From: Candidatus Dojkabacteria bacterium
GTDB taxonomy: Bacteria > Patescibacteriota > Dojkabacteria > J137
Assembly (NCBI GenBank): GCA_040006935.1
Contig: JBDTVZ010000001.1
Coordinates: 18,218 to 82,217 of the forward strand
Direction: 5' to 3'
DNA length: 64,000 nt
Shown: piece by piece, positions 1 to 64,000 of the stretch
How positions within the stretch are numbered: position 1 is the stretch's first letter
Layout: each line of letters opens with the position of its first letter
The notes under the pieces: model-generated
The model's input: only the letters and a program-made list of their open reading frames with translations
What the model was told of the DNA's origin: nothing
Databases searched by the model: none
Made by a program: the position numbers and the translations under genes

Positions 1-795
1 GGTCTTCATAAATGCATTGGAAACTTGTAAGAAATTATTATAATCAACTTCCTTTCCCCAAATCGGATATATATAAACACCTAGAGTTATATTCTTAGTT
101 TTTAACTGATCTTTAAGAAGGTTAATTAAATTTAGATAATCTTTAATATATGTAAAGGAAGTGTCCAAATATATTTTCTTAGAACCAGAGGTTGTTGCAT
201 CATTCACTATTACATTTGTAAGCTTAATGTTATCGAAAGCTGAGGTCTCAGTTAATGTTTTTAAAGAAAAGAAATATATTGGCACAAAATCAGGGTTAGT
301 TTTGTCTGAATTTGGAATCGCATGATCGTCAATTGTTAAGTCTTTCGAAATTTCAAAAACCTTTGCTGTTCTATAATTAACAGAAGGATTTTGAACTTGT
401 TCAACTGCAATCGAAGAGTTATATCCAATGATTAATTGGGATTTATCCTTCTGTGCAGTTGCAACATTTTCTAGATTTCTACTTTCGGCTTCAGCTTTAG
501 AGATAGTGTCATCATTGACTGTTGCATTACTATCTACTTTGTTGATCGTAATATCCCTTCGAATAAAAAACACATATGCTAAAACCAGACTAAATGCTAC
601 AAGAACTAGAATTAATATAATTGTAAGAAATTTCAAAAAGGACTTTAATAAATCTCTTTTTTTAGATGTACTCTCAACCTCATTAACCTGTGGTGAAAAT
701 GGGTGTGGAAGAGTCTCTGGTACAGTTTTAACAATAGGAGCTGACACTGGCTCGTCAATAATAGATTGTATTTGTTTATTTTTAAACCCAAACAT
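1..795 (-). CDS. hypothetical membrane-anchored protein (start inside window, 3' end runs off the left edge)
   Basis: My own minus-strand translation. ATG at 795 (MFGFKNKQIQSIIDEP...), one hydrophobic helix (FLTIILILVLVAFSLVLAYVFFI), and the frame stays open for all 265 codons to position 1. Absent from the ORF track because it is open-ended. It starts 1 nt after the rnhA stop. Confidence 0.6.
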   Translation of the reverse strand, partial: MFGFKNKQIQSIIDEPVSAPIVKTVPETLPHPFSPQVNEVESTSKKRDLLKSFLKFLTIILILVLVAFSLVLAYVFFIRRDITINKVDSNATVNDDTISKAEAESRNLENVATAQKDKSQLIIGYNSSIAVEQVQNPSVNYRTAKVFEISKDLTIDDHAIPNSDKTNPDFVPIYFFSLKTLTETSAFDNIKLTNVIVNDATTSGSKKIYLDTSFTYIKDYLNLINLLKDQLKTKNITLGVYIYPIWGKEVDYNNFLQVSNAFMKT

Positions 796-796
796 T

Positions 797-1204
797 TTAT
801 TTTGATTCTATTGTATCTAAAATAGTATTAACTAATTTATCAGCGAATTTATTTTGTTCTCTTGGAACGTGTTTAAATTCAATCTTTTTAAAGTTTTTCT
901 CTAAATATTTCACCTCTTTATGTTGTTCTTTAATTGAATCACTAGATACTTTATAAATCCCAGTAATTTGTTTGATAGCAAGTTCACTATCCATGCAGAC
1001 TAATAAATCATCGATACCATTTTTCACAGCTAGCTTTAATCCATTGATCAATCCTGAGTACTCTGCATTATTATTAGTTACTGTTCCTAAAAATTCACCT
1101 CCAAAATCGGATAATTTCCCTTCGGAGTCCAAAAGAAAGTAAGCACAAGCAGAATTTCCCGGATTACCTCTTGAGCCACCATCTGTAAATAGAGTAAACA
1201 TCAA
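797..1204 (-). CDS. rnhA: ribonuclease HI family protein
   Basis: 135 aa. LFTDGGSRGNPGNSACAY, NNNAEYSGLINGL, MDSELAIKQ and VPREQNKFADKL fit the RNase H fold acidic-residue pattern. Confidence 0.85.
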   Translation of the reverse strand: MMFTLFTDGGSRGNPGNSACAYFLLDSEGKLSDFGGEFLGTVTNNNAEYSGLINGLKLAVKNGIDDLLVCMDSELAIKQITGIYKVSSDSIKEQHKEVKYLEKNFKKIEFKHVPREQNKFADKLVNTILDTIESK

Positions 1205-1207
1205 AGC

Positions 1208-1293
1208 TAGTTAATAATTAATAGTTAAGAGTTAATAATTGAATAAACAGTGAATCTGGACTGTTTAACTATTAACTTTTAGCTCTTAACTAA
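1208..1293. repeat. AT-rich 'TAATAGTTAA'-type hairpin element
   Basis: Core hairpin AAACAGT(1245-1251)/ACTGTTT(1260-1266), flanked by imperfectly complementary arms rich in AATAGTTAAGAGTTAA / TTAACTATTAAC. The same motif family occurs at 12205-12225, 12595-12616 and 55277-55389. Confidence 0.5.
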
Positions 1294-1295
1294 AT

Positions 1296-1967
1296 TTATA
1301 CTTGTGACATAAAGTAGGATACATTTCTTACCCATTGATCTTGATTATCAGATGGGCCTCCATACTTTCTTATTATACAATACAAGTCACCTTTGCAGGG
1401 TGCAATAAATCTTTGGGAAATAACACACGACAGTTTTGTTAAAGATTGTGACCAACCAGTGTATTGAACACCATCTAAATATCCAAAAGGATTATAGATC
1501 TTATACGGAACTTTCCCCAATCCGGATTCGTTTCCGGCTATTCCTACAAGAATTTTATAGTCTCCACCGCATTCAACTGCTTTCCTCACCATTATTCCAC
1601 CATAACCTTTCATTGGCGAGTCATAGCTATTAAAAAGATTTTCAACTCGAGCAGTCCATTCCTCTATATCAGCTTCCTGTTTTGCTTCTGCTACACGTTT
1701 TGCTTTTGCTACTTTTGCTTCTTCTATCTTCTCCTGAGAGGCTAAATGTAGTGCATTTACTACATCAGCTTCTGTTATTTTGATAGTAAATCCCTTATTT
1801 AATGCATTTAAATCCCCAATCCAAATTCCGGAGAGAATAATTAAAACTATAGAAATAGTTACAAGAGAGGAAGCGATAATGTGAGAATCGTAATAATTTA
1901 CGAAGTTCTTGATTTGCTTTACTAATTTCTTTTTATTAAATTTAACTCTGAACTTTATTCTAGCCAT
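1296..1967 (-). CDS. membrane-anchored hypothetical protein, possible lysozyme-like (glucosaminidase/SLT-like) domain
   Basis: 223 aa with an N-terminal TM helix (IIASSLVTISIVLIILSGIWI). GIAGNESGLGK loosely resembles the ESGWG motif of glucosaminidase-type muramidases. The functional call is weak. Confidence 0.45.
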   Translation of the reverse strand: MARIKFRVKFNKKKLVKQIKNFVNYYDSHIIASSLVTISIVLIILSGIWIGDLNALNKGFTIKITEADVVNALHLASQEKIEEAKVAKAKRVAEAKQEADIEEWTARVENLFNSYDSPMKGYGGIMVRKAVECGGDYKILVGIAGNESGLGKVPYKIYNPFGYLDGVQYTGWSQSLTKLSCVISQRFIAPCKGDLYCIIRKYGGPSDNQDQWVRNVSYFMSQV

Positions 1968-2272
1968 TTCAGACTTCCTAATTTAACAATTAGTTCACGA
2001 TCGTCATCTGGAGCTATTATACAGTATGTGAGCTTATTACACTTCCCACACCTGTAAACTATTTGATTTCGACTATTCTTAACTCTAAGTCCAATCGGTT
2101 TTAGTAAACCTTTACAATCATTCGCTCTGTCTCCTGGATTAATATCAACGTGTTGGCTATATAAGCAAAAAATACAATGGTCTCTTGAGCTTGATGGATG
2201 GGCAGGTGTGACTTTCCCACAATTTAAGCAAGTAAAGGACTTGTTGTTCTTTTGAAATTTCTTTTGATCCAT
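1955..2272 (-). CDS. RNHCP domain-containing zinc-ribbon protein
   Basis: 105 aa. CLNCG...SSRDHCIFCLYSQHVDINPGDRANDCKG...CGKC matches the RNHCP-family pattern (RNHCP-like RDHC, HVD..PGDRA). Confidence 0.65.
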   Translation of the reverse strand: MDQKKFQKNNKSFTCLNCGKVTPAHPSSSRDHCIFCLYSQHVDINPGDRANDCKGLLKPIGLRVKNSRNQIVYRCGKCNKLTYCIIAPDDDRELIVKLGSLKWLE

Positions 2273-3616
2273 TTAAATTAAATATATAACTAAACCAGCC
2301 AAGGCAGATCCCATAAGTCCAAGTGTTAAATACTTAGCATATTTTCTTGTTCCAATTGTATAAGCATAAATGCTCTTGGCAACAAAATTAACAAAATTAG
2401 TCAGTAAAAAGGCAATCAGTGCAGTATTAACATCAATAACCCCATTTGTAAGTAATCCGGCAATTGCAATTGTGGGTGCATCTACTCCTATAACTCCCGA
2501 TAAAGCAGTAACTATAATTACAAAACCTGTATTAATATTTATTAATTGCATTGCTTGCACAACTAAACTAAGTACAACAATAATAGAAACAAATTTTAAA
2601 GCTGGTACAACTGAAAAAGCTTGATATTCGACAGTAATGCTTTTGGAAGATCCTCCTCCATATAAAAATATTAATAAACTACCAGTTACAAATCCAAAGA
2701 TTAGAACTACTAAAGTAACTGGAAATGCTGCAATGAATAAATCTTTATTAATTATCAATAGAAGAGTTGTTACAACCACAAAACTTACGGCATTTGAAAC
2801 AATTGCAGCTCCAGATAGAAGGATATCTTCTTTCTTAGTCTCTTTTGACTTTGAAGCGAAAGAAATAATTCCCGAGGTAGAAGAAATAAAACCAGAGAAA
2901 ATTGATGTGAAAAATAATCCTAATTTTTCTCCCGTAAGTCTACTTAAAATATAACCTAAGAGATTAATGCCAGAAATTATTACTACTATTACCCAAATCT
3001 GAAAAGGATTTCCTAAACTAAAATTTTGTAAAGCAGTACTACCAATATTAGTTACTCCAATAAGTGAAAAGAAATCTCCAAGCGTAAATACATGATCGGG
3101 GAAGACAGGTAGAATTACTAATGCAATTAATCCAAAACTAAAAACATCAATAACTTCACGGTGTTGAATTTTCTTAATAAATTTTCCAAAGCCTCTTTTC
3201 TGTGAAAGGAAAAAAGCCATTAAAACTAAAATAACCAACACAACTTCCAATTTTATTATTGAAGATGTTGTTAGAAATCCTAAAACGAAAGTAATTATTA
3301 CTGCGATTTCTGTTGTTATTCCAAAAGCTTCCTTCAATTTTACATTCATAAAGTAAGCTATTAGTAAAAATCCAGCTAATGCAAGAATTAGAAAAAAACT
3401 TAATATTTCTAAATGATTTACAAAAAGAATCCCAGCAATCCCACCCATCAACGATATTAAAGTATAAGTTCTAAATCCTCCAATTCTACTTTTCTCTTCT
3501 TTCTCTGCTTTTTCCACTCCATTTTCTTCAATTTCTCTAGTTTCGGTTTCCAGACCCAATATGGCACCAAATAGTACAGATAATAGAATCTTGGTAAAAA
3601 TATTAAGCTCAATCAT
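2273..3616 (-). CDS. MgtC/SapB family membrane protein with DUF4010-like C-terminal half
   Basis: 447-aa polytopic membrane ORF. The N-terminus LLSVLFGAILGLETETRE...GGFRTYTLISL fits the MgtC motif, followed by a long multi-TM extension. Confidence 0.7.
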   Translation of the reverse strand: MIELNIFTKILLSVLFGAILGLETETREIEENGVEKAEKEEKSRIGGFRTYTLISLMGGIAGILFVNHLEILSFFLILALAGFLLIAYFMNVKLKEAFGITTEIAVIITFVLGFLTTSSIIKLEVVLVILVLMAFFLSQKRGFGKFIKKIQHREVIDVFSFGLIALVILPVFPDHVFTLGDFFSLIGVTNIGSTALQNFSLGNPFQIWVIVVIISGINLLGYILSRLTGEKLGLFFTSIFSGFISSTSGIISFASKSKETKKEDILLSGAAIVSNAVSFVVVTTLLLIINKDLFIAAFPVTLVVLIFGFVTGSLLIFLYGGGSSKSITVEYQAFSVVPALKFVSIIVVLSLVVQAMQLININTGFVIIVTALSGVIGVDAPTIAIAGLLTNGVIDVNTALIAFLLTNFVNFVAKSIYAYTIGTRKYAKYLTLGLMGSALAGLVIYLI

Positions 3617-3668
3617 AAATCTATTATGTACTAATGTTAAAATAAAAAAGTCTTATATAATTTACCAT

Positions 3669-4553
3669 ATGGATAAAAAGAAAGTAATAGTTGTAGGTGG
3701 CCCTACAGCTACTGGTAAAACTCAAACAGCATTTGAAATAGCTAGGTCAATTGGAGGCGAGATAATAAGTGCAGACTCGCGACAAATATATAAATATTTA
3801 GATATTGGAACCAATAAGGAAATCCCAATAGATATTCCAATCCACTTAATAAATTTAATAAATCCTGATGAAAGATTCAATGTCTATGAATTCCAAACCA
3901 TGGCACTTAAAAAGATAGATGAAATTATAAGTAGAGGGAAAGTCCCAATCATTGTAGGAGGAACCGGGTTATATATAGATTCATTAATCAGAAGCTATGA
4001 ACTAAGAACTAAAGATGAGAACTATTCCGGGAGATCTCAATTTGAAACTTTAAGTGTAGCCGAACTTCAGCAACTTATAAATTCTTATGATTCATCAATT
4101 TTATCTCAATTAAACAATAGTGATAAAAATAATCCGCGTCGTCTAATCCGATTATTGGAAAAAACAAATGAAACTGTTGCCAATAATAGGTATAATAACC
4201 TGGATTTCCTTTTTCTTTATCCGGAATATGATTGGGAAAAGCTAAAAGAAAAAATAAATTCAAGAGTAGAAAAAATGTTTGAAAGTGGATTAATTGAAGA
4301 AACTAGGAGAGTTATCCAATTAGGATATTCTAAAAATTGCGATGGTTTAAATATAATGGGATATAAGCAAATAGTAGAATTTCTTGATTCCAAAATAAAT
4401 TTAACAGAGTGCATCGAACAAGTTAAGATTGCACATAAGCAATATGCTAAAAGACAACGAACTTGGTTTGAAGGCAAAGGCAGAGGGTATAAATTAACTA
4501 AGTATAATAATACAAATGAAGCTTTGGATGCTTCAATAAAATTTCTAAAATGA
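3669..4553 (+). CDS. miaA: tRNA dimethylallyltransferase
   Basis: VVGGPTATGKTQTAFEIA (P-loop), ISADSRQIYKYLDIGTNK, VGGTGLYIDSL, AKRQRTWF. ATG at 3669 chosen over the longer ORF-track start. The TGA stop overlaps the next ATG (ATGA). Confidence 0.9.
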   Translation: MDKKKVIVVGGPTATGKTQTAFEIARSIGGEIISADSRQIYKYLDIGTNKEIPIDIPIHLINLINPDERFNVYEFQTMALKKIDEIISRGKVPIIVGGTGLYIDSLIRSYELRTKDENYSGRSQFETLSVAELQQLINSYDSSILSQLNNSDKNNPRRLIRLLEKTNETVANNRYNNLDFLFLYPEYDWEKLKEKINSRVEKMFESGLIEETRRVIQLGYSKNCDGLNIMGYKQIVEFLDSKINLTECIEQVKIAHKQYAKRQRTWFEGKGRGYKLTKYNNTNEALDASIKFLK

Positions 4554-5848
4554 GAGTAGATATAAAAAGTATTTTAAGAAAACTTATTTATTTCTTTTCA
4601 ATCGCGATCACAACTTTAATTCTAGTCGAAATATCAGACAAATCTTTCTTCACCTCAATTAACAATTTCATCGCAAGAGTTTTAAATTTCTATCGAGTAA
4701 GCGAGATAAATATCGTTAGCTTAACTTCTATAAACATTCGGATTGCTAACTTTAGTACAGAAACTAGTTCAGTTATCCTCATTATCATTTTAGGCTTAAT
4801 TGCTGGAGTTATATATTTACTATCTCGAAATTTCATTGTTCAAACTACTTTCTATTTAGTCACACTATCCCTAAACTTGATGGTTTTTGTAATATCAATC
4901 AGCAGTGGGAACCTCTGGCCTTTCTTACAAATTATATTTCTTTCATCCGTAGGCTACATTGCAACAATTTTTCTTAATTACTTTGAGAAAATGCTTAAAA
5001 TCGTGCAAATGCAGCAAGCACTTGGCACATTCGTAAATAAAAAAGTAAGTGAGGATTTACTGAATGGATCAAAATTAAGAGTGAGTGGAGCTGAAAAAGA
5101 TATAAGTGTAATGTTTATAGATATTCGTGAATTTACCAGTTTGACTGAAAATATGAAGGCAAAAGATTTGATTAAATTTTTAAATGGTTATTTATCTTTT
5201 ATGAGTAACCTTATTATTAAAAATGGAGGAACAATAGATAAATATATAGGAGATTCTGTAATGGCACTTTGGAATGCACCAGAAGATATAAAATTTCATG
5301 CTTATAACTCTGTAATTGCAGCTTTAGAAATTGTTCAAAATATGAAGGAGTTTCAAAACAAAAATCCTGATCTGCCTAAAATTCAAATAGGGGTTGGTAT
5401 TAGTACAGGCAAAACAATTGTTGGAAATATTGGAACCGAAGTGAAGCTTAACTATACAGTAATTGGTGACAATGTAAATTTAGCTTCAAGAATAGAAGGT
5501 TTAACAAAAAAATATGGGTTGCCAATGTTACTTGCAGATACTACTTATGAAGAATGTGTAGGATGTCCACTACTTTTTAGGGAAGTGGATACTGTTTTAG
5601 TGAAAGGTCGTAAGAAATCATTAAAATTGTATGAGCCAATGATAAATAATTCAAAAAATAAGAAGATTAAAGAAATATACGAAAAAGCATTAAAGTATTA
5701 TTATCAGAAGAAATTTGACGAGGCTAGGGACCTATTTGTTAAAATAGAAGATAACGATGGTCCATCTAAAACAATGCATAGAAGAATCTTCGAACTTTCT
5801 AAAGACCCTTCCAGCTTTAAAGGAGTTTGGAAATGGAGCGATAAATAA
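4550..5848 (+). CDS. membrane-bound class III adenylate/guanylate cyclase
   Basis: N-terminal TM helices, then VMFIDIREFTSLTE, DKYIGDSVMALWNAP, GNIGTEVKLNYTVIGDNVNLASRIEGLTK. Confidence 0.85.
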   Translation: MRVDIKSILRKLIYFFSIAITTLILVEISDKSFFTSINNFIARVLNFYRVSEINIVSLTSINIRIANFSTETSSVILIIILGLIAGVIYLLSRNFIVQTTFYLVTLSLNLMVFVISISSGNLWPFLQIIFLSSVGYIATIFLNYFEKMLKIVQMQQALGTFVNKKVSEDLLNGSKLRVSGAEKDISVMFIDIREFTSLTENMKAKDLIKFLNGYLSFMSNLIIKNGGTIDKYIGDSVMALWNAPEDIKFHAYNSVIAALEIVQNMKEFQNKNPDLPKIQIGVGISTGKTIVGNIGTEVKLNYTVIGDNVNLASRIEGLTKKYGLPMLLADTTYEECVGCPLLFREVDTVLVKGRKKSLKLYEPMINNSKNKKIKEIYEKALKYYYQKKFDEARDLFVKIEDNDGPSKTMHRRIFELSKDPSSFKGVWKWSDK

Positions 5849-5864
5849 ATATTAATTAATAAAA

Positions 5865-6320
5865 ATGATAATTGAAGGAATAGACAAAGAAGAAATTGAT
5901 ACTGTTCTATATTCACTTAAACAATTAGTAGAAGATGATTATAGAGAAATAAGAGTAATCCACGTTCCTCTTGAAAACATTAATAGTGGTCTGTCAGATC
6001 TATTTCAACAAAATGATCAGCTGCAGGCAAAATACGGCTTTGAAATGAAGAAAGGAAGTATAAGTAATGACGCTAATGGTTTTATGGATCTTGTTGATTT
6101 CTGCAGAGCTATAATAGCTTCAATTGACCTAATGTATTTTGATGAAGGTAAAGTACAGTCTCAAATGAAATTGCAGATTGCCAATTATTTTTCAGGGAAA
6201 GGGAGTGCTATACATTTAACTCATTTAGCTCGCGAATACATTCAAACAACAGCAGATGCTGACCTCGAAGGGAAAATTGTACAACTTGCTTTATTAGTTG
6301 CAAGAAAGACTATAAATTAG
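5865..6320 (+). CDS. hypothetical protein
   Basis: 151-aa ORF with no recognisable motif. Its 3' end overlaps the convergent ORF 6310..6741 by 11 nt. Confidence 0.45.
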   Translation: MIIEGIDKEEIDTVLYSLKQLVEDDYREIRVIHVPLENINSGLSDLFQQNDQLQAKYGFEMKKGSISNDANGFMDLVDFCRAIIASIDLMYFDEGKVQSQMKLQIANYFSGKGSAIHLTHLAREYIQTTADADLEGKIVQLALLVARKTIN

Positions 6321-6741
6321 AGCTTTCAGATTCAAATAACAAGCTATATTGATCCTGAACAAAAGTATTGAAACCATCAAATTCAGGAAATCCATTTTTA
6401 ACCAAACTGTTGAGTATTTCTCTAATATCTATAAGATCAAGCACAGCATTGCTTTTTGCTCTTTCATAAATACTTTTACTGGATTCTGTTGTTCTATCTT
6501 TAAAAAATTCATAAAAGGATTCTGGTGCTCTACTTGAGAAAATAAAAGCAAATATTTCCATTAAAACACTCAGTTCATCCAAGCTTCTATTTCCCTGGAG
6601 AATTTCATAAAACCTATCTTTCAAGGTAAACTCCTTTTGATAAGCTAAATGTAGCAGCGAGTACTGAATGGCATTCATTTTCCTAGAACGTGGGATGTTA
6701 TCGACTGTATGGATATTTATGGCTGTAGCATGATCTGACAT
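6310..6741 (-). CDS. hypothetical protein
   Basis: 143-aa ORF with no recognisable motif. Confidence 0.45.
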   Translation of the reverse strand: MSDHATAINIHTVDNIPRSRKMNAIQYSLLHLAYQKEFTLKDRFYEILQGNRSLDELSVLMEIFAFIFSSRAPESFYEFFKDRTTESSKSIYERAKSNAVLDLIDIREILNSLVKNGFPEFDGFNTFVQDQYSLLFESESSNL

Positions 6742-6890
6742 ATAAAGATAATAAACTTATAAAAACACATGATCTTACCAAATTCACTAATAACTGTCTG
6801 TAAGTATAATATTCTAGGATACTAAATTCTAAAACCATATTAGAAATATTTAGGTATAATAGACTATAAATTAATAATTAATTAAAATTT

Positions 6891-8036
6891 ATGGATATTA
6901 ATCAATTACTTCTAATTGTTCTTATTTTAATACTCATCGTAGGGTTTATCTATATTGCTTCTAAAATAAGCAAACCTCCTGTAAAAGACGACGGAACAGA
7001 GAAACTTTTACAAATGATGATGGTTCAGATGAACAGCGAATCCTCTAAAAATCAAGAAAAGCTAGATAGAACAATCAAAGATTTAAACGACAGATTAAAT
7101 GATCAAAATAGAACTATAAACGATCAGATGAGCAAATCTCAAACAAATATTCTCCAACAGTTTGCAATGTCTCAAAAAAATATGAGAGAAACTAGTGATA
7201 GCGCAGCTAAAATTATTAAGGAAGTTACAGAAAAACTTACTAAACTCGATGATACTAATAAGCAAGTTGTTAATTTCGCAGAACAACTACAAAGTTTAGA
7301 AAATATTCTTAAAAACCCAAAACAAAGAGGAGTTTTAGGTGAATATTTTCTGGAAACTGTTCTTAAAAACGTACTTCCACCCAATGGTTATCAAATGCAG
7401 TATAAATTTTTAAATTCTGAAATAGTTGATGCTGCTGTATTTGTAGGGAAAAAGATAATTCCAATTGATGCAAAATTTTCATTAGAAAACTACAATAGAA
7501 TTCTAGAGGCTAAAGAAGTAGGTGCACGCGAGATTTTAGAGAAAGAATTTAAAAATGACTTGAAGAAAAGAATAGATGAGACTTCTAAATACATTCGACC
7601 AGAAGAAGGCACAATGAGCTTTGCCTTTATGTTTATCCCATCTGAAGGTATTTACTACGATTTATTAATAAACCAGGTTGGAAATGTAAAAACTAATACA
7701 CACGATTTAATTGAATACGCTTTTAAACAAAAGAGTGTGATTATTGTCTCTCCTACATCTTTCCTAGCTTATTTACAAACAGTATTACAAGGTTTAAATG
7801 CACTTAAAATTGAAGAAAAAGCAATTGAGATTAAGGAAAATGTAGAAAAACTGCAAAAGCATATTGCAAGTTTTGATATGAATTTTGCAAAACTTGGGAA
7901 AAATTTATCTACAGTAGTAACAGCTTACGGAGATGCTCGGAGCGAATATAAAAAGATAGATAAAGATTTATATAAAATCACAGATAATACAATAGCAATA
8001 ACCTCGGAAGATATTGAAAGACCTGTTTTAGATTAA
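6891..8036 (+). CDS. rmuC: DNA recombination protein RmuC
   Basis: N-terminal TM helix, long coiled-coil, then NPKQRGVLGEYFLETVL and FMFIPSEGIYYDL typical of RmuC. Confidence 0.85.
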   Translation: MDINQLLLIVLILILIVGFIYIASKISKPPVKDDGTEKLLQMMMVQMNSESSKNQEKLDRTIKDLNDRLNDQNRTINDQMSKSQTNILQQFAMSQKNMRETSDSAAKIIKEVTEKLTKLDDTNKQVVNFAEQLQSLENILKNPKQRGVLGEYFLETVLKNVLPPNGYQMQYKFLNSEIVDAAVFVGKKIIPIDAKFSLENYNRILEAKEVGAREILEKEFKNDLKKRIDETSKYIRPEEGTMSFAFMFIPSEGIYYDLLINQVGNVKTNTHDLIEYAFKQKSVIIVSPTSFLAYLQTVLQGLNALKIEEKAIEIKENVEKLQKHIASFDMNFAKLGKNLSTVVTAYGDARSEYKKIDKDLYKITDNTIAITSEDIERPVLD

Positions 8037-8053
8037 CGTGTTAAAATTAAAAC

Positions 8054-9262
8054 ATGAAAAGAGCTTATCTAATCTTACTAATTATACTTTCCTTGCTTAT
8101 TCCTGCAGAAGGAGTACTTGCTTATAACTTCTACAAAAACCCAGTAAAAGAGACTAGAGTAGAGCAGAATGTACATAAAACGTATATTTCTACAAAAAGA
8201 GATATTGATCTAGAATTTGCAAAATTGGATAAAGTTACTAAGCAACCAAAGAATTTAAATGATGTTTATGTAACTGGCTGGATTCCTGACTGGGACATTC
8301 CTAATGGTTTAACTACTTTAGAAGATCAAAAAGAAGTTTTTGATGGCATAAGTCCTGTTTGGTTTTATGTAAATGAGGATGGAACTTTAGAGGATACGAC
8401 TTATTCAAATGGACCTACGCTTAAATCTTTTGCGAGTGATAATAATCTGGAACTTGTACCTTCAATAGCATTATTTGATGCAGATACAATTAGCAAAGTA
8501 TTAAATTCAGAGGAAAATTTGAATAAGCATATCGACGCAATTGTAAATATGACTGTTGATAATAATTACAAAGGAATTGATTTAGATTATGAATCAGTTT
8601 TCCTTGCAGATAAGACTTTGTTTTTTAAATTTCTTCAAACAGTATCGACAAAGTTAAAGGAAAAAGGGAAACTTTTAAGCTTTACAGTTTTGCCAAAGTG
8701 GGGAGACTACATTGATTATCCTACTCTACCGCAAACCAGAAGAGTAGAGGATTACAAAAAAATTGCAGATCTAGTGGATGAGTTTAGAATCATGACATAT
8801 GACTTTAATGGTCGTGGAAGTAATACAGCTGGCCCAGTAGCGCCTTTGAAGTGGATGGAATCTACAATTAAATATGCTATCAGCTTAGGAATTCCAAGAA
8901 ATAAAATTCTACTGGGCATTCCAACCTACTCATACGATTGGGGTGAAAGACCTCTCGAACCGGACGACGTTGATATAATAAATTGGTACGGGAATTTGAT
9001 AACTGACACTCCGTTAGAGGCTGGTGTTGCTTACTTTAATAAGCAAATAAATCAAGTTAGAAATGGCTACACTTTAACTGAAACATTCAATAATGCTTGG
9101 GGAGAAGTTGTGGGAACTTATAATTATAAAGGAGAGAACAGAATAATAGTTTTTCCTAATGAAGAATCTTGGAAATTGAGAAAGCAACTAGCAGCAGATT
9201 ATGGATTAAAAGGAATTGCATACTGGAGAATTGGTGACGAAGATGGTTTAAAACTACAATAA
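8054..9262 (+). CDS. secreted glycoside hydrolase family 18 (chitinase-like) protein
   Basis: Signal peptide-like N-terminus. KGIDLDYES matches the GH18 DxxDxDxE catalytic motif. MTYDF and AYWRIGDED are also GH18-like. Confidence 0.8.
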   Translation: MKRAYLILLIILSLLIPAEGVLAYNFYKNPVKETRVEQNVHKTYISTKRDIDLEFAKLDKVTKQPKNLNDVYVTGWIPDWDIPNGLTTLEDQKEVFDGISPVWFYVNEDGTLEDTTYSNGPTLKSFASDNNLELVPSIALFDADTISKVLNSEENLNKHIDAIVNMTVDNNYKGIDLDYESVFLADKTLFFKFLQTVSTKLKEKGKLLSFTVLPKWGDYIDYPTLPQTRRVEDYKKIADLVDEFRIMTYDFNGRGSNTAGPVAPLKWMESTIKYAISLGIPRNKILLGIPTYSYDWGERPLEPDDVDIINWYGNLITDTPLEAGVAYFNKQINQVRNGYTLTETFNNAWGEVVGTYNYKGENRIIVFPNEESWKLRKQLAADYGLKGIAYWRIGDEDGLKLQ

Positions 9263-10327
9263 ATGAAAACTTGGCAACTTCTAAAACAAAACCCTGAGTT
9301 ATTCGAAAGATATTTTGTAAAAGAATATATAATAAAAGCCTGCAGAAAATTCTTCGAGAATAAAAATTATCATGAGCTTGAAAGCCCATTGTTAACTCCC
9401 TACTTACCTCAAGAAAGGTACATGGACCCAATGAGAGTCGATTTAGAATTGAAGGGACAGAAATTGAAAAAAGAAGTCTATATCACACCAACAACAGAAA
9501 GATATAATAAAGTTCTATTATCAGCTGGGTTTGGAGAGCATTTTGTAATTACAAAAGTTGCCAGAGATTTAGAGGACATTAGTCCAAATCATGGACCAGA
9601 ATTTACAATGTTGGAATGGTATCACCTAGATGCAAATTATAAAGACATGATGGATGATACTGAAGATTTAATAATAAGCATCTTAGATTATTTAAAAAAA
9701 CATTCAAAATTAGATAAATTCTCAAACGGTTATAAATTAACTTTTCAAGGGCAAGAAATAGATTTTTCAAAAGGTTGGGATAGACTTTCAGTTAGTGACG
9801 CTTTAGAAAAATTTGCAGGATTAAAATTAGAAAGTATTCAAACTTTGGAGCAAATTAAAGAAGCAGCAATTAAAAAAGGACATACTGTGGAAGGTGTGGA
9901 AGATTGGCAAGCTTTGTTTGAGCTTATTTTTATAACTGATATTGAACCTAATTTATCTAAAACAAAACCTACTTTCATTTATAATTATCCAAAAATTTTA
10001 GGACCTTTGACAAAACCAAATGTGGAAAACCCTTTAGTTTGTGAAAAGGTTGAGTTGTATATTGCAGGTAAGGAAATTGCTAATGGATATACAGAATTAA
10101 CCGATGGCAATCTTTTAGAACAAAATTTTAAAGAGGAAGAAGGAGCAAGGAAAAAATTAGGAAAAGACTCAATAACATTTGATAATGATTTAGTAGATGC
10201 TGTGAAATCTGGAATGCCAGAGGTTGGAGGAGTGGGAATGGGATTAGATAGATTGGCAATGATATTTACGGATGCAAAAAATATTGCAGAAGTAAATTTC
10301 TTTCCTGCGACGGAATGGTTTGAATAA
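9263..10327 (+). CDS. epmA: EF-P lysine-lysyltransferase (class II LysRS paralog, EpmA/PoxA/GenX)
   Basis: 354 aa with no anticodon-binding domain. HGPEFTMLEWY, KPTFIYNYP, EIANGYTELTD and GMGLDRLAM parallel E. coli EpmA motifs. Confidence 0.8.
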   Translation: MKTWQLLKQNPELFERYFVKEYIIKACRKFFENKNYHELESPLLTPYLPQERYMDPMRVDLELKGQKLKKEVYITPTTERYNKVLLSAGFGEHFVITKVARDLEDISPNHGPEFTMLEWYHLDANYKDMMDDTEDLIISILDYLKKHSKLDKFSNGYKLTFQGQEIDFSKGWDRLSVSDALEKFAGLKLESIQTLEQIKEAAIKKGHTVEGVEDWQALFELIFITDIEPNLSKTKPTFIYNYPKILGPLTKPNVENPLVCEKVELYIAGKEIANGYTELTDGNLLEQNFKEEEGARKKLGKDSITFDNDLVDAVKSGMPEVGGVGMGLDRLAMIFTDAKNIAEVNFFPATEWFE

Positions 10328-10357
10328 GATTAATAATTATCAATTACTAACTTAAAT

Positions 10358-10570
10358 ATGAATCTAAAAAATAAAATTGCCTTAGTTACGGGTTCTACAT
10401 CAGGTATAGGAAAAGCAGTAGCTCAAAAACTTATGAATGAAGGATGTGTTGTCATTGTTTCGTCAAACGAAAATCTTGATGAAACCACAGTGTTAAGTAT
10501 GTTTGAAAATAGTGATTCATCAAGTTACTTTAAATGTGATATTTCTAAGAGAGTTCATTGCAGACTCTAG
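10358..10570 (+). pseudogene. truncated short-chain dehydrogenase/reductase remnant
   Basis: The 70-aa ORF has only the SDR N-terminus (KIALVTGSTSGIGKAVAQKL...CDISK), paralogous to the N-terminus of the intact SDR at 10710. The rest of the fold is missing and the downstream frame (10503..10700) is not SDR-like. Confidence 0.6.
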
Positions 10571-10709
10571 CGTTGTGATGAAACAAGAAATCGAATTTTA
10601 TAGAAAATATTCACCTTCAATTTTTCATGAAAATACTTATAAAAATATAGAATCGGGTTTGAGAATTTATGATGAATTAGAAAAGTCTTTGAGTAGTTAA
10701 TATTATTTT

Positions 10710-11450
10710 ATGGAATTACAAAATAAGGTTGTACTAATAACAGGATCTTCCAGTGGGATTGGAAGGACAACGGCTATTAGATTTGCGAAAGAAGGCTGTA
10801 AAATAGTTATTAATTACCATATGAATAAAGAAGGTGCTGAAGAAGTAGAAAAAGAAATTAAAAAATTAGGAAATGAATGCATAGTGGTTCAAGCAGATGT
10901 ATCTAAACCCGAAGAGGTGAGAAAAATGTTTGATACAGTTACAGAGAAATTTAAAACAGTAGATATTTTAATAAATAATGCAGCAATTCCAAACGATCAA
11001 GTAGACTATTTTGAAGCAACACCTGATGATATTTCTACACTTGTAGCTACAGATTTAATTGCCCCAATGATTTGTTCTCAGCATGCAATTAAATTAATGC
11101 AGAAACAAGGTTACGGAAAAATTCTTAATACAAGTTCTATAAGAGGAGCTGAACATGGAGGAAGATCTGTGGTTTATGCAGCATCAAAAGCAGGACTAAA
11201 TAGTTTTACAAAAACACTTGCTAAAAAAGTAGCTCCCAATATTCAAGTAAACGCTGTTGCTCCAGGATTTGTAAAGACTAGAAATTATGACAAGATGCAA
11301 CCTGAACAACTTCAGAATTTTCTAGATCAAACATATTTAAAAAGATGGGTGACTGAAGATGAGATTGCAGACGCATTTATTTTTCTTGCTAAGAATGATG
11401 CTATGACAGGACAAGTAATTTATGTTGATGCTGGTTTTACTTTGAAATAA
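10710..11450 (+). CDS. SDR family oxidoreductase (FabG-like)
   Basis: LITGSSSGIGR (TGxxxGIG), NNAA, YAASKAGLNSFTK (YxxxK), PGFVKT. Confidence 0.9.
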   Translation: MELQNKVVLITGSSSGIGRTTAIRFAKEGCKIVINYHMNKEGAEEVEKEIKKLGNECIVVQADVSKPEEVRKMFDTVTEKFKTVDILINNAAIPNDQVDYFEATPDDISTLVATDLIAPMICSQHAIKLMQKQGYGKILNTSSIRGAEHGGRSVVYAASKAGLNSFTKTLAKKVAPNIQVNAVAPGFVKTRNYDKMQPEQLQNFLDQTYLKRWVTEDEIADAFIFLAKNDAMTGQVIYVDAGFTLK

Positions 11451-12208
11451 TGTCCAATCCAAACGATACTACTGCACAACTTTACGACATTATTTCTGCT
11501 CCGGTTAAAGGTCCAGATATAACAGATGAAGAAATCGCGTTAATTTCGAGTTTAGTGCTTCCAGGATCAAGTATCCTAGACATTGGAGCTGGAACTGGAA
11601 GGCATTTAGTTCCTTTAGTTGAACTTGGCTACAAAGTTACGGGAATTGATTCTTCGGAGAAAATGCTTAACGAGCTTCGCACTAAATTACGAATTAAGAA
11701 TGACGAATTACAAATAGAATCCCATGTGATTAATGCAAATATTTTAACTGATAACTCAAAACTGGAAACTTATAACTTGGTGATTCTTATGTGGAATGCT
11801 TTTAACGAAATTGCTCTCACTTTAGAGGGTGCACAACATCTCCTCGGAGTTTTGAGCAGAATCACAGCTTCAGGTGGTAAAGTCCTTATAAATTCTGATG
11901 ATCCTGAGCTGGAAGATATGAAAAGTAAAGACTTTGAGCTTAATTATTCTAAAGATAATATTGATTATAAAATGAAATGGAAAGTAATTAGTTACGATGA
12001 GGAAAGTAATACTTCGACTTCGGAAGAAATCGTTTCTTTTATGGATAATGACAAATTAGTAGAGCATAAAACTCAAATTACACAAAGATGGTGGAGTGAA
12101 GATGAATATAGAAAACTTGCAGAACAAAATGGATTTAAATTTGAAAGAATGAAACTGAAGAGAAATAGTGAGATGTATTTGGTGTTGAATAAAGTGTCAA
12201 GTGCTTAG
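11450..12208 (+). CDS. class I SAM-dependent methyltransferase
   Basis: ILDIGAGTGRH motif I. The start overlaps the previous stop (TAATG). Confidence 0.8.
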   Translation: MSNPNDTTAQLYDIISAPVKGPDITDEEIALISSLVLPGSSILDIGAGTGRHLVPLVELGYKVTGIDSSEKMLNELRTKLRIKNDELQIESHVINANILTDNSKLETYNLVILMWNAFNEIALTLEGAQHLLGVLSRITASGGKVLINSDDPELEDMKSKDFELNYSKDNIDYKMKWKVISYDEESNTSTSEEIVSFMDNDKLVEHKTQITQRWWSEDEYRKLAEQNGFKFERMKLKRNSEMYLVLNKVSSA

Positions 12209-12225
12209 TGTGTAGTGAATAGTTA
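12205..12225. repeat. left inverted-repeat arm bracketing the four-helix-bundle ORF
   Basis: TTAGTGTGTAGTGAATAGTTA is the imperfect reverse complement of 12595..12616 (TAACTATTTCACTTAACACTAA). It overlaps the stop codons of the methyltransferase and of the four-helix-bundle gene. Confidence 0.6.
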
Positions 12226-12582
12226 TTTAAGTCTTTTGATTAGTGTAACTATCATTTTAGATATTTCAATCATATCATTTAAAAGTTCTTCGTATTGTTT
12301 CTCATTGAGGTAGTTTATTTTGAAAGAAATCAATGTTTGTGTTTCCAATTCTGAGAGTGAACCTAATGAAATCCTTAAGAAGTTTATGAAATCTTTAGTA
12401 GTTCTTCTGGATCCTTCCGCAATATTTGAAGGAATCGAAACAGAGGATCTTCTTAATTGGTTTGTAATTCCGTAAACTTCTTTTGCAGGAAAATTTTCTG
12501 TATATTGATAAATTTTTACAGATAAATTAATACTTTTTTTCCAAATAGATAAATCTTTATATGAGGATATTTTGTTTTCCAT
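12223..12582 (-). CDS. four-helix-bundle protein (23S rRNA intervening-sequence protein family)
   Basis: YKDLSIWKKSINLSVKIYQYTENFP..E..GITNQLRRSSVSIPSNIAEGS.R.T.KDFINFL.IS.GSL.ELETQ is the hallmark pattern of this family. ATG at 12582 preferred over GTG at 12591. Confidence 0.85.
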   Translation of the reverse strand: MENKISSYKDLSIWKKSINLSVKIYQYTENFPAKEVYGITNQLRRSSVSIPSNIAEGSRRTTKDFINFLRISLGSLSELETQTLISFKINYLNEKQYEELLNDMIEISKMIVTLIKRLK

Positions 12583-12594
12583 ACTATTCACTAT

Positions 12595-12616
12595 TAACTA
12601 TTTCACTTAACACTAA
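12595..12616. repeat. right inverted-repeat arm bracketing the four-helix-bundle ORF
   Basis: See 12205..12225. It overlaps the efp stop codon. Confidence 0.6.
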
Positions 12617-13173
12617 TTCGCTTTTGAGAAGTATTCCCCGTCCTCGGTGTTTACAATAATCTTTTCTCCTTGTTTTATGAATAATGGAACTTTTACAACA
12701 ACACCTGTTTCTAAGGTAGCGTCTTTTTTAGCACCGGTTGCAGTATCGCCTTTTACAGCATCGTAAGTTTCTGTGATTTCTAGAGTGATTTTTGGTGGTA
12801 ATTGAAGGTAAATAACTTCGTCCTCGTAAACTTTTGCAACATATTTAGCATCTCCATGAAGCCAATCAGTTTTCCCTGGAATTAAATCAAGAGAAATACT
12901 TGTTTGTTCGTATGTGTTTGGATCCATAAAAACAGCATTATTTCCATCTACATAAATAAATTGAACATTTTTTGTAGAAACATCAATTTCCTCAACTTTT
13001 ACACCAGAAGTAATGGTTAAGTTAAAAAATTTACCTGTTTTAATACTTTGAAGTCGAACTCTATTAAATCCCGACCCCTTTCCCATTGATGCGAACTCTT
13101 TCTCAACCATAATGTGAGGTTCTCCATTGTGTTTTATAATCATTCCTCGATACAAATCTGATGTCATTGCCAT
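12613..13173 (-). CDS. efp: elongation factor P
   Basis: MAMTSDLYRGMIIKHNGEP...SMGKGSGFNRVRLQSIKTG parallels E. coli EF-P, including the Lys in the GKG loop (K34 equivalent). ATG at 13173 preferred over GTG at 13179. Confidence 0.9.
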   Translation of the reverse strand: MAMTSDLYRGMIIKHNGEPHIMVEKEFASMGKGSGFNRVRLQSIKTGKFFNLTITSGVKVEEIDVSTKNVQFIYVDGNNAVFMDPNTYEQTSISLDLIPGKTDWLHGDAKYVAKVYEDEVIYLQLPPKITLEITETYDAVKGDTATGAKKDATLETGVVVKVPLFIKQGEKIIVNTEDGEYFSKAN

Positions 13174-13257
13174 ATACACGAACTAATAATTACGAGTAAT
13201 AAGAACCTGAATAACTAAGTATAATAGCATAAATGAAGCAAAGTGAGAAGTTAAAAT

Positions 13258-13749
13258 TTACGCTTCTAGGTTTACACTATCACTTAAATCGTACATAATT
13301 TCCAAAATAATATTAATGGCTGTATTTGTTTTTTCATACATATTAGTTCTACCTAAATAAGGAGTTCTTCTATTCTCATACTCAAGAAAATTATCATTAT
13401 CAGATATGGCTAATGAGATTGACCTAAGATGACTTAGAAAAGTATCAAGAATGTATTTCCTTGTTTCACTTGTAAAAGTTAAATTTCCTATCAATTCTAA
13501 AAAGCCCCTTTCTAAATCACAACTAAACATAGTTATAAACCATGGTGTTATAACTGACTTAGTAGTCTGTGTTGGACTTAAATGATCAGGTGGATTAATT
13601 ATTTTACGGCTAGTAAATTCAGCTAAATTTCTTCTATATGGGTCAGTGATTAGGTTAAGAAGCATTTGAGTTCCAACTTCACTTTTACTAATTTTTGGTA
13701 ATTCTGCATAATTTCCATCACATCCTTGTGTAGGTCCATTTATTTCCAT
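13258..13749 (-). CDS. hypothetical protein, tandem paralog C
   Basis: 163 aa. Shares LLNLITDPYRRNLAEFTSRK and VITPWFITMFSCDLERGF blocks with the two upstream ORFs. Confidence 0.6.
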   Translation of the reverse strand: MEINGPTQGCDGNYAELPKISKSEVGTQMLLNLITDPYRRNLAEFTSRKIINPPDHLSPTQTTKSVITPWFITMFSCDLERGFLELIGNLTFTSETRKYILDTFLSHLRSISLAISDNDNFLEYENRRTPYLGRTNMYEKTNTAINIILEIMYDLSDSVNLEA

Positions 13750-13817
13750 ATATTTTAGAAATAAAAAATATTTACTAAATAATAAAAAATATCCAAAAGA
13801 GAGAAATTTATAGCTGC

Positions 13818-14318
13818 TTAATTTAATATATCTCTACAATTATACAATAGGTTAACTAACTCTTCTAAATATTGCTGAATACAATCATACTTATACTCAA
13901 GTAATAAAAAACTATCTAATTTTACATTTCCACTGTGTTTTATATCTTCTATCTCTTTAACATAAATACTTATGGTATCTACTAGGAATATAAATTGTTC
14001 TAATGTTTGCTTATCAGTAAAGTTTTTGAAAACTAAATATCTTTTTTTAAATCCTTCAATTAAATCTGCAGCAAATTCATTTATAAATTCTGGAGTGATT
14101 ACTTGAGTAATATATTTTAAATAAAAGATCTTCTCTGGTTCGCTTTCTTTAGTTACGATTGAGGTAAGGGGTTTTCTTGTAAATATCTCAGCTCCCAGTT
14201 TTCTCTTTGGATCATTTATCAAATTGAAAAAGAGTTCTATTGAAGAGTAAGCATAGAAACTAACTTCACCATATTTCTTAAAATCATCTGCTCCTTTAGG
14301 GAAGAAGTTATATTCCAT
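13818..14318 (-). CDS. hypothetical protein, tandem paralog B
   Basis: 166 aa. FFNLINDPKRKLGAEIFTRK and VITPEFINEFAADLIEGF blocks. Confidence 0.6.
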   Translation of the reverse strand: MEYNFFPKGADDFKKYGEVSFYAYSSIELFFNLINDPKRKLGAEIFTRKPLTSIVTKESEPEKIFYLKYITQVITPEFINEFAADLIEGFKKRYLVFKNFTDKQTLEQFIFLVDTISIYVKEIEDIKHSGNVKLDSFLLLEYKYDCIQQYLEELVNLLYNCRDILN

Positions 14319-14329
14319 GCAATAAATAT

Positions 14330-14800
14330 TTAATCTAACTCGGAACTATATTCTTTAAGTTCAAATAATATGTGTAAAAGAGGATTTATGATTTTATTGT
14401 CAGCTTTTATTATTAAATCCTTATCTTTAGGTAAACTTAAACTTCCTTCTTCAAACCCATCACTTAATAATCTTGCTGATAAAAGAAATTCATTTACTAG
14501 AGATATTTTGTCTTTTTGTTCACCAGGTTGGAGATTTGTTTTTTTTATAAATTCTATAAATCCATTCTCTATATCCTTGCTAAACGCAGCAATAAACCAA
14601 ACTGTAATTTGATTGTGAAATTTGTATGTAGTTGGTCCTTCAGAAAGCGAAACCATTTGACGACTGCTTAATTCTGCTAGACGCCTTCTTTGCTTATCAG
14701 CAATAAGGGCAACTAGCATTCTAGATCCAACATCTGCCTCTGTTAATTCTGGAAACCTTATATCGTCATCATAACCTTGGTAGATTTCTGTTCTGCTCAT
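14330..14800 (-). CDS. hypothetical protein, tandem paralog A
   Basis: 156 aa. LVALIADKQRRRLAELSSRQ and ITVWFIAAFSKDIENGF blocks. Starts 2 nt after the pheS-fusion stop. Confidence 0.6.
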   Translation of the reverse strand: MSRTEIYQGYDDDIRFPELTEADVGSRMLVALIADKQRRRLAELSSRQMVSLSEGPTTYKFHNQITVWFIAAFSKDIENGFIEFIKKTNLQPGEQKDKISLVNEFLLSARLLSDGFEEGSLSLPKDKDLIIKADNKIINPLLHILFELKEYSSELD

Positions 14801-14802
14801 TC

Positions 14803-16602
14803 TTAATTAGGCTTATAAGCTAAGTTGCCTCCAAGCAATGTTCTAATATCTGTAATTTTATATTTTGCCATCGCCCATCTATCCAGCCCCATTCCAAATG
14901 CATAACCTTGCCATTTACTAGGATCTAATCCACCCATCTTCAAAACATTAGGATGAATAATTCCTGCGCCTCCCATTTCAATCCAACCTCTTCCTTTACA
15001 AATTGCGCAACCTTCACCATGACAGTTAAAGCATCTTAAATCTGGTCCAACTCCTGGTTCAACTTCAGGATAGTATTTACATCTGAATCTTATTTCTACA
15101 TCATCTCCTAAGAAAGTTTTAAACATGTAATTAATAATAGCGAATAATTCAGCCATACTAACCTTCTCTTTCACTGCTGTCATTTGGTATTGATGGAATG
15201 TGAAGTGGTTTGTTCTATTAACTTTCTCATTTCTATAAACTCTTCCTGGCATAACAACTTTGAATGGAGGTTTGAAATCTTCTATAACATGCGCCTCGAT
15301 TGAGGATGTTTGGGTTCTCAATAGAATATTGGGTTCTTCTACAAAAATAGAATCTAATAGATCTCTAGCCGGATGATCCATCGGCAAATTTAGCCTTTGG
15401 AAACTATACTCATCTGTTTCTAACTCCGGTCCATCCATTACGCTAAAACCAATACTTCGAAAAATCGCGTTTAAATCCAGTTCTGTTTGAGTTAAAGGAT
15501 GAAGATGACCTACTTTAGCTTTAGAAAAATTTAATTCTGACTGAGGAATACTTAAGTAACCCTTATTATCAGAATTTTGAATATTTTCTTTTGCCCCATT
15601 AATTAATGCATCGATTGAAGCTTTTAGATTATTAATTGACTGGCCAAAATCTTTTCTTTTATCGTTTGGAACATCTTTAATTGTTTTCATTAATTCAGTT
15701 ACAATACCTTCTTTCCCTAAATACTTTCTCCAAAGATTTGTAAGTTCATCTAATGATGCCGCTTTAGCTACTTCATCATTTACTGTACTTATAATTTCTG
15801 TTTCGTTAACGTATTCAGATTCTACATGTGGCTGTATTTCCTTGACTGTTTTCTCACTCATTTCCTGATTTTTATTAATAGAATAGGACACTTTTAAAGT
15901 ATCTCCTTCTTTTATAATTTCTTCAATAGTAATTCCACCAACTTCAGAAGTTTTTTGCACAATAGTTCCACCATCTGCAAATGACCCAACTCCTTCAAGT
16001 TTCAGCATTCGCAAAGGTTTATTAGAAGGAAGATTTGGTTGTAAATATACTGCTTCTTTAGAAAGCTCATCTAATGTAACAAATCCCCAACTAAATTTTA
16101 AATCTGAGTTTATAAGATCATTTGTAGTGTTTTGAATTTTTTCTTTAAGCTCATTTAAATCACCAACATCTTTTAAAATACTGTATAGGATAAATGGCTT
16201 CTTACCATGATCTGCTTTTAAAGGACTAAGGGAATTAGGAACCAAACCTAATTTCACTAAAGAACAATCAATAATATGTCCTGCAGAATGCATTTTCATG
16301 TTTTGGTACCTTCTTTCCCAATTTATTTCTGCATCAACTTCATCTCCTACTTTTAATTGATTTGTTTTTATACTATGCCAAATTTCTCCATCCTTGATTT
16401 GTACTTGGAAAACTTCAACAAAAGATCCATCGCTAAGCATAAATTTACCTTGATCTGTAGGCTGACCGCCTCCCATAGGGTAAAATACAGTCTTGTCTAA
16501 AATTACTCGCGATTGGTTATCACCTTCTGTAAATACTTCCAAAACTTTAGCTTTGGTAGTTTTTATATATGGTTCTAGAAGGTAGATTGTTTCAGTCTTC
16601 AT
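14803..16602 (-). CDS. pheS: phenylalanine--tRNA ligase alpha subunit fused to an N-terminal AlaX-like (Ala/Thr-tRNA editing-type) domain
   Basis: The C-terminal ~340 aa is canonical PheS (MDHPARDLLDSIF, RTQTSSIE, PGRVYRNE, CHGEGCAICKGRGWIEMGGAGIIHPNVL, AFGMGLDRWAM). The N-terminal ~245 aa resembles AlaX (LDKTVFYPMGGGQPTDQG, W.RRYQNMKMHSAGHII). Confidence 0.85.
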   Translation of the reverse strand: MKTETIYLLEPYIKTTKAKVLEVFTEGDNQSRVILDKTVFYPMGGGQPTDQGKFMLSDGSFVEVFQVQIKDGEIWHSIKTNQLKVGDEVDAEINWERRYQNMKMHSAGHIIDCSLVKLGLVPNSLSPLKADHGKKPFILYSILKDVGDLNELKEKIQNTTNDLINSDLKFSWGFVTLDELSKEAVYLQPNLPSNKPLRMLKLEGVGSFADGGTIVQKTSEVGGITIEEIIKEGDTLKVSYSINKNQEMSEKTVKEIQPHVESEYVNETEIISTVNDEVAKAASLDELTNLWRKYLGKEGIVTELMKTIKDVPNDKRKDFGQSINNLKASIDALINGAKENIQNSDNKGYLSIPQSELNFSKAKVGHLHPLTQTELDLNAIFRSIGFSVMDGPELETDEYSFQRLNLPMDHPARDLLDSIFVEEPNILLRTQTSSIEAHVIEDFKPPFKVVMPGRVYRNEKVNRTNHFTFHQYQMTAVKEKVSMAELFAIINYMFKTFLGDDVEIRFRCKYYPEVEPGVGPDLRCFNCHGEGCAICKGRGWIEMGGAGIIHPNVLKMGGLDPSKWQGYAFGMGLDRWAMAKYKITDIRTLLGGNLAYKPN

Positions 16603-16686
16603 TACTGTTAATTAATATATGCAGTATTTTACCAGAGTTATTAAGTTTTTAGTATTTCTTAATAAAACATTTGAAATATTAACTGA

Positions 16687-17433
16687 ATGTTGGTATTATT
16701 TGGCAACATATTATTGAAAACACAAATGACTACTGCTATGCTTATTCCAAGAGAAGAAATTTTAACTCCAAAAGATTATGATATTGCTCTGACTTTGCTT
16801 CCATTAAATTATAAAGGTAGAGACGAAAGTATGAGAGAATTCTCAATTCATACAAGTTCAATAGCAGATAAATTATTTTCAGATGTACTAGACAAAGAAT
16901 CATTAGATATTCTTGTTAAAACTATTAATGATTGGATGTTTAAATCCAGAGATTTAGTTTTAAAAACTGAGGAAGGTTTTTATTCAGGATTACTAAATAG
17001 CAGGCTTTTTGCTTATAGATTAAATAGCATTTTAAGCCCATTATCAGACGGAAATAAGTACAGTAAAGATAGTTTCTCTACAAACTCTATTGAATTATTA
17101 ACTAAAATTTGTTCATTAACTAGACAGGGAGTAGATGAAATTCTATTGAGTGTTCAACCAGATTGCTTTCCATATTTAAACCCTCAAGGGATACCATATA
17201 GCAATGAAGATAAAATGATAGGATCGAATAGAATTATTAATCCAAACTATGACAATAGAAAAAGGAATATCTATATTGAACTAAACCTACTGAAAAATAC
17301 AACTAACAGACTTTTGTTACTTATCGGGAGACTAGGATCTAAAAAAGAACAAGAATACCTTTTGCACCCTCCTGTTGAAGGTTCACTTAATGGAGATTCT
17401 AATATCCTGCATCCAGGAAGTATAGAAGGTTAA
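16687..17433 (+). CDS. hypothetical protein
   Basis: 248-aa ORF with no recognisable family. Its 3' end overlaps the convergent tgt by ~50 nt. Confidence 0.5.
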   Translation: MLVLFGNILLKTQMTTAMLIPREEILTPKDYDIALTLLPLNYKGRDESMREFSIHTSSIADKLFSDVLDKESLDILVKTINDWMFKSRDLVLKTEEGFYSGLLNSRLFAYRLNSILSPLSDGNKYSKDSFSTNSIELLTKICSLTRQGVDEILLSVQPDCFPYLNPQGIPYSNEDKMIGSNRIINPNYDNRKRNIYIELNLLKNTTNRLLLLIGRLGSKKEQEYLLHPPVEGSLNGDSNILHPGSIEG

Positions 17434-18594
17434 GTTATGGATTGTTGCCAGTCTAAATCCAGCGGGCTCATTCATTCTAATTAAATGTCTAATGTAAGCT
17501 CTGGAATAATTAACGCAAGCTTCACACTTACAATTTTCGTCAATTGGCCTTGAATCCTTAGAATAAATTTCTTTTTTAATTCTCAAAACATCATGAGACA
17601 GCTTTTTATAAATTTTTGTTTCTTCACCTTGACCTTCACTTACATACAAATACCCATGCCTAGCATTTCTTGTTGGTAAAACAGTATCAAATAAATTCCA
17701 TCCAACATCAACACAGTAAGCAATGTCCGTAGGTTGGCCAACTCCCATCGCATATTTACACTTCTTGTCCGGAATTAGGTCGGAAACATATTTGAGCATA
17801 TCGTGAAAGAACCCTTCCTCAGATTCTGTTTTCCATGTCACAGGAGTATGAAGAGGAAGTCCTCCAAAATTATAAATATCAAAATCAAGTTCAACTAATT
17901 CTTCAGCACTTTGCTTTCTTAATTCATAATCATTACCACCTTGAATTACACAACCAAGTAGAGGTTGAACCCCTCTCATCCTCCCTTTTATTAAAGGTGA
18001 TGTGTCACGAAGTGACGAAGGGGTTGACAACTCATCGAATTTTTTCTTAGCTCTTTTTGCCCACACTGTATTAATTCTTACACATTCTTTCCTTTCAGCA
18101 AAACTAGCATCACCTAAAATTGGGTCGTCTAAGACAGTCATTAAGTCCGCTCCTAAGTTAAATTGAATTTGCATTGAAGATTCGGGAGTTAGTAAAAATT
18201 GCTGATTAGTTACTGGATCTAAAAAAGAACAACCTGCCTCCGTGATAAAGTTATCAGTCATCAGTTTTGAGTTTTCAGATCGTTGCTTTTTATCTGAAGA
18301 CTGATTACTGATAACTGACCTCTGTCTATTTATTAAACTAAATACTTGCCATCCACCACTATCTGTAAGAATTGGCCTGTCCCAACCAAAAAATTTATGA
18401 ATACCTCCAAATTCTTTTATGAACTCGCTACCTATATTTTGCTCAATGTGCATAGTCGTAGTCACAATTTCTTTAACACCAGCTGTCTCTGCATCTTTAA
18501 AGCTTATAGATTTAATAGATCCATAAGTTGCGTCGGGCATGAAGGCAGGAAGTAGAATGTCTCCGTGTTGTGTTTTTATTAGTTCTTTTACCAT
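17383..18594 (-). CDS. tgt: tRNA-guanine (queuine) transglycosylase with two insertions
   Basis: LPAFMPDATYGS, LTDSGGWQVFSL, GGLPL, AMGVGQPTDI, and Zn site CKCEACVNYSRAYIRHL. ATG at 18594 preferred over TTG at 18618. Confidence 0.85.
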   Translation of the reverse strand: MVKELIKTQHGDILLPAFMPDATYGSIKSISFKDAETAGVKEIVTTTMHIEQNIGSEFIKEFGGIHKFFGWDRPILTDSGGWQVFSLINRQRSVISNQSSDKKQRSENSKLMTDNFITEAGCSFLDPVTNQQFLLTPESSMQIQFNLGADLMTVLDDPILGDASFAERKECVRINTVWAKRAKKKFDELSTPSSLRDTSPLIKGRMRGVQPLLGCVIQGGNDYELRKQSAEELVELDFDIYNFGGLPLHTPVTWKTESEEGFFHDMLKYVSDLIPDKKCKYAMGVGQPTDIAYCVDVGWNLFDTVLPTRNARHGYLYVSEGQGEETKIYKKLSHDVLRIKKEIYSKDSRPIDENCKCEACVNYSRAYIRHLIRMNEPAGFRLATIHNLTFYTSWMQDIRISIK

Positions 18595-18775
18595 ATGTAA
18601 AACTCTAAACAAATTCAAAATACAAATTTCAAAGTTTAAAACATTTGAGAATTGGTTGATTAGATATTATTTAGTTTTTTTGATATTAGAATTTTAAGAT
18701 TAAATAAAGTTATTTGGAAATGATAATTATTTTCTGATAGACTATTCCTCGCACTTAAACTATTTATTACACCAA

Positions 18776-20416
18776 ATGAAATCTCGTTCAAAAACTTCAT
18801 TTCTTAAATTAGTTATCCCAGTTGTAATTATAGCAGGGATAATGCTTTTTATAACCAAAAGCAGAGCCGAAAACGACTTCAATATTCCAAGTAAGCCGAA
18901 TATTTTACAAGGCTCAGAATGGTGGAATAATGACTTTGCTTTCCGTAAAAAAGTTATTACTTCAAGTGAAATAGATCAGGTAATTAAAATCAATCATTCC
19001 CAAATGGTTATAGATAATAAATCTATCCAGGACGGCAGTGATTTAAGAGTGGTTGCATATGAAGGAACCGAATCAAAAGAAGTTCCAATGGATATTACAA
19101 ACCCAGATACATCCGAAACTTTAATAAATTTCTCAAAATCTAAAAATGTAACAGATGTATATTTATACTATGGTAATAAATCAGATTTACCTGAACCAAC
19201 GATTAGAAGCGAAGACCTCTCAACCTTAAAAGAAAATGCAAGTTTATCGGAAGAAGAAACTCCTGAGTTGCTGGTGACTACTCAAAAAAAATGGAATTTA
19301 AAGGAAAAAGATTCACAGTTAATTCTTCAAGTTGCAGACCAATTAAAGCAAGGAGATACCATTTATTATTATCTTCTTGATAATGAACAAACTCCACGGA
19401 ACATGGAAGTTCAAAATGGTTTTTCGACTATAAATCCAATTGATATTCAGCCTGGTGACCACAATATATTTCTAATCAAAAAATCAGGAGTAAATATTAC
19501 ACGTAGCAATTCTTCTAGATTTATTCTTTCCGAACCTATATATATTGCATGGACTGTTGATTGGGAAGGAATAGACCCAGGAAAACCAAATATAGAAAAT
19601 ATTTCTAAAACTGCTGTTGAGTTTAAAATTCCGATTACACATTTTTTTAGTCCAAGAACAATTATTAGTACAAAAATAACAGAACCAAGAAAAAAGGAAA
19701 TTATAAATTGGATAAAAGATAGAGTAAATAATTTTGGTGATGATCTAGCAATGAATTTACATTTTCAATTTGATTTAGTCGATGCTGCAGGAGTTGACCC
19801 AAAATATTCTGAAAAAACTTGGGATAATGGTATAAGTGGTTACGATATGCCTGGAACAGTTTACGATTATAATGAATATTTAAAAATACTAAATTGGGGA
19901 AAGCAAAAATTAATAGATGCTGGATTACCATCACCAAAAGGTTTTAGAGCAGGCGGTTGGTTTATAAATGATGATAATTTAAGAGCTGTTAAAGATGCAG
20001 GTTTTGTTTATGATTCCTCAGCAATTAAACCCACTGAGCTTGGTGAGAATAAAATGATGCAGGATTGGGAAACAACAAGTATAACCCAACCCTATAAAAT
20101 TTCTCAAAAAGATAAAAATTCTAGCGATGACCCAACCCTAGGAATTCTAGAAGTACCTATAAATGGAGGTGATACCTATATAAATTCTGCTGAGGAAATT
20201 TTACAAAATTTCAAAGATAATTATAGTTACAATACTTACTCGAATACATCGAAATTAATTGTTTATTCTTCAAGCCCAGATTGGTTTGATACTAGTAAAG
20301 ATGGTGTAGAGAATTTATTTGCAACAGTGTCAAATTACAGATATGATAGAGATAGGGGACCAGTTAAATTTATCACGCTAAATGAATGGCTTGATAAAAG
20401 TAATACAGGTAAATAG
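18776..20416 (+). CDS. secreted/anchored protein, possible DUF2341-like N-terminal and polysaccharide-deacetylase-like C-terminal regions
   Basis: N-terminal hydrophobic anchor (FLKLVIPVVIIAGIMLFI). WWNNDFAFRKKVI resembles DUF2341 starts. GFRAGGWFINDDNLRAVKDAGFVYDSS resembles CE4-type deacetylases. Both domain calls are weak. Confidence 0.5.
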   Translation: MKSRSKTSFLKLVIPVVIIAGIMLFITKSRAENDFNIPSKPNILQGSEWWNNDFAFRKKVITSSEIDQVIKINHSQMVIDNKSIQDGSDLRVVAYEGTESKEVPMDITNPDTSETLINFSKSKNVTDVYLYYGNKSDLPEPTIRSEDLSTLKENASLSEEETPELLVTTQKKWNLKEKDSQLILQVADQLKQGDTIYYYLLDNEQTPRNMEVQNGFSTINPIDIQPGDHNIFLIKKSGVNITRSNSSRFILSEPIYIAWTVDWEGIDPGKPNIENISKTAVEFKIPITHFFSPRTIISTKITEPRKKEIINWIKDRVNNFGDDLAMNLHFQFDLVDAAGVDPKYSEKTWDNGISGYDMPGTVYDYNEYLKILNWGKQKLIDAGLPSPKGFRAGGWFINDDNLRAVKDAGFVYDSSAIKPTELGENKMMQDWETTSITQPYKISQKDKNSSDDPTLGILEVPINGGDTYINSAEEILQNFKDNYSYNTYSNTSKLIVYSSSPDWFDTSKDGVENLFATVSNYRYDRDRGPVKFITLNEWLDKSNTGK

Positions 20417-20440
20417 TTTTAAACATTTATCGTTGAAAAG

Positions 20441-20899
20441 GTGATGATTAAATTTATATCAGAATCAAATATATTCGATCTTTTAAACCTGGGCAATCTT
20501 GACGAGGAGAAAAAAAACGACTTATTGCAAAACATGTTAACGATAACTCTAACGAAGAGTGTTTATAATTTCTTCGATGATACAGAGACCTCAATTGCAG
20601 AGTTAAATAGAATAGAAAAGAAAATGGATGAGGCTAAAGACGTAATTAAATTCCAAGAATTCCTACTAAAAAAATACCCTCAATTAAACGACTATATTGC
20701 AGAAGGTACCTACAGCTTTAAAAGAGATGCGTTAGTAAAACAAGTCGAGGCATATATACAAGAGTTGAAACAAGGAGAGCAAAATGAAGATACGACTTAT
20801 AAATTAAAATCTGCGGAGGATTTAGTAAAGTCCATTGATACAGAAAACGAAGAGGAATTCGAAAAGAGTTATCAAATTTATAAACAAGTAAGAAAATAA
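20441..20899 (+). CDS. small acidic helical hypothetical protein (first small gene of giant-protein operon)
   Basis: 152-aa ORF (GTG 20441 or ATG 20444). Lies 24 nt after the upstream gene and 6 nt before the giant ORF. Confidence 0.55.
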   Translation: MMIKFISESNIFDLLNLGNLDEEKKNDLLQNMLTITLTKSVYNFFDDTETSIAELNRIEKKMDEAKDVIKFQEFLLKKYPQLNDYIAEGTYSFKRDALVKQVEAYIQELKQGEQNEDTTYKLKSAEDLVKSIDTENEEEFEKSYQIYKQVRK

Positions 20900-20905
20900 A
20901 ATAAC

Positions 20906-23900
20906 ATGAATAGTGCAATTGCAAAAGCTATCGCAGGACAAGACACTCTTGTTACTCCAGCTAGATTTGATAATAATCAGCAAAAAGACAGAATGAGAAA
21001 TAAAAATGGAGCTGATGGTCGTGGTCTTGTACAAAAGTACGGTATTAATCCTACTGATTTAGCAGCGCTTGAAGCCTATGTTGATGGAAACCTACAACAA
21101 GTACAAATTATAGACCAAGACGCAAATACAATGGAAGCTGATAGATTAAATCAGTCCAGTGGTGGTGAGCAATGGCTTAGAAAACATAAAATTACTAAAT
21201 TTATTGGTAAATTTGGTAAATTTATAGCACCACAAATTGCAGGAATGGGCGTAAGAGCAGCTTTTGGAACAGTAGGTGCAACAGGTGGTCCATTAGTTGC
21301 AGGGGCAATTGGAGGACTTACAGGTGGTTTAAAAGCTGCAGTTGATATTACATTGGCAGGAAGGAATAACACAGACATTGTCGAGTTCTTTGGTAAGAAT
21401 GTAAACGTGGCTGGAGTATTTGAGCAACAGAATAGAGATAAATGGAAAGTAGATAAATTGGCAAGAGGCTGGTTTAATTGGGGAAAAAATTGGGCATTAG
21501 AACCAGTTTATAAATATCAAGAGAGAGAAGATAGGATTTTAAATTTCTTAAGCGATAAAAGGCTAGATTTTTCTAGAGAGGGATATTTCAGAGATCCAAT
21601 GACGGTATTCCCTGTAATGAAGAATCTCCCACTTTCAGATATCCAATTATTTTTGAAAGATTTGTATATACAAGGTACTCTCCTTAGTGCTGTAGGGAGC
21701 AGAAAGGATTTAACACCAGAAGTTAGAAGGATAATCCAAAATTGGATAGACTCATTTTGTGAATTACAACTAATGCTAAATGCTATTTTGTTGAATAGAG
21801 GTTTGCCTTTAACACAAATAGAAGGGATTAGGACTGATGCAACGAAAGAAATAACTTCGTTTAGATCTGCCAAAGGAGAGGCTGCATATGCTCTCAGAAG
21901 AGGCACAACTAATGCAATTCAAAGTGCTGTTTATAATGTAGCATTCCAAACCTTAGTAACAGGTGTTCAAAAATTAGTTACACACTATCAAGGTCTAGTT
22001 ACAATTAATAGAGAGTTAGTTCCAATAAATAACAATGTGGATGCAATGAGGGCAGCTAATCCTCGTTTGGATCAAATAGATCAACAGGTACAGAATTTAC
22101 AGACCCAATTACAACAGACAAACGTAGCTGGTGGGGTTACTAATGTAACCAATCAAGTAGTGCAAAATGTGGCAGGGACTGCAAGAGATAGAGCCCTTTC
22201 ACTCTTTGGTGCAGATTACTTAAATAATGCCGGAATGGGAGAAATGGGAAGGTGGGCAAGAGTTGCAGCAATACAAACTTTTCAAAATCAATATACACCT
22301 CAAGTTGAGAATTTGATTGGAACTTTATCAAGAAACACACACTTAAGCAGAGATGATATCTTAGCCTGGATAATGAATAGAGGGTCTATTGATGGAGCTT
22401 ATCAAGTAGTTGGCGGAGCTTCTATAGTAAATTTAAACGTAACTGATTTACTAACAAGAGCCATAAATGGTCAGTATAATGTTGCATCAATTATTCAAGG
22501 TGCAAATGCAAATGTAGATGCTAGGTGGTTAGATTTAATGAAAAATGGAATGGGACAAATAATTAATCAAGTAACTACTACTAATGTTGCAGGTGCTGGA
22601 TTAACAGATGCTGCACGAGCAAATATTTTTGAGCAAATTGCGAGATTATTAGCTGAGAAAGCTTTAATTGGAGAGAATATTGGGGGAGCTGAATTGCAAA
22701 GAGCAGTAGCTGCTATGGATCCTAACATTTTAAGACAGATATCAGAAGGAAGTGTAAATGTTTTGGATTACTTAATCGATACTGGGTTAATTGTTGCTGG
22801 CGGTGCAATTGGGTTTATAGGTGTTGCAGGTTCTTGGGCAGCAGAAAGTGGGGAATTAGGCACAAGAAGAACTGTTGAAGTTAGAAGAAATATCCCTAAT
22901 CCAAATACTCCTATGCCGCCACCGGTTGGGCCAAATGGTAGACCTTATCCTCAGCCTAACGCGCAACGTGCAGCAGTTTATAATGCAACGCCATATCCAC
23001 AACAAGCTGCGAATCAGCAGCCAGGATTAGCTCCTGTTCCGCAAGGAGGATTAGGTTCAGGTGTTCCAGTTTCAAGCGATGAAACGCTTCATGGTGTCAG
23101 AGCATTGGATGATGCTTCAGCTCAAACAGTCCCATCTGATTTTTTTGCTAACACAAGGCAAAATACCTCCACTCAGCCTATATTAAATAATGCTGTGCCT
23201 CAACAAAATCAACCAGTAGATCAAAATAATCTTGTAGCTAAGATTAATCAAATTATGACTGAGAATTATGACTTGCCTAGAATTATTAATGAGATAATTA
23301 ACAATCCTAGAACAATTACTTTGGACGCTGTTATCCATAACGATAATATATCGAGGCTTTTTGACAAAGCCTTGATCTCGAATTTAGGTATTAAAGAGAA
23401 AGTCTACTATTTAGGAAATGATGGACTAAAAAAAGAAAAAGATATTATGAAATTGATTATTATTAATGACCAATACAATGATATTGTGAAGGATCTAGAC
23501 GCTTGGGGATTAAGTAAAGATCAAATTATCCTTAGACGTATTGTTAATAAACCAGGTGGAGGTGAGGAGGAAGTATTCTACAATATGAAAATAAATAATA
23601 GAAATTATACAATTGAGGAAATAACTGATTCAGGTGTTGAAGTAGGTGGTATTCAATATGGAACACCAAAAGTCACTGACTTAGGCATTGGATTCAATTT
23701 ACTTAGTCAAATAGAAGAAACACAGAAATCTACATCAGTAGGAGAAAATCAAGTAGAAAATAAGGACGAAGATATTATTGCGAGATTTAATATTCCTGAT
23801 TATCCTACTGGAGCTTCTCAGGGTTATCCCGAATCTATAGCAGGAAAAGAAGCAATTATTAATAAAAATTATAAAGAGGAGTATAAATTGCAGCCATATG

Positions 23901-26900
23901 ATGGAGAAGTAGAAAAATATCCACTATTTGATAATGATTACAATGAATTTGACGGAATAATGTTACATAGATTTGAAATTGAAGGTCAAAAATTTGATTT
24001 ATTTATAACTAAAGAAGGTGCAATTTGGTATTTCGATAAAGATAATAATTTTATGAGATTAGAAAATCCTGCAAATGTAGGAGGAACTATTACTTTAGAT
24101 AACGGTGAAGCTTATGAAATAAAATTAGATGCAAATCATAATGTAAGAGTTAAGAAGAACGAAGTTGTTGCAGCACCAGATGTAATTGGTGAGAAGATAA
24201 TTGTAGATGGAGATGAAGTTATCATTAACTCATCAGAAAATTTAAGATTACTTGGCTCTGGAAATAGCTCTATCCCACTTGAATCTTTTGCGATTAAAGA
24301 TGGTAAAGGGAAAATAGAAGAAGACTCAAGGCTATTAGTAATTAATAACCAGAAGTATGTGTTCAGAGATGGGAAAATATATGAAATTAATGGAACAGAG
24401 GTAGTAGAAGATCAAGATGGAACTATCACTATTGAATCATCAAAAGAGCGAGATGTGAAAGTAAAATTATCTAACGGTAAAATAGAAGTATATGAAATTA
24501 TAAAGGGTGATCTTAAATTACCAAAATTGGAAAGAAGAGAATTCCAAGCTAACAGTGTCGAAACGAAGAAACTAAGTTCAGAAGAAAGATTGCAATCACT
24601 AAATGATCAATTAAAAGATAAAAAAATCACTATAGAAAACAAAAATGAGAGTGCAATTACTATTAGTGATTTAGAATTAACACCAGATGAAAAGGCTTTA
24701 CTCCAAGGAAGATTATCTTTGTGGTACGACAGAATTCAAGAAATCAACCCTTTAATCTTAACTGGTCCGTATGATAAAACTTTCAATTTTCAAGAGTATG
24801 GTAATGGTGAAAGTATAGCTGCTGCAATTGTAGAATCTGGTTTTGAAGGAAATAATAATAGTTTAAATCTAGTTGATTTTATAAATAACCCTGACAAATT
24901 GGATATAGCTGATGTAGAAAGAGCTTTGATTAACAAATTTGGATGGAAAGAGGAAAAACAAGCAGAAAATAGAGTGGAAATTATGCTTTATGTTTACCAT
25001 TTAGTTCATGCTGTGGAAGGTGCATTAGGTGGATATTTCGGAGTATATAATCAATTAGAGGCTCTTGATGGTAAAGATATAAAAATTGATATTCAAAATG
25101 ATTCTGGGGCAAATGCTATTCGTTTTGTAGGTAAAGATAATATTAAAGAATTAACACCAGAGAACAAGGCCTTCATTGGCGGTAGAATTACTAAATTATT
25201 TGATATTTCTAGGAAGTTGAATCCTGATATTAGCCCTGAAGACCATCAAACACTTCACTATGACTTTTCAAATGATGGTAATAGGATGCTTAATGCTATT
25301 AGAAAAATTGTTTCTAAAGAGAACGCGGGACCAATATCCTTGTTTAATCTATTAAATGAGATCGAGATTATTGATTTCGGAGAATTATTCCCAACGTTGT
25401 TTATGGAGGGTTGGAAAGACGACAACATGAATGATAATAGAGCAGCAGTTGGTTTAATGCTTTGGCATTTAGCAAATGCAATTGAGGGACAGCTAAGTGA
25501 TAATGAAGTAAAGGGCGAAGACAAAATTTTGGATGTTGACACTGAAATAAAAAAAGACAAGGAATTTGTTGTCAGATTAATCTCTAGCATAAAAGATGTC
25601 ACACCTAAATCTACCTCTGAAGAACGGCTATTCCCGATGGTATTTGAAGCGATTGGCTATAATACTGGAAATAGAGATAACCCAGATTTGCTTGTAACAG
25701 CAATTATTATGGATTCTATTGAGCATTATGCACTTCCAGGATTAGTAAATAGAATAATAGACTTAATGGATATTGATGATGTCGATAGAGAATCCGTGCG
25801 ATTAGGAATTTATACATTTATAGAGGAAAAATTATTAACTAACGATATTGCTGTAGTTCATAAGGACGATGCAAAGACTGCTTTAATTGGACTTGAATCC
25901 AGGAAAACTCTAGAGACACTAGATATTGCTTTAAGTGTCGAAGAAATAAGTAAATTAAATAAAGAAAGTAATGAAGATGAACAAACTAATAATTTAGAAG
26001 TTAACAAGTTCCCGGAGAGTATGGAACTAAACAAGGCATATGAAACTTTAATTCAATGGGATAGAAATCCTTTAAAAGTTGAAATCCCAGTAACTAATGA
26101 GCAAGGGGTAAGTTTTCAGATAAGTTTTAACCATAAAGAATTAGTACCAGCACTTAATGCAGAAGGTCGAATAATGCATAGGGAATTTAACGTTAAGAAC
26201 TCCCAAAATGTTAAGGATTATCCTACTGAGTCTGGGGAATACACGTTGATTTATTCTTTTAGTAAGGTTAAAACATCGGGAGAGGGGATTGAAAGTTTAT
26301 TAATAGAGTATAAAGTTTTAAAGAAAGAAACTCCCGATTCTAAAAATATAGATAAAGTTAAGCTACTAAGAACGATTGAAGAAAAAGAGAAAAACTTAGG
26401 AGAATTACAAGAACAATTACAATCTAATCTAATAAGTAGAGAACTTTATAATGTCAAGAGGAGAGATTTAATGTTTAAAGTAGGAAATGATTGGTTATTA
26501 GTGGGGTTAAAACGATGGCATCTTCATCATCCTGAAAAAGCAGGTACCAAGGACGAATGGGAAATAATTAACCCATACCAAAGGTATCAATTAGAGAGGC
26601 CTATTATTAAAACTAAAGATATTAATGAACCAGACTTTCTTGCCAGCCTAAGTGAGGGTAATGATCAGGTAATCAGAAATCTAGATGCTGAGAAAATAAT
26701 TGGAGAACTTAAGCCAGGAAGACAGTTTGAATCGGATGATAATATCTTTACAGTTATAGAGATTACCCCAAACGGAGTATTTAGAACAAAAAGGCAATCA
26801 AGGAAAGGGGGAATAGAAGTATCTCTAAATTTTGCAAGAGAAAATCTATTGGAATATTTTACAGAAGGAAGGTTGAGAACTATTGAAAATATTAATGTAA

Positions 26901-27463
26901 ACGAAAATAAAAAGAAAGTAGATGAAATTGTTATCTCATTAGAAAAAAATAAAGAACTAATTGAAAGATTAACTATCAATGACAGATTCAGAAGAAAAAC
27001 CACAAATACTACTTACACAATCGAAGATAATGATGGTGATAGTTTGGTAGTAATAGAAAGCACTGCTCGAACAGAAACTCCTATGTTTTTAAGAAAAAGC
27101 ATTTTGCTTGAATGGTTGCTTAACGATGATGTGGAGATGTTAGAGCCAGAAGATAATTCTGAATATGAAAAAACTGTTGAAAACTTAAAGAAAGGGGATG
27201 AATTTACCTACAACGGAAACAAGTACGTGGTTTTACCTAGTATCTCAGGTTATCGTGGGATAGTTGGCGGTAACATAGATAAGCGAAGCGATGTGAAGAG
27301 ATTTCCATCTGGGACCTTTATGAGATTTTTAAAGGAAGGAGTAGTTAAGATTGAAAGTACGAATGAAGAGATAACGCAACAAGTTGCAAAAGGAGTAAAG
27401 GAAGCTCAGAGAAGTCCAACAGCTATTCTAAAGGAAATAGCAGATACTTATGAAGATTTATAA
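20906..27463 (+). CDS. giant protein 1 (2185 aa), unknown family
   Basis: Uninterrupted 6.5-kb ORF. Gly-rich hydrophobic segments at 21221..21362 and 22772..22853, a Pro/Gln-rich linker at ~22885..23230, then a K/E/I/N-rich body with internal duplications (24780-25030 vs 25255-25500) and three C-terminal ~60-aa repeats (26702..27357). Confidence 0.8.
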   Translation: MNSAIAKAIAGQDTLVTPARFDNNQQKDRMRNKNGADGRGLVQKYGINPTDLAALEAYVDGNLQQVQIIDQDANTMEADRLNQSSGGEQWLRKHKITKFIGKFGKFIAPQIAGMGVRAAFGTVGATGGPLVAGAIGGLTGGLKAAVDITLAGRNNTDIVEFFGKNVNVAGVFEQQNRDKWKVDKLARGWFNWGKNWALEPVYKYQEREDRILNFLSDKRLDFSREGYFRDPMTVFPVMKNLPLSDIQLFLKDLYIQGTLLSAVGSRKDLTPEVRRIIQNWIDSFCELQLMLNAILLNRGLPLTQIEGIRTDATKEITSFRSAKGEAAYALRRGTTNAIQSAVYNVAFQTLVTGVQKLVTHYQGLVTINRELVPINNNVDAMRAANPRLDQIDQQVQNLQTQLQQTNVAGGVTNVTNQVVQNVAGTARDRALSLFGADYLNNAGMGEMGRWARVAAIQTFQNQYTPQVENLIGTLSRNTHLSRDDILAWIMNRGSIDGAYQVVGGASIVNLNVTDLLTRAINGQYNVASIIQGANANVDARWLDLMKNGMGQIINQVTTTNVAGAGLTDAARANIFEQIARLLAEKALIGENIGGAELQRAVAAMDPNILRQISEGSVNVLDYLIDTGLIVAGGAIGFIGVAGSWAAESGELGTRRTVEVRRNIPNPNTPMPPPVGPNGRPYPQPNAQRAAVYNATPYPQQAANQQPGLAPVPQGGLGSGVPVSSDETLHGVRALDDASAQTVPSDFFANTRQNTSTQPILNNAVPQQNQPVDQNNLVAKINQIMTENYDLPRIINEIINNPRTITLDAVIHNDNISRLFDKALISNLGIKEKVYYLGNDGLKKEKDIMKLIIINDQYNDIVKDLDAWGLSKDQIILRRIVNKPGGGEEEVFYNMKINNRNYTIEEITDSGVEVGGIQYGTPKVTDLGIGFNLLSQIEETQKSTSVGENQVENKDEDIIARFNIPDYPTGASQGYPESIAGKEAIINKNYKEEYKLQPYDGEVEKYPLFDNDYNEFDGIMLHRFEIEGQKFDLFITKEGAIWYFDKDNNFMRLENPANVGGTITLDNGEAYEIKLDANHNVRVKKNEVVAAPDVIGEKIIVDGDEVIINSSENLRLLGSGNSSIPLESFAIKDGKGKIEEDSRLLVINNQKYVFRDGKIYEINGTEVVEDQDGTITIESSKERDVKVKLSNGKIEVYEIIKGDLKLPKLERREFQANSVETKKLSSEERLQSLNDQLKDKKITIENKNESAITISDLELTPDEKALLQGRLSLWYDRIQEINPLILTGPYDKTFNFQEYGNGESIAAAIVESGFEGNNNSLNLVDFINNPDKLDIADVERALINKFGWKEEKQAENRVEIMLYVYHLVHAVEGALGGYFGVYNQLEALDGKDIKIDIQNDSGANAIRFVGKDNIKELTPENKAFIGGRITKLFDISRKLNPDISPEDHQTLHYDFSNDGNRMLNAIRKIVSKENAGPISLFNLLNEIEIIDFGELFPTLFMEGWKDDNMNDNRAAVGLMLWHLANAIEGQLSDNEVKGEDKILDVDTEIKKDKEFVVRLISSIKDVTPKSTSEERLFPMVFEAIGYNTGNRDNPDLLVTAIIMDSIEHYALPGLVNRIIDLMDIDDVDRESVRLGIYTFIEEKLLTNDIAVVHKDDAKTALIGLESRKTLETLDIALSVEEISKLNKESNEDEQTNNLEVNKFPESMELNKAYETLIQWDRNPLKVEIPVTNEQGVSFQISFNHKELVPALNAEGRIMHREFNVKNSQNVKDYPTESGEYTLIYSFSKVKTSGEGIESLLIEYKVLKKETPDSKNIDKVKLLRTIEEKEKNLGELQEQLQSNLISRELYNVKRRDLMFKVGNDWLLVGLKRWHLHHPEKAGTKDEWEIINPYQRYQLERPIIKTKDINEPDFLASLSEGNDQVIRNLDAEKIIGELKPGRQFESDDNIFTVIEITPNGVFRTKRQSRKGGIEVSLNFARENLLEYFTEGRLRTIENINVNENKKKVDEIVISLEKNKELIERLTINDRFRRKTTNTTYTIEDNDGDSLVVIESTARTETPMFLRKSILLEWLLNDDVEMLEPEDNSEYEKTVENLKKGDEFTYNGNKYVVLPSISGYRGIVGGNIDKRSDVKRFPSGTFMRFLKEGVVKIESTNEEITQQVAKGVKEAQRSPTAILKEIADTYEDL

Positions 27464-27465
27464 CT

Positions 27466-28485
27466 ATGGATCAACCACCTCAAGATTTGGTCAAAAAAAA
27501 GGGGAAAGTACTAGCTAGCCTTAACTTGTATCCAGAGCTTCTAAATCATCCTGATATGCAGGAGGATCGGCTAGCTACATTGAACCAAATTGGAGAAACT
27601 CTTTTAGGTTTGTTTCAAAAATTATTTAGTAACCCTGAGTACTACGGCGATGTATTTTTCATTGGTGGAATAGAAAAATGGCTTTCCGATTTAGAGAATA
27701 TTGAGATATTTGAAGCAGTAGTTCAACAACTTCGAACACTGGAGGAGATAGGGTCTGATCAAGCAGAATGGCATATTAGAAACTTTTTAAATAATGTAGC
27801 AAAAAGAGTTAAAAGTAATGGAGGTCAGTTATCACTACAAACAAATGATAAGTTAGGAATTACGGAAGCCGAAGCTGTTTTTAAGCAAATGGATAAAATT
27901 AGTGCAGAAAGAATTCATATCCCTGAGAATTTAAATATTTTATTGGACCAAAGATTTATAATTTCTGCACGCGAACTAGAAATAGATATGCAAAAGGTTT
28001 TAGCGCGTCCAAAAGTTACAGAAGTATCCTTTTTAGATCAGCCTAGAGCAGATTTCCAAAAAGAGATTGAGATGTACGATAATGATAGCGAAATTGATGG
28101 AGTTCTTTTGTTTATTCTTTCCAACTTAACAGGAGATGCTATGCAATATGTTATCAATCAAATGGTAAATAAATTAAAAAGAACTACTCAAACAGTTGTG
28201 GCAGTTCTTGAAAGGTATAGAACTTCGTTTGAAAGCAGAGTTTTGAGAGGAGAACAAATCTCGGTCTATGGATCGCCAATACGAGATTATGAATTAATTA
28301 TAAATGAAATACTTGATCTTATTAAAGAACAAGAGAAAAAGAATGGAGAGTATTTATTCGGTGCAGTAGATCTACTTAGAACCAAATCACCAGACGGGTT
28401 TGTAGGTATAACTAAAATGTCACAAATACTATTAACCACACATAGAGCAAGGTATAAAAGTAAAATTATAGCCTTACTAAAATAA
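27466..28485 (+). CDS. hypothetical protein between the giant genes
   Basis: 339-aa ORF, 2 nt after giant 1 and 20 nt before giant 2. No recognisable motif. Confidence 0.6.
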   Translation: MDQPPQDLVKKKGKVLASLNLYPELLNHPDMQEDRLATLNQIGETLLGLFQKLFSNPEYYGDVFFIGGIEKWLSDLENIEIFEAVVQQLRTLEEIGSDQAEWHIRNFLNNVAKRVKSNGGQLSLQTNDKLGITEAEAVFKQMDKISAERIHIPENLNILLDQRFIISARELEIDMQKVLARPKVTEVSFLDQPRADFQKEIEMYDNDSEIDGVLLFILSNLTGDAMQYVINQMVNKLKRTTQTVVAVLERYRTSFESRVLRGEQISVYGSPIRDYELIINEILDLIKEQEKKNGEYLFGAVDLLRTKSPDGFVGITKMSQILLTTHRARYKSKIIALLK

Positions 28486-28505
28486 ATCTCTTCTATAGTT
28501 CTAAA

Positions 28506-31500
28506 ATGCAGTACGATGAGATTAAACAAACACAAAATAATAATCTTACCGAAATTCAAAGAGAACGTGAATTAAAAGCTGCACAACTTCGAGCACAAAA
28601 TGCTTCTACAATTTTAAACAAAAAAATTAATCGGTCTTCATTTTCTAATTCTGCTAAAGAAGTTAAACCATTTGATTATCTTGAACGGCTAGAATGTTCC
28701 ATGACATTAGATAGAGTTGATTCAGAAAGAAATGGTACTAATATCAATACTCAAATTATAAATTGTGATTACTCTACAGAAATAGATTCTAAAGGTAGAG
28801 AAATAATTAAAATGACAGTGCCCCATCGGCTGGATTTTTTAGCACTAAATTTAAACCCAGGATCAGTTTTTATTTTTGATAGGTCTAACTATAGATTGCT
28901 ATCTATAGAACAAAAAGATCAGCAGAAAGTAGTAAATTCTGTTGAAGTTTGGCCTCATGTTGAAATACTATCTATAGATAAAATACTTTTCACATTCTCA
29001 GATTTACTTAATAAAGAGAAAATCGTAGCCTTTGAAAGTTTAGAAAATAATGTAATGCGTCTCAAAAAAGGTCCTTTTGATGGCTTCCCAAATAAAATTT
29101 ATTTCCAAAAATATAACCTTGAGAACCCAATATTTATTGAAGACTATGATGAAATTAAAAAAGCCTACCATGCTCCTGGGCAAGGGTCTTTTATTGATGT
29201 TGATTATAATATGGCTATTAAAGCGTTTAACCAAGCATCGAACATATTAGAAACCGAAGACAGAACTGCTGATTTTCAATACCCAGAAGTATTAAGATTA
29301 TTTTCTAAATTAAAAATAGCATTTGCTAAAGATTTAATTCCTAATGAAAATCCTCATGACACTGTTTTTGAATTGAGATTAAGAAACGAATTAAATATTG
29401 ATGGTGTACATATTTACGCAGGGGCAGTAATGAAAATTGATGTGAATGATCCAGAATTTTTTACAATAAAGTATCCTCCTCAAAATGGTGTCCAGATTGA
29501 GTTTATAGAAATAAATGGCACAAAATTATATGCACCAGGGGAAATTTTGTGTAGAAATACCTCCGAAGATCTCCAAATAACCTCAATAAATGGTGGCCAA
29601 CTCGAGAATATGGGAAGCGAAAGAGTTATTAAAATTATAAAAGCAAATAATGGATTTATTGGCTTGGTAGCAAATGATGAAGTAATTAAATTCACGAAAG
29701 ATCATAAAGTTTTAACTTTACTAAGTAATGTGGACCCATCAGTACAAATACTAATAAGTGATATTATGAAAAATAGATACTTTTTACATGATATTTACTC
29801 TGATAATTACCTAGAAGGGGCAATTGAACTTGTAAGTAATCACACAGGTTCTCTTGCTACAATAATATTTGAAGATGAACAACCTGGGAATATAATTATT
29901 CCAAACTATCCAAACATTCATCCATCGTTACACGGTCTTGCAATAGGCCAATTTGACAGATTAATTTTAGATAAAAAAGGTGAATTTGCAATCTTTGGCG
30001 TTGCTACTGAAAGATACGATATGCATTTTCGTGGAGTATGGTACGAAAGAATAGAACGAATTTTTATAAATTTTCGAACTGGAGAGGTTAGGTTTAGGTG
30101 TGATAGCTATTTTGAAGGTGGCAAAAGATACGGTCAAACTAAGTACAGTGAGAATACTTATATTATTGTCGATAATTTAGGCCTTAAACAAACAGGAGAT
30201 GGTATATTTTCTGAAGTCGAAAACAATGTGCCAAAGGGAGATGATTATAAGGACCACATTTCAAGGACGCTTAAAATTAAAGAAATAAGAATAGGAGATA
30301 TGAGACAGTTAAATGAAGATAGGATTGATATAACTGCATCATTTGACTCAATAGTATTAAATAACCAAGAAAACCCCACATTACATAACTGGATATACGC
30401 ACAGGCTCCATTTGGAAGTATTGTTAACTTTAATAGTAAAAATTCTATAATTGAAAGCATTGAAGTACCCTACGATACCTATATAAAATCTGGTGGGATA
30501 CGCGCATCACTAGGATCTAGCTTTAAAATAAGTGGTATAAGAAAAGTTTTATTTGAGGAAGATTCTCAGAATTTTCCATTAGATGTAAAGGAATTAAAAG
30601 GTGAAATTACTATTACATTAAATAATAAAATTTATAGGGCAAAAGATATTAGTGTTAATAGTTTAGGTTTAAAATTGGACAAATTCCCTTTAATTACTTG
30701 GGAGGTTATTTACAATGGTGCTACAGAATTACCTGATGAGTTATTAGTGGAAAATAATAGTGTAAATATACCAACAAAGAACGAAATTCTTTATCTTGCA
30801 AATCGATTAACTGTGCAGGTTAATAATAGGAAACCTGAAGATGACTTTGATCTAGAACAAAATGTAAATAGTTTAATCGGGCTAACAAGATGGCTATATG
30901 AATCTGCAAATAAATTAGGTGGCCCATTCAATCTAGCGGAATGGGTTACAATCTATAAACCATTACTTTATTATTACTATAACGACCCTGAGGCAGTAAT
31001 ATTGCTAATAATGGGCTTTATACCTAATTCAAACGGTAATATAGATCCAATAGATTACATGTTTCTTTATGCAACATACCTTGAGATTTTTAAACAAAGA
31101 TATCCGGAGGTAGAAAGTGAATTAATTTTACTATTGAGTAGTTTAAACCCCGATCTTAAATTTATATATAAGAATGAAATTAAAGATATTATAAGTAATT
31201 TTGAAATACTCGAAGATGAGAATAAGCAACATTTCCTAGACGAGTTAGATAGCATAAATATGGATACGCCTAGTCATATCCCAGTCCCAGTAAGTCACTC
31301 TCAAGTAGAAGGCTTCAAAGCAGACCAATTCTCAATAGAAAAAGGTTTTCTCAAATTTAATGAAGAACCTAAAGCAATCGATCTTTTACAAAGAATAGGT
31401 AACCTTCGAGAACTTTCAACTAGCTCTGAGCTTGACAAGCAAATAGAAATAATTAAAGAAAACGGTTCGAGAATTGATATGAATGTTGTTGGTCAGATTT

Positions 31501-33941
31501 CTCAAATCCTTGAAACAATAATAGGCTTTAAGATCGAAGGTTTAGATCTAGCTAAGAACTTTGTTGTATTTGGAATGATAATAAACTTTGCAAATAACTT
31601 ACGCGAATTAAAGAACAAAAGGTCTAAAGACTCTCAAGAAGAAATAAATATTGCTATAACTGAACTGCAGAATAAAATAAATAGAATTAAATCTGGCGAA
31701 TTAACAGAAGAAGAAATGCAATTTGAAATGTCTAATGAAAATGTATTGAAGATTTTAATGCACATGACCTCCGGAACTTTACCCAAAGAATATCTAGTAT
31801 TTACAATATTGATGTTGATTACTTCTGGTGTTGAAATTGCTGGAGTTAGAAACGTTTTAAAACTTGATCAAATTATAAAAAACCAAAGAGGAGATGATAT
31901 TGGAGTTCCGTATTTAAAGTATAGAGAGGAAATACTTGAAGTAAAAGCCACAGGAAATGTGATGGCACTACAAGAAGTTATTATAAAAAACGTAAGCATG
32001 TTAATCAACTACATGAGAAATTTTCATAATTACGAGGATTACTCCGAAGATTTTTTAGTAATGTGTAAATTATTGAACCTTAAAGAAGGTGAGTTCTCTA
32101 CCAACTGTTTTGGTATAGGGCTAATTTATCAAGCCATACTTGACTTAATGATTGGTGATATTTGTGAGATTAATTATGCAACTCTCCATCACGAATTAGG
32201 TAATGATATTGAAGACTGGTTTAAAAATCTGGGTGAAATAGTTATGGCGGGTCATGCTGTATTCATTATTAAACTTCCACTTATAGATGGAGAGGAAAAT
32301 AAATATATCATTGGAGATCCACTAAGTGTGATTAACAGCTTAGCTCAAAAAAATAAAAGAAAACCTTTAGACAAACATCATAATTGCATGGTTGTAAAGG
32401 AGTCCGAACTTATGCTAGACAATGAGATTAATTCTGTTCTTGAAAATACAAAATTCGTTACTATAGATCCTAATAAAAAAATCCGAATAGTTCAGAAAGA
32501 TAATAAAGAAATACAAATGAAGATAGATCCTAATGATGTTTATCAAGTATATAAAGACAGGAATTCTATTTTAACCTATGCAATGATTAGTTCCTTCAGA
32601 GATTTAAATGGCTACTTAACAACCATAGCGCCAGATGAAGGTGAAGTATTAATGGATATGATTACAGATTCAAAATATAAAGGAGATAGAAACAAAGCAT
32701 TTGAGAAGTATATGCTTTTATATAATAGATATTCAGGATTTGAATATAGATCTACAAACTCTAATCAAGTAATAGCATCGAATATAATATTATTAAATTT
32801 TGCTCTTGAAAATGATTATTATATTGAAGCTTTGTTCCTGGCCAATGTAAATAAAATAAAATTAGCCAAACTATATCCAGACAAAGACGACTACGATGAA
32901 TCTTTAATTTTCGATACGCAAAAAGCATTTATACTTACAAAAATAGCCAATCTCGATGAGACAGAAATCCTAAAATTAATTGAAGATAAAAAATATCTTT
33001 TAAGAAAAGAAGATATTACACTTATCTGGGAAAATGTCTCCTTTATAAATTTAACATTGCGTTTATTTAATGAAACAAAAGAGGATCAAAAAAGAACTCT
33101 AAAATTACTATCTTCTGAGTCACTTTACTATTTGATTTTTGATCCACTAAGATACAATAATATCCAGGAAATGAAAGACTTATGTAAAGAGATATTAAAA
33201 GTTGCTTTGGAAAATGATTATTTACCATATTCAGCTTATATTATAGAAAAACTAGTTAAGTTAAGTCCCGAAGACGAAACTCTGAAATTAGTAGAAGATA
33301 AGATTATAAAATTCATTGCTAAAACCGATAACTATATAATACTTACACAACTAAATCCACATTTAATTTTCTCAAAATTTATAGACAAAATTCATAAAGT
33401 TTTAGAAGTTAGTTTTGAGATACCAACTATCCAATCAATTTTAAACATATTGAATGGAGTGAAGGATGATAAAGTTATTGATGATCAATACGAAAGTCTT
33501 CACAAAGTATTAAGTAGTAATCACACTGCACTTGATAGAGCTGCTTATCGACATAAAGTTGAAGAAGAAAAAAGAATAGTTGCAGCTGTAGAGGCAAACA
33601 CTCATAGAATTGAGGAGATAAATAATCAAGTAAAAACTGAAGTGAGGTCAGGAGGGCAATCCTACCAATCCCTGCATCAAGAAGAAAAACCCCTTGAACT
33701 TGGAGACAACTATATAAAAATAACTGAAGAGGCTGTTTTCGGATCGATTGATCTACTCGTGAGTAAATATGGTGAACTCTCAGGAGACATAATGGCTCTA
33801 TTTCTTCGAGGAGCTGATGAAACAGTAATTCGTCTAGCAGAGAATAATTTGAGGAAGAAAGGAATATTACTTCCATCACCCGAAAATGCAGCTAAAAGGT
33901 TACAAGGACAAAATCTCCCATTGTTACAATCGAATTCTTAA
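28506..33941 (+). CDS. giant protein 2 (1811 aa), unknown family, no obvious TM or signal peptide
   Basis: Uninterrupted 5.4-kb ORF. Candidate papain-like Cys..His..Asp arrangement at ~32100..32335. C-terminal helical repeats (ALENDYYIEALF / ALENDYLPYSAYI). Confidence 0.8.
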   Translation: MQYDEIKQTQNNNLTEIQRERELKAAQLRAQNASTILNKKINRSSFSNSAKEVKPFDYLERLECSMTLDRVDSERNGTNINTQIINCDYSTEIDSKGREIIKMTVPHRLDFLALNLNPGSVFIFDRSNYRLLSIEQKDQQKVVNSVEVWPHVEILSIDKILFTFSDLLNKEKIVAFESLENNVMRLKKGPFDGFPNKIYFQKYNLENPIFIEDYDEIKKAYHAPGQGSFIDVDYNMAIKAFNQASNILETEDRTADFQYPEVLRLFSKLKIAFAKDLIPNENPHDTVFELRLRNELNIDGVHIYAGAVMKIDVNDPEFFTIKYPPQNGVQIEFIEINGTKLYAPGEILCRNTSEDLQITSINGGQLENMGSERVIKIIKANNGFIGLVANDEVIKFTKDHKVLTLLSNVDPSVQILISDIMKNRYFLHDIYSDNYLEGAIELVSNHTGSLATIIFEDEQPGNIIIPNYPNIHPSLHGLAIGQFDRLILDKKGEFAIFGVATERYDMHFRGVWYERIERIFINFRTGEVRFRCDSYFEGGKRYGQTKYSENTYIIVDNLGLKQTGDGIFSEVENNVPKGDDYKDHISRTLKIKEIRIGDMRQLNEDRIDITASFDSIVLNNQENPTLHNWIYAQAPFGSIVNFNSKNSIIESIEVPYDTYIKSGGIRASLGSSFKISGIRKVLFEEDSQNFPLDVKELKGEITITLNNKIYRAKDISVNSLGLKLDKFPLITWEVIYNGATELPDELLVENNSVNIPTKNEILYLANRLTVQVNNRKPEDDFDLEQNVNSLIGLTRWLYESANKLGGPFNLAEWVTIYKPLLYYYYNDPEAVILLIMGFIPNSNGNIDPIDYMFLYATYLEIFKQRYPEVESELILLLSSLNPDLKFIYKNEIKDIISNFEILEDENKQHFLDELDSINMDTPSHIPVPVSHSQVEGFKADQFSIEKGFLKFNEEPKAIDLLQRIGNLRELSTSSELDKQIEIIKENGSRIDMNVVGQISQILETIIGFKIEGLDLAKNFVVFGMIINFANNLRELKNKRSKDSQEEINIAITELQNKINRIKSGELTEEEMQFEMSNENVLKILMHMTSGTLPKEYLVFTILMLITSGVEIAGVRNVLKLDQIIKNQRGDDIGVPYLKYREEILEVKATGNVMALQEVIIKNVSMLINYMRNFHNYEDYSEDFLVMCKLLNLKEGEFSTNCFGIGLIYQAILDLMIGDICEINYATLHHELGNDIEDWFKNLGEIVMAGHAVFIIKLPLIDGEENKYIIGDPLSVINSLAQKNKRKPLDKHHNCMVVKESELMLDNEINSVLENTKFVTIDPNKKIRIVQKDNKEIQMKIDPNDVYQVYKDRNSILTYAMISSFRDLNGYLTTIAPDEGEVLMDMITDSKYKGDRNKAFEKYMLLYNRYSGFEYRSTNSNQVIASNIILLNFALENDYYIEALFLANVNKIKLAKLYPDKDDYDESLIFDTQKAFILTKIANLDETEILKLIEDKKYLLRKEDITLIWENVSFINLTLRLFNETKEDQKRTLKLLSSESLYYLIFDPLRYNNIQEMKDLCKEILKVALENDYLPYSAYIIEKLVKLSPEDETLKLVEDKIIKFIAKTDNYIILTQLNPHLIFSKFIDKIHKVLEVSFEIPTIQSILNILNGVKDDKVIDDQYESLHKVLSSNHTALDRAAYRHKVEEEKRIVAAVEANTHRIEEINNQVKTEVRSGGQSYQSLHQEEKPLELGDNYIKITEEAVFGSIDLLVSKYGELSGDIMALFLRGADETVIRLAENNLRKKGILLPSPENAAKRLQGQNLPLLQSNS

Positions 33942-35911
33942 ACTTGCGGTGGAACAGCTGAAACTTCTGTAGTAACAGGTTGTTCAATAGGCTGTGCTTG
34001 AGGAGTTACATTATCTGTTGGTAGAACTGTTCCTGGTTGTTCTAATGGTGGAGCCGAAGAAATATCTAACTGATCTCCTTCTTCATTTTCTACTTTCTGT
34101 TGAAGTAACTCATTAGGGTTTGTAGTTATCAAATTATGCTCATTTTGACTTGCAACAATTTGTATAGCAACATGATTAGCCCCAGCAAAAAATAATCCTT
34201 GTCCAATTCCTGCAGACATTAAAAAAGACTTTTCACCATCTGTAAGATAGAATACTTTCTTTAATTTATCTATCGCAGCTGGTGCTTGCTTCAATAATAT
34301 CTGCATGGATGAGTTATTAATTATTGCTTTACCATAATCTGAAGCTAAGAAGTCATCAACATCTTGTGTAATAGTTGTTAGACCTAATGCATATTTTCTA
34401 GCTCTCTTAGCAATTGAGTATACAAACTTGGCAGCATCTTCGTATTGCATCATAATCCAAGCTTCATCAATTATTAATAATCTTTTCCTCTTATCTCTTT
34501 TAATCTTGGTCCAAATGTAATCAAGCATTACATACATGGCCATTGGTCTTAAATCATCAGCTAAATCACGAATTGAAAATACTGTAAATGTATTGTGAAT
34601 GTTAACCGTGGATTTCCTATCAAACACACCAGATGCGGAACCTTTTAAATATTTTTCTAATCTACGAGCCATTGAATGGGATTCATCTTCCGACATTGCA
34701 TTTAAAATCTTATACAAATCTTCTAACAAAGGAGCTTCGTTTGAATGTGTTGATGGATCGGGTGTGATACCTTTTTCTTTGTACGTTAATATTAAAGCTC
34801 TATCTAAAATTGCTGCTTCCTCTGCAGTTACTGTTCCACCCAACATCATTCTAATTAATCCAGAGAGAGTTAAAATTTTAAATCGGAGTTCATCTTCATC
34901 AGCGTTAAATATCCCAGATAATTCAAAGGGATTCAATTTCTGAGCACCGTCTTGCGAGAATGATATATATTCTCCACCAACTGCATCACATAATCTATCA
35001 AATTCTTTTTCTGGGTCTATAATAATAATGTCAATTCCAAGCATTAAGGACCTCACAGCTTCCAATTTAACTGCATAGGATTTACCAGCTCCGGATGTAG
35101 CCAAAACGACTGAGTTAGCATTAGGAAGTGAAAATCTATCGAAAATAACTAAAGAATTATTATGAAGATTAACCCCATATAAAACTCCTTTATCCATTGT
35201 TAACTCACTACTGACGAATGGGAAAGTTGTAGCAATGGCAGTAGTATCCAAGTTTCTGGTCATATTTATTTTATCAAGACCATATGGAATTGTGCTTTGG
35301 AAACATTCTTCTTGTTGAAGTGTAGCAACTTTAATAATAATTCCAATCGTTGCCATTGTGCTCTCCAGATTCTTTGAAATTTTATCTAACTCTTCCATAG
35401 TATCTGCATGCAATGTTACGTACAAGGCATATTGGAAGAATTTTTCGTTCCCAGCGGCAAGCTGTTCTTGCAAAGTTAATGCATCTTTAAGTTGTACTGC
35501 AACAATAGGATCTCCTTGTCTACCTGCTTCAATTTCAATATTTATTGTTGCCTGAAACTCTGCAATTTTTCTTTTTAAGATTTTTAATATTTCACCAGTT
35601 TCAAAAGGATAATAATAAGTGCTGATGTCTACGGGATATTCAAAGTTAATTAATGGTTCTAACCAACTAGGAGAAACAACACTAGGAAAGCCGATAGCAA
35701 AATATGATCTAAAATACTTATTCCCTATTATTAAATTACTGAAGTTAACCTCAATGGCACTTGGTGCAATAATGTCTTTAACATCAATTAATCCTTGAGC
35801 AAATTTCTGAATAGATTGGTTCTCTCGAGCCAAAGCAGCAGCTTCTTGAGGGTTTATAGGTTTTGTACCTTTTTTAGGTTTTGCGTCTGGTATTAATCCG
35901 AATAAAGCCAT
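33938..35911 (-). CDS. virB4: VirB4/TrbE-class type IV secretion ATPase (C-terminal ~3/4 of a typical VirB4)
   Basis: YFRSYFAIGFPSVVSPSWLEPL, Walker A VVLATSGAGKSYAVK, IIIDPEKEF, NPFEL, Walker B RLLIIDEAWIMM, RKYALGLTTITQDVDDF, NSSMQILLKQ. Pro/Gln-rich C-terminal tail. Confidence 0.85.
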   Translation of the reverse strand: MALFGLIPDAKPKKGTKPINPQEAAALARENQSIQKFAQGLIDVKDIIAPSAIEVNFSNLIIGNKYFRSYFAIGFPSVVSPSWLEPLINFEYPVDISTYYYPFETGEILKILKRKIAEFQATINIEIEAGRQGDPIVAVQLKDALTLQEQLAAGNEKFFQYALYVTLHADTMEELDKISKNLESTMATIGIIIKVATLQQEECFQSTIPYGLDKINMTRNLDTTAIATTFPFVSSELTMDKGVLYGVNLHNNSLVIFDRFSLPNANSVVLATSGAGKSYAVKLEAVRSLMLGIDIIIIDPEKEFDRLCDAVGGEYISFSQDGAQKLNPFELSGIFNADEDELRFKILTLSGLIRMMLGGTVTAEEAAILDRALILTYKEKGITPDPSTHSNEAPLLEDLYKILNAMSEDESHSMARRLEKYLKGSASGVFDRKSTVNIHNTFTVFSIRDLADDLRPMAMYVMLDYIWTKIKRDKRKRLLIIDEAWIMMQYEDAAKFVYSIAKRARKYALGLTTITQDVDDFLASDYGKAIINNSSMQILLKQAPAAIDKLKKVFYLTDGEKSFLMSAGIGQGLFFAGANHVAIQIVASQNEHNLITTNPNELLQQKVENEEGDQLDISSAPPLEQPGTVLPTDNVTPQAQPIEQPVTTEVSAVPPQV

Positions 35912-35926
35912 ATTTTTAATTCTTAA

Positions 35927-36601
35927 TTAGCTGGATCTAACAATTCCAGTAGAAACATCAGAATCTCTAAGATTAAGTATCTCAAGACCCAATTTATCTG
36001 GTTCGTACACAGAGTAATATAGTTTTATTAATTCATCATTTGTTAATTGTTTTGCTGCTACACCCATATTCTGATATTGTTTAATTATCGAATCCCTTTT
36101 TGGATATAACTCCTCTTTAGCCTTTTCTACAATTCTTGTTACATGGGCAATTCTTTCAGGTGTTCCAAAAGTTTCTTTAAACCAGTTATTTTTTATAACA
36201 GGTAAATTTAAACTTGGAATCACAGTATAAAATCTTTTATCTAGAATCTGAGTTGTTTGTGTTAGGTTATTTATGAAGTCCTGGTACAAAGAAACCTGTT
36301 CTGTTACAGCAGTCGAAGTAATTTTCGATTTATAACTTTCTAGAAGTTTTAAATAATTTGCAATGTCAGTTCTTTGAGTTTTAATTACAATTTGTACTGG
36401 GAAATTTGTAGCATTTAAAAATGCAGCAAAAGATCCGATTTTAGCATCTTGTTCCGGTCCATCAAGTAAATCAAAATTAAGCGAAGTAGTTTCTATCACA
36501 ATAGACACTTTTCCACTTTTCAGTACAACCATATCATCTTTAATATCTGCGATATCTAAATGCTCCTGCGTGCTAATTCTTTTTGGATCGAAAATACCCA
36601 T
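35927..36601 (-). CDS. stand-alone VirB4 N-terminal-domain-like protein (apparent split VirB4, part 1)
   Basis: TQEHLDIADIKDDMVVLKSGKVSIVIETTSLNFDLLDGPEQDAKIGSFAAFLNATNFPVQIVIKTQRTDIANYL follows my recollection of the N-terminal pattern of Gram-positive VirB4 homologues. Lies 15 nt upstream of the ATPase ORF. ATG 36601 preferred over TTG 36622. Confidence 0.5.
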   Translation of the reverse strand: MGIFDPKRISTQEHLDIADIKDDMVVLKSGKVSIVIETTSLNFDLLDGPEQDAKIGSFAAFLNATNFPVQIVIKTQRTDIANYLKLLESYKSKITSTAVTEQVSLYQDFINNLTQTTQILDKRFYTVIPSLNLPVIKNNWFKETFGTPERIAHVTRIVEKAKEELYPKRDSIIKQYQNMGVAAKQLTNDELIKLYYSVYEPDKLGLEILNLRDSDVSTGIVRSS

Positions 36602-36761
36602 AATACAATTAAAAGTTCTCAATTAAAAATTAAAAGATTTCTCCTTCAACTATAACAGTATATAGTAAATAGCTGAAAGGATACAATAGGAAATTATTAA
36701 GGACCTATAGCATTAGTCAATAGAAGTTAATCAAAGAATCTAAAAATTTGGGACTGGTTAT

Positions 36762-36789
36762 TTGCCATTGGTTATTATAAGGGTATAAT
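36762..36789 (+). promoter_or_regulatory. sigma70-like promoter (TTGCCA-16-TATAAT)
   Basis: TTGCCA at 36762-36767, a 16-nt spacer, and TATAAT at 36784-36789, upstream of the HD-domain gene. Confidence 0.5.
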
Positions 36790-36800
36790 CCTTTAAGCAT

Positions 36801-36825
36801 ACCTGATGGCGCAGGTTATTTTTTT
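36801..36825 (+). terminator. short hairpin plus T-tract between promoter and HD gene (possible attenuator)
   Basis: ACCTG(36801-36805)/CAGGT(36812-36816) followed by TTATTTTTTT. The stem is only 5 bp. Confidence 0.3.
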
Positions 36826-36834
36826 AATTTTTAA

Positions 36835-37383
36835 TTGAAATGTATGCCTTCTCCAGAAGAATCAGAAAAATTATTATTAGAATATATACAAAATGAGTCA
36901 TTGTTGAATCATTGCAGAATGGTTGCGAAAGCAATGGGAGCTTATGCAAAATCTTTAAATCTTTCCGAAAATGAAGTAGAGGAATGGTACACAGCAGGAT
37001 TATTACACGACTTAGATTGGGAAAAATTTCCTGATGAACACCCGAATAAGGCTGTAAACGAAATACTTCCAGCAAAAGGTTATCCTGAGAATGTAATTCT
37101 TGCTGTTAAAGCACACGGACCTCAAAGAACTGGTAAATATCCAGAAACTAAAATCGAAAAATACTTATTTGCATGCGATGAACTATCTGGATTTCTAAAT
37201 GCATCGTCCTTAATGAGGCCTACAAAATTCGAAGGTATGGAAGTTAAATCGGTAAAGAAAAAATTAAAAGATAAGCATTTTGCAGCTAATGTAAGCAGAG
37301 AGGATATAGAAGAAGGAGCAAGATTAATTGAGAGACCAATTGAGGAGCATATTCAGTTTTTGATAAATGTGTTTAATAATTAA
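36835..37383 (+). CDS. HD domain-containing phosphohydrolase
   Basis: NHCRMVAKAM...AGLLHDLDWEKFPDEHP (H..HD motif), then KAHGP. Confidence 0.75.
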   Translation: MKCMPSPEESEKLLLEYIQNESLLNHCRMVAKAMGAYAKSLNLSENEVEEWYTAGLLHDLDWEKFPDEHPNKAVNEILPAKGYPENVILAVKAHGPQRTGKYPETKIEKYLFACDELSGFLNASSLMRPTKFEGMEVKSVKKKLKDKHFAANVSREDIEEGARLIERPIEEHIQFLINVFNN

Positions 37384-37392
37384 AACTATTAT

Positions 37393-37463
37393 GGACCGCC
37401 GAACTATTGCGCGAGAATTGGCGGTATGACCTCACCCTAACCCTCTCCTTGAAAGGAGAGGGA
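37393..37463 (+). repeat. GC-rich two-hairpin dispersed repeat, copy A
   Basis: GGACCGCC-loop-GGCGGTATGACCTCACCCTAACCCTCTCCTTGAAAGGAGAGGG. Homologous copies at 46885..46956 and 62216..62288 (opposite orientation) and a diverged copy at 63673..63764. Confidence 0.8.
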
Positions 37464-37700
37464 ATTGGTCCCTCTTGTAATGACAAGTGCACCTGAGATT
37501 CATAAGGTACACAGATTTACCCTGTCGAAGGCATGGTCTGCGCCCCTGTTATTCGTATGGGGTCCAGCCACCTGCCTGACTGCGCACACAGGCACGGTGA
37601 CTGGACCTTCATTAAGTGCCAAGTTAAAGAGTGTTGTAACATCATGCAGTAATAAACTGCCACGATCAAAAGATGAGGTGGTAAGGTCAACATAAAACTA
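37464..37700. ncRNA. GC-rich structured non-coding block (candidate RNA or element remnant, unknown class)
   Basis: Visibly GC-rich in an AT-rich genome. Near-perfect long hairpin GGTCCAGCCACCTGCCTG-actgcgcaca-CAGGCACGGTGACTGGACC, plus smaller hairpins (CCCC...GGGG, GGTA...TACC). The 76-aa ORF here has no protein-like features. Confidence 0.3.
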
Positions 37701-37742
37701 AAGCTAATAAATTCGCTAAGATTTATAGCAGTATAGCAATAA

Positions 37743-37770
37743 CAAAAAAAACTGGATTTTACTCCAGTCT
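37743..37770 (-). terminator. Rho-independent terminator of 37791..38156
   Basis: Minus strand reads GACTGGAgtaaaaTCCAGT followed by TTTTTTTT. Confidence 0.75.
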
Positions 37771-37790
37771 TTTAAACTTCTAAAAAGAAA

Positions 37791-38156
37791 TTATGCAGTC
37801 ACAGGTGTTTTTCCTTTGGTAGCTTCTGCTCTTGGAACTAGGAAGTAAATCAAGATTCCAATAATATTAAAGAAGAAACATAATACTGCCCATAATCCAG
37901 CGTTTTCAATTTTATGCTTAGTAGCATCTTTGTAAACCAAATAAGCTATTACAGAATCGATTAGTAATGGAACACAACAAACGCAAAGTAACCAAACAAA
38001 GCTAAACCCTAAACCTGCTGCACTTGCTGCTGCTGCATCTGCTGCTGTAGTCGTAGTGTATGGATAGTATGTTTGTGCAAATGCTGGTGTTGCAAGAAGT
38101 GTGAATCCAACAACTGCTGTTATCGCTGCAAGCGCTCTTGAGAAAATTTTTCTCAT
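37791..38156 (-). CDS. small membrane protein with signal peptide
   Basis: 121 aa. Signal-like N-terminus (...LLATPAFAQ), an Ala/Thr-rich stretch, then two TM helices with YKDATKHKIENAGLWAVLCFFFNIIGILIYFLV. Confidence 0.6.
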   Translation of the reverse strand: MRKIFSRALAAITAVVGFTLLATPAFAQTYYPYTTTTAADAAAASAAGLGFSFVWLLCVCCVPLLIDSVIAYLVYKDATKHKIENAGLWAVLCFFFNIIGILIYFLVPRAEATKGKTPVTA

Positions 38157-38287
38157 ATTGAATAAAAATAAAAAATAATAGATATACCGAAATAAGGTTT
38201 ACTTATAATATAACCATATAAGTAATTCCATGTCAAAAAAAACTGCACCCATAAATGAGTGCAGTATAATATCATATTCAATTGTAC

Positions 38288-38599
38288 TTAGCCTATCATT
38301 TTCTTTCTTTTAGAAATGATTTGCGATTTAAGCTTATGGGCAGCTGTTCCTATAGCTTTTCTCAAATCATGATCCTTAATGATAACAACAGGATTCTCTC
38401 TTTTAAAGTCTAGTACTTCTACATTTATTCTAAATATATTCCCGTGACCTTCTTTGGAGACTGAGATCTTAATTGTGCATTCAGTTTCATTAATTTTTTT
38501 TAGAATTTCTTCAACTTTCTTGAACATCCTAAAGCTAACTTCTTGAAGTGTTTCGAATGTAGGCTGTGTTAAATTTGGTGCGACAAATAAATATCTCAT
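38288..38599 (-). CDS. ribosome hibernation/ribosome-associated inhibitor (HPF/RaiA-like)
   Basis: 103 aa. The beta-alpha-beta pattern and C-terminal AIGTAAHKLKSQIISKRKK resemble the S30EA/RaiA family. Moderate confidence. Confidence 0.5.
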   Translation of the reverse strand: MRYLFVAPNLTQPTFETLQEVSFRMFKKVEEILKKINETECTIKISVSKEGHGNIFRINVEVLDFKRENPVVIIKDHDLRKAIGTAAHKLKSQIISKRKKMIG

Positions 38600-38908
38600 G
38601 GTATCGTCATTAAAAATTAAAATACCGTTTGAGAAGCTCCTCTAAATTAAGTATACTACCGAGTACTATATCGGGCAAATATAATCTCTATCATCAGTGT
38701 AGTATTAAGGATAGAAAAAATAGAGAGTTCGTGAAATCTGATCGTGAAAACATAGAGCCAGTAATCTTTAGTTGATTTAGCTAACATTCATCGGAAATTC
38801 ACAAATGCTAAAAAACTATAATGTTTAAAGTTACAAAGTTTGAATAACCTTTTAACATTTTAACTTTTGAGCATTGCAACATATTTCTTAATTTTTAATT
38901 AATTTATA

Positions 38909-39295
38909 ATGAGTAACACAAAAAACGATGACTTATTAACAAATGAGAATCTGGATAAAGTAGAGGAATACTTTAAACTTAAAGGAGTTATTAAGACTTT
39001 GAGAAACGACTTAAAAGATATTAAAGACTCTTTAGAAGCTCAAATAGAATTAGAAAAGATAAATAAGAAAGTAAAAGAACTTAGAGATAAAGTAAAAGGA
39101 GACGAGACTGTTTTTGAACTATCCGAAAAGCTTTCCACTACAAGAGAAAGATTAGATTTAATTAAAGAATTAATCAGAATTGATTTAATTGAAACTGCTC
39201 AAGAAGAAGTAAAACGAGATGGGAAAAAATTAAAGTTAGTACATGTTTTAAAAGAAGTCAAAGACGATGGGAAAGATGAGAAAAAGAAATCCTAA
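38909..39295 (+). CDS. coiled-coil hypothetical protein
   Basis: 128 aa, K/E/L-rich heptad-like sequence. Confidence 0.5.
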   Translation: MSNTKNDDLLTNENLDKVEEYFKLKGVIKTLRNDLKDIKDSLEAQIELEKINKKVKELRDKVKGDETVFELSEKLSTTRERLDLIKELIRIDLIETAQEEVKRDGKKLKLVHVLKEVKDDGKDEKKKS

Positions 39296-39409
39296 GCACT
39301 AAACTCTAAATCCTAAACAAATTATAATAACCAAATGTTTTAAATTTAAAATATTTGAATTTTGGAAATTGTTTAGTATTTAGTAATTAGATTTTATAGC
39401 TTAATTAAT

Positions 39410-40207
39410 ATGCGTAAATTCACTCCTTACGAAATTAATCAATTAATAAAATTTGGATTTGATCCATTTGAACTAGCTTCCGAAGTAGATGCAAATATTC
39501 CTGTAGAATACATAACTGGTAAAGCAGAATTTCGAGGGGAAATCTATGAAGTATCAAAAGATGTATTAATTCCAAGAGTAGAGACAGAAGGAATTATTAA
39601 TATTGCATTAAATAAAATTGAAGATCGAAGTCGTAAATACGAAAAAATTACTTTTGCTGATGTAGGAACTGGTTCTGGTGCAATAGGAATTAGTTTTGCA
39701 CTTGAGTTAGAAAAATTAATTATTCCATACAATTGCTACTTATCAGATAAATCACAAAAAGCACTTGATGTTGCGAGAAAGAATGTTGAAGAAATGCTGG
39801 TTAAAAGAAAAGTAAATTGTTTTACATATCAAAAAGAAGAAAGTTCTGTAAAGATTGTAGAGTCAGATTTGTTAAGTAATTACCCAAAGAAAATCCAGTT
39901 TGATGTTATCTTTGCTAATCTTCCGTATATTCCTTCTTCACGAATAGATACGTTAGATTCCAGTGTAAAAGATTATGAACCTATGATTGCTCTTGATGGC
40001 GGAACAGATGGTTTAAAGTTTATAAGAGAACTATTACAACAGGCAGAGTTAAAATTAGCCAATCACGGAATCATACTTCTTGAAGTTGATGATAATCATG
40101 ATGAAGAATTTTTAAAGTCTCAAGAATCTATTCTTCATAAATTTAATACCGAACTAAAGAAAGATCAATTCGGAAGAACTAGATTCTGGATCTGTACTCT
40201 AAAATAA
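39410..40207 (+). CDS. prmC: release-factor glutamine N5-methyltransferase (PrmC/HemK family)
   Basis: VLIPRVETE, DVGTGSGAIGISFA, ANLPYIP (NPPY variant), YEPMIALDGGTDGL. Confidence 0.8.
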   Translation: MRKFTPYEINQLIKFGFDPFELASEVDANIPVEYITGKAEFRGEIYEVSKDVLIPRVETEGIINIALNKIEDRSRKYEKITFADVGTGSGAIGISFALELEKLIIPYNCYLSDKSQKALDVARKNVEEMLVKRKVNCFTYQKEESSVKIVESDLLSNYPKKIQFDVIFANLPYIPSSRIDTLDSSVKDYEPMIALDGGTDGLKFIRELLQQAELKLANHGIILLEVDDNHDEEFLKSQESILHKFNTELKKDQFGRTRFWICTLK

Positions 40208-40208
40208 C

Positions 40209-40964
40209 TTACTCGAGAAACGTAAGTGCATACATCAGTGCAAACCCTATCACAAACATTGATATCTCAATCACATATTTTTTTACTCCAGACTTTTCGT
40301 GTATTTCAGGTAAAAGATCAGCCAATGCAATATAAATAAATTGGCCAGCAGCTAAAGGGATTAGAAACTTCTGTGCACCTTGAACATAATTACTTAATAT
40401 TAAAGTGAACACGGCTCCGGCCACAGCTGTTAACGCAGTCAGAAAATTTACTATTAAAACTTTCTTTTTAGACCAGCCAGAATACAAAAGGATTCCGACA
40501 TCAGCAAATTCTTGTGGAATCTCATGAACAATAATGGCAATAGTACTTGCTACTCCAGCAATCGGACTTACCAAAAAACTTGCTGCAATTGCAATTCCAT
40601 CTAAAAAATTATGTATTCCATCTCCAAATGTATTTAAATTTGCTAAAACTGATTTTTTAACATGCTCATGCTTATATTCATCTGAAGTATCATGGCTACA
40701 ATGAAAATATGCCTCTATCACTAACATTAATAAAATTCCTGCAAAAACAAAAACCATTGCTTCAATACTATAGCCATTTTCCGAAATACTTTCTCCTATC
40801 AAATGAAGGAAAGCGTCACCCAACAAGGCTCCCGCAGCAAATGCAATTAAAGAAGTTATAAAATTACTTTTTTCAGAAATTTTTCTAAAAAATAATAAAA
40901 CGCCTACAAATGAGATTAAACTCACAATAAAAGTTGCAAGCAGAGAATATAATAAAGTTTCCAT
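40209..40964 (-). CDS. zupT: ZIP family zinc/metal transporter (ZupT-like)
   Basis: Polytopic. HNFLDGIAIA, HEIPQEFADVGILL, and a His-rich loop SHDTSDEYKHEH. ATG 40964 preferred over the longer ORF. Confidence 0.8.
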   Translation of the reverse strand: METLLYSLLATFIVSLISFVGVLLFFRKISEKSNFITSLIAFAAGALLGDAFLHLIGESISENGYSIEAMVFVFAGILLMLVIEAYFHCSHDTSDEYKHEHVKKSVLANLNTFGDGIHNFLDGIAIAASFLVSPIAGVASTIAIIVHEIPQEFADVGILLYSGWSKKKVLIVNFLTALTAVAGAVFTLILSNYVQGAQKFLIPLAAGQFIYIALADLLPEIHEKSGVKKYVIEISMFVIGFALMYALTFLE

Positions 40965-41002
40965 ATTACAATTTAATAAATAAATTTCTTTCCTGCCTAC
41001 CA

Positions 41003-41359
41003 TTAGGCATGGCAATCTTCACATTTTCCTTTTAAATTAAGTTCAAAATTTTCAAGACTAGCACCATTAGGAATAACTTGTTTTAAGAATTTATCATCTA
41101 CTTCTACATGCACAACCTTTTCGCAATTATTACAAATAAAATGTTGATGATGATCTCCAATTTTGCTTAATTCATAACTCATAACACCTTTTTTTACATT
41201 AACTTCCCTCAAAATGCCTTGCTCTACAAATAAAGATAAGTTTCTATAAATAGTTGCCCTGTCTATATCTGGAATTAAACCACAGACTTGGCTAGCTGTT
41301 AAAAGGAAACCATTAGAAAATAATTTTAATATTCTGTCTCTTTTCTTCGAATTTTTCAT
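41003..41359 (-). CDS. zur: Fur family transcriptional regulator (Zur-like)
   Basis: 118 aa. Winged helix (ATIYRNLSLFVEQGIL), HHQHFICNNCEKV...CEDC metal sites. Directly upstream of the ZIP transporter. Confidence 0.8.
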   Translation of the reverse strand: MKNSKKRDRILKLFSNGFLLTASQVCGLIPDIDRATIYRNLSLFVEQGILREVNVKKGVMSYELSKIGDHHQHFICNNCEKVVHVEVDDKFLKQVIPNGASLENFELNLKGKCEDCHA

Positions 41360-41389
41360 ATATAAATGCGATTAAGTTGCGAAGATAAT

Positions 41390-41408
41390 AATGCAACATT
41401 GTCGCATT
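41390..41408. promoter_or_regulatory. candidate Fur/Zur operator palindrome
   Basis: AATGCAACATTGTCGCATT is an imperfect 8-3-8 palindrome, 31 nt upstream of the zur start. A related half-site-like TGCGA-N6-TGCGA lies at 41367-41383. Confidence 0.4.
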
Positions 41409-41498
41409 GTCAAATATTACTTATAGTTATTTTTAATTGAGTAAAATTGTTCTCTGTATACAATTATTTATCACGAAACTACAGCATATAGTATTTCC

Positions 41499-41527
41499 TT
41501 GACTTACTTATCACAACTTTCTAAAGT
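41499..41527 (+). promoter_or_regulatory. sigma70-like promoter (TTGACT-17-TAAAGT)
   Basis: TTGACT 41499-41504, a 17-nt spacer, and TAAAGT 41522-41527. Heads the long leader of 41867..43858. Confidence 0.4.
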
Positions 41528-41555
41528 ATAAGTTACAGCATTCTAAATATTTAGA

Positions 41556-41790
41556 AATTGGGAAAGAGGAGTAACTCAATTAAAAATTATAAATTTAAAG
41601 ATGAATAGCAAATGAGATTCTCTTTAATTGATTACTTTTAATTTTTAATTGTAAAATCTCCCACTGTGCCGCAACTGTGATGAGAGAGCTTGAGTTTATG
41701 AGAGGATAAGTTACGAATGAAAAATTCCCGTAACACAATTACTCATCATCTCATTCTCTATCTAAGTCAGAAAACCAATCTGTGCCTACA
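41556..41790 (+). promoter_or_regulatory. cobalamin-riboswitch-like aptamer (candidate)
   Basis: GTAAAATCTCCCACTGTGCCGCAACTGTGA (41651-41680) resembles the conserved GGTGAAAATCC...GCCCGCCACTGTGA core. AAGTCAGAAAACC (41764-41776) resembles the B12 box. TGGGAAAGAGGAGTAACTC is at 41559. Intervening hairpins TGATGAG/CTCATCA and GTTACG/CGTAAC. Confidence 0.4.
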
Positions 41791-41834
41791 AAGAATTTCT
41801 TTGGAGTCTACGAGCAATAGACATTAGTTTTTAG

Positions 41835-41861
41835 CAGTTGTACGCTCACAGCTGTTTTTTT
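41835..41861 (+). terminator. leader terminator (putative riboswitch expression platform)
   Basis: CAGTTGT-acgctc-ACAGCTG followed by TTTTTTT, ending 6 nt before the TTG start at 41867. Confidence 0.6.
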
Positions 41862-41866
41862 ACAAT

Positions 41867-43858
41867 TTGGAAGAGTTATTAGGTACAATAAATATAGATA
41901 GTCTAGAAGGAGAAAACTTTAATCAGGAAATCTTTAGTATTCTTGAAAAATACAATTCTCTTATAAATACTCTTCAAACCGAAGGGTTAGAATCTATAGA
42001 AATTATAGGGCATGAAATGGCTACCGTAACACTTTACAAAAACCTCTTCCGCGTACAACTAGAAAAGTTGTTGCAAACTCTACTAATAAAAGAAATAGAT
42101 AAACTGAGTAATGTGAACGAAAGGCAATTGCTTTCATCTATTACATTAGAAAATATTTCCATATTTTTAGAAAATGATTTGTTTCTTGATGGAAGTTCTA
42201 TTTCGAATACACTCAAAAATATTGTGGTGAATATAATGAATAAAGTAAACATTATTTCGGAGAATTGGACTTTCCTTTTAAACACAGACACCAGCGTTAG
42301 CCCAATTTTAAATAATATAAATAAGGAAGTTGAGTATTTATTTGCAGATAATGTTAATACTTTCTTAGGTGAAAACTTAATTTTAAGAGAAGATTTGTTT
42401 AAGGATAAGTTAAAAAATTTTGGTGTTGACGATCAAATTAAATTAATGGACTTAATAAAAGTAAATGGAGCGAGAAAGATTGAGTTTGGTTATGACATGG
42501 ATTTTGGAATGATTAAATACCTTATTGATTCTGCAATTAGGTGTAAGAATCAATTACATAACGAAAGAGAAGATATTGAGCTATTCAATTTAATTACAAT
42601 TCTAATTACTTTTTTTAGAAATAATTTAGGTACTCAGAAAATATTAGATGAAGTAATTAATATTTATGAGGATAGGCCGGAAGTAATCGCTCATTTAAAA
42701 TATTTAATGAATCTGGAGTTATTACCAAAACTAATAATAGAAAATAGTCCTCCTATATACAAGAAAGTCCAAAAAAATTTGATGTTTAGAATTTATGAAC
42801 ATACCGATGGTGGAGTAAAAGTACATATTCATTCCATACCTTACAGCCAAATTGATGCAGAAAAATCTATTGATGATTTTATAATTAATAATGGATTAGA
42901 AATACAATCATTTCCTAATAGTGTGAATAGACAAACTGAAAATAAAATACTTTCAAGACTAGTTGCAACTAATTTAAGTTTTGAAGAGGCCGTTAAGATG
43001 CACACAAGTATAAGTAAAATAGGGTTACAAACCATTAAAAATAACGACTCTTTATTAGATCCAATTCTCGAAAAACTAAACCATTCATTAAAACCTTTTG
43101 TAAAAGAGGTAGCACAAATACTTCCACAATTAATTAATGATCAACGACTAAGAGCACAGTATGTGGATCAATACGAAAGCAGAATTAAAGGAATTCATTT
43201 TCACCATGCACCAAAATCTAGTATTGAAACAGATTTAAGCGAAGCAGAACTCACGGATCTTCAAGAAAAAATTATGAAAAGAGTTATGGAAGGGCAAAGT
43301 TTCGAAGCAGCAATTGGAGATATTGTAGATAGAGAGGATTTTAATTTAAGAGTGGGATCTCAAGGGGATTGTGTTCAATTTGAGACAAAAATTGAGCAGG
43401 TCGCAGTAGTAGCACAAAAAAGTGAGGATTTATCTGGATATAAAGATGGCACAGTCCTAACTAGCAAGAAAGTGGAAGGAAATGGTTTTCAAAGTACAAT
43501 TAGAGAAAAGGTAATTGATGGGAAGAAGATTAATACAGTAACTTGTCTAGTTTGCCAAAAAGAATTTGATACTTGTAATGACAAATGCCCTGAATGTGAT
43601 ACATCTAGAGAAATGCAATATAACGCTATCTATAACGGGAATACTAGATTAGGGAAGGAGGCTATTAAGACTATTCAGGAAAGAATAGATCAAAAGAGAT
43701 CAGAAGTTGAGTCTCAACTAAATGACAATGTTGTAAAAGAAACTAACCAATCTATGGACCCTTGGCTTGGGAAAAAAGTTGAAGGAGTTTTTAGCCAGTT
43801 AATTTCTGTAGTAACATTTGGTGCTGTGAAGGAAAGCCCTAAATATTATGAGAATTAA
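41867..43858 (+). CDS. hypothetical protein with C-terminal zinc ribbon
   Basis: 663-aa ORF (TTG start in the track; first in-frame ATG ~50 codons in). CLVCQKEFDTCNDKCPECD near the C-terminus. No recognisable family. Confidence 0.55.
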   Translation: MEELLGTINIDSLEGENFNQEIFSILEKYNSLINTLQTEGLESIEIIGHEMATVTLYKNLFRVQLEKLLQTLLIKEIDKLSNVNERQLLSSITLENISIFLENDLFLDGSSISNTLKNIVVNIMNKVNIISENWTFLLNTDTSVSPILNNINKEVEYLFADNVNTFLGENLILREDLFKDKLKNFGVDDQIKLMDLIKVNGARKIEFGYDMDFGMIKYLIDSAIRCKNQLHNEREDIELFNLITILITFFRNNLGTQKILDEVINIYEDRPEVIAHLKYLMNLELLPKLIIENSPPIYKKVQKNLMFRIYEHTDGGVKVHIHSIPYSQIDAEKSIDDFIINNGLEIQSFPNSVNRQTENKILSRLVATNLSFEEAVKMHTSISKIGLQTIKNNDSLLDPILEKLNHSLKPFVKEVAQILPQLINDQRLRAQYVDQYESRIKGIHFHHAPKSSIETDLSEAELTDLQEKIMKRVMEGQSFEAAIGDIVDREDFNLRVGSQGDCVQFETKIEQVAVVAQKSEDLSGYKDGTVLTSKKVEGNGFQSTIREKVIDGKKINTVTCLVCQKEFDTCNDKCPECDTSREMQYNAIYNGNTRLGKEAIKTIQERIDQKRSEVESQLNDNVVKETNQSMDPWLGKKVEGVFSQLISVVTFGAVKESPKYYEN

Positions 43859-44901
43859 TTATTTATCTCATACTTAATCTTATCTTTCAAAGTATCAATT
43901 ATAGATTTCTTTCCTTTAGTTTCAGTAGACTTTAAGGATTCTAAGATACTCTTTTTATTTAAATCTTTCCCAAGAATCAAAAGTGCAGTTATTTTTTCTT
44001 CACCATTATCCCATTCTTTATAAGTGTAATCTTTTCTAGATACAACATATTGAAGAAGGTATTTCTTTGAATTATTCCTAGTATCTTTAATAGGTGCATT
44101 GTCAAAATATAAAAACCCTTTTGCCCTAATAACGTTTTTTGGAAACTTTCTTAAGACTTCTTCAAATTTATAAAAATCTAAGGGTACTTCAGATTTAAAG
44201 AAAATTTCGTCAATATTTTCATGATGATGCTCCACTTCACCTTCATGATCATGCGATTCATGACCTCCTTCCTCAACAATCTTCTGAAACTCTTCCAAAG
44301 TTTTTAAATCACTCATAGATCTATCTATTAAAATGGACATATCTAAATCATCATTAATTTCGTAAACTAATGCTTTTGGATTTAAACTGGTGACCAAATC
44401 CTTCAGTTGCTCTATCTTTTCTGGTCTGGATTTATTTATCTTAGAAATAAGAATTATATTAGCAGTTGAGACTTGAATCCTTGCGATGTCGTAATTATCA
44501 AATTGTTCTTCAAAATTAACAGCGTCTACCACACAAATCACGGCATCTAATTTAAAATCTTTCTCAAGGCTGGGATTATAAAAGGTTAAACCTAAAGCTA
44601 GAGGATCCGATAAACCTGAGGCTTCAAGAATAATATAGTTAGTTTCTGGATTTGCTTTCATTACTTTATTAAAAGCTGAAATTAAATCTCCTCTTGCAAC
44701 ACAGCAAACGCAACCATTGCTTAGTTCCACGACTTCATCTTCAGTTGGCACAAGAAATTGGCTTTCTAGCGAAACATCGCCGAATTCGTTTAAAATAACT
44801 CCTAGCTTTAAGTCCTTGTTATTTTCAATTATTTTGTTTAAAAAAGAGGTTTTACCTGCTCCTAAGAACCCTGTTATTAATGTTATTGGAATTCTAGACA
44901 C
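43855..44901 (-). CDS. COG0523/CobW-family GTPase metallochaperone (ZigA/YeiR-like)
   Basis: ITGFLGAGKTSFLNKI (P-loop), NGCVCCVARGDL (CxCC), EASGLSDP, His-rich HESHDHEGEVEHHHEN. Confidence 0.85.
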   Translation of the reverse strand: MSRIPITLITGFLGAGKTSFLNKIIENNKDLKLGVILNEFGDVSLESQFLVPTEDEVVELSNGCVCCVARGDLISAFNKVMKANPETNYIILEASGLSDPLALGLTFYNPSLEKDFKLDAVICVVDAVNFEEQFDNYDIARIQVSTANIILISKINKSRPEKIEQLKDLVTSLNPKALVYEINDDLDMSILIDRSMSDLKTLEEFQKIVEEGGHESHDHEGEVEHHHENIDEIFFKSEVPLDFYKFEEVLRKFPKNVIRAKGFLYFDNAPIKDTRNNSKKYLLQYVVSRKDYTYKEWDNGEEKITALLILGKDLNKKSILESLKSTETKGKKSIIDTLKDKIKYEINN

Positions 44902-45085
44902 GAAAAACTATTAAAAATTAAAAGAGATAATAGAATTATTATACATTATTAAAAATAGTCAAAAAAATAACTAATTACTAAATATGAAAACTTACGGATT
45001 GATTATTGGCTATTTGTTATTCGGCATTAATTAGCACTCGGGCTAACCTCTTGCTAAAATTAAAATCTGGTGATATTATGTCTGA

Positions 45086-46837
45086 ATGCGTAAAAAAGAT
45101 TCATCTCAAAAAGATACAACTAAAAAGCAGGATTCAACATTTAAGAATTTCCTACAAACTCTAAAGCCATATACTTTATATTTAGTAATTATCTTGGCGT
45201 TAACAGCTGCTTTGAATAGTTATAACTTAGAAATACCTAAGGTAATTTCTAGGGCTATTGATGCTTACGCAAGAGGTACCTATAATCAAAACACAACTTT
45301 AAACGAGTTTATAGTGATTGTTGCTGCTGTGTTAATACTTTCAATTCTTCAAGTAGTAATTGGAAGTTACACTGCTGAAAGAGTTGCAAAAGATTTAAGA
45401 TTAAAATTATCAAGAAAAATTGCTGGAGGTTCATTTAGATTTGTACAAGATCAAACTTCATCTAAATTATTAACTAATATAACTTCTGATGTAGATGGAG
45501 TTAAAACATTTGTTTCTCAAGCAGCACCAACTTTATTCTCATCCATCTACCTAGCAATTGGAGCTGCGTGGAATATGTTTCAGTTAAATGGAAGTTTAGC
45601 TTTATTCACAATTGCATTTATCCCTGTAATAATTTTTGCATTTACTTATATTTTCGGGAAAATTCAAAAATTATTTACAAAAGGACAGGAAAATATTGAT
45701 GCCTTAAACAAAAAAATATCTGAGACAATCGAAGGAAGTGCATTAATAAGAGTTCTAAATTCACAAAAATACGAAACTGCAAGATTTGATGTTTTAAATA
45801 TAGTTACAAGAGATATAGGGAAAGGAATTCTTACAGGATTTGCGACTATATTCCCTTTAATAGGAGTTCTATTTAATGCAATGATTATTGGAATTATATG
45901 GTTTGGTGGGAATCAAGTTATTACAGGTGATTTATCAATTGGTAATTTTGGAGCATTTTACTCCTATGTTGCTATTTTAATAATGCCCATTATTACCTTA
46001 GGATTCATTAGTACATTAATTTCTAGATCTTTCTCAACATTTGTTAGAGTTTCTAGTGTCCTAAGTTCTAAAGACGAGGGACCTCAAGGAACGATTGTAA
46101 AAGATATTAAAGGTGATATTGAATTTAAGAAAGTACACTTAAAAATAGGTGAAAAAGAAATATTAAAGGATATTAACCTTAAAATTAAAGCTGGTACACG
46201 AAATGCAATAGTTGGACCAACAGCCTCAGGAAAAACTCAATTACTTTATATAATAGCTGGATTAGTGGAGCCAACAGATGGAGAAGTATTAGTTGATGGA
46301 GAAAATATTGAAAAGATAGAACCTAAAAGTCTTTATGGACAAATGGGTATCGTTTTTCAGGACAGCATTATCTTTAATACAACTTTAGAAGAGAATATAG
46401 CATTTAATAGCGAGGTAGATAAAGAATCTACAGATAAAGCAATTAATACAGCAGAGCTTGACGAATTTATTTCCAAACAACCAGAAGGTTTGAAAACGCA
46501 AGTTTCAGAAAGAGGAACAAGCTTATCCGGAGGACAAAAACAGAGATTGACTTTGGCAAGAGCTTTAACTTTAAATCCTAAAATATTACTACTAGACGAC
46601 TTTACTGCGAGAGTGGATCAACGGACAGAAAAATCAATTTCTGATAATCTAGTTAAGAATTATCCTGATACTACAGTTATTTCTATTACACAGAAAGTAA
46701 ATTCAATCACTGATTACGATCAAATATTTTTAATTATGGAAGGAGAATTACTAGCAAGTGGAACTCATCAAGAATTATTAAAGAATAGTTTCGAATATAA
46801 ACAAATTTTTGAATCACAAAAATCAACTGATAGATAA
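45086..46837 (+). CDS. ABC transporter permease/ATP-binding protein (type I exporter half, partner 1)
   Basis: Six-TM domain followed by GPTASGKTQ (Walker A), LSGGQKQRLTLARAL (signature), LLLDDFTARVD (Walker B with degenerate catalytic position). Confidence 0.85.
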   Translation: MRKKDSSQKDTTKKQDSTFKNFLQTLKPYTLYLVIILALTAALNSYNLEIPKVISRAIDAYARGTYNQNTTLNEFIVIVAAVLILSILQVVIGSYTAERVAKDLRLKLSRKIAGGSFRFVQDQTSSKLLTNITSDVDGVKTFVSQAAPTLFSSIYLAIGAAWNMFQLNGSLALFTIAFIPVIIFAFTYIFGKIQKLFTKGQENIDALNKKISETIEGSALIRVLNSQKYETARFDVLNIVTRDIGKGILTGFATIFPLIGVLFNAMIIGIIWFGGNQVITGDLSIGNFGAFYSYVAILIMPIITLGFISTLISRSFSTFVRVSSVLSSKDEGPQGTIVKDIKGDIEFKKVHLKIGEKEILKDINLKIKAGTRNAIVGPTASGKTQLLYIIAGLVEPTDGEVLVDGENIEKIEPKSLYGQMGIVFQDSIIFNTTLEENIAFNSEVDKESTDKAINTAELDEFISKQPEGLKTQVSERGTSLSGGQKQRLTLARALTLNPKILLLDDFTARVDQRTEKSISDNLVKNYPDTTVISITQKVNSITDYDQIFLIMEGELLASGTHQELLKNSFEYKQIFESQKSTDR

Positions 46838-46840
46838 GTT

Positions 46841-46861
46841 TCTCCCCTTCATAAGGGGAGA
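46841..46861. repeat. GC-rich hairpin TCTCCCCTTCATAAGGGGAGA
   Basis: Perfect 8-bp stem immediately after the ABC gene stop. Adjoins repeat copy B. Confidence 0.6.
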
Positions 46862-46884
46862 TGGCGAAGCCGAGGGGTTTGGCT

Positions 46885-46956
46885 CCCTCTCCTTTTAAGG
46901 AGAGGGTTGGGGTGAGGTCATACCGCCGCAAAACCACGTACTAGTTAGGGCGGTCC
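46885..46956 (-). repeat. GC-rich two-hairpin dispersed repeat, copy B
   Basis: CCCTCTCCTTTTAAGGAGAGGGTTGGGGTGAGGTCATACCGCC-loop-GGCGGTCC is the reverse-complement orientation of copy A. It sits between the two ABC half-transporter genes. Confidence 0.8.
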
Positions 46957-46975
46957 AAATTAATATACAACAAAT

Positions 46976-48742
46976 ATGAGATACAAATTAACTCAAAAAA
47001 AAGAAGGTGAAGTTGAGAAAAAAAGTAATATACTTTCTATCCTTATAGCATTCTCTCCTTTTTTAAGAACAGAGAAATTAAGAATTACCTTAGGCTTTAT
47101 TGCTATTGTAATCAACTCAGCAGTATCCATAGTTGCACCTTTTATTTTAGGATCAGTAATCGATGATTATATTCTTAAGAGAGATGTGGATGGTTTACTA
47201 CGCATTGTACTAGTTTTAATTGCCATGTACGCTGTTGCTTTCGTAACTAGCTACTTGCAAATATATTTAATGGGTATTGTAGGCCAGAACGTATTGTTTA
47301 AATTAAGAGATAAAATATTTAGAAAAATACAATCACTTCCCCTAGAGTTCTTTAACGATAATAAATCCGGAGATTTGATCTCAAGAATTAATAATGATAC
47401 AGACAAGCTAAATCAATTATTTTCAGAAGTTTTAGTAAGGCTTACAGGTAGTGTATTTACAATTGTAGGAATTGGTATTTTTATAATTTTTGTTAATGCA
47501 AAACTTGCCGCTGCTACATTAATTGGAGTTGTAGCCTTGTTTGTTATTACAACACTACTGGGACCGCTAATTAGGAAAGCAAATAAGAAAAGTTTAGATG
47601 CTTTGGGTAATTTCTCAGCGGAAATACAAGAAAGTTTAAGCAACTTTAAAGTTATCATAGCTTTTAATAGAAGAGATTATTTTAAAGAGAAATTTCAAGA
47701 AGCTCAACAGAAGAACTACTTGGCAGCAGTTTGGGCAGCAGTAGCAAATGGAGTAATTGCGCCAATCTATGATTTCGCTGGGAATATTGCTCAATTATTG
47801 ATATTGATTTACGGTATCTACTTAATTGGAACTGGAGAAGTTACAATAGGTTTATTAATAAGTTTTATTTCATATGCCGATAGATTCTATCAACCATTAA
47901 GAATTATGGCTTCTTTAATTGCGACCCTACAGTCTTCTTTGGCAGCATGGACTAGAGTAAATGAAATCTTAACGGCAGAAAGTAATTTAATAGAAGCAGA
48001 CGAAAAAACTATTGATGAGAAGAAATCTATTTTAAAATTCGATAATGTTTCTTTTGGTTATTTAGAAGGGTCAGATGTGCTTAAAGATATAAATATTGAT
48101 TTAGATTACGGTAAAACATACGCATTGGTAGGGCCAACTGGGGGAGGAAAAAGTACATTAGCATCTTTAATTGCAAGACTTTTTGACGCGAGAGCAGGAG
48201 AAATATATTTAGAAGGGAAAAATCTAAAATCTATAGCACCATCAGAAATAGCTAAAGAAATAGGGTTTATTTTACAAGATCCTTACCTGTTTGGTGGTAC
48301 CTTAGCAGACAATATTAAATATGGTAACGATGAGTTGCAAAATCTAAACTCAGAAGAATTAGCAACTAGAATAAAAGAATTAGGCTTAGAGAAAGTTCTA
48401 GAAAGATTCAATTCAGGTTTGGATGTTAAAGTAAGTTCAGATTCTGAAAATATTAGTCTTGGACAAAAGCAACTAATTGCATTCTTAAGAACTATTTTAA
48501 GAAAGCCGAAGTTACTAATATTAGATGAGGCTACTGCCAACATAGATACAATTACTGAGGCACTGCTTGAGGAAATTATTGATAAGCTTCCAAAAGATAC
48601 TACAAAAATTATCATTGCACACAGGCTTAATACCATTAAGAAAGCTGATCAAATCTTCTTTATTGCTAATGGGGAAGTTACACAAGCTAAAAACCTAAAA
48701 GGAGCTGTGGAAATGATTGAAAATGTTAAACGAAGCTCCTAA
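46976..48742 (+). CDS. ABC transporter permease/ATP-binding protein (type I exporter half, partner 2)
   Basis: TM domain followed by GPTGGGKST, SLGQKQLIAFLRTIL, LILDEATANID, AHRL. Confidence 0.85.
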   Translation: MRYKLTQKKEGEVEKKSNILSILIAFSPFLRTEKLRITLGFIAIVINSAVSIVAPFILGSVIDDYILKRDVDGLLRIVLVLIAMYAVAFVTSYLQIYLMGIVGQNVLFKLRDKIFRKIQSLPLEFFNDNKSGDLISRINNDTDKLNQLFSEVLVRLTGSVFTIVGIGIFIIFVNAKLAAATLIGVVALFVITTLLGPLIRKANKKSLDALGNFSAEIQESLSNFKVIIAFNRRDYFKEKFQEAQQKNYLAAVWAAVANGVIAPIYDFAGNIAQLLILIYGIYLIGTGEVTIGLLISFISYADRFYQPLRIMASLIATLQSSLAAWTRVNEILTAESNLIEADEKTIDEKKSILKFDNVSFGYLEGSDVLKDINIDLDYGKTYALVGPTGGGKSTLASLIARLFDARAGEIYLEGKNLKSIAPSEIAKEIGFILQDPYLFGGTLADNIKYGNDELQNLNSEELATRIKELGLEKVLERFNSGLDVKVSSDSENISLGQKQLIAFLRTILRKPKLLILDEATANIDTITEALLEEIIDKLPKDTTKIIIAHRLNTIKKADQIFFIANGEVTQAKNLKGAVEMIENVKRSS

Positions 48743-48752
48743 ATCTACAATT

Positions 48753-48788
48753 GTCATTGCGAGCGAACGAAGTGAGCGTGGCAATCCC
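48753..48788. repeat. GC-rich 'GTCATTGCGAGCGAACGAAGTGAGCGTGGCAATCC' element
   Basis: A GC-rich island just after the ABC stop. A related GTCATTCGTAGGGTCCGTCGATCGACGAACC lies at 63609..63639. Confidence 0.4.
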
Positions 48789-49007
48789 GTATTAAAAGCA
48801 AATCTATTAAAGATACACGACGAAATCTGTATGGCAGGCAGGTTAAAAAGAGGGGAATGAATAACAACTCATAGCAATAACACTTTTCATTATTTGAAAA
48901 TTAAATACTGATTATTTGTCAGTGGTTATTATAAAAACCTATAACATTTTTTTTCTTGCAGTCTGTTTACGAATTTATTAAACTGGACTCATTTGGTAAA
49001 TTTTTCT

Positions 49008-50681
49008 ATGAAGACAAAGTATATTTTTATATCAGGGGGTGTGATCTCGGGCATTGGCAAGGGAGTAACCGCATCCTCTTTAGGACTTCTTCTCAAATCC
49101 CGCGGATTTAAAATTAGTGTCATTAAGTGTGAAACCTATCTAAATGTAGACTCCGGAACCATTAACCCCATTGAACATGGGGATCCTTTTTTATGCGCGG
49201 ATGGGCTAGAAGCTGACATGGATTTAGGAACATATGAAAGATTTCTTGAAATAGAAGTGGGACATAAAAATTTCTGTACAATGGGACAGGTGTACAAGAC
49301 CATTATTGATAAGGAAAGATCTATGGGTTACCATGGGAAAACCGTGGATGCTATACCAGAAATTCCAAATGAAATAATAAGAAGAATAAAGGAAGCAGGA
49401 AAAGGTTCAGAAATATGTTTGGTAGAACTGGGTGGCACAGCAGGTGAATATCAAAATATTTACAACTACGAGGCAGCTAGAATGATGAAGTTAGAAATGC
49501 CTGATGATTGTGTACATATTCATATTAGTTATGTTCCAATTCCAGAACACATTGGTGAGCCTAAAACAAAACCTACGCAGTTATCTATGAGATTTTTGAA
49601 CATGGCTGGAATACAGCCTGATTTTCTAGTTTTAAGAAGCAGCAAAGTTGTTGATTCGCTCAGGCTATCTAAAGTTGCAATTCAATGCAATATCCATCCT
49701 GATAGAATAATAATGAATTCTAATGTTAAGAGTATTTACGAACTACCTTTAAAATTTCAGTCACAAAATATGGATATTAAGGTTTTAAGTCTACTTAAGC
49801 TTAAAAGGAAGCCCTTAAATCTAAAAAGATGGCAGAAATTGGTAAAAATTATTACTACTGAAAGAAAAAAACGTGTTCTAATAGCTGTTGTTGGCAAATA
49901 TATTGCAACTGGATCTTTCCAATTACCTGACTCTTATAATTCTTTATCACACGCTCTAAAACATGCAAGTTGGGGTACGAATATTGGAGTAGACATAATG
50001 TTTATAAACGCAGAAGACCTTGAGGATAGCCACAAAGCCAGTGATCTACTCAAGCACGCAAATGGAATAATTGTTCCAATTGGATGGGGTAGCAGAGGAG
50101 TAGAAGGTAAAATTAAAGCAATAGAGTATGCTAGAAAGAATAAAGTTCCATATTTAGGTCTTTGTTATGGTATGCAACTTGCATGCGTAGAATTTGCAAG
50201 AGATGTTTTGGGTTGGAAGGATGCTAATTCTGAAGAAGTTAATCCTAAAACGAATCATAAAATAATACATACGATCCCTTTTGATCCAAAATACCAAACA
50301 ATAAAAGGAGAAGGCACTTCGATGAGGCTAGGAACTTACCCTTGTGTTGTAAAGAAAGGAAGCCTAGCATACGATATATATTCTAAAGACGCGCAATTGC
50401 GCGTCTCAAAAAAGAACAAAGATATGATTGTTTATGAGAGACATCGTCATAGGTTTGAATTTAATAATGAATATAGAAAAGCCTTAGAAGATAAAGGAAT
50501 GGTATTTAGTGGAACTTCACCTGATGACTTTTTTGTAGAAATTATAGAACTTCCAAAGAAACTACATCCATTTTTTATTGCTACACAAGCGCATCCAGAA
50601 TATAAATCTAAGCCTTTGGAACCTCATCCAGTTTTCGTAGAATTTGTTAAAGCCTCTATGAAATTCACTCCAAAAAAATAA
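49008..50681 (+). CDS. pyrG: CTP synthase
   Basis: KYIFISGGVISGIGKGVTASSLG, DSGTINPIEHGDPF, glutaminase domain GLCYGMQLA and HRHRFEFN. ATG 49008 preferred over TTG 48993. Confidence 0.9.
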   Translation: MKTKYIFISGGVISGIGKGVTASSLGLLLKSRGFKISVIKCETYLNVDSGTINPIEHGDPFLCADGLEADMDLGTYERFLEIEVGHKNFCTMGQVYKTIIDKERSMGYHGKTVDAIPEIPNEIIRRIKEAGKGSEICLVELGGTAGEYQNIYNYEAARMMKLEMPDDCVHIHISYVPIPEHIGEPKTKPTQLSMRFLNMAGIQPDFLVLRSSKVVDSLRLSKVAIQCNIHPDRIIMNSNVKSIYELPLKFQSQNMDIKVLSLLKLKRKPLNLKRWQKLVKIITTERKKRVLIAVVGKYIATGSFQLPDSYNSLSHALKHASWGTNIGVDIMFINAEDLEDSHKASDLLKHANGIIVPIGWGSRGVEGKIKAIEYARKNKVPYLGLCYGMQLACVEFARDVLGWKDANSEEVNPKTNHKIIHTIPFDPKYQTIKGEGTSMRLGTYPCVVKKGSLAYDIYSKDAQLRVSKKNKDMIVYERHRHRFEFNNEYRKALEDKGMVFSGTSPDDFFVEIIELPKKLHPFFIATQAHPEYKSKPLEPHPVFVEFVKASMKFTPKK

Positions 50682-50723
50682 TTATCTGCTAAAATAGATT
50701 TCTAAGATTGTTTCCATAAACTG

Positions 50724-51158
50724 ATGTTACTTCAAATTGATAAAGCTTTTACCCGTTTTGCTTATAAACTAGGGGTTGAATCTGCATATATTGCTGCGAA
50801 AGGGAAAAAGAACGCTCTGGAATCCTCAAATGATTTACCTATCTCAATGGCAGTTCTTGTAGATAAATGCAATAGTTTCAATCAACTCCCAGCAAACAGA
50901 GCAATTTACTTTATAGCTTTATTAGAGCAGCTCCAAAAACAAAACTATAGTGGATTTATTATTTCCAGTGAGAATTATAATTACTTTTTATCAAACTCTA
51001 ATAGCCCTTATCTTTCCAAAGATATTCAAATACTAAATAACTGGAAAAGCATAGATACGGAGACAGTCACTAAAGCCTATATTAGGACTTTAATGACTGT
51101 TAAATACGGCGAGAATCATCATGGAAGAGAGTTCCGAGTTGTTATATCAGAGTCTTAA
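50724..51158 (+). CDS. hypothetical protein
   Basis: 144-aa ORF with no recognisable motif. Confidence 0.45.
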   Translation: MLLQIDKAFTRFAYKLGVESAYIAAKGKKNALESSNDLPISMAVLVDKCNSFNQLPANRAIYFIALLEQLQKQNYSGFIISSENYNYFLSNSNSPYLSKDIQILNNWKSIDTETVTKAYIRTLMTVKYGENHHGREFRVVISES

Positions 51159-51164
51159 GAGTAA

Positions 51165-51587
51165 TTACTTAATTGCTATCTTTTTAGGCATTATTTCAGG
51201 TTGTTTTGGAAGTTTAAGAGTCAATACTCCACTGTCCAGAGTAGCTTCAACACTATCTGTGTCCACTTTCCCAGGAAGGGCCACACTTCTTTTAAAACTA
51301 CCTTCTCTGTATTCTTGCATTACAAAATTATTTTCTTCTGTATTTGATTTCTCGCTCATTTTTCCCTCCAAAATAAGCATATTTTCTTGAAAAGCAATTT
51401 CAATATTTTCCTTTGTATAACCTGGAACTTGTGCAGTAACTTCAAATCTATCTGGAAGGTCTTTAATATTCACGCTTATGGATGATCCTAGATTCGGCAT
51501 TCCAACGTCACTTATAAAGTTTGACATAGAATCTTCAAAAACTCTAAACATCTCCGATGGTCTTACTAATGTTATTTTTCTAGTCAT
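51165..51587 (-). CDS. Hsp20/alpha-crystallin family small heat-shock protein
   Basis: FEVTAQVPGYTKENIEIAFQENMLILEGK...GSFKRSVALPGKVDTDSVEATLDSGVLTLKLPK. Confidence 0.85.
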   Translation of the reverse strand: MTRKITLVRPSEMFRVFEDSMSNFISDVGMPNLGSSISVNIKDLPDRFEVTAQVPGYTKENIEIAFQENMLILEGKMSEKSNTEENNFVMQEYREGSFKRSVALPGKVDTDSVEATLDSGVLTLKLPKQPEIMPKKIAIK

Positions 51588-51702
51588 AAATTTATTTTTA
51601 ATAAATATTTGGCAGACTCTTATTTACTCTGCTAATAGTATTTTATTACCTAAGTAGTTTTTCTGTCAAGAATTAGTATAATTACTTAATAATATTTAGT
51701 AA

Positions 51703-52110
51703 ATGACCATGGCAGAACTAAAAACAAAAGCTACAACTGTAAGCGTAGCTGACTTTATAAATTCAATAGAAGATGAAATAAAAAAGAATGATTGTAAAGA
51801 AATCTTAAAAATGATGGCAGAAGTTACAGGTGATAAAGGTAAAATGTGGGGATCAAGCATAGTTGGATTTGTTGATGTACATTTAAAATACGAAAGTGGA
51901 AGAGAGCTAGACTGGTTTAAAATTGGATTTTCTCCTAGAAAACAGAACCTGACTCTTTATGGTTTATTAAACAACTTAGGTGACTCTTCAAATTTGCTAG
52001 ATAAACTAGGAAAATACACAACAAGTAAAGGATGTTTATACATCAAAAAACTTTCGGAAGTAAATAAAGATATCTTAAAAGAAATCATAAAGAAGGCTTT
52101 AACAGTATAG
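51703..52110 (+). CDS. DUF1801 (YdhG-like) domain protein
   Basis: 135 aa. VADFINSIEDE...MWGSSIVGF...FSPRKQNLTLY pattern. Confidence 0.6.
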   Translation: MTMAELKTKATTVSVADFINSIEDEIKKNDCKEILKMMAEVTGDKGKMWGSSIVGFVDVHLKYESGRELDWFKIGFSPRKQNLTLYGLLNNLGDSSNLLDKLGKYTTSKGCLYIKKLSEVNKDILKEIIKKALTV

Positions 52111-52200
52111 CTTTATAAGAATTAAATGTTTTACTAATTTGTTATAATAATTTCCTAAAAATATCTAGTCATAATTTTTACGATGTGACATAATTGTCAC

Positions 52201-53220
52201 ATGGACAAAAATGAACAAAAAAATATCAAATATTTCCAGTTAGCTTCTATAATATTTAGTATTATCTTTTTCATATTAGTTTTTCAAGCAATTTACCCGC
52301 ACTACATATTTGGTGTTTGTGACTATACTCGGTGGTTGACAATTCCGATGGTTCTTTTTGCCATACTAAGTTTCTTAACATTTTTACCTAACTTTATTAT
52401 CCGATTTAAACAAAGATCACAAACTAAATTATTTTTAGTTAATCTAATCTTCATTTTGCTTACAGTTTCTATACTGTTTATTTCAATTTTAAGTAACCTT
52501 TGTGGTGGTTCTACAGGTATAACTGGAGCCACTGGTTTAAACGGGACAATTGGAGTATCAGGGAATATTGGTGGAACGGGTGAACAAGGAAAACCAGGAT
52601 CAACTGGATCAAAAGGGATTTCTGGGCAAACTGGTACCCAGGGTAACTCCGGTGAAGCAGGTGCAGTTGGAGCTGGTGGAACACCTGGATCTGTAGGATC
52701 TACTGGAAGCAATGGGATACCCGGAACAAACGGTTTAGTTGGAGGTTTAGGGTTACAAGGGCCACCAGGTCCACAGGGAGATCCAGGAGCTGCTGGTACT
52801 CCAGGAACAAGTGCTAATATTAACTATGGGTACATTTATAATACTGGTGCCCAATCAGTAGCAATTGATGCTCCTATTCTTTTCAGCTCGTCCGGACCAA
52901 TGGTTGGAGTCACACATACTGCTGGAACATCTACAATTACTATTACTAATGCTGGAGTATATTCAATTAATTTTTCAGTATCAGGGGCAGAAGCTAATCA
53001 ATTTACTGTATATATAAATGGCACACCATCTCCTACAACTACTTATGGCTCAGCAGCTGGTATCCAACAGAATAATGGACAAGCAATTCTTATACTCGGT
53101 GCTGGTGATGTTTTAACTGTTGTAAATCATTCTTCTGCAGCTGCTGTAACTCTTACAGCTCTAGTTGGAGGGACACAATCAACAGTAAGTGCTTCAGTAC
53201 TTATTAGACGATTAGATTAA
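52201..53220 (+). CDS. membrane-anchored collagen-like triple-helix repeat protein with BclA/C1q-like C-terminal domain
   Basis: Three N-terminal TM helices, ~34 uninterrupted G-X-Y triplets (52504..52810), then a beta-rich C-terminal domain (YIYNTGAQSVAIDAPILF...ITNAGVYSINFSVSG...VLTVVNHS). Confidence 0.8.
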   Translation: MDKNEQKNIKYFQLASIIFSIIFFILVFQAIYPHYIFGVCDYTRWLTIPMVLFAILSFLTFLPNFIIRFKQRSQTKLFLVNLIFILLTVSILFISILSNLCGGSTGITGATGLNGTIGVSGNIGGTGEQGKPGSTGSKGISGQTGTQGNSGEAGAVGAGGTPGSVGSTGSNGIPGTNGLVGGLGLQGPPGPQGDPGAAGTPGTSANINYGYIYNTGAQSVAIDAPILFSSSGPMVGVTHTAGTSTITITNAGVYSINFSVSGAEANQFTVYINGTPSPTTTYGSAAGIQQNNGQAILILGAGDVLTVVNHSSAAAVTLTALVGGTQSTVSASVLIRRLD

Positions 53221-53630
53221 GGTATAGGTTTAGTATACTTTTCAATTGCTACTTCTAAATGTTTCTTAATCCAAGGTTGTAGCTCTTCTTTCGCAAGATC
53301 TTGGAAAGCAACCCATTTATAACCTTCATGTTCATAAGATAATTTAACCTCACCGCTCTTATAGTCAAGAATATAAAAAAGTGCTAAAGCTGGCTCACCT
53401 TTTCTCTCAAAAATTGTATTCGACATTAAAGCAGAGTTTTCAACTTCCAAGCCAGTTTCCTCTTGAACTTCTCTTAAAACAGCATCGTCAGGAAGCTCAT
53501 TATCATCAACTAAACCACCCGGTAAATCCCAGGTTAAAGGAAAAGTAGGAGCAGTGGACCCACGTTTAACAAGAAGGATTTTGCCTTCTTTTAAAATTAA
53601 AGCTTTTACACCAAGTAGAAATTTGTTCAT
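53217..53630 (-). CDS. NUDIX hydrolase
   Basis: GGLVDDNELPDDAVLREVQEETGLE matches the Nudix box GX5EX7REUXEEXGU. Confidence 0.85.
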   Translation of the reverse strand: MNKFLLGVKALILKEGKILLVKRGSTAPTFPLTWDLPGGLVDDNELPDDAVLREVQEETGLEVENSALMSNTIFERKGEPALALFYILDYKSGEVKLSYEHEGYKWVAFQDLAKEELQPWIKKHLEVAIEKYTKPIP

Positions 53631-53646
53631 AAATATATATAAATAA

Positions 53647-54217
53647 TTATTTACTAATCTTCTTTATCATCCCCTCTATTTTTGGTAATAGATCAGTGTC
53701 TATAAATTTGATTAATTCAGATCCTTTATCCGGTGAATTCGATACGTCTATTGTGCAGGCATATTTAATACCATATTCAGCACCCGGAGGAAGTTTAGAT
53801 AGGTAATCTGCTAATTCAGACTCCTTAAGTGTGATAACTTCTACAGGTCGATCTAAGTGGGAGAGCTCAATTAGAATTTTATAACCTGGTAAATCTTTAA
53901 AAAACCTTGCCAAAAATCGTGTTGGAGTCTTCAGTTCAGTCTTTGAAGGTATAAATATTTGATCATGAAGAATTAACCCTTTCAGATTATTTAATCCTAA
54001 AGATATATCCTCCAGTGTATTTATTAGTTTATCCTTAGTAGGTGCAAATGTGGATCCTAACAATACTTCTTCATATAGCCCCCCCAAAGTGAAACTGTGC
54101 CCGATCTTCTACTGTATTAATTACCATATTTAGCCCCGGAGAGAGAGTAACAGATAGCGTATCCTTGCCTAGACTGCCGATTTTTTCAATTATAGGAGTA
54201 AATAATGTTGGGTTCAT
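53647..54217 (-). pseudogene. hypothetical gene split by a frameshift at a G7 (plus-strand C7) homopolymer
   Basis: ATG at 54217 opens a 48-codon frame (MNPTLFTPIIEKIGSLGKD...AQFHFGGAI*). The 146-aa ORF 53647..54087 continues in the adjacent frame. The frames meet at CCCCCCC 54079-54085, and loss of one G would fuse them. Confidence 0.55.
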
Positions 54218-54241
54218 AATTTAGAGTTAAAATTTATATAT

Positions 54242-54592
54242 TTAGTAAGTTAACATTTTATTAATCAATCCAGACAGCATCTTCCCTATTATAACTAATG
54301 AACTATAAATATTGCTATACTCGATTTCGTTTATTTTATCTTCGATCTTTAGAAGCTTTATTATTGCTACACATTCCTGCGTGGAACCACGAGCTATTAT
54401 ATAAAAGTTCTTCTTATCTTTACTACTATATTTACCAGCTCCCTCTGCAATATTTAACAAAATACTTGAAGACGCACGATATAACTGGTCTCTTAGGCTA
54501 TTATGTATCAATCTATTTTTTAGAAAAGGTTGTAGAGAAGTTATTAAGTCTTCAGTTTTCAAATACACAGGAAATTTTTCGAAATCAAACAT
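54242..54592 (-). CDS. four-helix-bundle protein (23S rRNA intervening-sequence protein family)
   Basis: MFDFEKFPVYLKTEDL...LRDQLYRASSSILLNIAEGAGKYSSKDKKNFYIIARGSTQECVAIIKL. Confidence 0.85.
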   Translation of the reverse strand: MFDFEKFPVYLKTEDLITSLQPFLKNRLIHNSLRDQLYRASSSILLNIAEGAGKYSSKDKKNFYIIARGSTQECVAIIKLLKIEDKINEIEYSNIYSSLVIIGKMLSGLINKMLTY

Positions 54593-54725
54593 TACTATTA
54601 TGGTAAATGTTTGATTATAGCAAAAAGAGAAATCTTGAAAAAGAAATTCCTAAATTCTTAATCTTTGCCTTTATCTTAATTCTTAGAATTTAGATAAAGA
54701 ATTGAGTATTAGAATTAAGAAGAAT

Positions 54726-54969
54726 AGCAGGTAGGGGGAATCGAACCCCCCTCATCAGTTTGCCTGCCCGCCTAAGGTAAAGTCAGGTTGCAATAAAGAA
54801 TGTGAATACAGCGGGTAGAGGGAATCGAACCCTCCTCTTCAGTTTGGAAAACTGACATAATAACCGATATACTATACCCGCTGTATTCACACTAATTATT
54901 TTTAATACCAGTTAAGTTTACTATGGCAGGCGGGGGAAACTGGCATAATAACCGATATACTATACCTGC
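54726..54969 (-). tRNA. tRNA-Gly(CCC) gene interrupted in the anticodon loop by a 172-nt insert (exon 1 54934..54969, exon 2 54726..54761)
   Basis: Joined halves give a 71-nt cloverleaf plus U73: GCAGGTA TA GTAT ATCGGTTA TTAT G CCAGT TTCCC|AA ACTGA TGAG GGGGG TTCGATT CCCCC TACCTGC T. All stems pair except C27.A43. Confidence 0.7.
54810..54881 (-). tRNA. tRNA-Gly(UCC), located inside the interruption of tRNA-Gly(CCC)
   Basis: GCGGGTA TA GTAT ATCGGTTA TTAT G TCAGT TTTCCAA ACTGA AGAG GAGGG TTCGATT CCCTC TACCCGC T. Clean cloverleaf with a 7-bp acceptor stem, U8, A14, GG in the D loop, U33 and a TTCGATT T loop; the D stem has a G10.U25 wobble and a U13/U22 mismatch. No encoded CCA. Confidence 0.95.
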
Positions 54970-54984
54970 ATTAATTACTCCACA

Positions 54985-55012
54985 ATTATAGCAAGTAACT
55001 CAAAATTTTCAA
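54985..55012 (-). promoter_or_regulatory. promoter of the tRNA transcription unit (TTGAAA-16-TATAAT)
   Basis: On the minus strand, TTGAAA (55012-55007), a 16-nt spacer, and TATAAT (54990-54985), 15 nt upstream of the outer tRNA 5' end. Confidence 0.65.
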
Positions 55013-55149
55013 GAATAACAATAATGGCTATGCTACTCATAAACCGACATTTTGAAAAGGCCGTGCCACCTCCTATTCAGTTTTCCGTCAAACTTTAGCG
55101 ACACATCGAATTATCGTTACCAGGTAAGCACTTAGATGTATTCTGATGA

Positions 55150-55178
55150 TTGACAAAAGTATATTTCTGTTATATAAT
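55150..55178 (+). promoter_or_regulatory. perfect consensus sigma70 promoter (TTGACA-17-TATAAT)
   Basis: TTGACA 55150-55155, exactly 17 nt of spacer, and TATAAT 55173-55178. Divergent from the tRNA promoter, ~530 nt upstream of the next ORF. Confidence 0.7.
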
Positions 55179-55276
55179 TAAATAGTTAAAAATCAATTAC
55201 AGATCGCGTGTTTACAAGACGGGATGGTCAAGGGAAAGTACGTGAGTCCCAAAACAACCACAAAACTCCCCAACCC

Positions 55277-55389
55277 TAGTTAATAGTTAAAAATTAATAG
55301 TTAAAAGAAGGAAATATCTTCTTGTTCAATTTCAATAAATGGTTATTAATAGTGCACTTAACTCTTCACTATTAAATCTTAACTATTTA
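55277..55389. repeat. 'TAATAGTTAA'-type inverted repeat pair forming a large hairpin with no ORF in the loop
   Basis: The left arm TAGTTAATAGTTAAAAATTAATAGTTAAAAG (55277-55307) pairs imperfectly with the right arm CTTAACTCTTCACTATTAAATCTTAACTATTTA (55357-55389). Confidence 0.5.
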
Positions 55390-55573
55390 TGGGCATTGAA
55401 CCATCTTATTTTCGTAAGAATTTAAGACTCATGCTTAATTCTACTTTATTGTAGAAGAACCTTAAAAACTCAAAAGAAGAAATTCTTTTGGGTTTCGTGA
55501 TTAACAATACACATGCTAACGCTGTGTGTTAATTGCAAAAACCCAATAGAAAGCTTAATAATTCGATTTAACT

Positions 55574-55641
55574 CTAGTTTACAACTGGACGCATATTGCC
55601 TATAAAATTTGTAGGTAATATGCGTATTCAGTTGTAACTAG
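55574..55641 (+). promoter_or_regulatory. long near-perfect hairpin in the leader of 55707..56696
   Basis: CTAGTTTACAACTGGACGCATATTGCCTA (55574-55602) pairs with TAGGTAATATGCGTATTCAGTTGTAACTAG (55612-55641), ~25 bp of pairing. Confidence 0.55.
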
Positions 55642-55706
55642 GGTGCACGTAGATGCAACTGAAGAAAGAAGTCCCGATACGCTAGGGCAATATAGGAGGG
55701 TCTTAA

Positions 55707-56696
55707 ATGACCGCAACTACAACAAGCCCTGTAACCCGGGCTTCCAATTCGGGTTGGTTCTGGATATATTTGATACTTTTTATGTTCGCTTGTATTGGTT
55801 TAAGCGGTCTCGCGCTACGATACACCAATGGCAACGGAGCAATCAAGAACAGTGCAGCAAGCGTAAGCTTGACAATGCAGCCACTGAACACTAACTACGG
55901 AGCCGGTGGTGTAAATGATTCACCAACGGCAACGCCTTATTGGCAACCTTCGACTATTTCGACGCAGACAGCAGTTCCAAACACATTGATTAACGACTCG
56001 ACATTCGGTTGGGTATATCAAAGTGATGTAACATGTATTCGCAATACATTTGAAGCAATGCATGTTACTCGCATCGTCAACATCGGACAGTCTGTCGGAA
56101 CTGACGGTTCGCCTTCACCAACCCTTGCTTTAATTGGCGTAATCAGCGAAGGCTCTTTTGTGTCTGAATTTGACAACACCAATGGACGGTCATTGACCTT
56201 TCGAGGTGGCGAGGAAGAACAAATCACTCCTACAAGTCCGACACAAATTATCCTCGTAATACTCAATCAAAATGTGGTCAATTTCGCAAATTTCTACTCA
56301 CAACCCTTGCAAGGGGTTGTTGCTGAAGGCGGAGTACCGCTGCTGTCTGTGGGTATAGAAATTAATCAAGGTCAAGGGAATGTTAGCGAAAATCTCTACT
56401 GGGGTAATTCTCTTATTGGTTACGTTAACGGACCTGTAACAATTGTACAGGATATTGGATCAGTATTCACCAACTACACTATGTCGGAGCTGGGCAATCA
56501 CTTGACTTTCAATGACTTTTCTCCTGATAACCTCAGAGGAATCGGTATACCTGTTGAAATGCTTGGAAATGACTGCTGGTCAATCAGCCTAGCTGTCACA
56601 GTCCCAACAAATCAAATACTCAGCTTTGGTGTGGGAACTTTTCAGTATCCACACTATACAGCTATCGCAGACTACCTGATGGTTCACAGCCAGTAA
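55707..56696 (+). CDS. N-terminally anchored extracytoplasmic hypothetical protein in a higher-GC island
   Basis: 329 aa. AGGAGG Shine-Dalgarno 8 nt upstream. TM anchor WFWIYLILFMFACIGLSGLAL. T/S/N/G-rich, beta-looking body. Composition is visibly more GC-rich than the neighbours. Confidence 0.7.
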   Translation: MTATTTSPVTRASNSGWFWIYLILFMFACIGLSGLALRYTNGNGAIKNSAASVSLTMQPLNTNYGAGGVNDSPTATPYWQPSTISTQTAVPNTLINDSTFGWVYQSDVTCIRNTFEAMHVTRIVNIGQSVGTDGSPSPTLALIGVISEGSFVSEFDNTNGRSLTFRGGEEEQITPTSPTQIILVILNQNVVNFANFYSQPLQGVVAEGGVPLLSVGIEINQGQGNVSENLYWGNSLIGYVNGPVTIVQDIGSVFTNYTMSELGNHLTFNDFSPDNLRGIGIPVEMLGNDCWSISLAVTVPTNQILSFGVGTFQYPHYTAIADYLMVHSQ

Positions 56697-56724
56697 ATCG
56701 CCATGTTAAGCTTCTATTGGCTCT

Positions 56725-56767
56725 TTGCCCCGACCCTCAAAAAGTCGGGGCAAATCCCTTTTTTTTC
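56725..56767 (+). terminator. Rho-independent terminator
   Basis: TTGCCCCGAC (56725-56734) / GTCGGGGCAA (56744-56753) followed by a T8 run. Confidence 0.85.
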
Positions 56768-56841
56768 AGATCAAATTTAATAAGATAACACATTGTCTTA
56801 ATAAATTTGCTTTGTATACAAATTTATAGAACAATATATTT

Positions 56842-58764
56842 ATGTTTAGATACAGAATACTAACAACTCTCATACAAATCGCAGTACTTTCTCTAATTCT
56901 TTTTTTAGGGTTTACTAATCCAAATTATTCTACAAATTACTTTATTATTGGCTACATTTGGCTAATCCTATTCACTTTCCCAAGCTTACTTTCTAAAATT
57001 ATTTTTAATAAGTCTTATTTTAGTTTAACTTCCGCACTTTGCTTTCTTTATTATCCAATTACTTATCTATTTGTATTTTTTGTAGCAAAGGTCTTTGCAA
57101 TTGATATAAATATATTAATACTTACATTGAGTATATTAGTAGTTCTACTTTGGAACCTTGCATTAATTAGTATTACTTTTACTCAAAAGGCTCATGAAAC
57201 CAGGCAAATAATCACGTTTGCACTTGGAGTACTAATTTTGAGTGTAACGTTATTTGGATTTTTAACAATTGCAGGTAGGTCTGTAAATTCAGTAGTAGCA
57301 AACGATTACCTTGTACACAAAACAGTTGTCTTCCCCATGGCTAATAGCGCAGAAACACTTTGCTTTCTACCAAGCCAGTGTTCAAATTTATTTCTATTAG
57401 ATTCCTATACAAGCTTTTACCATACTTTCATAATAATTCCTCTTGGAGGATTTAAATTTGATCCTATAATCTCAAGTTATATCTTAGACATTGTTTTTTC
57501 ATCTTTTATTATAATTTTAAGCTACATAACAGCCAGAAAGTTTGGCCTAAAAGTCAATTATGCAATTTTTGCAGGATTAATTTCACTAGTGGTTTTCGAT
57601 TCTGGAGCATTTACCGCCACAATATTCATTCCTCAAACTATGGCCTTTATGCTTACATTGTTTATTATTAACTCTCAAAAGCTAAATTTAAAATCACTCC
57701 TAATATCACTTATAGTGCTAATTCCAATACATTTTATAATGGGAATTTATTGTTTTGGAATTATGCTGCTTTACTATTTAATTGTAGAAAAAGAAATTTT
57801 AGAAAAATTTGAAATTAGAAAAAGATTACTAATAATACTGTCACTTTCAGCTACTTTATTAGTTTTATTGCTCAGTATTTCAGGCTTTGGAATAGAAAAG
57901 ATCTTTCAAGCAGAAGAAATTAAAAAACTTGGGTTTGCTACAAACTACTACTTTCCTGACAATTTAAAATTTCTATTCGAAATGGTCGGTTTAGGGAGTT
58001 TTATTTTTATAGCATGTCTTATTTATTACTATATCAAGGGAAAAGAAGATAAATATAATAATTTCCTAATAACAATAATTACTTGTGAACTGGTAGCATT
58101 TTTACTTGCACCAATATATGCAAATAAGTTTTTAATTGGCATTGGTGTATTTTTAGCAATTTTTATAATCAAAATTATTGCTAACCTAAAACAAAATGAA
58201 ATTAATAAATTATTTTATTGTTTTTATACCCTAATTTTAATCGCAATAAGTTTTGTTACACAATATAGATTCTTTCTTCTATTTTATACTCAGAGTAATG
58301 GTGAAACTTCGGCAATAGTTCAGAAAGACTTACCTATGGTTAACTTTGTAAAAAATAGCAAATTAAATTGCTTTTATGTTTCAGACCCACAAACACAACT
58401 CACAATCAGTGCTTTAGGCGATAAAATAACAGCAAGTGGGCACTATATGAGCTTAGACTCTCGAAGAGTATTATTTGAATTAATAAAATCTCCAAACGAT
58501 TTAAGGCTAAGTAAATTATATTCATTAGAAGAGTTCAAAGGAGTACGAACAGATATCTGCTTTGTTTACTCTGCAAGGTTAAAGGAATACGTAGCAAATG
58601 ATAACCAAAACTGGACGTTTAATATCTACAACTATATTGTAGATTATCAAAGAGAGATTGACCCAACAGACAATATTGAGAGGTATATGGTAAGTAAAAA
58701 TATCCACAGTGTCTACAATGACAAATACTATTCAATATACTTACTTCCTAAAAGTAGTAACTAA
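56842..58764 (+). CDS. large polytopic membrane protein (possible GT-C-type glycosyltransferase or polymerase-like)
   Basis: 640 aa with more than 12 predicted TM helices and a C-terminal soluble domain. Sits next to GT4/GT2/flippase genes. The functional call rests on context only. Confidence 0.5.
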   Translation: MFRYRILTTLIQIAVLSLILFLGFTNPNYSTNYFIIGYIWLILFTFPSLLSKIIFNKSYFSLTSALCFLYYPITYLFVFFVAKVFAIDINILILTLSILVVLLWNLALISITFTQKAHETRQIITFALGVLILSVTLFGFLTIAGRSVNSVVANDYLVHKTVVFPMANSAETLCFLPSQCSNLFLLDSYTSFYHTFIIIPLGGFKFDPIISSYILDIVFSSFIIILSYITARKFGLKVNYAIFAGLISLVVFDSGAFTATIFIPQTMAFMLTLFIINSQKLNLKSLLISLIVLIPIHFIMGIYCFGIMLLYYLIVEKEILEKFEIRKRLLIILSLSATLLVLLLSISGFGIEKIFQAEEIKKLGFATNYYFPDNLKFLFEMVGLGSFIFIACLIYYYIKGKEDKYNNFLITIITCELVAFLLAPIYANKFLIGIGVFLAIFIIKIIANLKQNEINKLFYCFYTLILIAISFVTQYRFFLLFYTQSNGETSAIVQKDLPMVNFVKNSKLNCFYVSDPQTQLTISALGDKITASGHYMSLDSRRVLFELIKSPNDLRLSKLYSLEEFKGVRTDICFVYSARLKEYVANDNQNWTFNIYNYIVDYQREIDPTDNIERYMVSKNIHSVYNDKYYSIYLLPKSSN

Positions 58765-59880
58765 CGTATAGTATTGCTCAAAGAGAACTTTATCTGAAAG
58801 CTTTTCAAAAGCCTTAGTCGAAACTTCTTGGTTTAATTTAAAGTTAGTTTTCTCACAAAGTTTAATTGCCTCAGAAACTTTATTAACTAAATCAACAATA
58901 TTTTTTCTTTCAAATACCAAATTATCAATTCCCAAAGTTTTAGCCATTTCAATATTACTTTCAGCATTAGAAAACACTCCTACATTGCCTAAAGCACTAG
59001 CTTCTTGATTAGCAAGAGAAAACCCCTCACTTAGTGAAGAATTGATGAAAATAGAGCTTGTAGAGAGCAAACTAAATACTTCCTCTTGCGGTAACAACCG
59101 ATTCTGAACTGATACATTGGAAGGGTAACTATAATCACCTGGTTTTATTTCAAAATCCCCTTTACCTATTAACTGAAACTTCCAATTTGGATATTTTGTA
59201 CTTAAAATTTCATATGCTTTTGCTACAGTTTCAGGATCCTTCACGATGGATATTCTAGATATGAAAGATATTGTTTTCTCTTTCTTTGTAATATCGTATT
59301 TACTGACTTTATCGCTATTAAAACCTGTATTTATCACAATAACTCTATCTTTAATCTTTGGATGAAGGTTAATTAATATGTTCTTAGTATATTCCGAAAT
59401 TGCAACGACAGCTTTTGCTTTAAATACTATGCTTCCAAATACAAATTTATCTAAAAAAGCCATCAATTTATTTGCACCTCCAGATTTGAAGATATTTGGC
59501 TGAAAACCACTATCAATATAGATGTAATTTATTCTCATTAATACACAAAGTACAAAAGCAATATAACTTGTAGTGAAATGCCTACCATTAATAATTACAA
59601 CTTTATTCTTAGTTTTAAGAAAAAACTTTAAAACAGTAAAAAAGAACTTTAAAGTTACAAATGGATATAACCCTCCAAAAAGCATCTTAGCCCTAATTGA
59701 CATTTTTAAAATCCCATTCTCTTGCCTGGTGTAATTTTCACTTGAACAAAAAATAGCAGTAGTTTTAATATGTGGCTTAGATACTAAAAAACTTAGTAAA
59801 TTATATGCAAAGGTTTCAACACCACCTACATGAGGAAGAAAAAGGTGGGAAATTGAGATTACATTTATTTCTTGTTCCAT
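58741..59880 (-). CDS. glycosyltransferase family 4
   Basis: PHVGGVETFAYNL N-terminus and C-terminal SLSEGFSLANQEASALGNVGV (the EX7E region of GT4). Confidence 0.8.
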   Translation of the reverse strand: MEQEINVISISHLFLPHVGGVETFAYNLLSFLVSKPHIKTTAIFCSSENYTRQENGILKMSIRAKMLFGGLYPFVTLKFFFTVLKFFLKTKNKVVIINGRHFTTSYIAFVLCVLMRINYIYIDSGFQPNIFKSGGANKLMAFLDKFVFGSIVFKAKAVVAISEYTKNILINLHPKIKDRVIVINTGFNSDKVSKYDITKKEKTISFISRISIVKDPETVAKAYEILSTKYPNWKFQLIGKGDFEIKPGDYSYPSNVSVQNRLLPQEEVFSLLSTSSIFINSSLSEGFSLANQEASALGNVGVFSNAESNIEMAKTLGIDNLVFERKNIVDLVNKVSEAIKLCEKTNFKLNQEVSTKAFEKLSDKVLFEQYYTLVTTFRK

Positions 59881-59913
59881 AACTTTGTAAAGTAATACAA
59901 TGATATTGTATAC

Positions 59914-60612
59914 TTATGCCTTCAAAGATGCGAATCTATTAGAGATTAACCAGCCTAAGTGACTTAAACCAGTTTTTAGATATTGTTGTTTAGAGTTACC
60001 TTTAGATCTTCTGTTTTGTCTAATTGAATACTCACCCATTTTCAAATCTTTATTTTTTGCAACGTTAATTTTTATTTGAGGGCTTAAGTTCCAATCTCCT
60101 TGAGTTAAATTAAGTTGAGATTTAACCTCTTTTCTAATAAACCACATACCGGAGAGTATGTCGTTAAAGTACTTTCCATAAAGTATAAAGGCAGTGATAT
60201 TAAGCACATAAACTCCTAACTTTTGTATAGCACTAATTTTAGAACCTTTAGCTGGAGGAAGTCTATGGCAATACATAAAGTCGTACTTAGAATCTATAAA
60301 TTTATCCAACATTACGGTTAAATTATCTAACGGGTGTTCTGCATCTCCGTCTATAGAAAGAATTATATCTCCCGTAGCTTTTTCTATACCAGTCATATGG
60401 GCAAAACCATAACCTATTCCATTTAACTCTCTGTCATCTTTGAATGCTTTAAATCCAAGCGATAAGGCTTTCTCATAGGTATCATCTGTAGATCTATTGC
60501 TTACCACAATAATCTCATCTACAAAACTAGGTATAGAAGATTTAATCGTTTCCAGATTATTAGATTCATTCCTACAAGGAATATAGATTGTTACTTTGTT
60601 ATTTCTATACAT
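59914..60612 (-). CDS. glycosyltransferase family 2 (polyprenol-phosphate sugar transferase-like)
   Basis: VTIYIPCRNESNNL, IIVVSNRSTDDT, ILSIDGDAEHP (DxD-type motif). Confidence 0.8.
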   Translation of the reverse strand: MYRNNKVTIYIPCRNESNNLETIKSSIPSFVDEIIVVSNRSTDDTYEKALSLGFKAFKDDRELNGIGYGFAHMTGIEKATGDIILSIDGDAEHPLDNLTVMLDKFIDSKYDFMYCHRLPPAKGSKISAIQKLGVYVLNITAFILYGKYFNDILSGMWFIRKEVKSQLNLTQGDWNLSPQIKINVAKNKDLKMGEYSIRQNRRSKGNSKQQYLKTGLSHLGWLISNRFASLKA

Positions 60613-60718
60613 ATGATGCTATTAGTATATACTAATTATATCATAAATAGAGCAAAAACTCAATTTTGAGGAGACCAACAATGCTTTACTGTAGATCCAA
60701 TCGAAGAGATTACTAGAA

Positions 60719-60997
60719 TTATTGTACGCTGCTGACTTCCAGTCCCTTATCTTCTAAACACAATTGATAAAGGTAAGTAGAAGGTTCCGTTCTAGTCACT
60801 CCATTGGCAGTATTAGTTACTGTTGCACTCTTAAAACAGCCGTCAATTGCATCGTTTTTTGTCTTTTGTACTTCAAGAGAGTACGTATCTTGAGCTATTT
60901 TTAGGTAATCTGCTGACCTTATGAATGCAACATAAGCAAGGATACCTATAGCTATAATGAATGCGATTCCTAGTAGAAAATTTATAAATACCTTCAT
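60719..60997 (-). CDS. small membrane-anchored hypothetical protein
   Basis: 92 aa with an N-terminal TM helix and two Cys in the exported part. Confidence 0.5.
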   Translation of the reverse strand: MKVFINFLLGIAFIIAIGILAYVAFIRSADYLKIAQDTYSLEVQKTKNDAIDGCFKSATVTNTANGVTRTEPSTYLYQLCLEDKGLEVSSVQ

Positions 60998-61054
60998 AGT
61001 GATAACTTAATAAATATATGATGATTATATATTAAGGATGAATTTATCTCAAAT

Positions 61055-61086
61055 AAAAAGGCGACAATTTATATTGCCGCCTTTTA
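61055..61086 (-). terminator. bidirectional-looking Rho-independent terminator
   Basis: AAAAAGGCGACAATttatATTGCCGCCTTTT. On the minus strand the stem is followed by TTTTTATTT, downstream of 61110..61388. Confidence 0.7.
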
Positions 61087-61109
61087 AATACTTTAGAAGT
61101 TCTGTAAAC

Positions 61110-61388
61110 TTACTTTTTAAGTTTGTTCTTAATATATTTACCGTTTAGTATAAGTACTAAGCCCGCATTGAATGCTGCTCCAATAGCTATTACATCAAAT
61201 GCTCCTATCTGACCGGGATTATCATCTTGAAAAATAATACCAGTATTTGCGCATGTAGTAATACCATATGCTCCAACTGTACAAGTTTGACCACCAGCTG
61301 CTGAAACAGTATTTATATTACTAAATACAAATGTAAATAGGAACATTGATATTGCTACTATTATTAATTTTATTATATTTTTTGTCAT
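61110..61388 (-). CDS. small secreted protein with C-terminal hydrophobic segment plus basic tail (candidate sortase substrate)
   Basis: 92 aa. Signal peptide ending VSA|AGG, a two-Cys core (CTVGAYGITTC), then NPGQIG, AFDVIAIGAAFNAGLVLIL and KYIKNKLKK. Confidence 0.6.
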   Translation of the reverse strand: MTKNIIKLIIVAISMFLFTFVFSNINTVSAAGGQTCTVGAYGITTCANTGIIFQDDNPGQIGAFDVIAIGAAFNAGLVLILNGKYIKNKLKK

Positions 61389-61456
61389 ATTATTTTTATA
61401 TAAAACTATTGTTTTAATATATAAGCATTATACACTCAATATACCAATTTGTCAAG

Positions 61457-62134
61457 TTATCTAATCAAAGTGGCATAGACAATTATCCTTTCTGGTGAAT
61501 AATAATCTATACATGTGTACATTATTAAGTCTGCTAATTTTGAGACATGATTAGAAGTCTCAATTGCATTAACCTGATACCTATATTGTTTACCATTCCA
61601 ATTTATTGTGACTATTTCTCCACCTTTTAATTGATCGAATTCCGTGAATAAGTTGGCATTTCTCCAATCCCAAGATATGTTATTTTCACCCCATCTATGA
61701 GCTGCGAGAACAATAGGTAGCTCATTATTGTCTGGAGTACCATAATTCGGATCTCTCCAAACACCTGCAGCTAAAGCAGCCTCTTGGTTTGTAGATTCGT
61801 AGATTGTTGTATTTATTTTGATTCCGCTTACTTGTACAGTAGCACCTGTAGTAGTTACCGTATTCCCTACGACAAACTGTAATGGTTTTACCTTAGTTTC
61901 ATTAACAACTGTAGCTGTAAATGGATCTTTAAAGGTATATTTTGGAGTAGGTTTTACATCTGATTGTGCAAAAATAGCTGTTGATAGGATTTTATCTTCT
62001 TTTTGAGCCTCAAAAACATTAGTTTCAGCTTTAGGTGCAAAATTGATAAAAGACAAGAAAGCTATCGGGATTATCATCAGAATAATTCCGATCAAAATAT
62101 TTATATTGGCAAAGGTTTTTAGCACTTTTTTCAT
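61457..62134 (-). CDS. sortase family transpeptidase
   Basis: N-terminal TM anchor, LAAHRWG (His), LIMYTCIDY (TxxTC-type Cys), ERIIVYATL (Arg). Confidence 0.8.
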   Translation of the reverse strand: MKKVLKTFANINILIGIILMIIPIAFLSFINFAPKAETNVFEAQKEDKILSTAIFAQSDVKPTPKYTFKDPFTATVVNETKVKPLQFVVGNTVTTTGATVQVSGIKINTTIYESTNQEAALAAGVWRDPNYGTPDNNELPIVLAAHRWGENNISWDWRNANLFTEFDQLKGGEIVTINWNGKQYRYQVNAIETSNHVSKLADLIMYTCIDYYSPERIIVYATLIR

Positions 62135-62215
62135 ATACCAATTATATCACAAAACGAAGTGTTTTACGAGGCATCAGGATTGTGGATCATGCTAAGAGTG
62201 ATGTGAGAAGAAGTT

Positions 62216-62288
62216 CCCTCTCCTTTCAAGGAGAGGGCTAGGGTGAGGTCATACCGCCCCAAAACCATGACATACATCTGGGCGGTCC
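62216..62288 (-). repeat. GC-rich two-hairpin dispersed repeat, copy C
   Basis: CCCTCTCCTTTCAAGGAGAGGGCTAGGGTGAGGTCATACCGCC-loop-GGCGGTCC. Same orientation as copy B. Confidence 0.8.
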
Positions 62289-62313
62289 ATATTTAGATTT
62301 GCTTATTGATTGT

Positions 62314-63543
62314 TTACCGCCTTAACTCTAAATCTCTCAAACTAAATCTTAAGTTTAGTATATTCAAGAATAAGAAAAGTATATTAGCTAGAAGTAACAA
62401 AATCGGAAGTAATGAAATCCCAAATATATTTATTAAAAGTACTGAAAGCACTAGGAACGAAATACTTTGAATTAAAGCAGCATTTCTATATCTATTTTCG
62501 AAACCTAAAGCCATTAAAGCCGATAATATAGGTGAAGTAACAATGTAGATCAAAACACCCCCAAGAATAGGGTAAAAGTACTGTAAGCCATTATCTGCAA
62601 TTTCCTGGTTATAGACAATTCTTAGGGCTAACCCAGCTAGAGGAATACTTAAAAGGAAGATTGCGACACAGAATGCAGATAATATTTTTATATACCTAAA
62701 CATCGACTCAACAAGCTCTTTCATTTTACCCTGCGCAACTAAGTGACTAAATTCCGGTAAGAGTTTCGTTTGTAATATTACGGATAGCACTATTGGTACA
62801 GTTGCCAAAGTACTTACAGATTTATAAATTCCGTTTTCATAATTACCAGCATAGTTGGTCACAAGTATTGAATCCCATTGTCCCATAATCACATAGGCCA
62901 TTATAGAAATTAATACATTTGCTGCAAAAATAACAAAGCGCTTATCGTATTTAGCTTTTGAAAAGTCTATTAGCTTATCTTTAAATAACTTTTGAAGAGG
63001 AATTATTGAGAATAAGAGCCAAGCAAAGGCTCTACTTAATAGGAAAGCATTTATTACATCTGTGATTTTCAAGAAGTATAGAACAAAAGTAAGTCCAATA
63101 AATATTAATGAAGAAATTGTAAAGTAGAGACTGGTTCGAAAATCGTCTCTAAGTCCATTAAAAATGAGAATAAATACGTTGCTCGCAGAAAATATTAGTA
63201 TTAAAGCCATTTGCCAACCATAACCGAAGGAGATTCTATAACCAGTAGCCCAATCAAGTAGTAGAAACAAAACTCCACCAATTAAAACTAGCACAATCTC
63301 TGCATAAACCGAGAACGAAATTCTCTCAACTCTGTCTGTATTTTGAGCAACAAACTTTTGAGCAGCTTCTGGTAAGCCAAAATCCGTTAAAACTCCAACA
63401 ATAGTAATCAAAGCAATAAAGTAATTTAATAATCCTATCTCGTCTGTACGAGCAAATTTACTCAATACAAAAAGAATAATTACGGGACTTGTGCTTGATA
63501 GTACTCGAGAGATTCCGGGAAGAACAGATTTTATAAATTTCAT
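62314..63543 (-). CDS. oligosaccharide/polysaccharide flippase (Wzx/MOP superfamily-like)
   Basis: 409 aa with ~12 TM helices. N-terminal ...DEIGLLNYFIALITIVGVLTDFGLPEAAQKFVAQ resembles the polysaccharide biosynthesis protein family. Confidence 0.65.
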   Translation of the reverse strand: MKFIKSVLPGISRVLSSTSPVIILFVLSKFARTDEIGLLNYFIALITIVGVLTDFGLPEAAQKFVAQNTDRVERISFSVYAEIVLVLIGGVLFLLLDWATGYRISFGYGWQMALILIFSASNVFILIFNGLRDDFRTSLYFTISSLIFIGLTFVLYFLKITDVINAFLLSRAFAWLLFSIIPLQKLFKDKLIDFSKAKYDKRFVIFAANVLISIMAYVIMGQWDSILVTNYAGNYENGIYKSVSTLATVPIVLSVILQTKLLPEFSHLVAQGKMKELVESMFRYIKILSAFCVAIFLLSIPLAGLALRIVYNQEIADNGLQYFYPILGGVLIYIVTSPILSALMALGFENRYRNAALIQSISFLVLSVLLINIFGISLLPILLLLANILFLFLNILNLRFSLRDLELRR

Positions 63544-63672
63544 ATGTTTTAAGTTAAATAAGCTGCTTAATTATATATGAACCTCGAGGGAAGAGCTAGA
63601 AGGAAGATGTCATTCGTAGGGTCCGTCGATCGACGAACCTAGAGATTCATATTCATATGCAAAGCTAAACAA

Positions 63673-63764
63673 GGACCGCACAAAGAAATATCCTGCTTTC
63701 GGTGCGGTAGAAACCCCTCCGGCTACACCACCTCCCCTTTGATCAAAGGGGAGGGTGGGTGGAG
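63673..63764 (+). repeat. GC-rich two-hairpin dispersed repeat, diverged copy D
   Basis: GGACCGCA-loop-GGTGCGGTAG...CCACCTCCCCTTTGATCAAAGGGGAGGGTGG has the same two-hairpin architecture and orientation as copy A. A 20-nt palindrome GGTCCGTCGATCGACGAACC lies at 63620-63639. Confidence 0.55.
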
Positions 63765-63861
63765 TTAGTTATTCTCAACCCTTAATCACAAAATCCATTT
63801 TCTCATTCCTTCATTTTTCTGATAGAATATTTTTGCACAATAACTTTTACTAAATTCCTCA

Positions 63862-64000
63862 ATGGGAAAATTAAATTCTCTTTTTAATCCTAAAAGTGTA
63901 GCAATAGTCGGAGTTTCCGAAGATCCCGCAAAATTAGGTTCCGTAATGCTTTCTAATTTGAACGAAGGCAAATATAAAGGTGAAATCTACCCTGTAAATC
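63862..64000 (+). CDS. ADP-forming acetyl-CoA synthetase / CoA-binding domain protein (N-terminal fragment, runs off the window)
   Basis: My own translation from ATG 63862: MGKLNSLFNPKSVAIVGVSEDPAKLGSVMLSNLNEGKYKGEIYPVN, the typical N-terminus of the CoA-binding (succinyl-CoA-synthetase-like flavodoxin) domain family. Confidence 0.65.
   Translation, partial: MGKLNSLFNPKSVAIVGVSEDPAKLGSVMLSNLNEGKYKGEIYPVN

Follow-up and report, generated by a model that had tools for sequence, protein, structure and literature searches.

How a complete tRNA gene comes to lie within the anticodon loop of another tRNA gene, and which of the two yields a product, are the questions raised by a locus on the minus strand of a Candidatus Dojkabacteria MAG (CPR, 32% GC). 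The whole stretch of DNA analysed, hereafter the window, is 64,000 nt long and represents 64 kb of a 517-kb contig. At this locus a tRNA-Gly(CCC) gene is present in two pieces separated by a hairpin of 172 nt, with a complete tRNA-Gly(UCC) at the hairpin tip. An earlier note had described the elements of the locus, their minus-strand orientation and their single promoter; direct reading of the sequence found all of them in place, in agreement with ARAGORN, Rfam and RNAfold.

The sole minus-strand promoter-like site upstream of either tRNA is a sigma-70-type promoter, TTGAAA-16-TGnTATAAT (54985..55012, minus strand, as are all features below), which agrees with the consensus at 11 of 12 positions and carries a TG-extended -10. 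From this promoter to the inner tRNA, 5' linker included, no minus-strand promoter-like site was found, and the nested unit as a whole is most likely driven by it. The outer 5' piece (54935..54969; block q1-35 of a spliced alignment) contains the acceptor 5' strand, a D arm identical to that of the inner tRNA, the anticodon-stem 5' strand and U32 U33 C34 C35. The outer 3' piece (54726..54762; block q36-72) contains C36 A37 A38, the anticodon-stem 3' strand, the variable loop, the T arm, the acceptor 3' strand and U73, and no CCA is encoded at its end. Between them, the hairpin insert that holds the inner tRNA (54763..54934) was delimited by fold and sequence, and its ends and architecture are those of nests in other CPR. 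It starts with a 5' GC clamp, CCCGCCTGCC (54925..54934), seen in the fold and unique in the 64 kb, and terminates with a 3' GC clamp, GGCGGGCAGG (54763..54772), unique in the window. Two registers of pairing between the clamps are possible, CCCGCC/GGCGGG or GCCTGCC/GGCAGGC; the latter is the helix of the earlier note. The inner tRNA-Gly(UCC) (54810..54881) was detected by ARAGORN and by the Rfam tRNA model (64 bits, E = 1.9e-13). Within the locus this tRNA gene alone is both canonical and uninterrupted, and its tRNA is probably the sole functional product. Its acceptor stem is continued by an extension helix, previously described as a helix of 10 bp, in which the 5' strand (54882..54893) and the 3' strand (54799..54810, the first base being the discriminator U73) form 12 contiguous pairs.

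A single C leaves the position of the exon/insert border uncertain: it may be placed at 35/36 or 36/37, as the C at 54934 could be C36. The two-piece layout of the earlier note was retained, with the border set at 35/36 because relatives favour this position, which gives exon 1, the insert and exon 2 the limits reported above. Joined in silico, the outer pieces form an exact 7-nt anticodon loop with zero duplicated bases, and the junction of the hypothetical product would read ...CAGUUUCC|CAAACUGAUG (also written ...GCCAGUUUCC|CAAACUGAUGAGGGGGG).

Folding of positions 54720..54975 using RNAfold, a check suggested in the earlier note, produced a cloverleaf within a cloverleaf at -99.3 kcal/mol (z = -7.9, equalled by 0 of 200 shuffles). 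When the inner tRNA was aligned to the flanking sequence with splicing allowed, exactly two blocks were returned, with 65/72 identical positions and a score of 109 (noise <=51), and the outer pieces, once joined, were called tRNA-Gly(CCC) by ARAGORN. The intron mode of the same software, also suggested beforehand, reported the inner gene only and left the outer gene unreported. If joined, the outer gene possesses G1:C72, C2:G71, U73, C35 C36 and the expected stems and invariant bases; it can be regarded as canonical, as had been claimed, except for a C27.A43 mismatch in the anticodon stem, which is its sole blemish. The two copies have a 23-nt identical stretch in common, and the outer-specific bases are A3, C27, U45, G50, C64 and U70. 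The identity of about 90%, the identical D arm and the compensatory pairs at 3:70 and 50:64 (two pairs among seven differences) were thus correctly noted. The conclusion drawn from these pairs, that both genes are maintained, fails: GCAGGTA/TACCTGC and GCGGGTA/TACCCGC are pre-existing CPR tRNA-Gly types, the A3:U70 pair of the outer gene is also found in intact CPR tRNA-Gly genes, and the outer T arm and acceptor strand match intact tRNA-Gly genes from 7 other CPR genomes at all of 24 nt. Since both types pre-exist and the outer 24 nt match intact genes, the covariation at 3:70 and 50:64 predates nesting.

Comparison with relatives, proposed in the earlier note, recovered the same architecture in 17 further loci, 14 of them distinct, by means of two unrelated pattern scans. 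The first, based on the outer T arm, returned L003 and L004, both nested, and the second, based on the 5' border and the start of the inner tRNA, returned 15 matches, all of which were true nests. Identical 785-nt stretches were present in three assemblies (L182, L183 and L188), and L186 and L190 are identical to each other. The loci are mostly GC-richer than the window, with named Microgenomates/Patescibacteria MAGs among them, and the nest-bearing CPR span from 32% GC (the Dojkabacteria genome) to 50-56% GC (contigs). Many loci have 2-4 nested layers (three or four at most), and 2-3 stacked 5' halves occur in L004, L180, L182, L185, L189 and L191. Nests are also found in a tRNA-Pro (L187) and a tRNA-Arg (L191), with an inner tRNA that is cognate in both; the inner tRNA is an isoacceptor of the interrupted tRNA in every nest (Gly, Pro, Arg). 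Insertion sites and end motifs differ among the Gly, Pro and Arg nests, and a cognate rule that holds despite these differences fits selection for the rescue of a disrupted gene. The anticodon of all other Gly nests is UCC, so the outer CCC of the window may reflect nothing more than a U34C substitution in a defunct UCC copy. Inner and outer tRNAs are identical in L179 and L186 (72/72 in the latter), share 68/72 positions in L178, and are of different tRNA-Gly types in L184, L187, L180 and L185. A unit in which TCCCGCCGCGACACATTGGTCTTTTCTTGAT precedes a GCAGGTA-type tRNA takes the innermost place in L185 and is itself invaded in L004 and L180, and L184 and L187 have a nearly identical outer shell and linkers around different inner tRNAs. 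The closest retrievable locus to that of the window, L193, has an inner tRNA about 87% identical; it is un-nested, with its own promoter directly upstream and, downstream, only 11 nt that repeat the 3' acceptor end. No description of nested tRNA genes was found in the full-text literature searched.

The border of the nest family is a GC clamp, (Y)CCCGC...GCGGG(R), located at the exon edges at anticodon position 35/36. Its common form is UUUC|UCCCGC...GCGGGA|CAAG and that of the window UUCC|CCCGCC...GGCGGGCAGG|CAAA. The variant ends of the window match those of the L187 tRNA-Pro nest and of D-arm inserts in other loci (CCCGCC...GGCGGG(CAGG)), and the ...GGGCAGG 3' end is also carried by hairpin inserts of L004, L178, L182 and L186. 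The 3' border GGGA|CAA is present at 14 junctions, though it was part of no search pattern, and the terminal inverted repeats of relatives (TCCCGC.../...GCGGGA) reach up to 13 nt; no clamp copies were found elsewhere in the 64-kb window. An extension helix of 7-24 positions was present in 12 of the 16 loci scored, as against 0-5 positions in 16 of 17 control tRNAs, and the lone control with a long helix turned out to be a nested tRNA-Pro. The 3' hairpin of relatives displays 5 covarying pairs. In the window, the 'A' hairpin that follows the 5' border is absent, and the 3' 'C' hairpin, also missing from L180, L185 and L192, is reduced to a 10-nt motif, GCAACCTGAC (54782..54791), read as a remnant of its 5' strand, for which GC-richer relatives give the consensus CGCAACCAGAYGG. 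By chance such a motif would occur in the 47-nt linker with a probability of about 3e-5; the locus does not contain GTTGC, with which it would pair. Across the nests, inserts occur at single-stranded tRNA positions only (9/10, 26, 35/36 and 55/56).

The outer and innermost layers differ in their state. Severe defects affect 6 of 11 complete outer layers versus 1 of 14 innermost tRNAs (p = 0.02), those of the outer layers being A or C in place of U73 (three cases), a missing G18G19, and the mismatches A1.C72 and G7.G66. Additional hairpins, inserted in the D arm, the T loop or at position 26, were found in 9/11 outer layers versus 0/16 innermost tRNAs (p = 1e-5), and no insert of this kind was found in innermost tRNAs or in other tRNAs (61 examined). 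Elsewhere whole parts are missing: the outer layer of L003 is without a T arm, the outer 3' half of L181 is deleted, a truncated copy is present in L179 and an orphan 3' half in L004, and 5' halves outnumber 3' halves in L180, L185, L189 and L191. All 11 complete outer layers are detectable by ARAGORN as tRNA-Gly after precise removal of 1-4 inserts, and the outer stems are perfect in L004, L182 (layer 2), L184 and L191, a state that would not be expected of old pseudogenes. The inner tRNA of L187, taken as functional, has an A27.A43 mismatch that can be compared with the outer C27.A43 of the window.

We consider, with a probability of about 0.55, that tRNA-carrying hairpin cassettes split a resident gene and that the inner tRNA alone is functional. 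The observations behind this reading are the anatomy of the locus, its recurrence, the conserved borders, the extension helix, the surplus of defects, orphan halves and additional inserts in outer layers, and the cognate inner tRNA. A hairpin cassette with GC clamps (CCCGCC...GGCGGG) would have split the resident tRNA-Gly gene at 35/36 and brought, at its tip, a complete replacement tRNA-Gly, rendering the disruption harmless. The flanking half-tRNAs would be the remains of the resident gene within one transcription unit, and the only mature product would be the inner tRNA-Gly(UCC), which RNase P and a 3' nuclease would presumably cut out of the long hairpin; the outer tRNA-Gly(CCC) would not be made. 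The cassette family, spread through CPR/Patescibacteria and presumably mobile, would repeatedly enter the loop of a cognate tRNA gene and would also invade the tRNA of an earlier cassette, which would lead to nests of up to 3-4 layers. The outer shells, no longer needed, would then decay and gather further small hairpin inserts. L193, which retains the inner tRNA and only a scrap of the outer 3' end, counts in favour of this reading. The earlier note had offered both a new type of intron and a dispensable Gly gene disrupted by a tRNA-carrying palindrome; the 14 distinct loci favour the latter.

Several observations count against the cassette reading. The surroundings of the nests yielded no mobility gene, be it for a transposase, an integrase or a homing endonuclease, and neither target-site duplications nor, in the 64 kb, dispersed clamps were found. 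All complete outer layers rebuild a detectable tRNA, several with perfect stems, and the outer gene of the window is intact save for C27.A43; the strongly conserved borders and 5 covarying pairs would also suit an RNA-processing signal. The shared shell of L184 and L187 around differing inner tRNAs is not predicted by simple inward invasion, and requires invasion followed by deletion, or recombination. No integrase/recombinase domain is encoded in the 64-kb window. A phage origin was rejected, as blastn against phage records returned ordinary tRNA-Gly genes only and the nest patterns had 0 matches in IMG/VR; two short patterns matched only normal phage tRNA-Gly genes or sequences expected by chance.

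Genes adjacent to the nests were also considered. Homologues of 23S_rRNA_IVP lie downstream of the tRNA-Gly in L193 and of a tRNA-Arg in L194. A link between nests and the downstream four-helix-bundle (23S_rRNA_IVP) gene was rejected, since L195-L198 are without tRNA and no IVP gene is near the other nests. A protein of about 110 aa, alkyltransferase-like by its PWHRV motif, adjoins many nests; its candidacy as a mobility factor was discarded and the association read as synteny. The two flanking lineage-specific proteins of the window have no homologues except themselves.

The same loci might instead represent a new bacterial tRNA intron, a reading that we regard as doubtful. An unknown dedicated endonuclease would cut both strands at the base of the GC-clamped helix and a ligase would join the outer halves, giving tRNA-Gly(UCC) and tRNA-Gly(CCC) from one transcript, and several tRNA-Gly in multilayer loci; the hairpins of the D arm and T loop would likewise be introns of this class, comparable to those of Thermoproteales, in which one tRNA can contain several introns. 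Phrased more generally, and held to be a little more doubtful, an unknown protein-dependent splicing system of CPR would excise (U)CCCGC...GCGGG(A) hairpins, some carrying a whole tRNA, from anticodon, D and T loops. Precise conserved borders, with GGGA|CAA at 14 junctions outside the search patterns, argue for this reading, and the rebuilding of a tRNA-Gly in silico by 11/11 complete outer layers, the confinement of inserts to the single-stranded positions, the covarying hairpin adjoining the 3' border and the outer CCC versus inner UCC anticodons of the window all argue in the same direction. However, many outer layers lack halves or arms and are unable to yield a tRNA, and among the complete ones a missing U73, a missing G18G19 and mismatches in the acceptor stem are over-represented. 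Every nest keeps a clean cognate innermost copy. The hairpins are absent from innermost tRNAs and from the 61 tRNAs examined, and the two cuts would face each other across the end of a helix, an arrangement found in no known substrate of a splicing endonuclease. The 64-kb window contains no candidate enzyme, RtcB, EndA and RNA ligase being absent from its 56 ORFs. RNase P/Z, to which the earlier note had assigned the release of the inner tRNA ahead of a ligation of the outer halves, fails as the sole splicing machinery and would give no ligatable outer ends, as linkers stay on the outer halves after the inner tRNA is cut out; if the clamp hairpin is taken as a minihelix for these enzymes, the cuts fall one base off the exon borders.

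Near-identical inner and outer copies (L186, L178, L179 and the window, with its identical D arm) would be expected if repair or replication errors at a hairpin site duplicated a tRNA within itself, with subsequent gene conversion and non-functional outer halves. The cognate rule would therefore stem from mechanism rather than from selection, and it does hold in three tRNA species with differing insertion sites, with no mobility gene near any nest. We nevertheless consider such an origin in situ improbable: different tRNA-Gly types lie inside and outside in L184, L187, L180 and L185, one linker-plus-tRNA unit recurs across loci and depths, and end motifs and hairpins are conserved from a 32% GC Dojkabacteria genome to contigs of 50-56% GC. 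Still less probable is that the outer halves and linkers form a leader-trailer stem, similar to the RNase III processing stems around rRNAs, that would aid the processing or stability of the inner tRNA without the outer tRNA ever being completed. The promoter is upstream of the outer 5' half, which consequently lies in the leader, and extension helices of unrelated sequence are present in nearly all nests (7-24 positions in 12/16), and both observations speak for a scaffold; yet L193 and ordinary CPR tRNA genes dispense with it, outer parts decay freely, and neither the split cognate tRNA nor the multiple layers are explained. A chimeric join of two tRNA-Gly genes during assembly might be suspected in a MAG without close database relatives, the more so as both copies contain the 23-nt identical stretch. 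This is hardly credible, since a repeat-mediated chimera would give a tandem or truncated gene and not linkers complementary to each other, clamps that match and an extension helix of 12 bp, and since independent assemblies show the architecture at 17 other loci, some of them retrieved three times in identical form.

Known systems were compared with the nests. Group I introns are recognised by a P3-P9 catalytic core, a U ending the 5' exon and a G as last intron base. Such an intron, or any known ribozyme, was rejected: Rfam searches (gathering threshold, and E <= 5 on 54400..55300) matched the inner tRNA only, and likewise in L003 and L004; the 5' exon ends in C and not U; and the approximately 100 nt of non-tRNA sequence are too short for a core. 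The earlier note had reached the same exclusion, in part from the exon and insert ends; the terminal C of the 5' exon stands, whereas the last base of the insert becomes G with the border at 35/36. Bacterial group I introns, such as those of cyanobacterial tRNA-Leu(UAA), of tRNA-fMet and of tRNA genes reported in Patescibacteria (PMC13011429), likewise interrupt the anticodon loop and likewise occur in CPR, and the genes that they interrupt are missed by standard tRNA finders, as are the outer genes of nests. The nest insert differs in having 172 nt, 72 of which are a cognate tRNA, and no catalytic core; neither Gly nor nesting is mentioned in the Patescibacteria paper (PMC13011429).

Sequence and fold also agree with the earlier exclusion of an archaeal bulge-helix-bulge intron, as the required geometry is missing. 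This motif consists of two 3-nt bulges with a 4-bp helix between them and one splice site per bulge. At the locus, an asymmetric internal loop is followed by the clamp helix, no 3-4-3 geometry is present, both borders are at the same helix end, and the first insert bases (CCCC) are unable to pair with the first exon-2 bases (GCAA). Thermoproteales have multi-intron tRNAs and intron transposition, with related insert sequences at different sites, and the intron of archaeal pre-tRNA-Trp carries a C/D box RNA, that is, a functional RNA within a tRNA intron. Archaeal bulge-helix-bulge introns (reviewed in PMC4090602) resemble the nest inserts as short structured inserts of the D arm, anticodon loop and T loop, whereas the nests are at 35/36 and not 37/38, have a bacterial host and a whole-tRNA cargo, and often have decayed outer genes. 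In the split and permuted tRNA genes of Nanoarchaeum equitans, Caldivirga and Cyanidioschyzon merolae (PMC4390854, PMC4033280), halves are likewise parted at or near the anticodon loop and kept together by complementary sequences. Such genes have their halves at separate loci or the 3' half ahead of the 5' half; the window halves, in contrast, are co-linear in normal order, 172 nt apart, behind one promoter, with a complete cognate tRNA between them.

Integrative elements that target tRNA genes (phages, ICEs, islands; fragments in PMC9897764) likewise disrupt a tRNA gene, supply a replacement and leave fragments. They measure kilobases, encode an integrase, duplicate the 3' part only and have a direct repeat at the far end, whereas the nest insert is a 172-nt non-coding hairpin with a whole tRNA, which has a 5' half on one side and a 3' half on the other rather than two 3' parts. 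The insert has terminal inverted repeats, CCCGCC(TGCC)/GGCGGG(CAGG), as a MITE or TIR transposon would, but neither a target-site duplication nor dispersed copies in 64 kb. Rickettsia palindromic elements, mitochondrial GC clusters, MITEs and the RNase III-excised intervening sequences of 23S rRNA are GC-rich hairpins without coding capacity. Selfish palindromic elements are, like the nest inserts, tolerated in the loops of structural RNAs or in genes, and sporadic among relatives. We know of no small palindromic element that carries a tRNA, targets a cognate tRNA gene or builds multilayer nests, and the only interruptions of bacterial tRNA genes known to us are group I introns and, in rare cases, group II introns.

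Split and permuted tRNA genes, like those with multiple introns, are viewed as curiosities of archaea or algae. Nested loci go unnoticed because standard tRNA finders report the innermost gene only, and their outer halves are open to mis-scoring as tRNA fragments or att sites. If the cassette reading is true, the nests would constitute a new class of tiny non-coding elements that both disrupt and rescue an essential gene; if the intron reading is true, they would reveal a pathway of tRNA splicing in bacteria in which nested tRNAs are the cargo, which would also be new. The nests offer a testable system for the study of tRNA halves, of intron gain in the anticodon loop and of the unusual RNA biology of CPR.

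Read on the minus strand, the segment 54600..55150 of the window shows all the elements of the nested layout described in the earlier note. The outer tRNA-Gly starts at 54969 (GCAGGTA...) and ends at 54726 (...TACCTGCT), its 5' and 3' parts being separated by a long interruption, and the promoter proposed for it (TTGAAA-16-TATAAT at 55012..54985) was found with a TG extension and 11 of 12 consensus positions. The complete tRNA-Gly(UCC) at 54810..54881 was the sole feature detected by ARAGORN and Rfam in this nest (a complete tRNA on a hairpin inside the loop of a cognate tRNA gene), and the intron mode of ARAGORN, suggested as a check, left the outcome unchanged, with the inner gene alone detected. 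When the inner tRNA was aligned, with splicing allowed, to the masked sequence around it, two blocks (54969..54935 and 54762..54726) were obtained, with 65/72 identical positions and a score of 109, for a background of at most 51. The joined outer pieces were recognized by ARAGORN as tRNA-Gly(CCC), as had been claimed, with a predicted exon junction UUCC|CAAACUGA; the exon/insert border, earlier placed at 36/37, is ambiguous by one C and can equally be read at 35/36. The outer anticodon stem contains a C27.A43 mismatch. RNAfold predicted for 54720..54975 a cloverleaf within a cloverleaf at -99.3 kcal/mol (z = -7.9), and none of 200 shuffles was as good. Upstream of the promoter of the nest, at about 55060-55100 (minus strand), a tRNA-Gly-like fragment (AGTTTGACGGAAAACTGAATAGGAGG) agrees at 14/15 positions with AAACTGAAGAGGAGG of the inner tRNA and may be another decayed tRNA-Gly remnant.

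Conservation of the nesting in relatives was sought with pattern scans (loci are designated L), and the window nest proved not to be unique. With the outer T arm plus acceptor strand as pattern, a scan over a single genome from each species returned seven loci, all in Patescibacteria. Five are ordinary tRNA-Gly genes, so that the outer sequence type of the window is that of a normal CPR tRNA-Gly; the two others, L003 (Ca. Microgenomatus auricola) and L004 (Patescibacteria H32-bin145), are nested, with a tRNA-Gly 5' half followed by a complete tRNA-Gly(UCC) and by 3' halves downstream. Metagenomes were scanned with the pattern 'UUUCYCCCG, 40-70 nt, then tRNA-Gly start', and all 15 loci returned were nests. 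L182, L183 and L188, from three assemblies, are identical over 785 nt, and L186 and L190 are likewise identical; such identity between separate assemblies argues against an artefact. No nests were found in IMG/VR viral contigs.

The usual Gly nest has the form exon 1 ...UUUC | UCCCG(C) ... (G)CGGGA | CAAGCUGA... exon 2, which sets the border at 35/36. The 5' border motif had been selected for in the innermost layer alone (each enclosing split tRNA being a layer) and was found at 10 unselected junctions (L003, two in L004, seven outer layers), and the 3' motif GGGA|CAA was found at 14 junctions, though it was in no search pattern. The insert contains three directly adjoining hairpins: hairpin A, which is AT-rich, a long hairpin B with the inner tRNA at its tip, and a conserved hairpin C (consensus UCCUCGCAACCAGAYGG...CRUCGUUGCGGGA), in which 5 of 15 predicted pairs show compensatory changes. 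Each begins with UCC and ends with GGA, hence the internal palindrome CGGGA|UCCCG. Hairpin B continues the inner acceptor stem over 7-24 positions in 12 of the 16 loci scored in register, and one register off in two more; in control tRNAs the extension is 0-5 positions in 16/17, and the sole other long extensions among 61 tRNAs in CPR loci are those of the L187 tRNA-Pro and the L191 tRNA-Arg. The window insert is a reduced variant with the clamp CCCGCC(UGCC)...GGCGGG(CAGG), in which hairpin A is absent and the 10-nt GCAACCUGAC alone is retained of hairpin C (chance of the motif in this linker, ~3e-5). The ends CCCGCC...GGCGGG(CAGG) also occur on the L187 tRNA-Pro nest and on small hairpins, in the D arm or at position 26, in outer tRNAs of L004, L178, L182 and L186. 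At L179 (minus-strand orientation, 2155-2333), a truncated tRNA-Gly carries at 35/36 a 37-nt insert (TCCCGCCTGTGAAGGACGGGATCCCGCTGTGGCGGGA) without a tRNA, so the hairpin insert exists without cargo; this copy does not extend past the variable loop, and the tRNA-Gly(UCC) that comes next is intact and identical.

Nests were also found in tRNA-Pro and tRNA-Arg genes. In L187 (minus-strand orientation, ~60-400), a complete tRNA-Pro(UGG) lies in the anticodon loop of a partial tRNA-Pro, on a hairpin with ends CCCGCCCGCC...GGGCGGG (also given as CCCGCCCGCCTTGACTGC / AGTCAAGGCAGTCGGGCGGG); two UCCCGAC...GUCGGGA hairpins lie upstream of this nest and a second tRNA-Pro lies after it. In L191 (minus-strand orientation, 1-172), tRNA-Arg(UCU), flanked by CCCCUUUAUUUA/UAAAUAAAGGGG (also given as CCCCTTTATTTA / TAAATAAAGGGG), lies in the D loop of a cognate tRNA-Arg, which downstream spans D loop to CCA and lacks the 5' end, the upstream part being beyond the locus end. 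Despite differing sites and end motifs, the cargo is in every case the same isoacceptor as the interrupted gene, which is expected from selection for rescue of an essential gene and also from a mechanism copying a gene into itself.

Two or three stacked 5' halves occur in L004, L180, L182, L185, L189 and L191, each layer being a distinct tRNA-Gly(UCC) with mutually matching halves (in L182, the ACAGC/GCUGU pair in layer 3 and the UCAGC/GCUGA pair in layer 2). The unit made of TCCCGCCGCGACACATTGGTCTTTTCTTGAT and a GCAGGTA-type tRNA is innermost in L185 and is itself interrupted in L004 and L180. A gene for a ~110-aa protein with a PWHRV/PWQRV motif, judged from this motif alone to be alkyltransferase-like, adjoins the nests of L003, L004, L180, L182, L185, L189 and L192; it is taken as a sign of conserved synteny, not of a functional link, and with this common neighbour these nests seem to be orthologous sites that differ in how their layers arose. 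L184, L187 and L178 hardly differ in outer exons, borders and B linkers, and the flanks of the three contigs are unrelated; the inner tRNAs of this set differ by ~20%, via compensatory stem changes, that of L178 being of the same type as its outer tRNA. Simple inward invasion does not explain this shared shell with differing inner tRNAs.

On the side of functional outer genes, all 11 outer layers with both halves rebuild an ARAGORN-detectable tRNA-Gly after precise removal of 1-4 inserts, and four of them are flawless. Several observations speak against function. Severe defects affect 6/11 complete outer layers versus 1/14 innermost tRNAs (Fisher p = 0.02); outer-layer defects comprise U73 changed to A or C (three cases), loss of G18G19, A1.C72 and G7.G66. 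The T arm is missing from the L003 outer tRNA, the outer 3' half is deleted in L181, and 3' halves are missing from the outermost layers of L185 and L189; L180 has a middle layer without 3' half and an outermost one without D arm, L191 three 5' halves versus one 3' half, and L004 an orphan 3' half plus a layer with a truncated T arm, and L186 is rearranged. Extra hairpins were observed in 9/11 outer layers versus 0/16 innermost tRNAs (p = 1e-5), at D arm 9/10, position 26 and T loop 55/56. They are GC-rich, 15-120 nt long, precise and without duplication, and occur in outer layers only (L178, L182, L004, L184, L186, L187, L191, L192), examples being TCCGGCGGAGCCGGA, CCTGCCTGCCGGCAGGCAGG and TCCCGAC...GTCGGGA. 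Exactly one clean cognate tRNA is kept in every nest. At L193, the closest retrievable locus in the window's lineage (four-helix-bundle neighbour 75% identical, tRNA ~87% identical to the window inner tRNA), an un-nested tRNA-Gly(UCC) directly follows its own promoter, and all that remains downstream, behind a CCUGCC...GGCAUGG hairpin, is 11 nt duplicating the acceptor 3' end.

The window is ordinary CPR chromosomal sequence of ~32% GC (CTP synthase, MiaA, TGT, PheRS, EF-P, glycosyltransferases, sortase), and no RtcB, EndA, RNA ligase, transposase or integrase domain was found among the 56 ORFs of its 64 kb. It contains two 23S_rRNA_IVP / four-helix-bundle genes, at 54242-54592 (-) and 12223-12591 (-). 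The first lies directly downstream of the nest with its own promoter (54641..54614). Homologues of this gene follow tRNA-Gly in L193 and tRNA-Arg(CCU) in L194, after a comparable leader rich in AT and hairpins; no tRNA lies near four further homologues. A sigma-70 promoter sequence with perfect consensus (TTGACA-17-TATAAT, 55150-55178 (+)) precedes the next long ORF (55707) by ~530 nt, which points to a long leader or to an unannotated small gene or RNA. Two giant ORFs of 2185 and 1811 aa (20906-33941 (+) and 33938-35911 (-)), without Pfam match, adjoin a TraG-like P-loop ATPase. In the 599-aa PheRS alpha-subunit-like protein at 14803-16602 (-), an N-terminal stretch matches the AlaRS core profile (PF01411, tRNA-synt_2c) over the C-terminal end of that profile, an unusual fusion.

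The best-supported reading is disruption and replacement of tRNA genes by tRNA-carrying hairpin cassettes. A GC-clamped hairpin cassette with a tRNA would insert into the loop of a cognate tRNA gene and function would pass to the carried copy; the split outer gene would become dispensable, decay and gather further hairpins, and the new inner copy would be open to re-invasion, giving layers. In the window, tRNA-Gly(UCC) would be the sole product; its transcription presumably starts at the promoter that precedes the outer 5' half, and RNase P together with a 3' nuclease would free it from the hairpin. Since every other Gly nest reads UCC, the outer CCC anticodon may have arisen by a U34C change in a dead copy that once read UCC. 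The compensatory pairs that the earlier note took as evidence that both genes are maintained are indeed present among the seven inner/outer differences, but they show no post-nesting selection, because the A3:U70 / G50:C64 and G3:C70 / A50:U64 types both occur as intact genes elsewhere. Of the two hypotheses put forward in that note, a disrupted gene with an inserted element is favoured over a new tRNA intron. A real splicing pathway for the outer tRNAs is unlikely, while keeping an appreciable share of the probability owing to features that stay unexplained: some outer genes keep perfect exons despite heavy interruption, the borders are conserved, as is hairpin C, the L184 and L187 shell is nearly identical around different inner tRNAs, and no mobility enzyme, target-site duplication or dispersed copies were seen.

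The nests have single features in common with each of several known systems. Group I introns (no core, insert too short, exon not ending in U) and bulge-helix-bulge introns (borders opposite each other at a helix end, position 35/36) were excluded, in agreement with the first reading of the sequence; a split or permuted tRNA, an integrase att duplication and a typical MITE were rejected, target duplication and dispersed copies being absent in the last case. A full-text literature search returned no description of a bacterial tRNA gene nested in a tRNA gene, and a recent survey of Patescibacteria tRNA introns describes group I introns only (PMC13011429). The nested arrangement of the window is confirmed and recurs in a family of loci, and its novelty is high whichever reading holds, cassette or splicing.

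Follow-up and report, generated by a model that had tools for sequence, protein, structure and literature searches.

A candidate surface-protein gene of the Dojkabacteria, rich in G+C and preceded by a structured leader complementary to its own 3'UTR

The CPR/Patescibacteria live attached to host cells and, to our knowledge, almost nothing is known about their surface display and how it is controlled. A structured leader combined with a clamp between the 5' and 3' untranslated regions (UTRs) is an architecture that we know of from only a few genes of model organisms, while the stabilising effect of a 5' stem-loop is exemplified by ompA. Among the closest described systems is the hbs mRNA of Bacillus subtilis, an abundant and stable transcript with a strong Shine-Dalgarno (SD) sequence, a highly structured 5'UTR and a 5'UTR/3'UTR duplex which governs RNase access (PMC5737220; Braun, Durand & Condon 2017). 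In Staphylococcus aureus, the 3'UTR of icaR pairs with its own 5'UTR, covering the SD, blocking translation and triggering cleavage by RNase III (PMC3868564). S-layer genes are characterized by strong promoters and stable mRNAs (reviewed in PMC8056022), and the cell-wall island of Haloquadratum walsbyi is of the replacement type, with hypervariable surface genes (PMC4535781). The locus described here shares features with each of these systems and differs from each of them.

The window, a stretch of 64,000 nucleotides from Candidatus Dojkabacteria bacterium whose positions are used throughout, contains a gene, here called X (55707..56696; forward strand, as are all features unless stated otherwise), which is preceded by a sigma-70-type consensus promoter TTGACA-17-TATAAT (55150..55178) and a structured 5' untranslated leader of about 520 nt (55179..55706). 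The promoter matches the consensus at 12/12 positions, a perfect score shared by just one other site in the window, and is expected to start transcription near 55185; its -10 box and the bases transcribed first (TATAATTAAATAGTTAAA) recur unchanged in L005 and in similar form in other Dojkabacteria modules. The SD, AGGAGG (55694..55699), lies 7 nt before the ATG of X, and no other SD core of 5 or 6 nt precedes any ORF of the window (54 ORFs); GGAG(G) also stands before every gene found in the same slot in relatives. Downstream, an intrinsic terminator (56724..56766) is formed by an 11-bp G+C stem and U8 (-20 kcal/mol, z = -3.6). A sequence-only reading of this region had described a textbook promoter, a strong and locally rare SD and a strong GC-rich terminator, and all three have stood up. 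We think it reasonably probable that the region is one transcription unit, a dedicated and probably high-output expression module of X, serving a fast-changing surface protein whose alleles are recombined.

X encodes a membrane-anchored protein of 329 aa with a confidently predicted N-terminal transmembrane helix (residues 14-42), a disordered T/S/N/G-rich linker and a beta-sandwich body, and with a single lysine among its 329 residues; signal or lipoprotein peptides are present in its homologues. An N-terminal anchor and the lack of a recognised family had already been pointed out from the sequence, and the databases agree, as X found no match in Pfam, NCBIfam, PHROGs or the PDB sequences, and the same four sources gave no SLH, CWB2 or other S-layer or anchoring domain. 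The family is tiny, with about six relatives among 15 billion proteins. The exact sequence is absent from the public contig index, a scan of public genome contigs (the source genome not among them) returned one distant locus only and the viral contigs scanned returned nothing. A single-sequence AF2 model of X was of no use at a pLDDT of 36. The Foldseek resemblances of the body to the beta-jelly-roll domains of CBM4, CBM61, MAM and the RetS sensor (identity 3-10%, E at least 0.04) are a likeness of fold class only, in which binding-site residues cannot be mapped. Modelling suggests an extracytoplasmic beta-jelly-roll as the body of X, which is membrane-anchored and fast-evolving. X was also considered as the target of a diversity-generating retroelement and this was rejected, there being neither a template repeat (the X coding region is not repeated elsewhere in the window) nor a reverse transcriptase (a simple motif scan, not a profile search, found the [YF]xDD motif in no window ORF of at least 200 aa). 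An Avd-like gene (PF05635) at 54242..54592 stands alone.

The ORFs flanking X encode a 23S-rRNA-IVS protein, a NUDIX protein, an unknown protein, a 640-aa protein, GT4 and GT2 glycosyltransferases, a sortase and a Wzx-like flippase. Homologues of X are found in the same neighbourhood in five other lineages (L001/L002, L003, L004/L006, L029 and L030), where their partners are the 640-aa protein and GT4, joined by GT2 and the sortase in the longer loci L001 and L029. The 640-aa protein (56842..58764) is a polytopic membrane protein without a match in Pfam, NCBIfam, PHROGs or the PDB sequences; it is the syntenic partner of X in all lineages, and 25 related loci were identified. GT4 (58741..59880, reverse strand) and GT2 (59914..60612, reverse strand), the latter polyprenyl-phosphate-sugar-synthase-like, were assigned by matches in Pfam and AglJ-like matches in NCBIfam; both have orthologues in L001 and L029. 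Identity to the window falls from 46% for X and 64% for the 640-aa neighbour in L004/L006 (64% in L006 itself), through 42% and 41% in L029, to 34% and 37% in L001, and the 640-aa proteins of L001, L003 and L029 lie at 37-41%; the order of relatedness thus agrees between X and its neighbour. Judged by this synteny, the X locus is a conserved cell-envelope locus of the Dojkabacteria, comprising the sortase, the Wzx-like flippase, GT2, GT4 and the 640-aa protein.

The base composition of X sets it apart from its surroundings. Its G+C content is 44.5%, that of the window 32.2%, and no other 990-bp stretch in the 64 kb is as rich (z = 4.35); its GC3 of 0.409 ranks 1/54 when compared with 0.225 +/- 0.034 in the 53 other ORFs (z = 5.4). 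The G+C richness noted for X from the sequence is real, and so is a deviation in its codon usage. Both C3 and G3 are raised, with use of CGN and CTS codons, and amino-acid composition alone was rejected as the cause on the strength of the GC3 deviation and of this joint rise. X is 49.7% G+C in L004 (host 26-27%), 57.7% in L001 (host 43%), 61.8% in L029, with a GC3 of 70.5% (host 31-35%), and 57.8% in L030 (host 33%), so that in every lineage the surplus over the host genome is about 12 to 28 points. In a further 12 Dojkabacteria loci the equivalent slot is filled by unrelated genes for membrane-anchored proteins, with 40.5-48% G+C, and these loci share the layout of promoter, long leader, GGAG(G) and terminator with the X unit; the proteins of these other slot genes matched nothing in Pfam, NCBIfam, PHROGs or the PDB sequences. 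The G+C surplus belongs to whatever gene fills the slot. High expression alone does not explain it, because the other window gene with a perfect consensus promoter (61110..61388) has a G+C content of only 30%. Frequent recombination with GC-biased gene conversion, or selection on the mRNA, may instead be responsible.

Evidence for exchange at this position comes from L029 and L030, whose genomes are near-identical. Their leaders and downstream genes are 92-98% identical, whereas the coding regions of X share about 50% of nucleotides and 37% of protein residues, and the L029 allele is closer to X of the window (42%) than to that of L030 (37%). Near-identical flanks, divergent alleles and gene relationships which disagree with those of the flanks are traits of hypervariable surface loci, and this comparison shows that the locus is common to the relatives whilst the allele inside it has been replaced by recombination. 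As in the replacement islands of H. walsbyi and the O-antigen loci, surface and glycosylation genes keep to one chromosomal site, at which homologous recombination in the conserved flanks exchanges divergent versions, a kind of surface variation thought to lower phage predation. However, the X locus swaps a single coding region, its conserved flanks consist of the gene's own 5'UTR and 3'UTR, and the cassette is consistently richer in G+C than its host, a member of the CPR.

The leader is strongly folded, the minimum free energy (MFE) of 55185-55710 being -147.6 kcal/mol as opposed to -100.5 +/- 6.1 in dinucleotide shuffles (z = -7.8). The hairpins named by the sequence-only reading (55277-55389, 55487-55546 and 55571-55644) were all recovered by folding or complementarity, although the GC-rich segment which it had also placed in the structured leader (55190-55275) fared less well, since it is indeed 45% G+C but folds no better than shuffles (z = 0.2). 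This G+C-richer and C/A-rich segment of 84 nt (55198..55281) lies between 17-nt direct repeats of AATAGTTAAAAATYAAT (55181-55197 and 55282-55298) that agree at 16/17 positions, has no other copy in the window or in related loci and is possibly an insertion with target duplication. Its pairing with the SD, as a long-range anti-SD, was rejected, as it occurred in one MFE structure only and was lost in the ensemble once the early coding region was included; deletion of the segment in silico left SD pairing unchanged. An A+T-rich palindromic element of the TAATAGTTAA type follows (55277..55389; arms 79-85% complementary), with a second copy at 1208-1292, and matches by blastn or pattern are concentrated at these two intergenic sites alone. 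The idea that TAATAGTTAA is an enriched operator motif was discarded, given that one-mismatch occurrences numbered 26 where 24 were expected and only exact copies cluster. That the leader might be a decayed upstream gene, comparable with the 226-aa gene that precedes X in L001, was likewise rejected after tblastn and blastx gave no signal.

Further downstream the leader can be compared with those of L029 and L030, the contigs of which break in the region of the 5' half (55185-55430), so that this half is excluded. Hairpin A (UUCUAC/GUAGAA; 55439..55456) recurs in both with a larger loop and, because its stem is invariant, is uninformative on covariation. Hairpins B (55467..55494) and C (55497..55536) are both kept with compensatory changes: the distal pairs of B have changed on both sides (A-U to G-C, G-C to U-A and A-U to U-A) with none broken, while the outer stem of C has about four double changes (A-U to C-G, U-A to A-U, A-U to U-A and A-U to C-G) around an invariant inner ACACA/UGUGU stem. 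Together this makes about 7 double compensatory changes and 0 broken pairs relative to the window, counted stem by stem, because MAFFT/RNAalifold scored weakly, and in two independent lineages only. The twin hairpins at 55487-55546 reach z = -5.5. On this comparison, B and C are conserved through compensatory changes in L029 and L030. Hairpin E (55571..55644), long and near-perfect with 33 bp (-43.9 kcal/mol, z = -11), ends 63 nt before the ATG of X and is a candidate 5' stabiliser; where it stands, L029 and L030 have a strong, differently built hairpin which likewise starts with CUAGUUU. An nhmmer profile of the leader core of more distant relatives had no match in the leader of the window, so that membership of a common leader family is established for no more than the promoter/start region and the general layout.

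The single-stranded linker of the leader (55534..55571) is complementary to the 3'UTR segment that runs from the stop codon to the foot of the terminator (56694..56729), the two forming an interrupted duplex of 29 bp (-31.3 kcal/mol). When the whole leader was considered, against mononucleotide shuffles, the duplex scored z = -3.5 with 1/200 shuffles as good, and in a restricted test z = -11.8. The core TTAAGCTTCTATTGG is kept in the 3'UTR of the closest lineage, L004/L006, and in L029 and L030 the linker at the equivalent position pairs with the 3'UTR at -29 kcal/mol using a different sequence. Swapping partners among 11 modules gave a mean of -26.5 kcal/mol for cognate and -21.8 kcal/mol for non-cognate combinations; 0/20,000 permutations reached the cognate mean, and the window's own pair ranked 1/11. 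These sequences show that the complementarity co-varies between lineages, the partners differing and the pairing being kept. The X unit resembles hbs in its strong SD, its structured 5'UTR and the long-range 5'UTR/3'UTR complementarity, which is predicted here; it differs in that the duplex is 29 bp rather than 14 bp long and lies 136 nt upstream of the ATG within a leader of about 520 nt, and in that the product is a surface protein and not a nucleoid protein. With icaR it shares a 3'UTR complementary to the 5'UTR of its own mRNA. However, the SD of X lies outside the duplex, which makes protection or processing a likelier role than repression.

The linker/3'UTR complementarity can be read just as well in the DNA, as an inverted repeat on either side of the coding region, and only occasional G-U pairs favour RNA. 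It could be proposed that it acts on DNA, as recombination sites around a coding cassette that can be exchanged or inverted: the repeats, mostly Watson-Crick, bracket exactly the part that was swapped between L029 and L030, and unrelated genes fill the same slot in other lineages. We hold this to be improbable, as the repeats are imperfect (29/36), G-U pairs occur in some modules such as L010, and neither the window neighbourhood nor the related loci contain a recombinase or integrase; moreover, the divergence between L029 and L030 starts about 100 nt past the linker and leaves the last 80 nt of the coding region conserved, so that the breakpoints do not coincide with the repeats. Nor does the leader look much like a switch that senses a signal for X, be it a riboswitch, a thermosensor or a protein-dependent or leader-peptide attenuator, instead of a constitutive stabiliser. 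Such a switch would sit well with the length and conservation of the leader structure, with the core of distant relatives, in which a conserved hairpin followed by a U-tract resembles an attenuator and repeated CUCUUUAAAA motifs on either side could form alternative pairings, and with a small local helix linking the SD to codons 2-5 of X. However, that core could not be detected in the window, the ensemble contains no long-range structure masking the SD, and the leader lacks a credible small ORF with an SD. The best matches of the leader to Rfam 15 have E values of 1.3-10, far under the gathering score, only tRNA reaching threshold, and the leaders of related loci gave nothing; the riboswitch, thermosensor or small RNA suggested by the sequence-only reading gains no positive support from these scans, and a sensing role seems to us unlikely. 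The small-RNA variant, in which the promoter drives an independent transcript from about 55185 to about 55400 and X is read from a separate, weaker promoter, is distinctly unlikely. A U-rich stretch does follow the hairpin at 55325-55400, the G+C-richer 84-nt segment resembles a separate insert, and a weak promoter-like site (9/12) exists at 55533-55562; but this site sits inside the linker and, because the linker sequence differs in L029 and L030, is not kept there as a promoter, the 84-nt segment is without significant structure or a second copy, and in relatives the order of promoter, long leader and SD precedes every slot gene with no strong promoter intervening.

The remaining alternative is that X is a recently acquired single-gene island, integrated next to or into the tRNA-Gly locus and still carrying the G+C-richer composition of its donor. 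As in tRNA-targeted integrative islands, the unit adjoins a tRNA locus, its G+C and codon contrast is real and tRNA-fragment repeats lie nearby; X alleles, furthermore, do move horizontally. The sequence-only reading had inferred a tRNA-linked island and horizontal acquisition whilst reporting neither an integrase nor a tRNA-fragment repeat. It was right that there is no integrase among the ORFs flanking X, but repeats of tRNA halves do exist, at 54726-54762 and 54934-54978; they are confined to the tRNA side, where they make up one tRNA nested within another, and 55069-55086 holds a third tRNA-like 18-mer. They do not flank X as att repeats would: blastn with the tRNA locus found no significant tRNA-derived repeat beyond 56767, downstream of the terminator (best 14 nt, E = 0.29). 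As to acquisition, the movement of alleles is borne out (X of L029 and L030 37% identical between flanks of 92-98%) and a recent tRNA island is not. Homologues of X share the same neighbourhood in five other lineages in which no tRNA occurs there (0/30 related loci have tRNA genes), and recent acquisition is refuted because orthologues occupy the same locus in relatives, the outcome which the earlier reading had itself named as decisive. At 34-46% protein identity synonymous sites are saturated, and donor composition therefore could not persist in all lineages. An island of this kind is very improbable, and high G+C beside a tRNA is insufficient to call one. Should the nested tRNA yield two functional tRNAs, it would represent a disrupted tRNA gene of a kind new to Bacteria.

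We thus return to the reading of the region as a dedicated expression module. By analogy with hbs of B. subtilis, the X mRNA is probably stabilised by its 5' hairpins together with the 5'/3'UTR clamp, which would limit the access of 5'-end-dependent and endonucleolytic RNases, and this protection would resemble that of hbs mRNA and of the long-lived S-layer mRNAs. The module would in this way give very high and stable expression of X. A predicted anchor, a strong promoter and a structured leader are traits of major-surface-protein genes present in the X unit, and the consensus promoter, 5' stem-loops, strong ribosome-binding site, strong terminator and adjacent glycosylation genes are shared with genes of the S-layer type. 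However, X resembles known S-layer proteins in neither sequence nor domains and, at only 329 aa, is held by a single membrane anchor. It may be an abundant surface protein, possibly a glycan-binding protein or adhesin and possibly glycosylated by the products of neighbouring genes, with its rapid turnover reflecting pressure from hosts or phages.

More tentatively, and as a possibility that we rate below an even chance, the Dojkabacteria may have a conserved "expression socket", made up of the promoter, the structured leader, the strong SD, which is set against a genome otherwise without SDs, and a 3'UTR that clamps back, into which unrelated surface cassettes are swapped and whose occupant is pushed, or favoured by selection, towards a G+C content exceeding that of the genome by 10-28 points. 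The rise in G+C might then stem from a recombination hot spot with GC-biased gene conversion, or from selection for an RNase-resistant mRNA. Whichever applies, the G+C anomaly is persistent and not explicable by recent transfer, and the locus therefore offers a test case for distinguishing GC-biased gene conversion from selection on mRNA. It also offers a candidate major, variable surface protein that has so far been without annotation, expressed from a structured leader and putative clamp which appear to be conserved and co-varying across a whole class. If the socket proves true, it would constitute a natural case of local recombination visibly reshaping bacterial base composition, and a mechanism not described before by which ultra-small episymbiotic bacteria diversify and over-express their surface.

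Gene X (55707..56696) encodes a 329-aa protein whose sequence matches NCBI "hypothetical protein ABI721_00365" at 100% identity (516,739-bp contig of a Candidatus Dojkabacteria (CPR/Patescibacteria) metagenome-assembled genome), and what the sequence-only reading had observed at its locus was confirmed. The gene is indeed richer in G+C than the window (44.5% vs 32.2%), being the top 990-bp stretch of the 64 kb (z = 4.35), and its GC3 of 0.409 deviates from the 0.225 +/- 0.034 of the 53 other window ORFs (z = 5.4); C-ending and G-ending codons are both elevated, with Arg written as CGN and Leu as CTC, CTG or TTG where the genome uses AGA and TTA. The promoter described as textbook, TTGACA-17-TATAAT at 55150-55178 (plus strand), matches at 12/12 positions, one of two perfect sites in the window, and the AGGAGG Shine-Dalgarno (SD; 55694-55699, plus strand), called strong and rare, is the sole 5- or 6-mer SD core before any of the 54 ORFs. 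SDs are near-absent window-wide; a 4-mer core of any kind lies no more than 21 nt from the start in 3/54 ORFs. In the strong terminator (56724-56766, plus strand) an 11-bp G+C stem precedes U8. The second perfect promoter (61427-61455, minus strand) drives 61110..61388, which encodes a small secreted or anchored protein of 92 aa and adjoins the sortase gene 61457..62134.

The composition of X and its position beside tRNA genes had been taken to suggest a horizontally acquired island. Among 5.8 billion proteins, a word-indexed search matched only X itself; scanning 1.84 billion cluster representatives exhaustively with HMMER gave four real relatives (P0002 to P0005, E = 1e-20 to 9e-75), and a profile search one more, P0009. 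After the X homologue, the Dojkabacteria loci L001/L002 and L003 have a 631-aa protein with 37% identity to window 56842..58764, and L001/L002 have next to it an opposite-strand GT4 with 42% identity to window 58741..59880; L003 has a partial opposite-strand gene at the GT4 position, where its contig ends. Between L004/L006 and the window, X is 46% and the membrane protein 64% identical. Locus L029 reads X, a 105-aa gene, GT4 (minus), a 630-aa protein (plus), GT2 (minus), two small genes with a flippase-like gene, sortase (minus) and MutS, and the window carries the matching set of GT4, GT2, sortase and Wzx-like flippase. The island reading was rejected on this shared neighbourhood, since, on that reading's own terms, a recent acquisition at a tRNA site is refuted once relatives have orthologues at this locus. 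A tRNA was present in 0/30 related loci, no integrase was found near X in the window, as already noticed, and no tRNA-derived repeat lies downstream of the X terminator.

The accompanying claim that tRNA-fragment repeats are absent did not hold, as two exist (direct repeats D1/D2), in a nested tRNA beyond the divergent promoter region. At 54969->54726 (minus strand) one cloverleaf is folded inside another (-99.3 kcal/mol, z = -6.7). The anticodon loop of an otherwise intact outer tRNA carries a 172-nt insert, which contains a complete tRNA-Gly(UCC) at 54882->54809; when ...CCAGTTTCCC is joined to AAACTGATG... in silico, ARAGORN calls the outer tRNA a 72-nt tRNA-Gly(CCC). The two acceptor stems differ by one compensatory pair (outer A3-U70, inner G3-C70), the inner stem is lengthened by 10-bp inverted repeats, and a TTGAAA-16-TGnTATAAT promoter lies at 55012->54985 (minus strand). 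A group I intron was rejected for the insert by the Rfam search. A survey of Patescibacteria tRNA introns reported no tRNA-Gly and no nested genes (PMC13011429), and no precedent for a nested tRNA was found in the literature searched. Between the two divergent promoters, an 18-nt stretch (55069-55086; repeat D3) resembles the anticodon-stem/variable/T-stem part of tRNA-Gly genes, at 78% to both, and by this likeness may be what is left of another tRNA copy.

The G+C excess belongs to the gene family and to its slot, the chromosomal place that X occupies in the conserved cell-envelope neighbourhood. Each X homologue stands well above its own genome: against neighbours or contig, X has 44.5% vs 32% in the window, and its homologues 49.7% vs 26-27% in L004, 57.7% vs 42.7% in L001, 57.5% vs 44% in L003, 61.8% (GC3 70.5%) vs 31-35% in L029 and 57.8% vs 33-34% in L030. 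As protein identity is 32-46% and synonymous sites are long saturated, passive retention of a donor composition is impossible. Twenty more distant Dojkabacteria loci, reached through the 640-aa protein, lack an X homologue, and the 12 that extend far enough upstream to show the slot carry, 3' of a sortase and a 75-aa PEDTG-motif protein and after a gap of ~300 nt, a gene for a membrane- or lipid-anchored product of 136-211 aa. These slot genes have 40.5-48% G+C in genomes of ~27-39%, and their proteins form at least three families, none related to X, so that any occupant of the slot is G+C-rich. High expression alone was rejected as the cause, the other gene with a perfect promoter, 61110..61388, having 30% G+C and a GC3 of 0.14; amino-acid composition contributes (GC2 z = 2.35; Lys 1/329 vs 7.6% genome-wide) but cannot account for the GC3 of X. 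The persistent excess is real, and the most economical hypothesis for it is that of a recombination hot spot subject to GC-biased gene conversion (Lassalle et al. 2015, PMC4450053).

L016 has two tandem G+C-rich slot genes (929..1474 and 1871..2458), each with its own promoter and leader copy, showing that such a module of promoter, leader and slot gene can be duplicated. The succession of sortase gene and 75-aa protein 5' of the slot gene is conserved across Dojkabacteria loci (L007-L028); the mature part of the 75-aa protein would be only ~20 residues, with (I/V)PE(D/E)TG at its end ahead of a hydrophobic tail, and it is a putative, very small sortase substrate. The second G+C-richest stretch of the window, 52201..53220, encodes a membrane-anchored collagen-repeat protein with a BclA C-terminal domain (PF01391, PF18573) and is so through Gly/Pro codons only (GC2 0.50, GC3 0.18).

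Exchange at the locus is seen when L029 and L030 are compared. Their leaders (L029 positions 51-248) and downstream genes agree at 92-98% identity, whilst the X coding region shows ~50% nucleotide and 37% protein identity, with identity restored over its final 80 nt; moreover, L029 X is nearer to window X (42%) than to L030 X. Conserved flanks, a divergent X and this affinity point to a conserved locus in which recombination replaces the allele, as also happens in cell-surface islands, that of Haloquadratum walsbyi for one (PMC4535781). A horizontal history therefore stands insofar as alleles are exchanged, but by a mechanism and in a unit that differ from those of a tRNA island.

The leader hairpins claimed earlier are present. 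For the whole leader (55185-55710) the folding energy is -147.6 kcal/mol, where shuffles give -100.5 +/- 6.1 (z = -7.8), and three plus-strand regions, 55325-55400, 55466-55536 and 55571-55644, are individually significant against shuffles, the last with 33 bp at -43.9 kcal/mol (z = -11). Comparison with L029/L030 spans the 3' two-thirds, as both contigs end at the 5' third (55185-55430). Hairpin A has an identical stem in all three, B has three distal pairs changed on both sides, C has ~4 outer pairs double-changed around an unchanged inner ACACA/UGUGU stem, a single-stranded linker starts AAACCCA, and a long, very stable hairpin E starts CUAGUUU and is followed by the SD. B and C have no broken pair, and RNAalifold on the MAFFT alignment understates their compensation because of a one-base register error. 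On this comparison the leader is a conserved RNA architecture; the Rfam search for a known regulatory RNA matched no family in the window leader or related leaders.

Within the 5' third, an unstructured, G+C-richer 84-nt segment lies between 17-nt direct repeats (D10), and an A+T-rich palindromic element (55277-55389) has a second copy at 1208-1292. It consists of TA(A/G)TTAA heptads (TAATAGTTAA) and has no exact copies outside these two intergenic sites; a repeat of REP/MITE type and a bidirectional hairpin are both possible readings. The independent L029 and L030 assemblies both break inside the leader, at position 1 and no more than 27 nt apart, suggesting that the upstream leader is repeated in those genomes or hypervariable in the population. 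The leaders of L005, L007-L011, L013, L015, L016 (two copies), L018, L019 and L026 have in common a conserved core, absent from Rfam, ~130 nt after each slot-gene promoter: CUGCUCUUUAAAA, ~40 nt, a 16-bp hairpin (AUAAAAGAnACAUU...AAUGUCUCUUUUAU) with a U-tract, then GUUCUUUAAAA. Many A-U/G-U exchanges and a UA/AU swap (5 vs 5 sequences) support the hairpin, and the core looks attenuator-like. The promoter and first transcribed bases are common to the window and the distant modules, TATAATTAAATAGTTAAA being identical in L005; a profile of the distant core gave no detection in the window, and hence a common layout is claimed rather than whole-leader sequence homology.

Between the linker (55534-55571) and 56694-56729, which runs from the stop codon as far as the terminator foot, complementarity gives an interrupted 29-bp duplex, or clamp, of -31.3 kcal/mol that 1/200 shuffled 3'UTRs equalled against the whole leader (z = -3.5). 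L029 and L030 have a different sequence at the same linker position, where ACCCACAAGUGAAACAAAAAUAGG pairs with CCUACCCUUUUUGUUUCACUGUGGGU (-29 kcal/mol), and the 3'UTR core TTAAGCTTCTATTGG is kept in L004/L006. When the last 300 nt of the leader and the first 45 nt after the stop were swapped among 11 independent modules, distant ones included, cognate pairs averaged -26.5 and non-cognate pairs -21.8 kcal/mol; 0/20,000 permutations reached the cognate mean, and 60/20,000 with 100 nt of 3'UTR. By these predicted pairings the complementarity co-varies between lineages. It equally forms an inverted DNA repeat on either side of the coding region, which might act at the DNA level; the L029/L030 breakpoints are not at the repeats and no recombinase is present. 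For the RNA clamp, the nearest experimentally studied case is the hbs mRNA of B. subtilis, which combines a strong SD and a highly structured 5'UTR with 14 bp of pairing between its 5'UTR and 3'UTR, and this pairing modulates cleavage by RNase Y (PMC5737220). In icaR of S. aureus a repressive 5'/3'UTR pairing covers the SD (PMC3868564), whereas the SD of X lies outside the duplex.

An AlphaFold2 model from a six-sequence alignment (pLDDT 71 overall, ~85 over residues 100-329) bears out the proposed N-terminal anchor and T/S/N/G-rich stretch, with a membrane helix (residues 16-40), a disordered linker of that composition and a beta-sandwich body. Mature X proteins are near lysine-free (those of L001, L003, L029 and L030 have 0-2 Lys, confined to the signal peptide, and the window protein has 1). 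In L001 a 1408-aa transglutaminase-core protein is encoded just 5' of the X homologue on the other strand. A PF05635 '23S rRNA intervening-sequence protein' gene, of the family of DGR Avd proteins, stands alone at 54242..54592 (minus strand), and no reverse transcriptase or template repeat was found in the window. X has as neighbours a GT4, a GT2 that resembles polyprenyl-phosphate-sugar synthases/AglJ, a flippase and a 640-aa polytopic protein with no match to a known family; together they suggest envelope glycosylation, and X may be their substrate. The X unit is best read as a conserved expression module, which we infer to be of high output and in which a structured leader and a 5'/3'UTR clamp serve a hypervariable surface protein.
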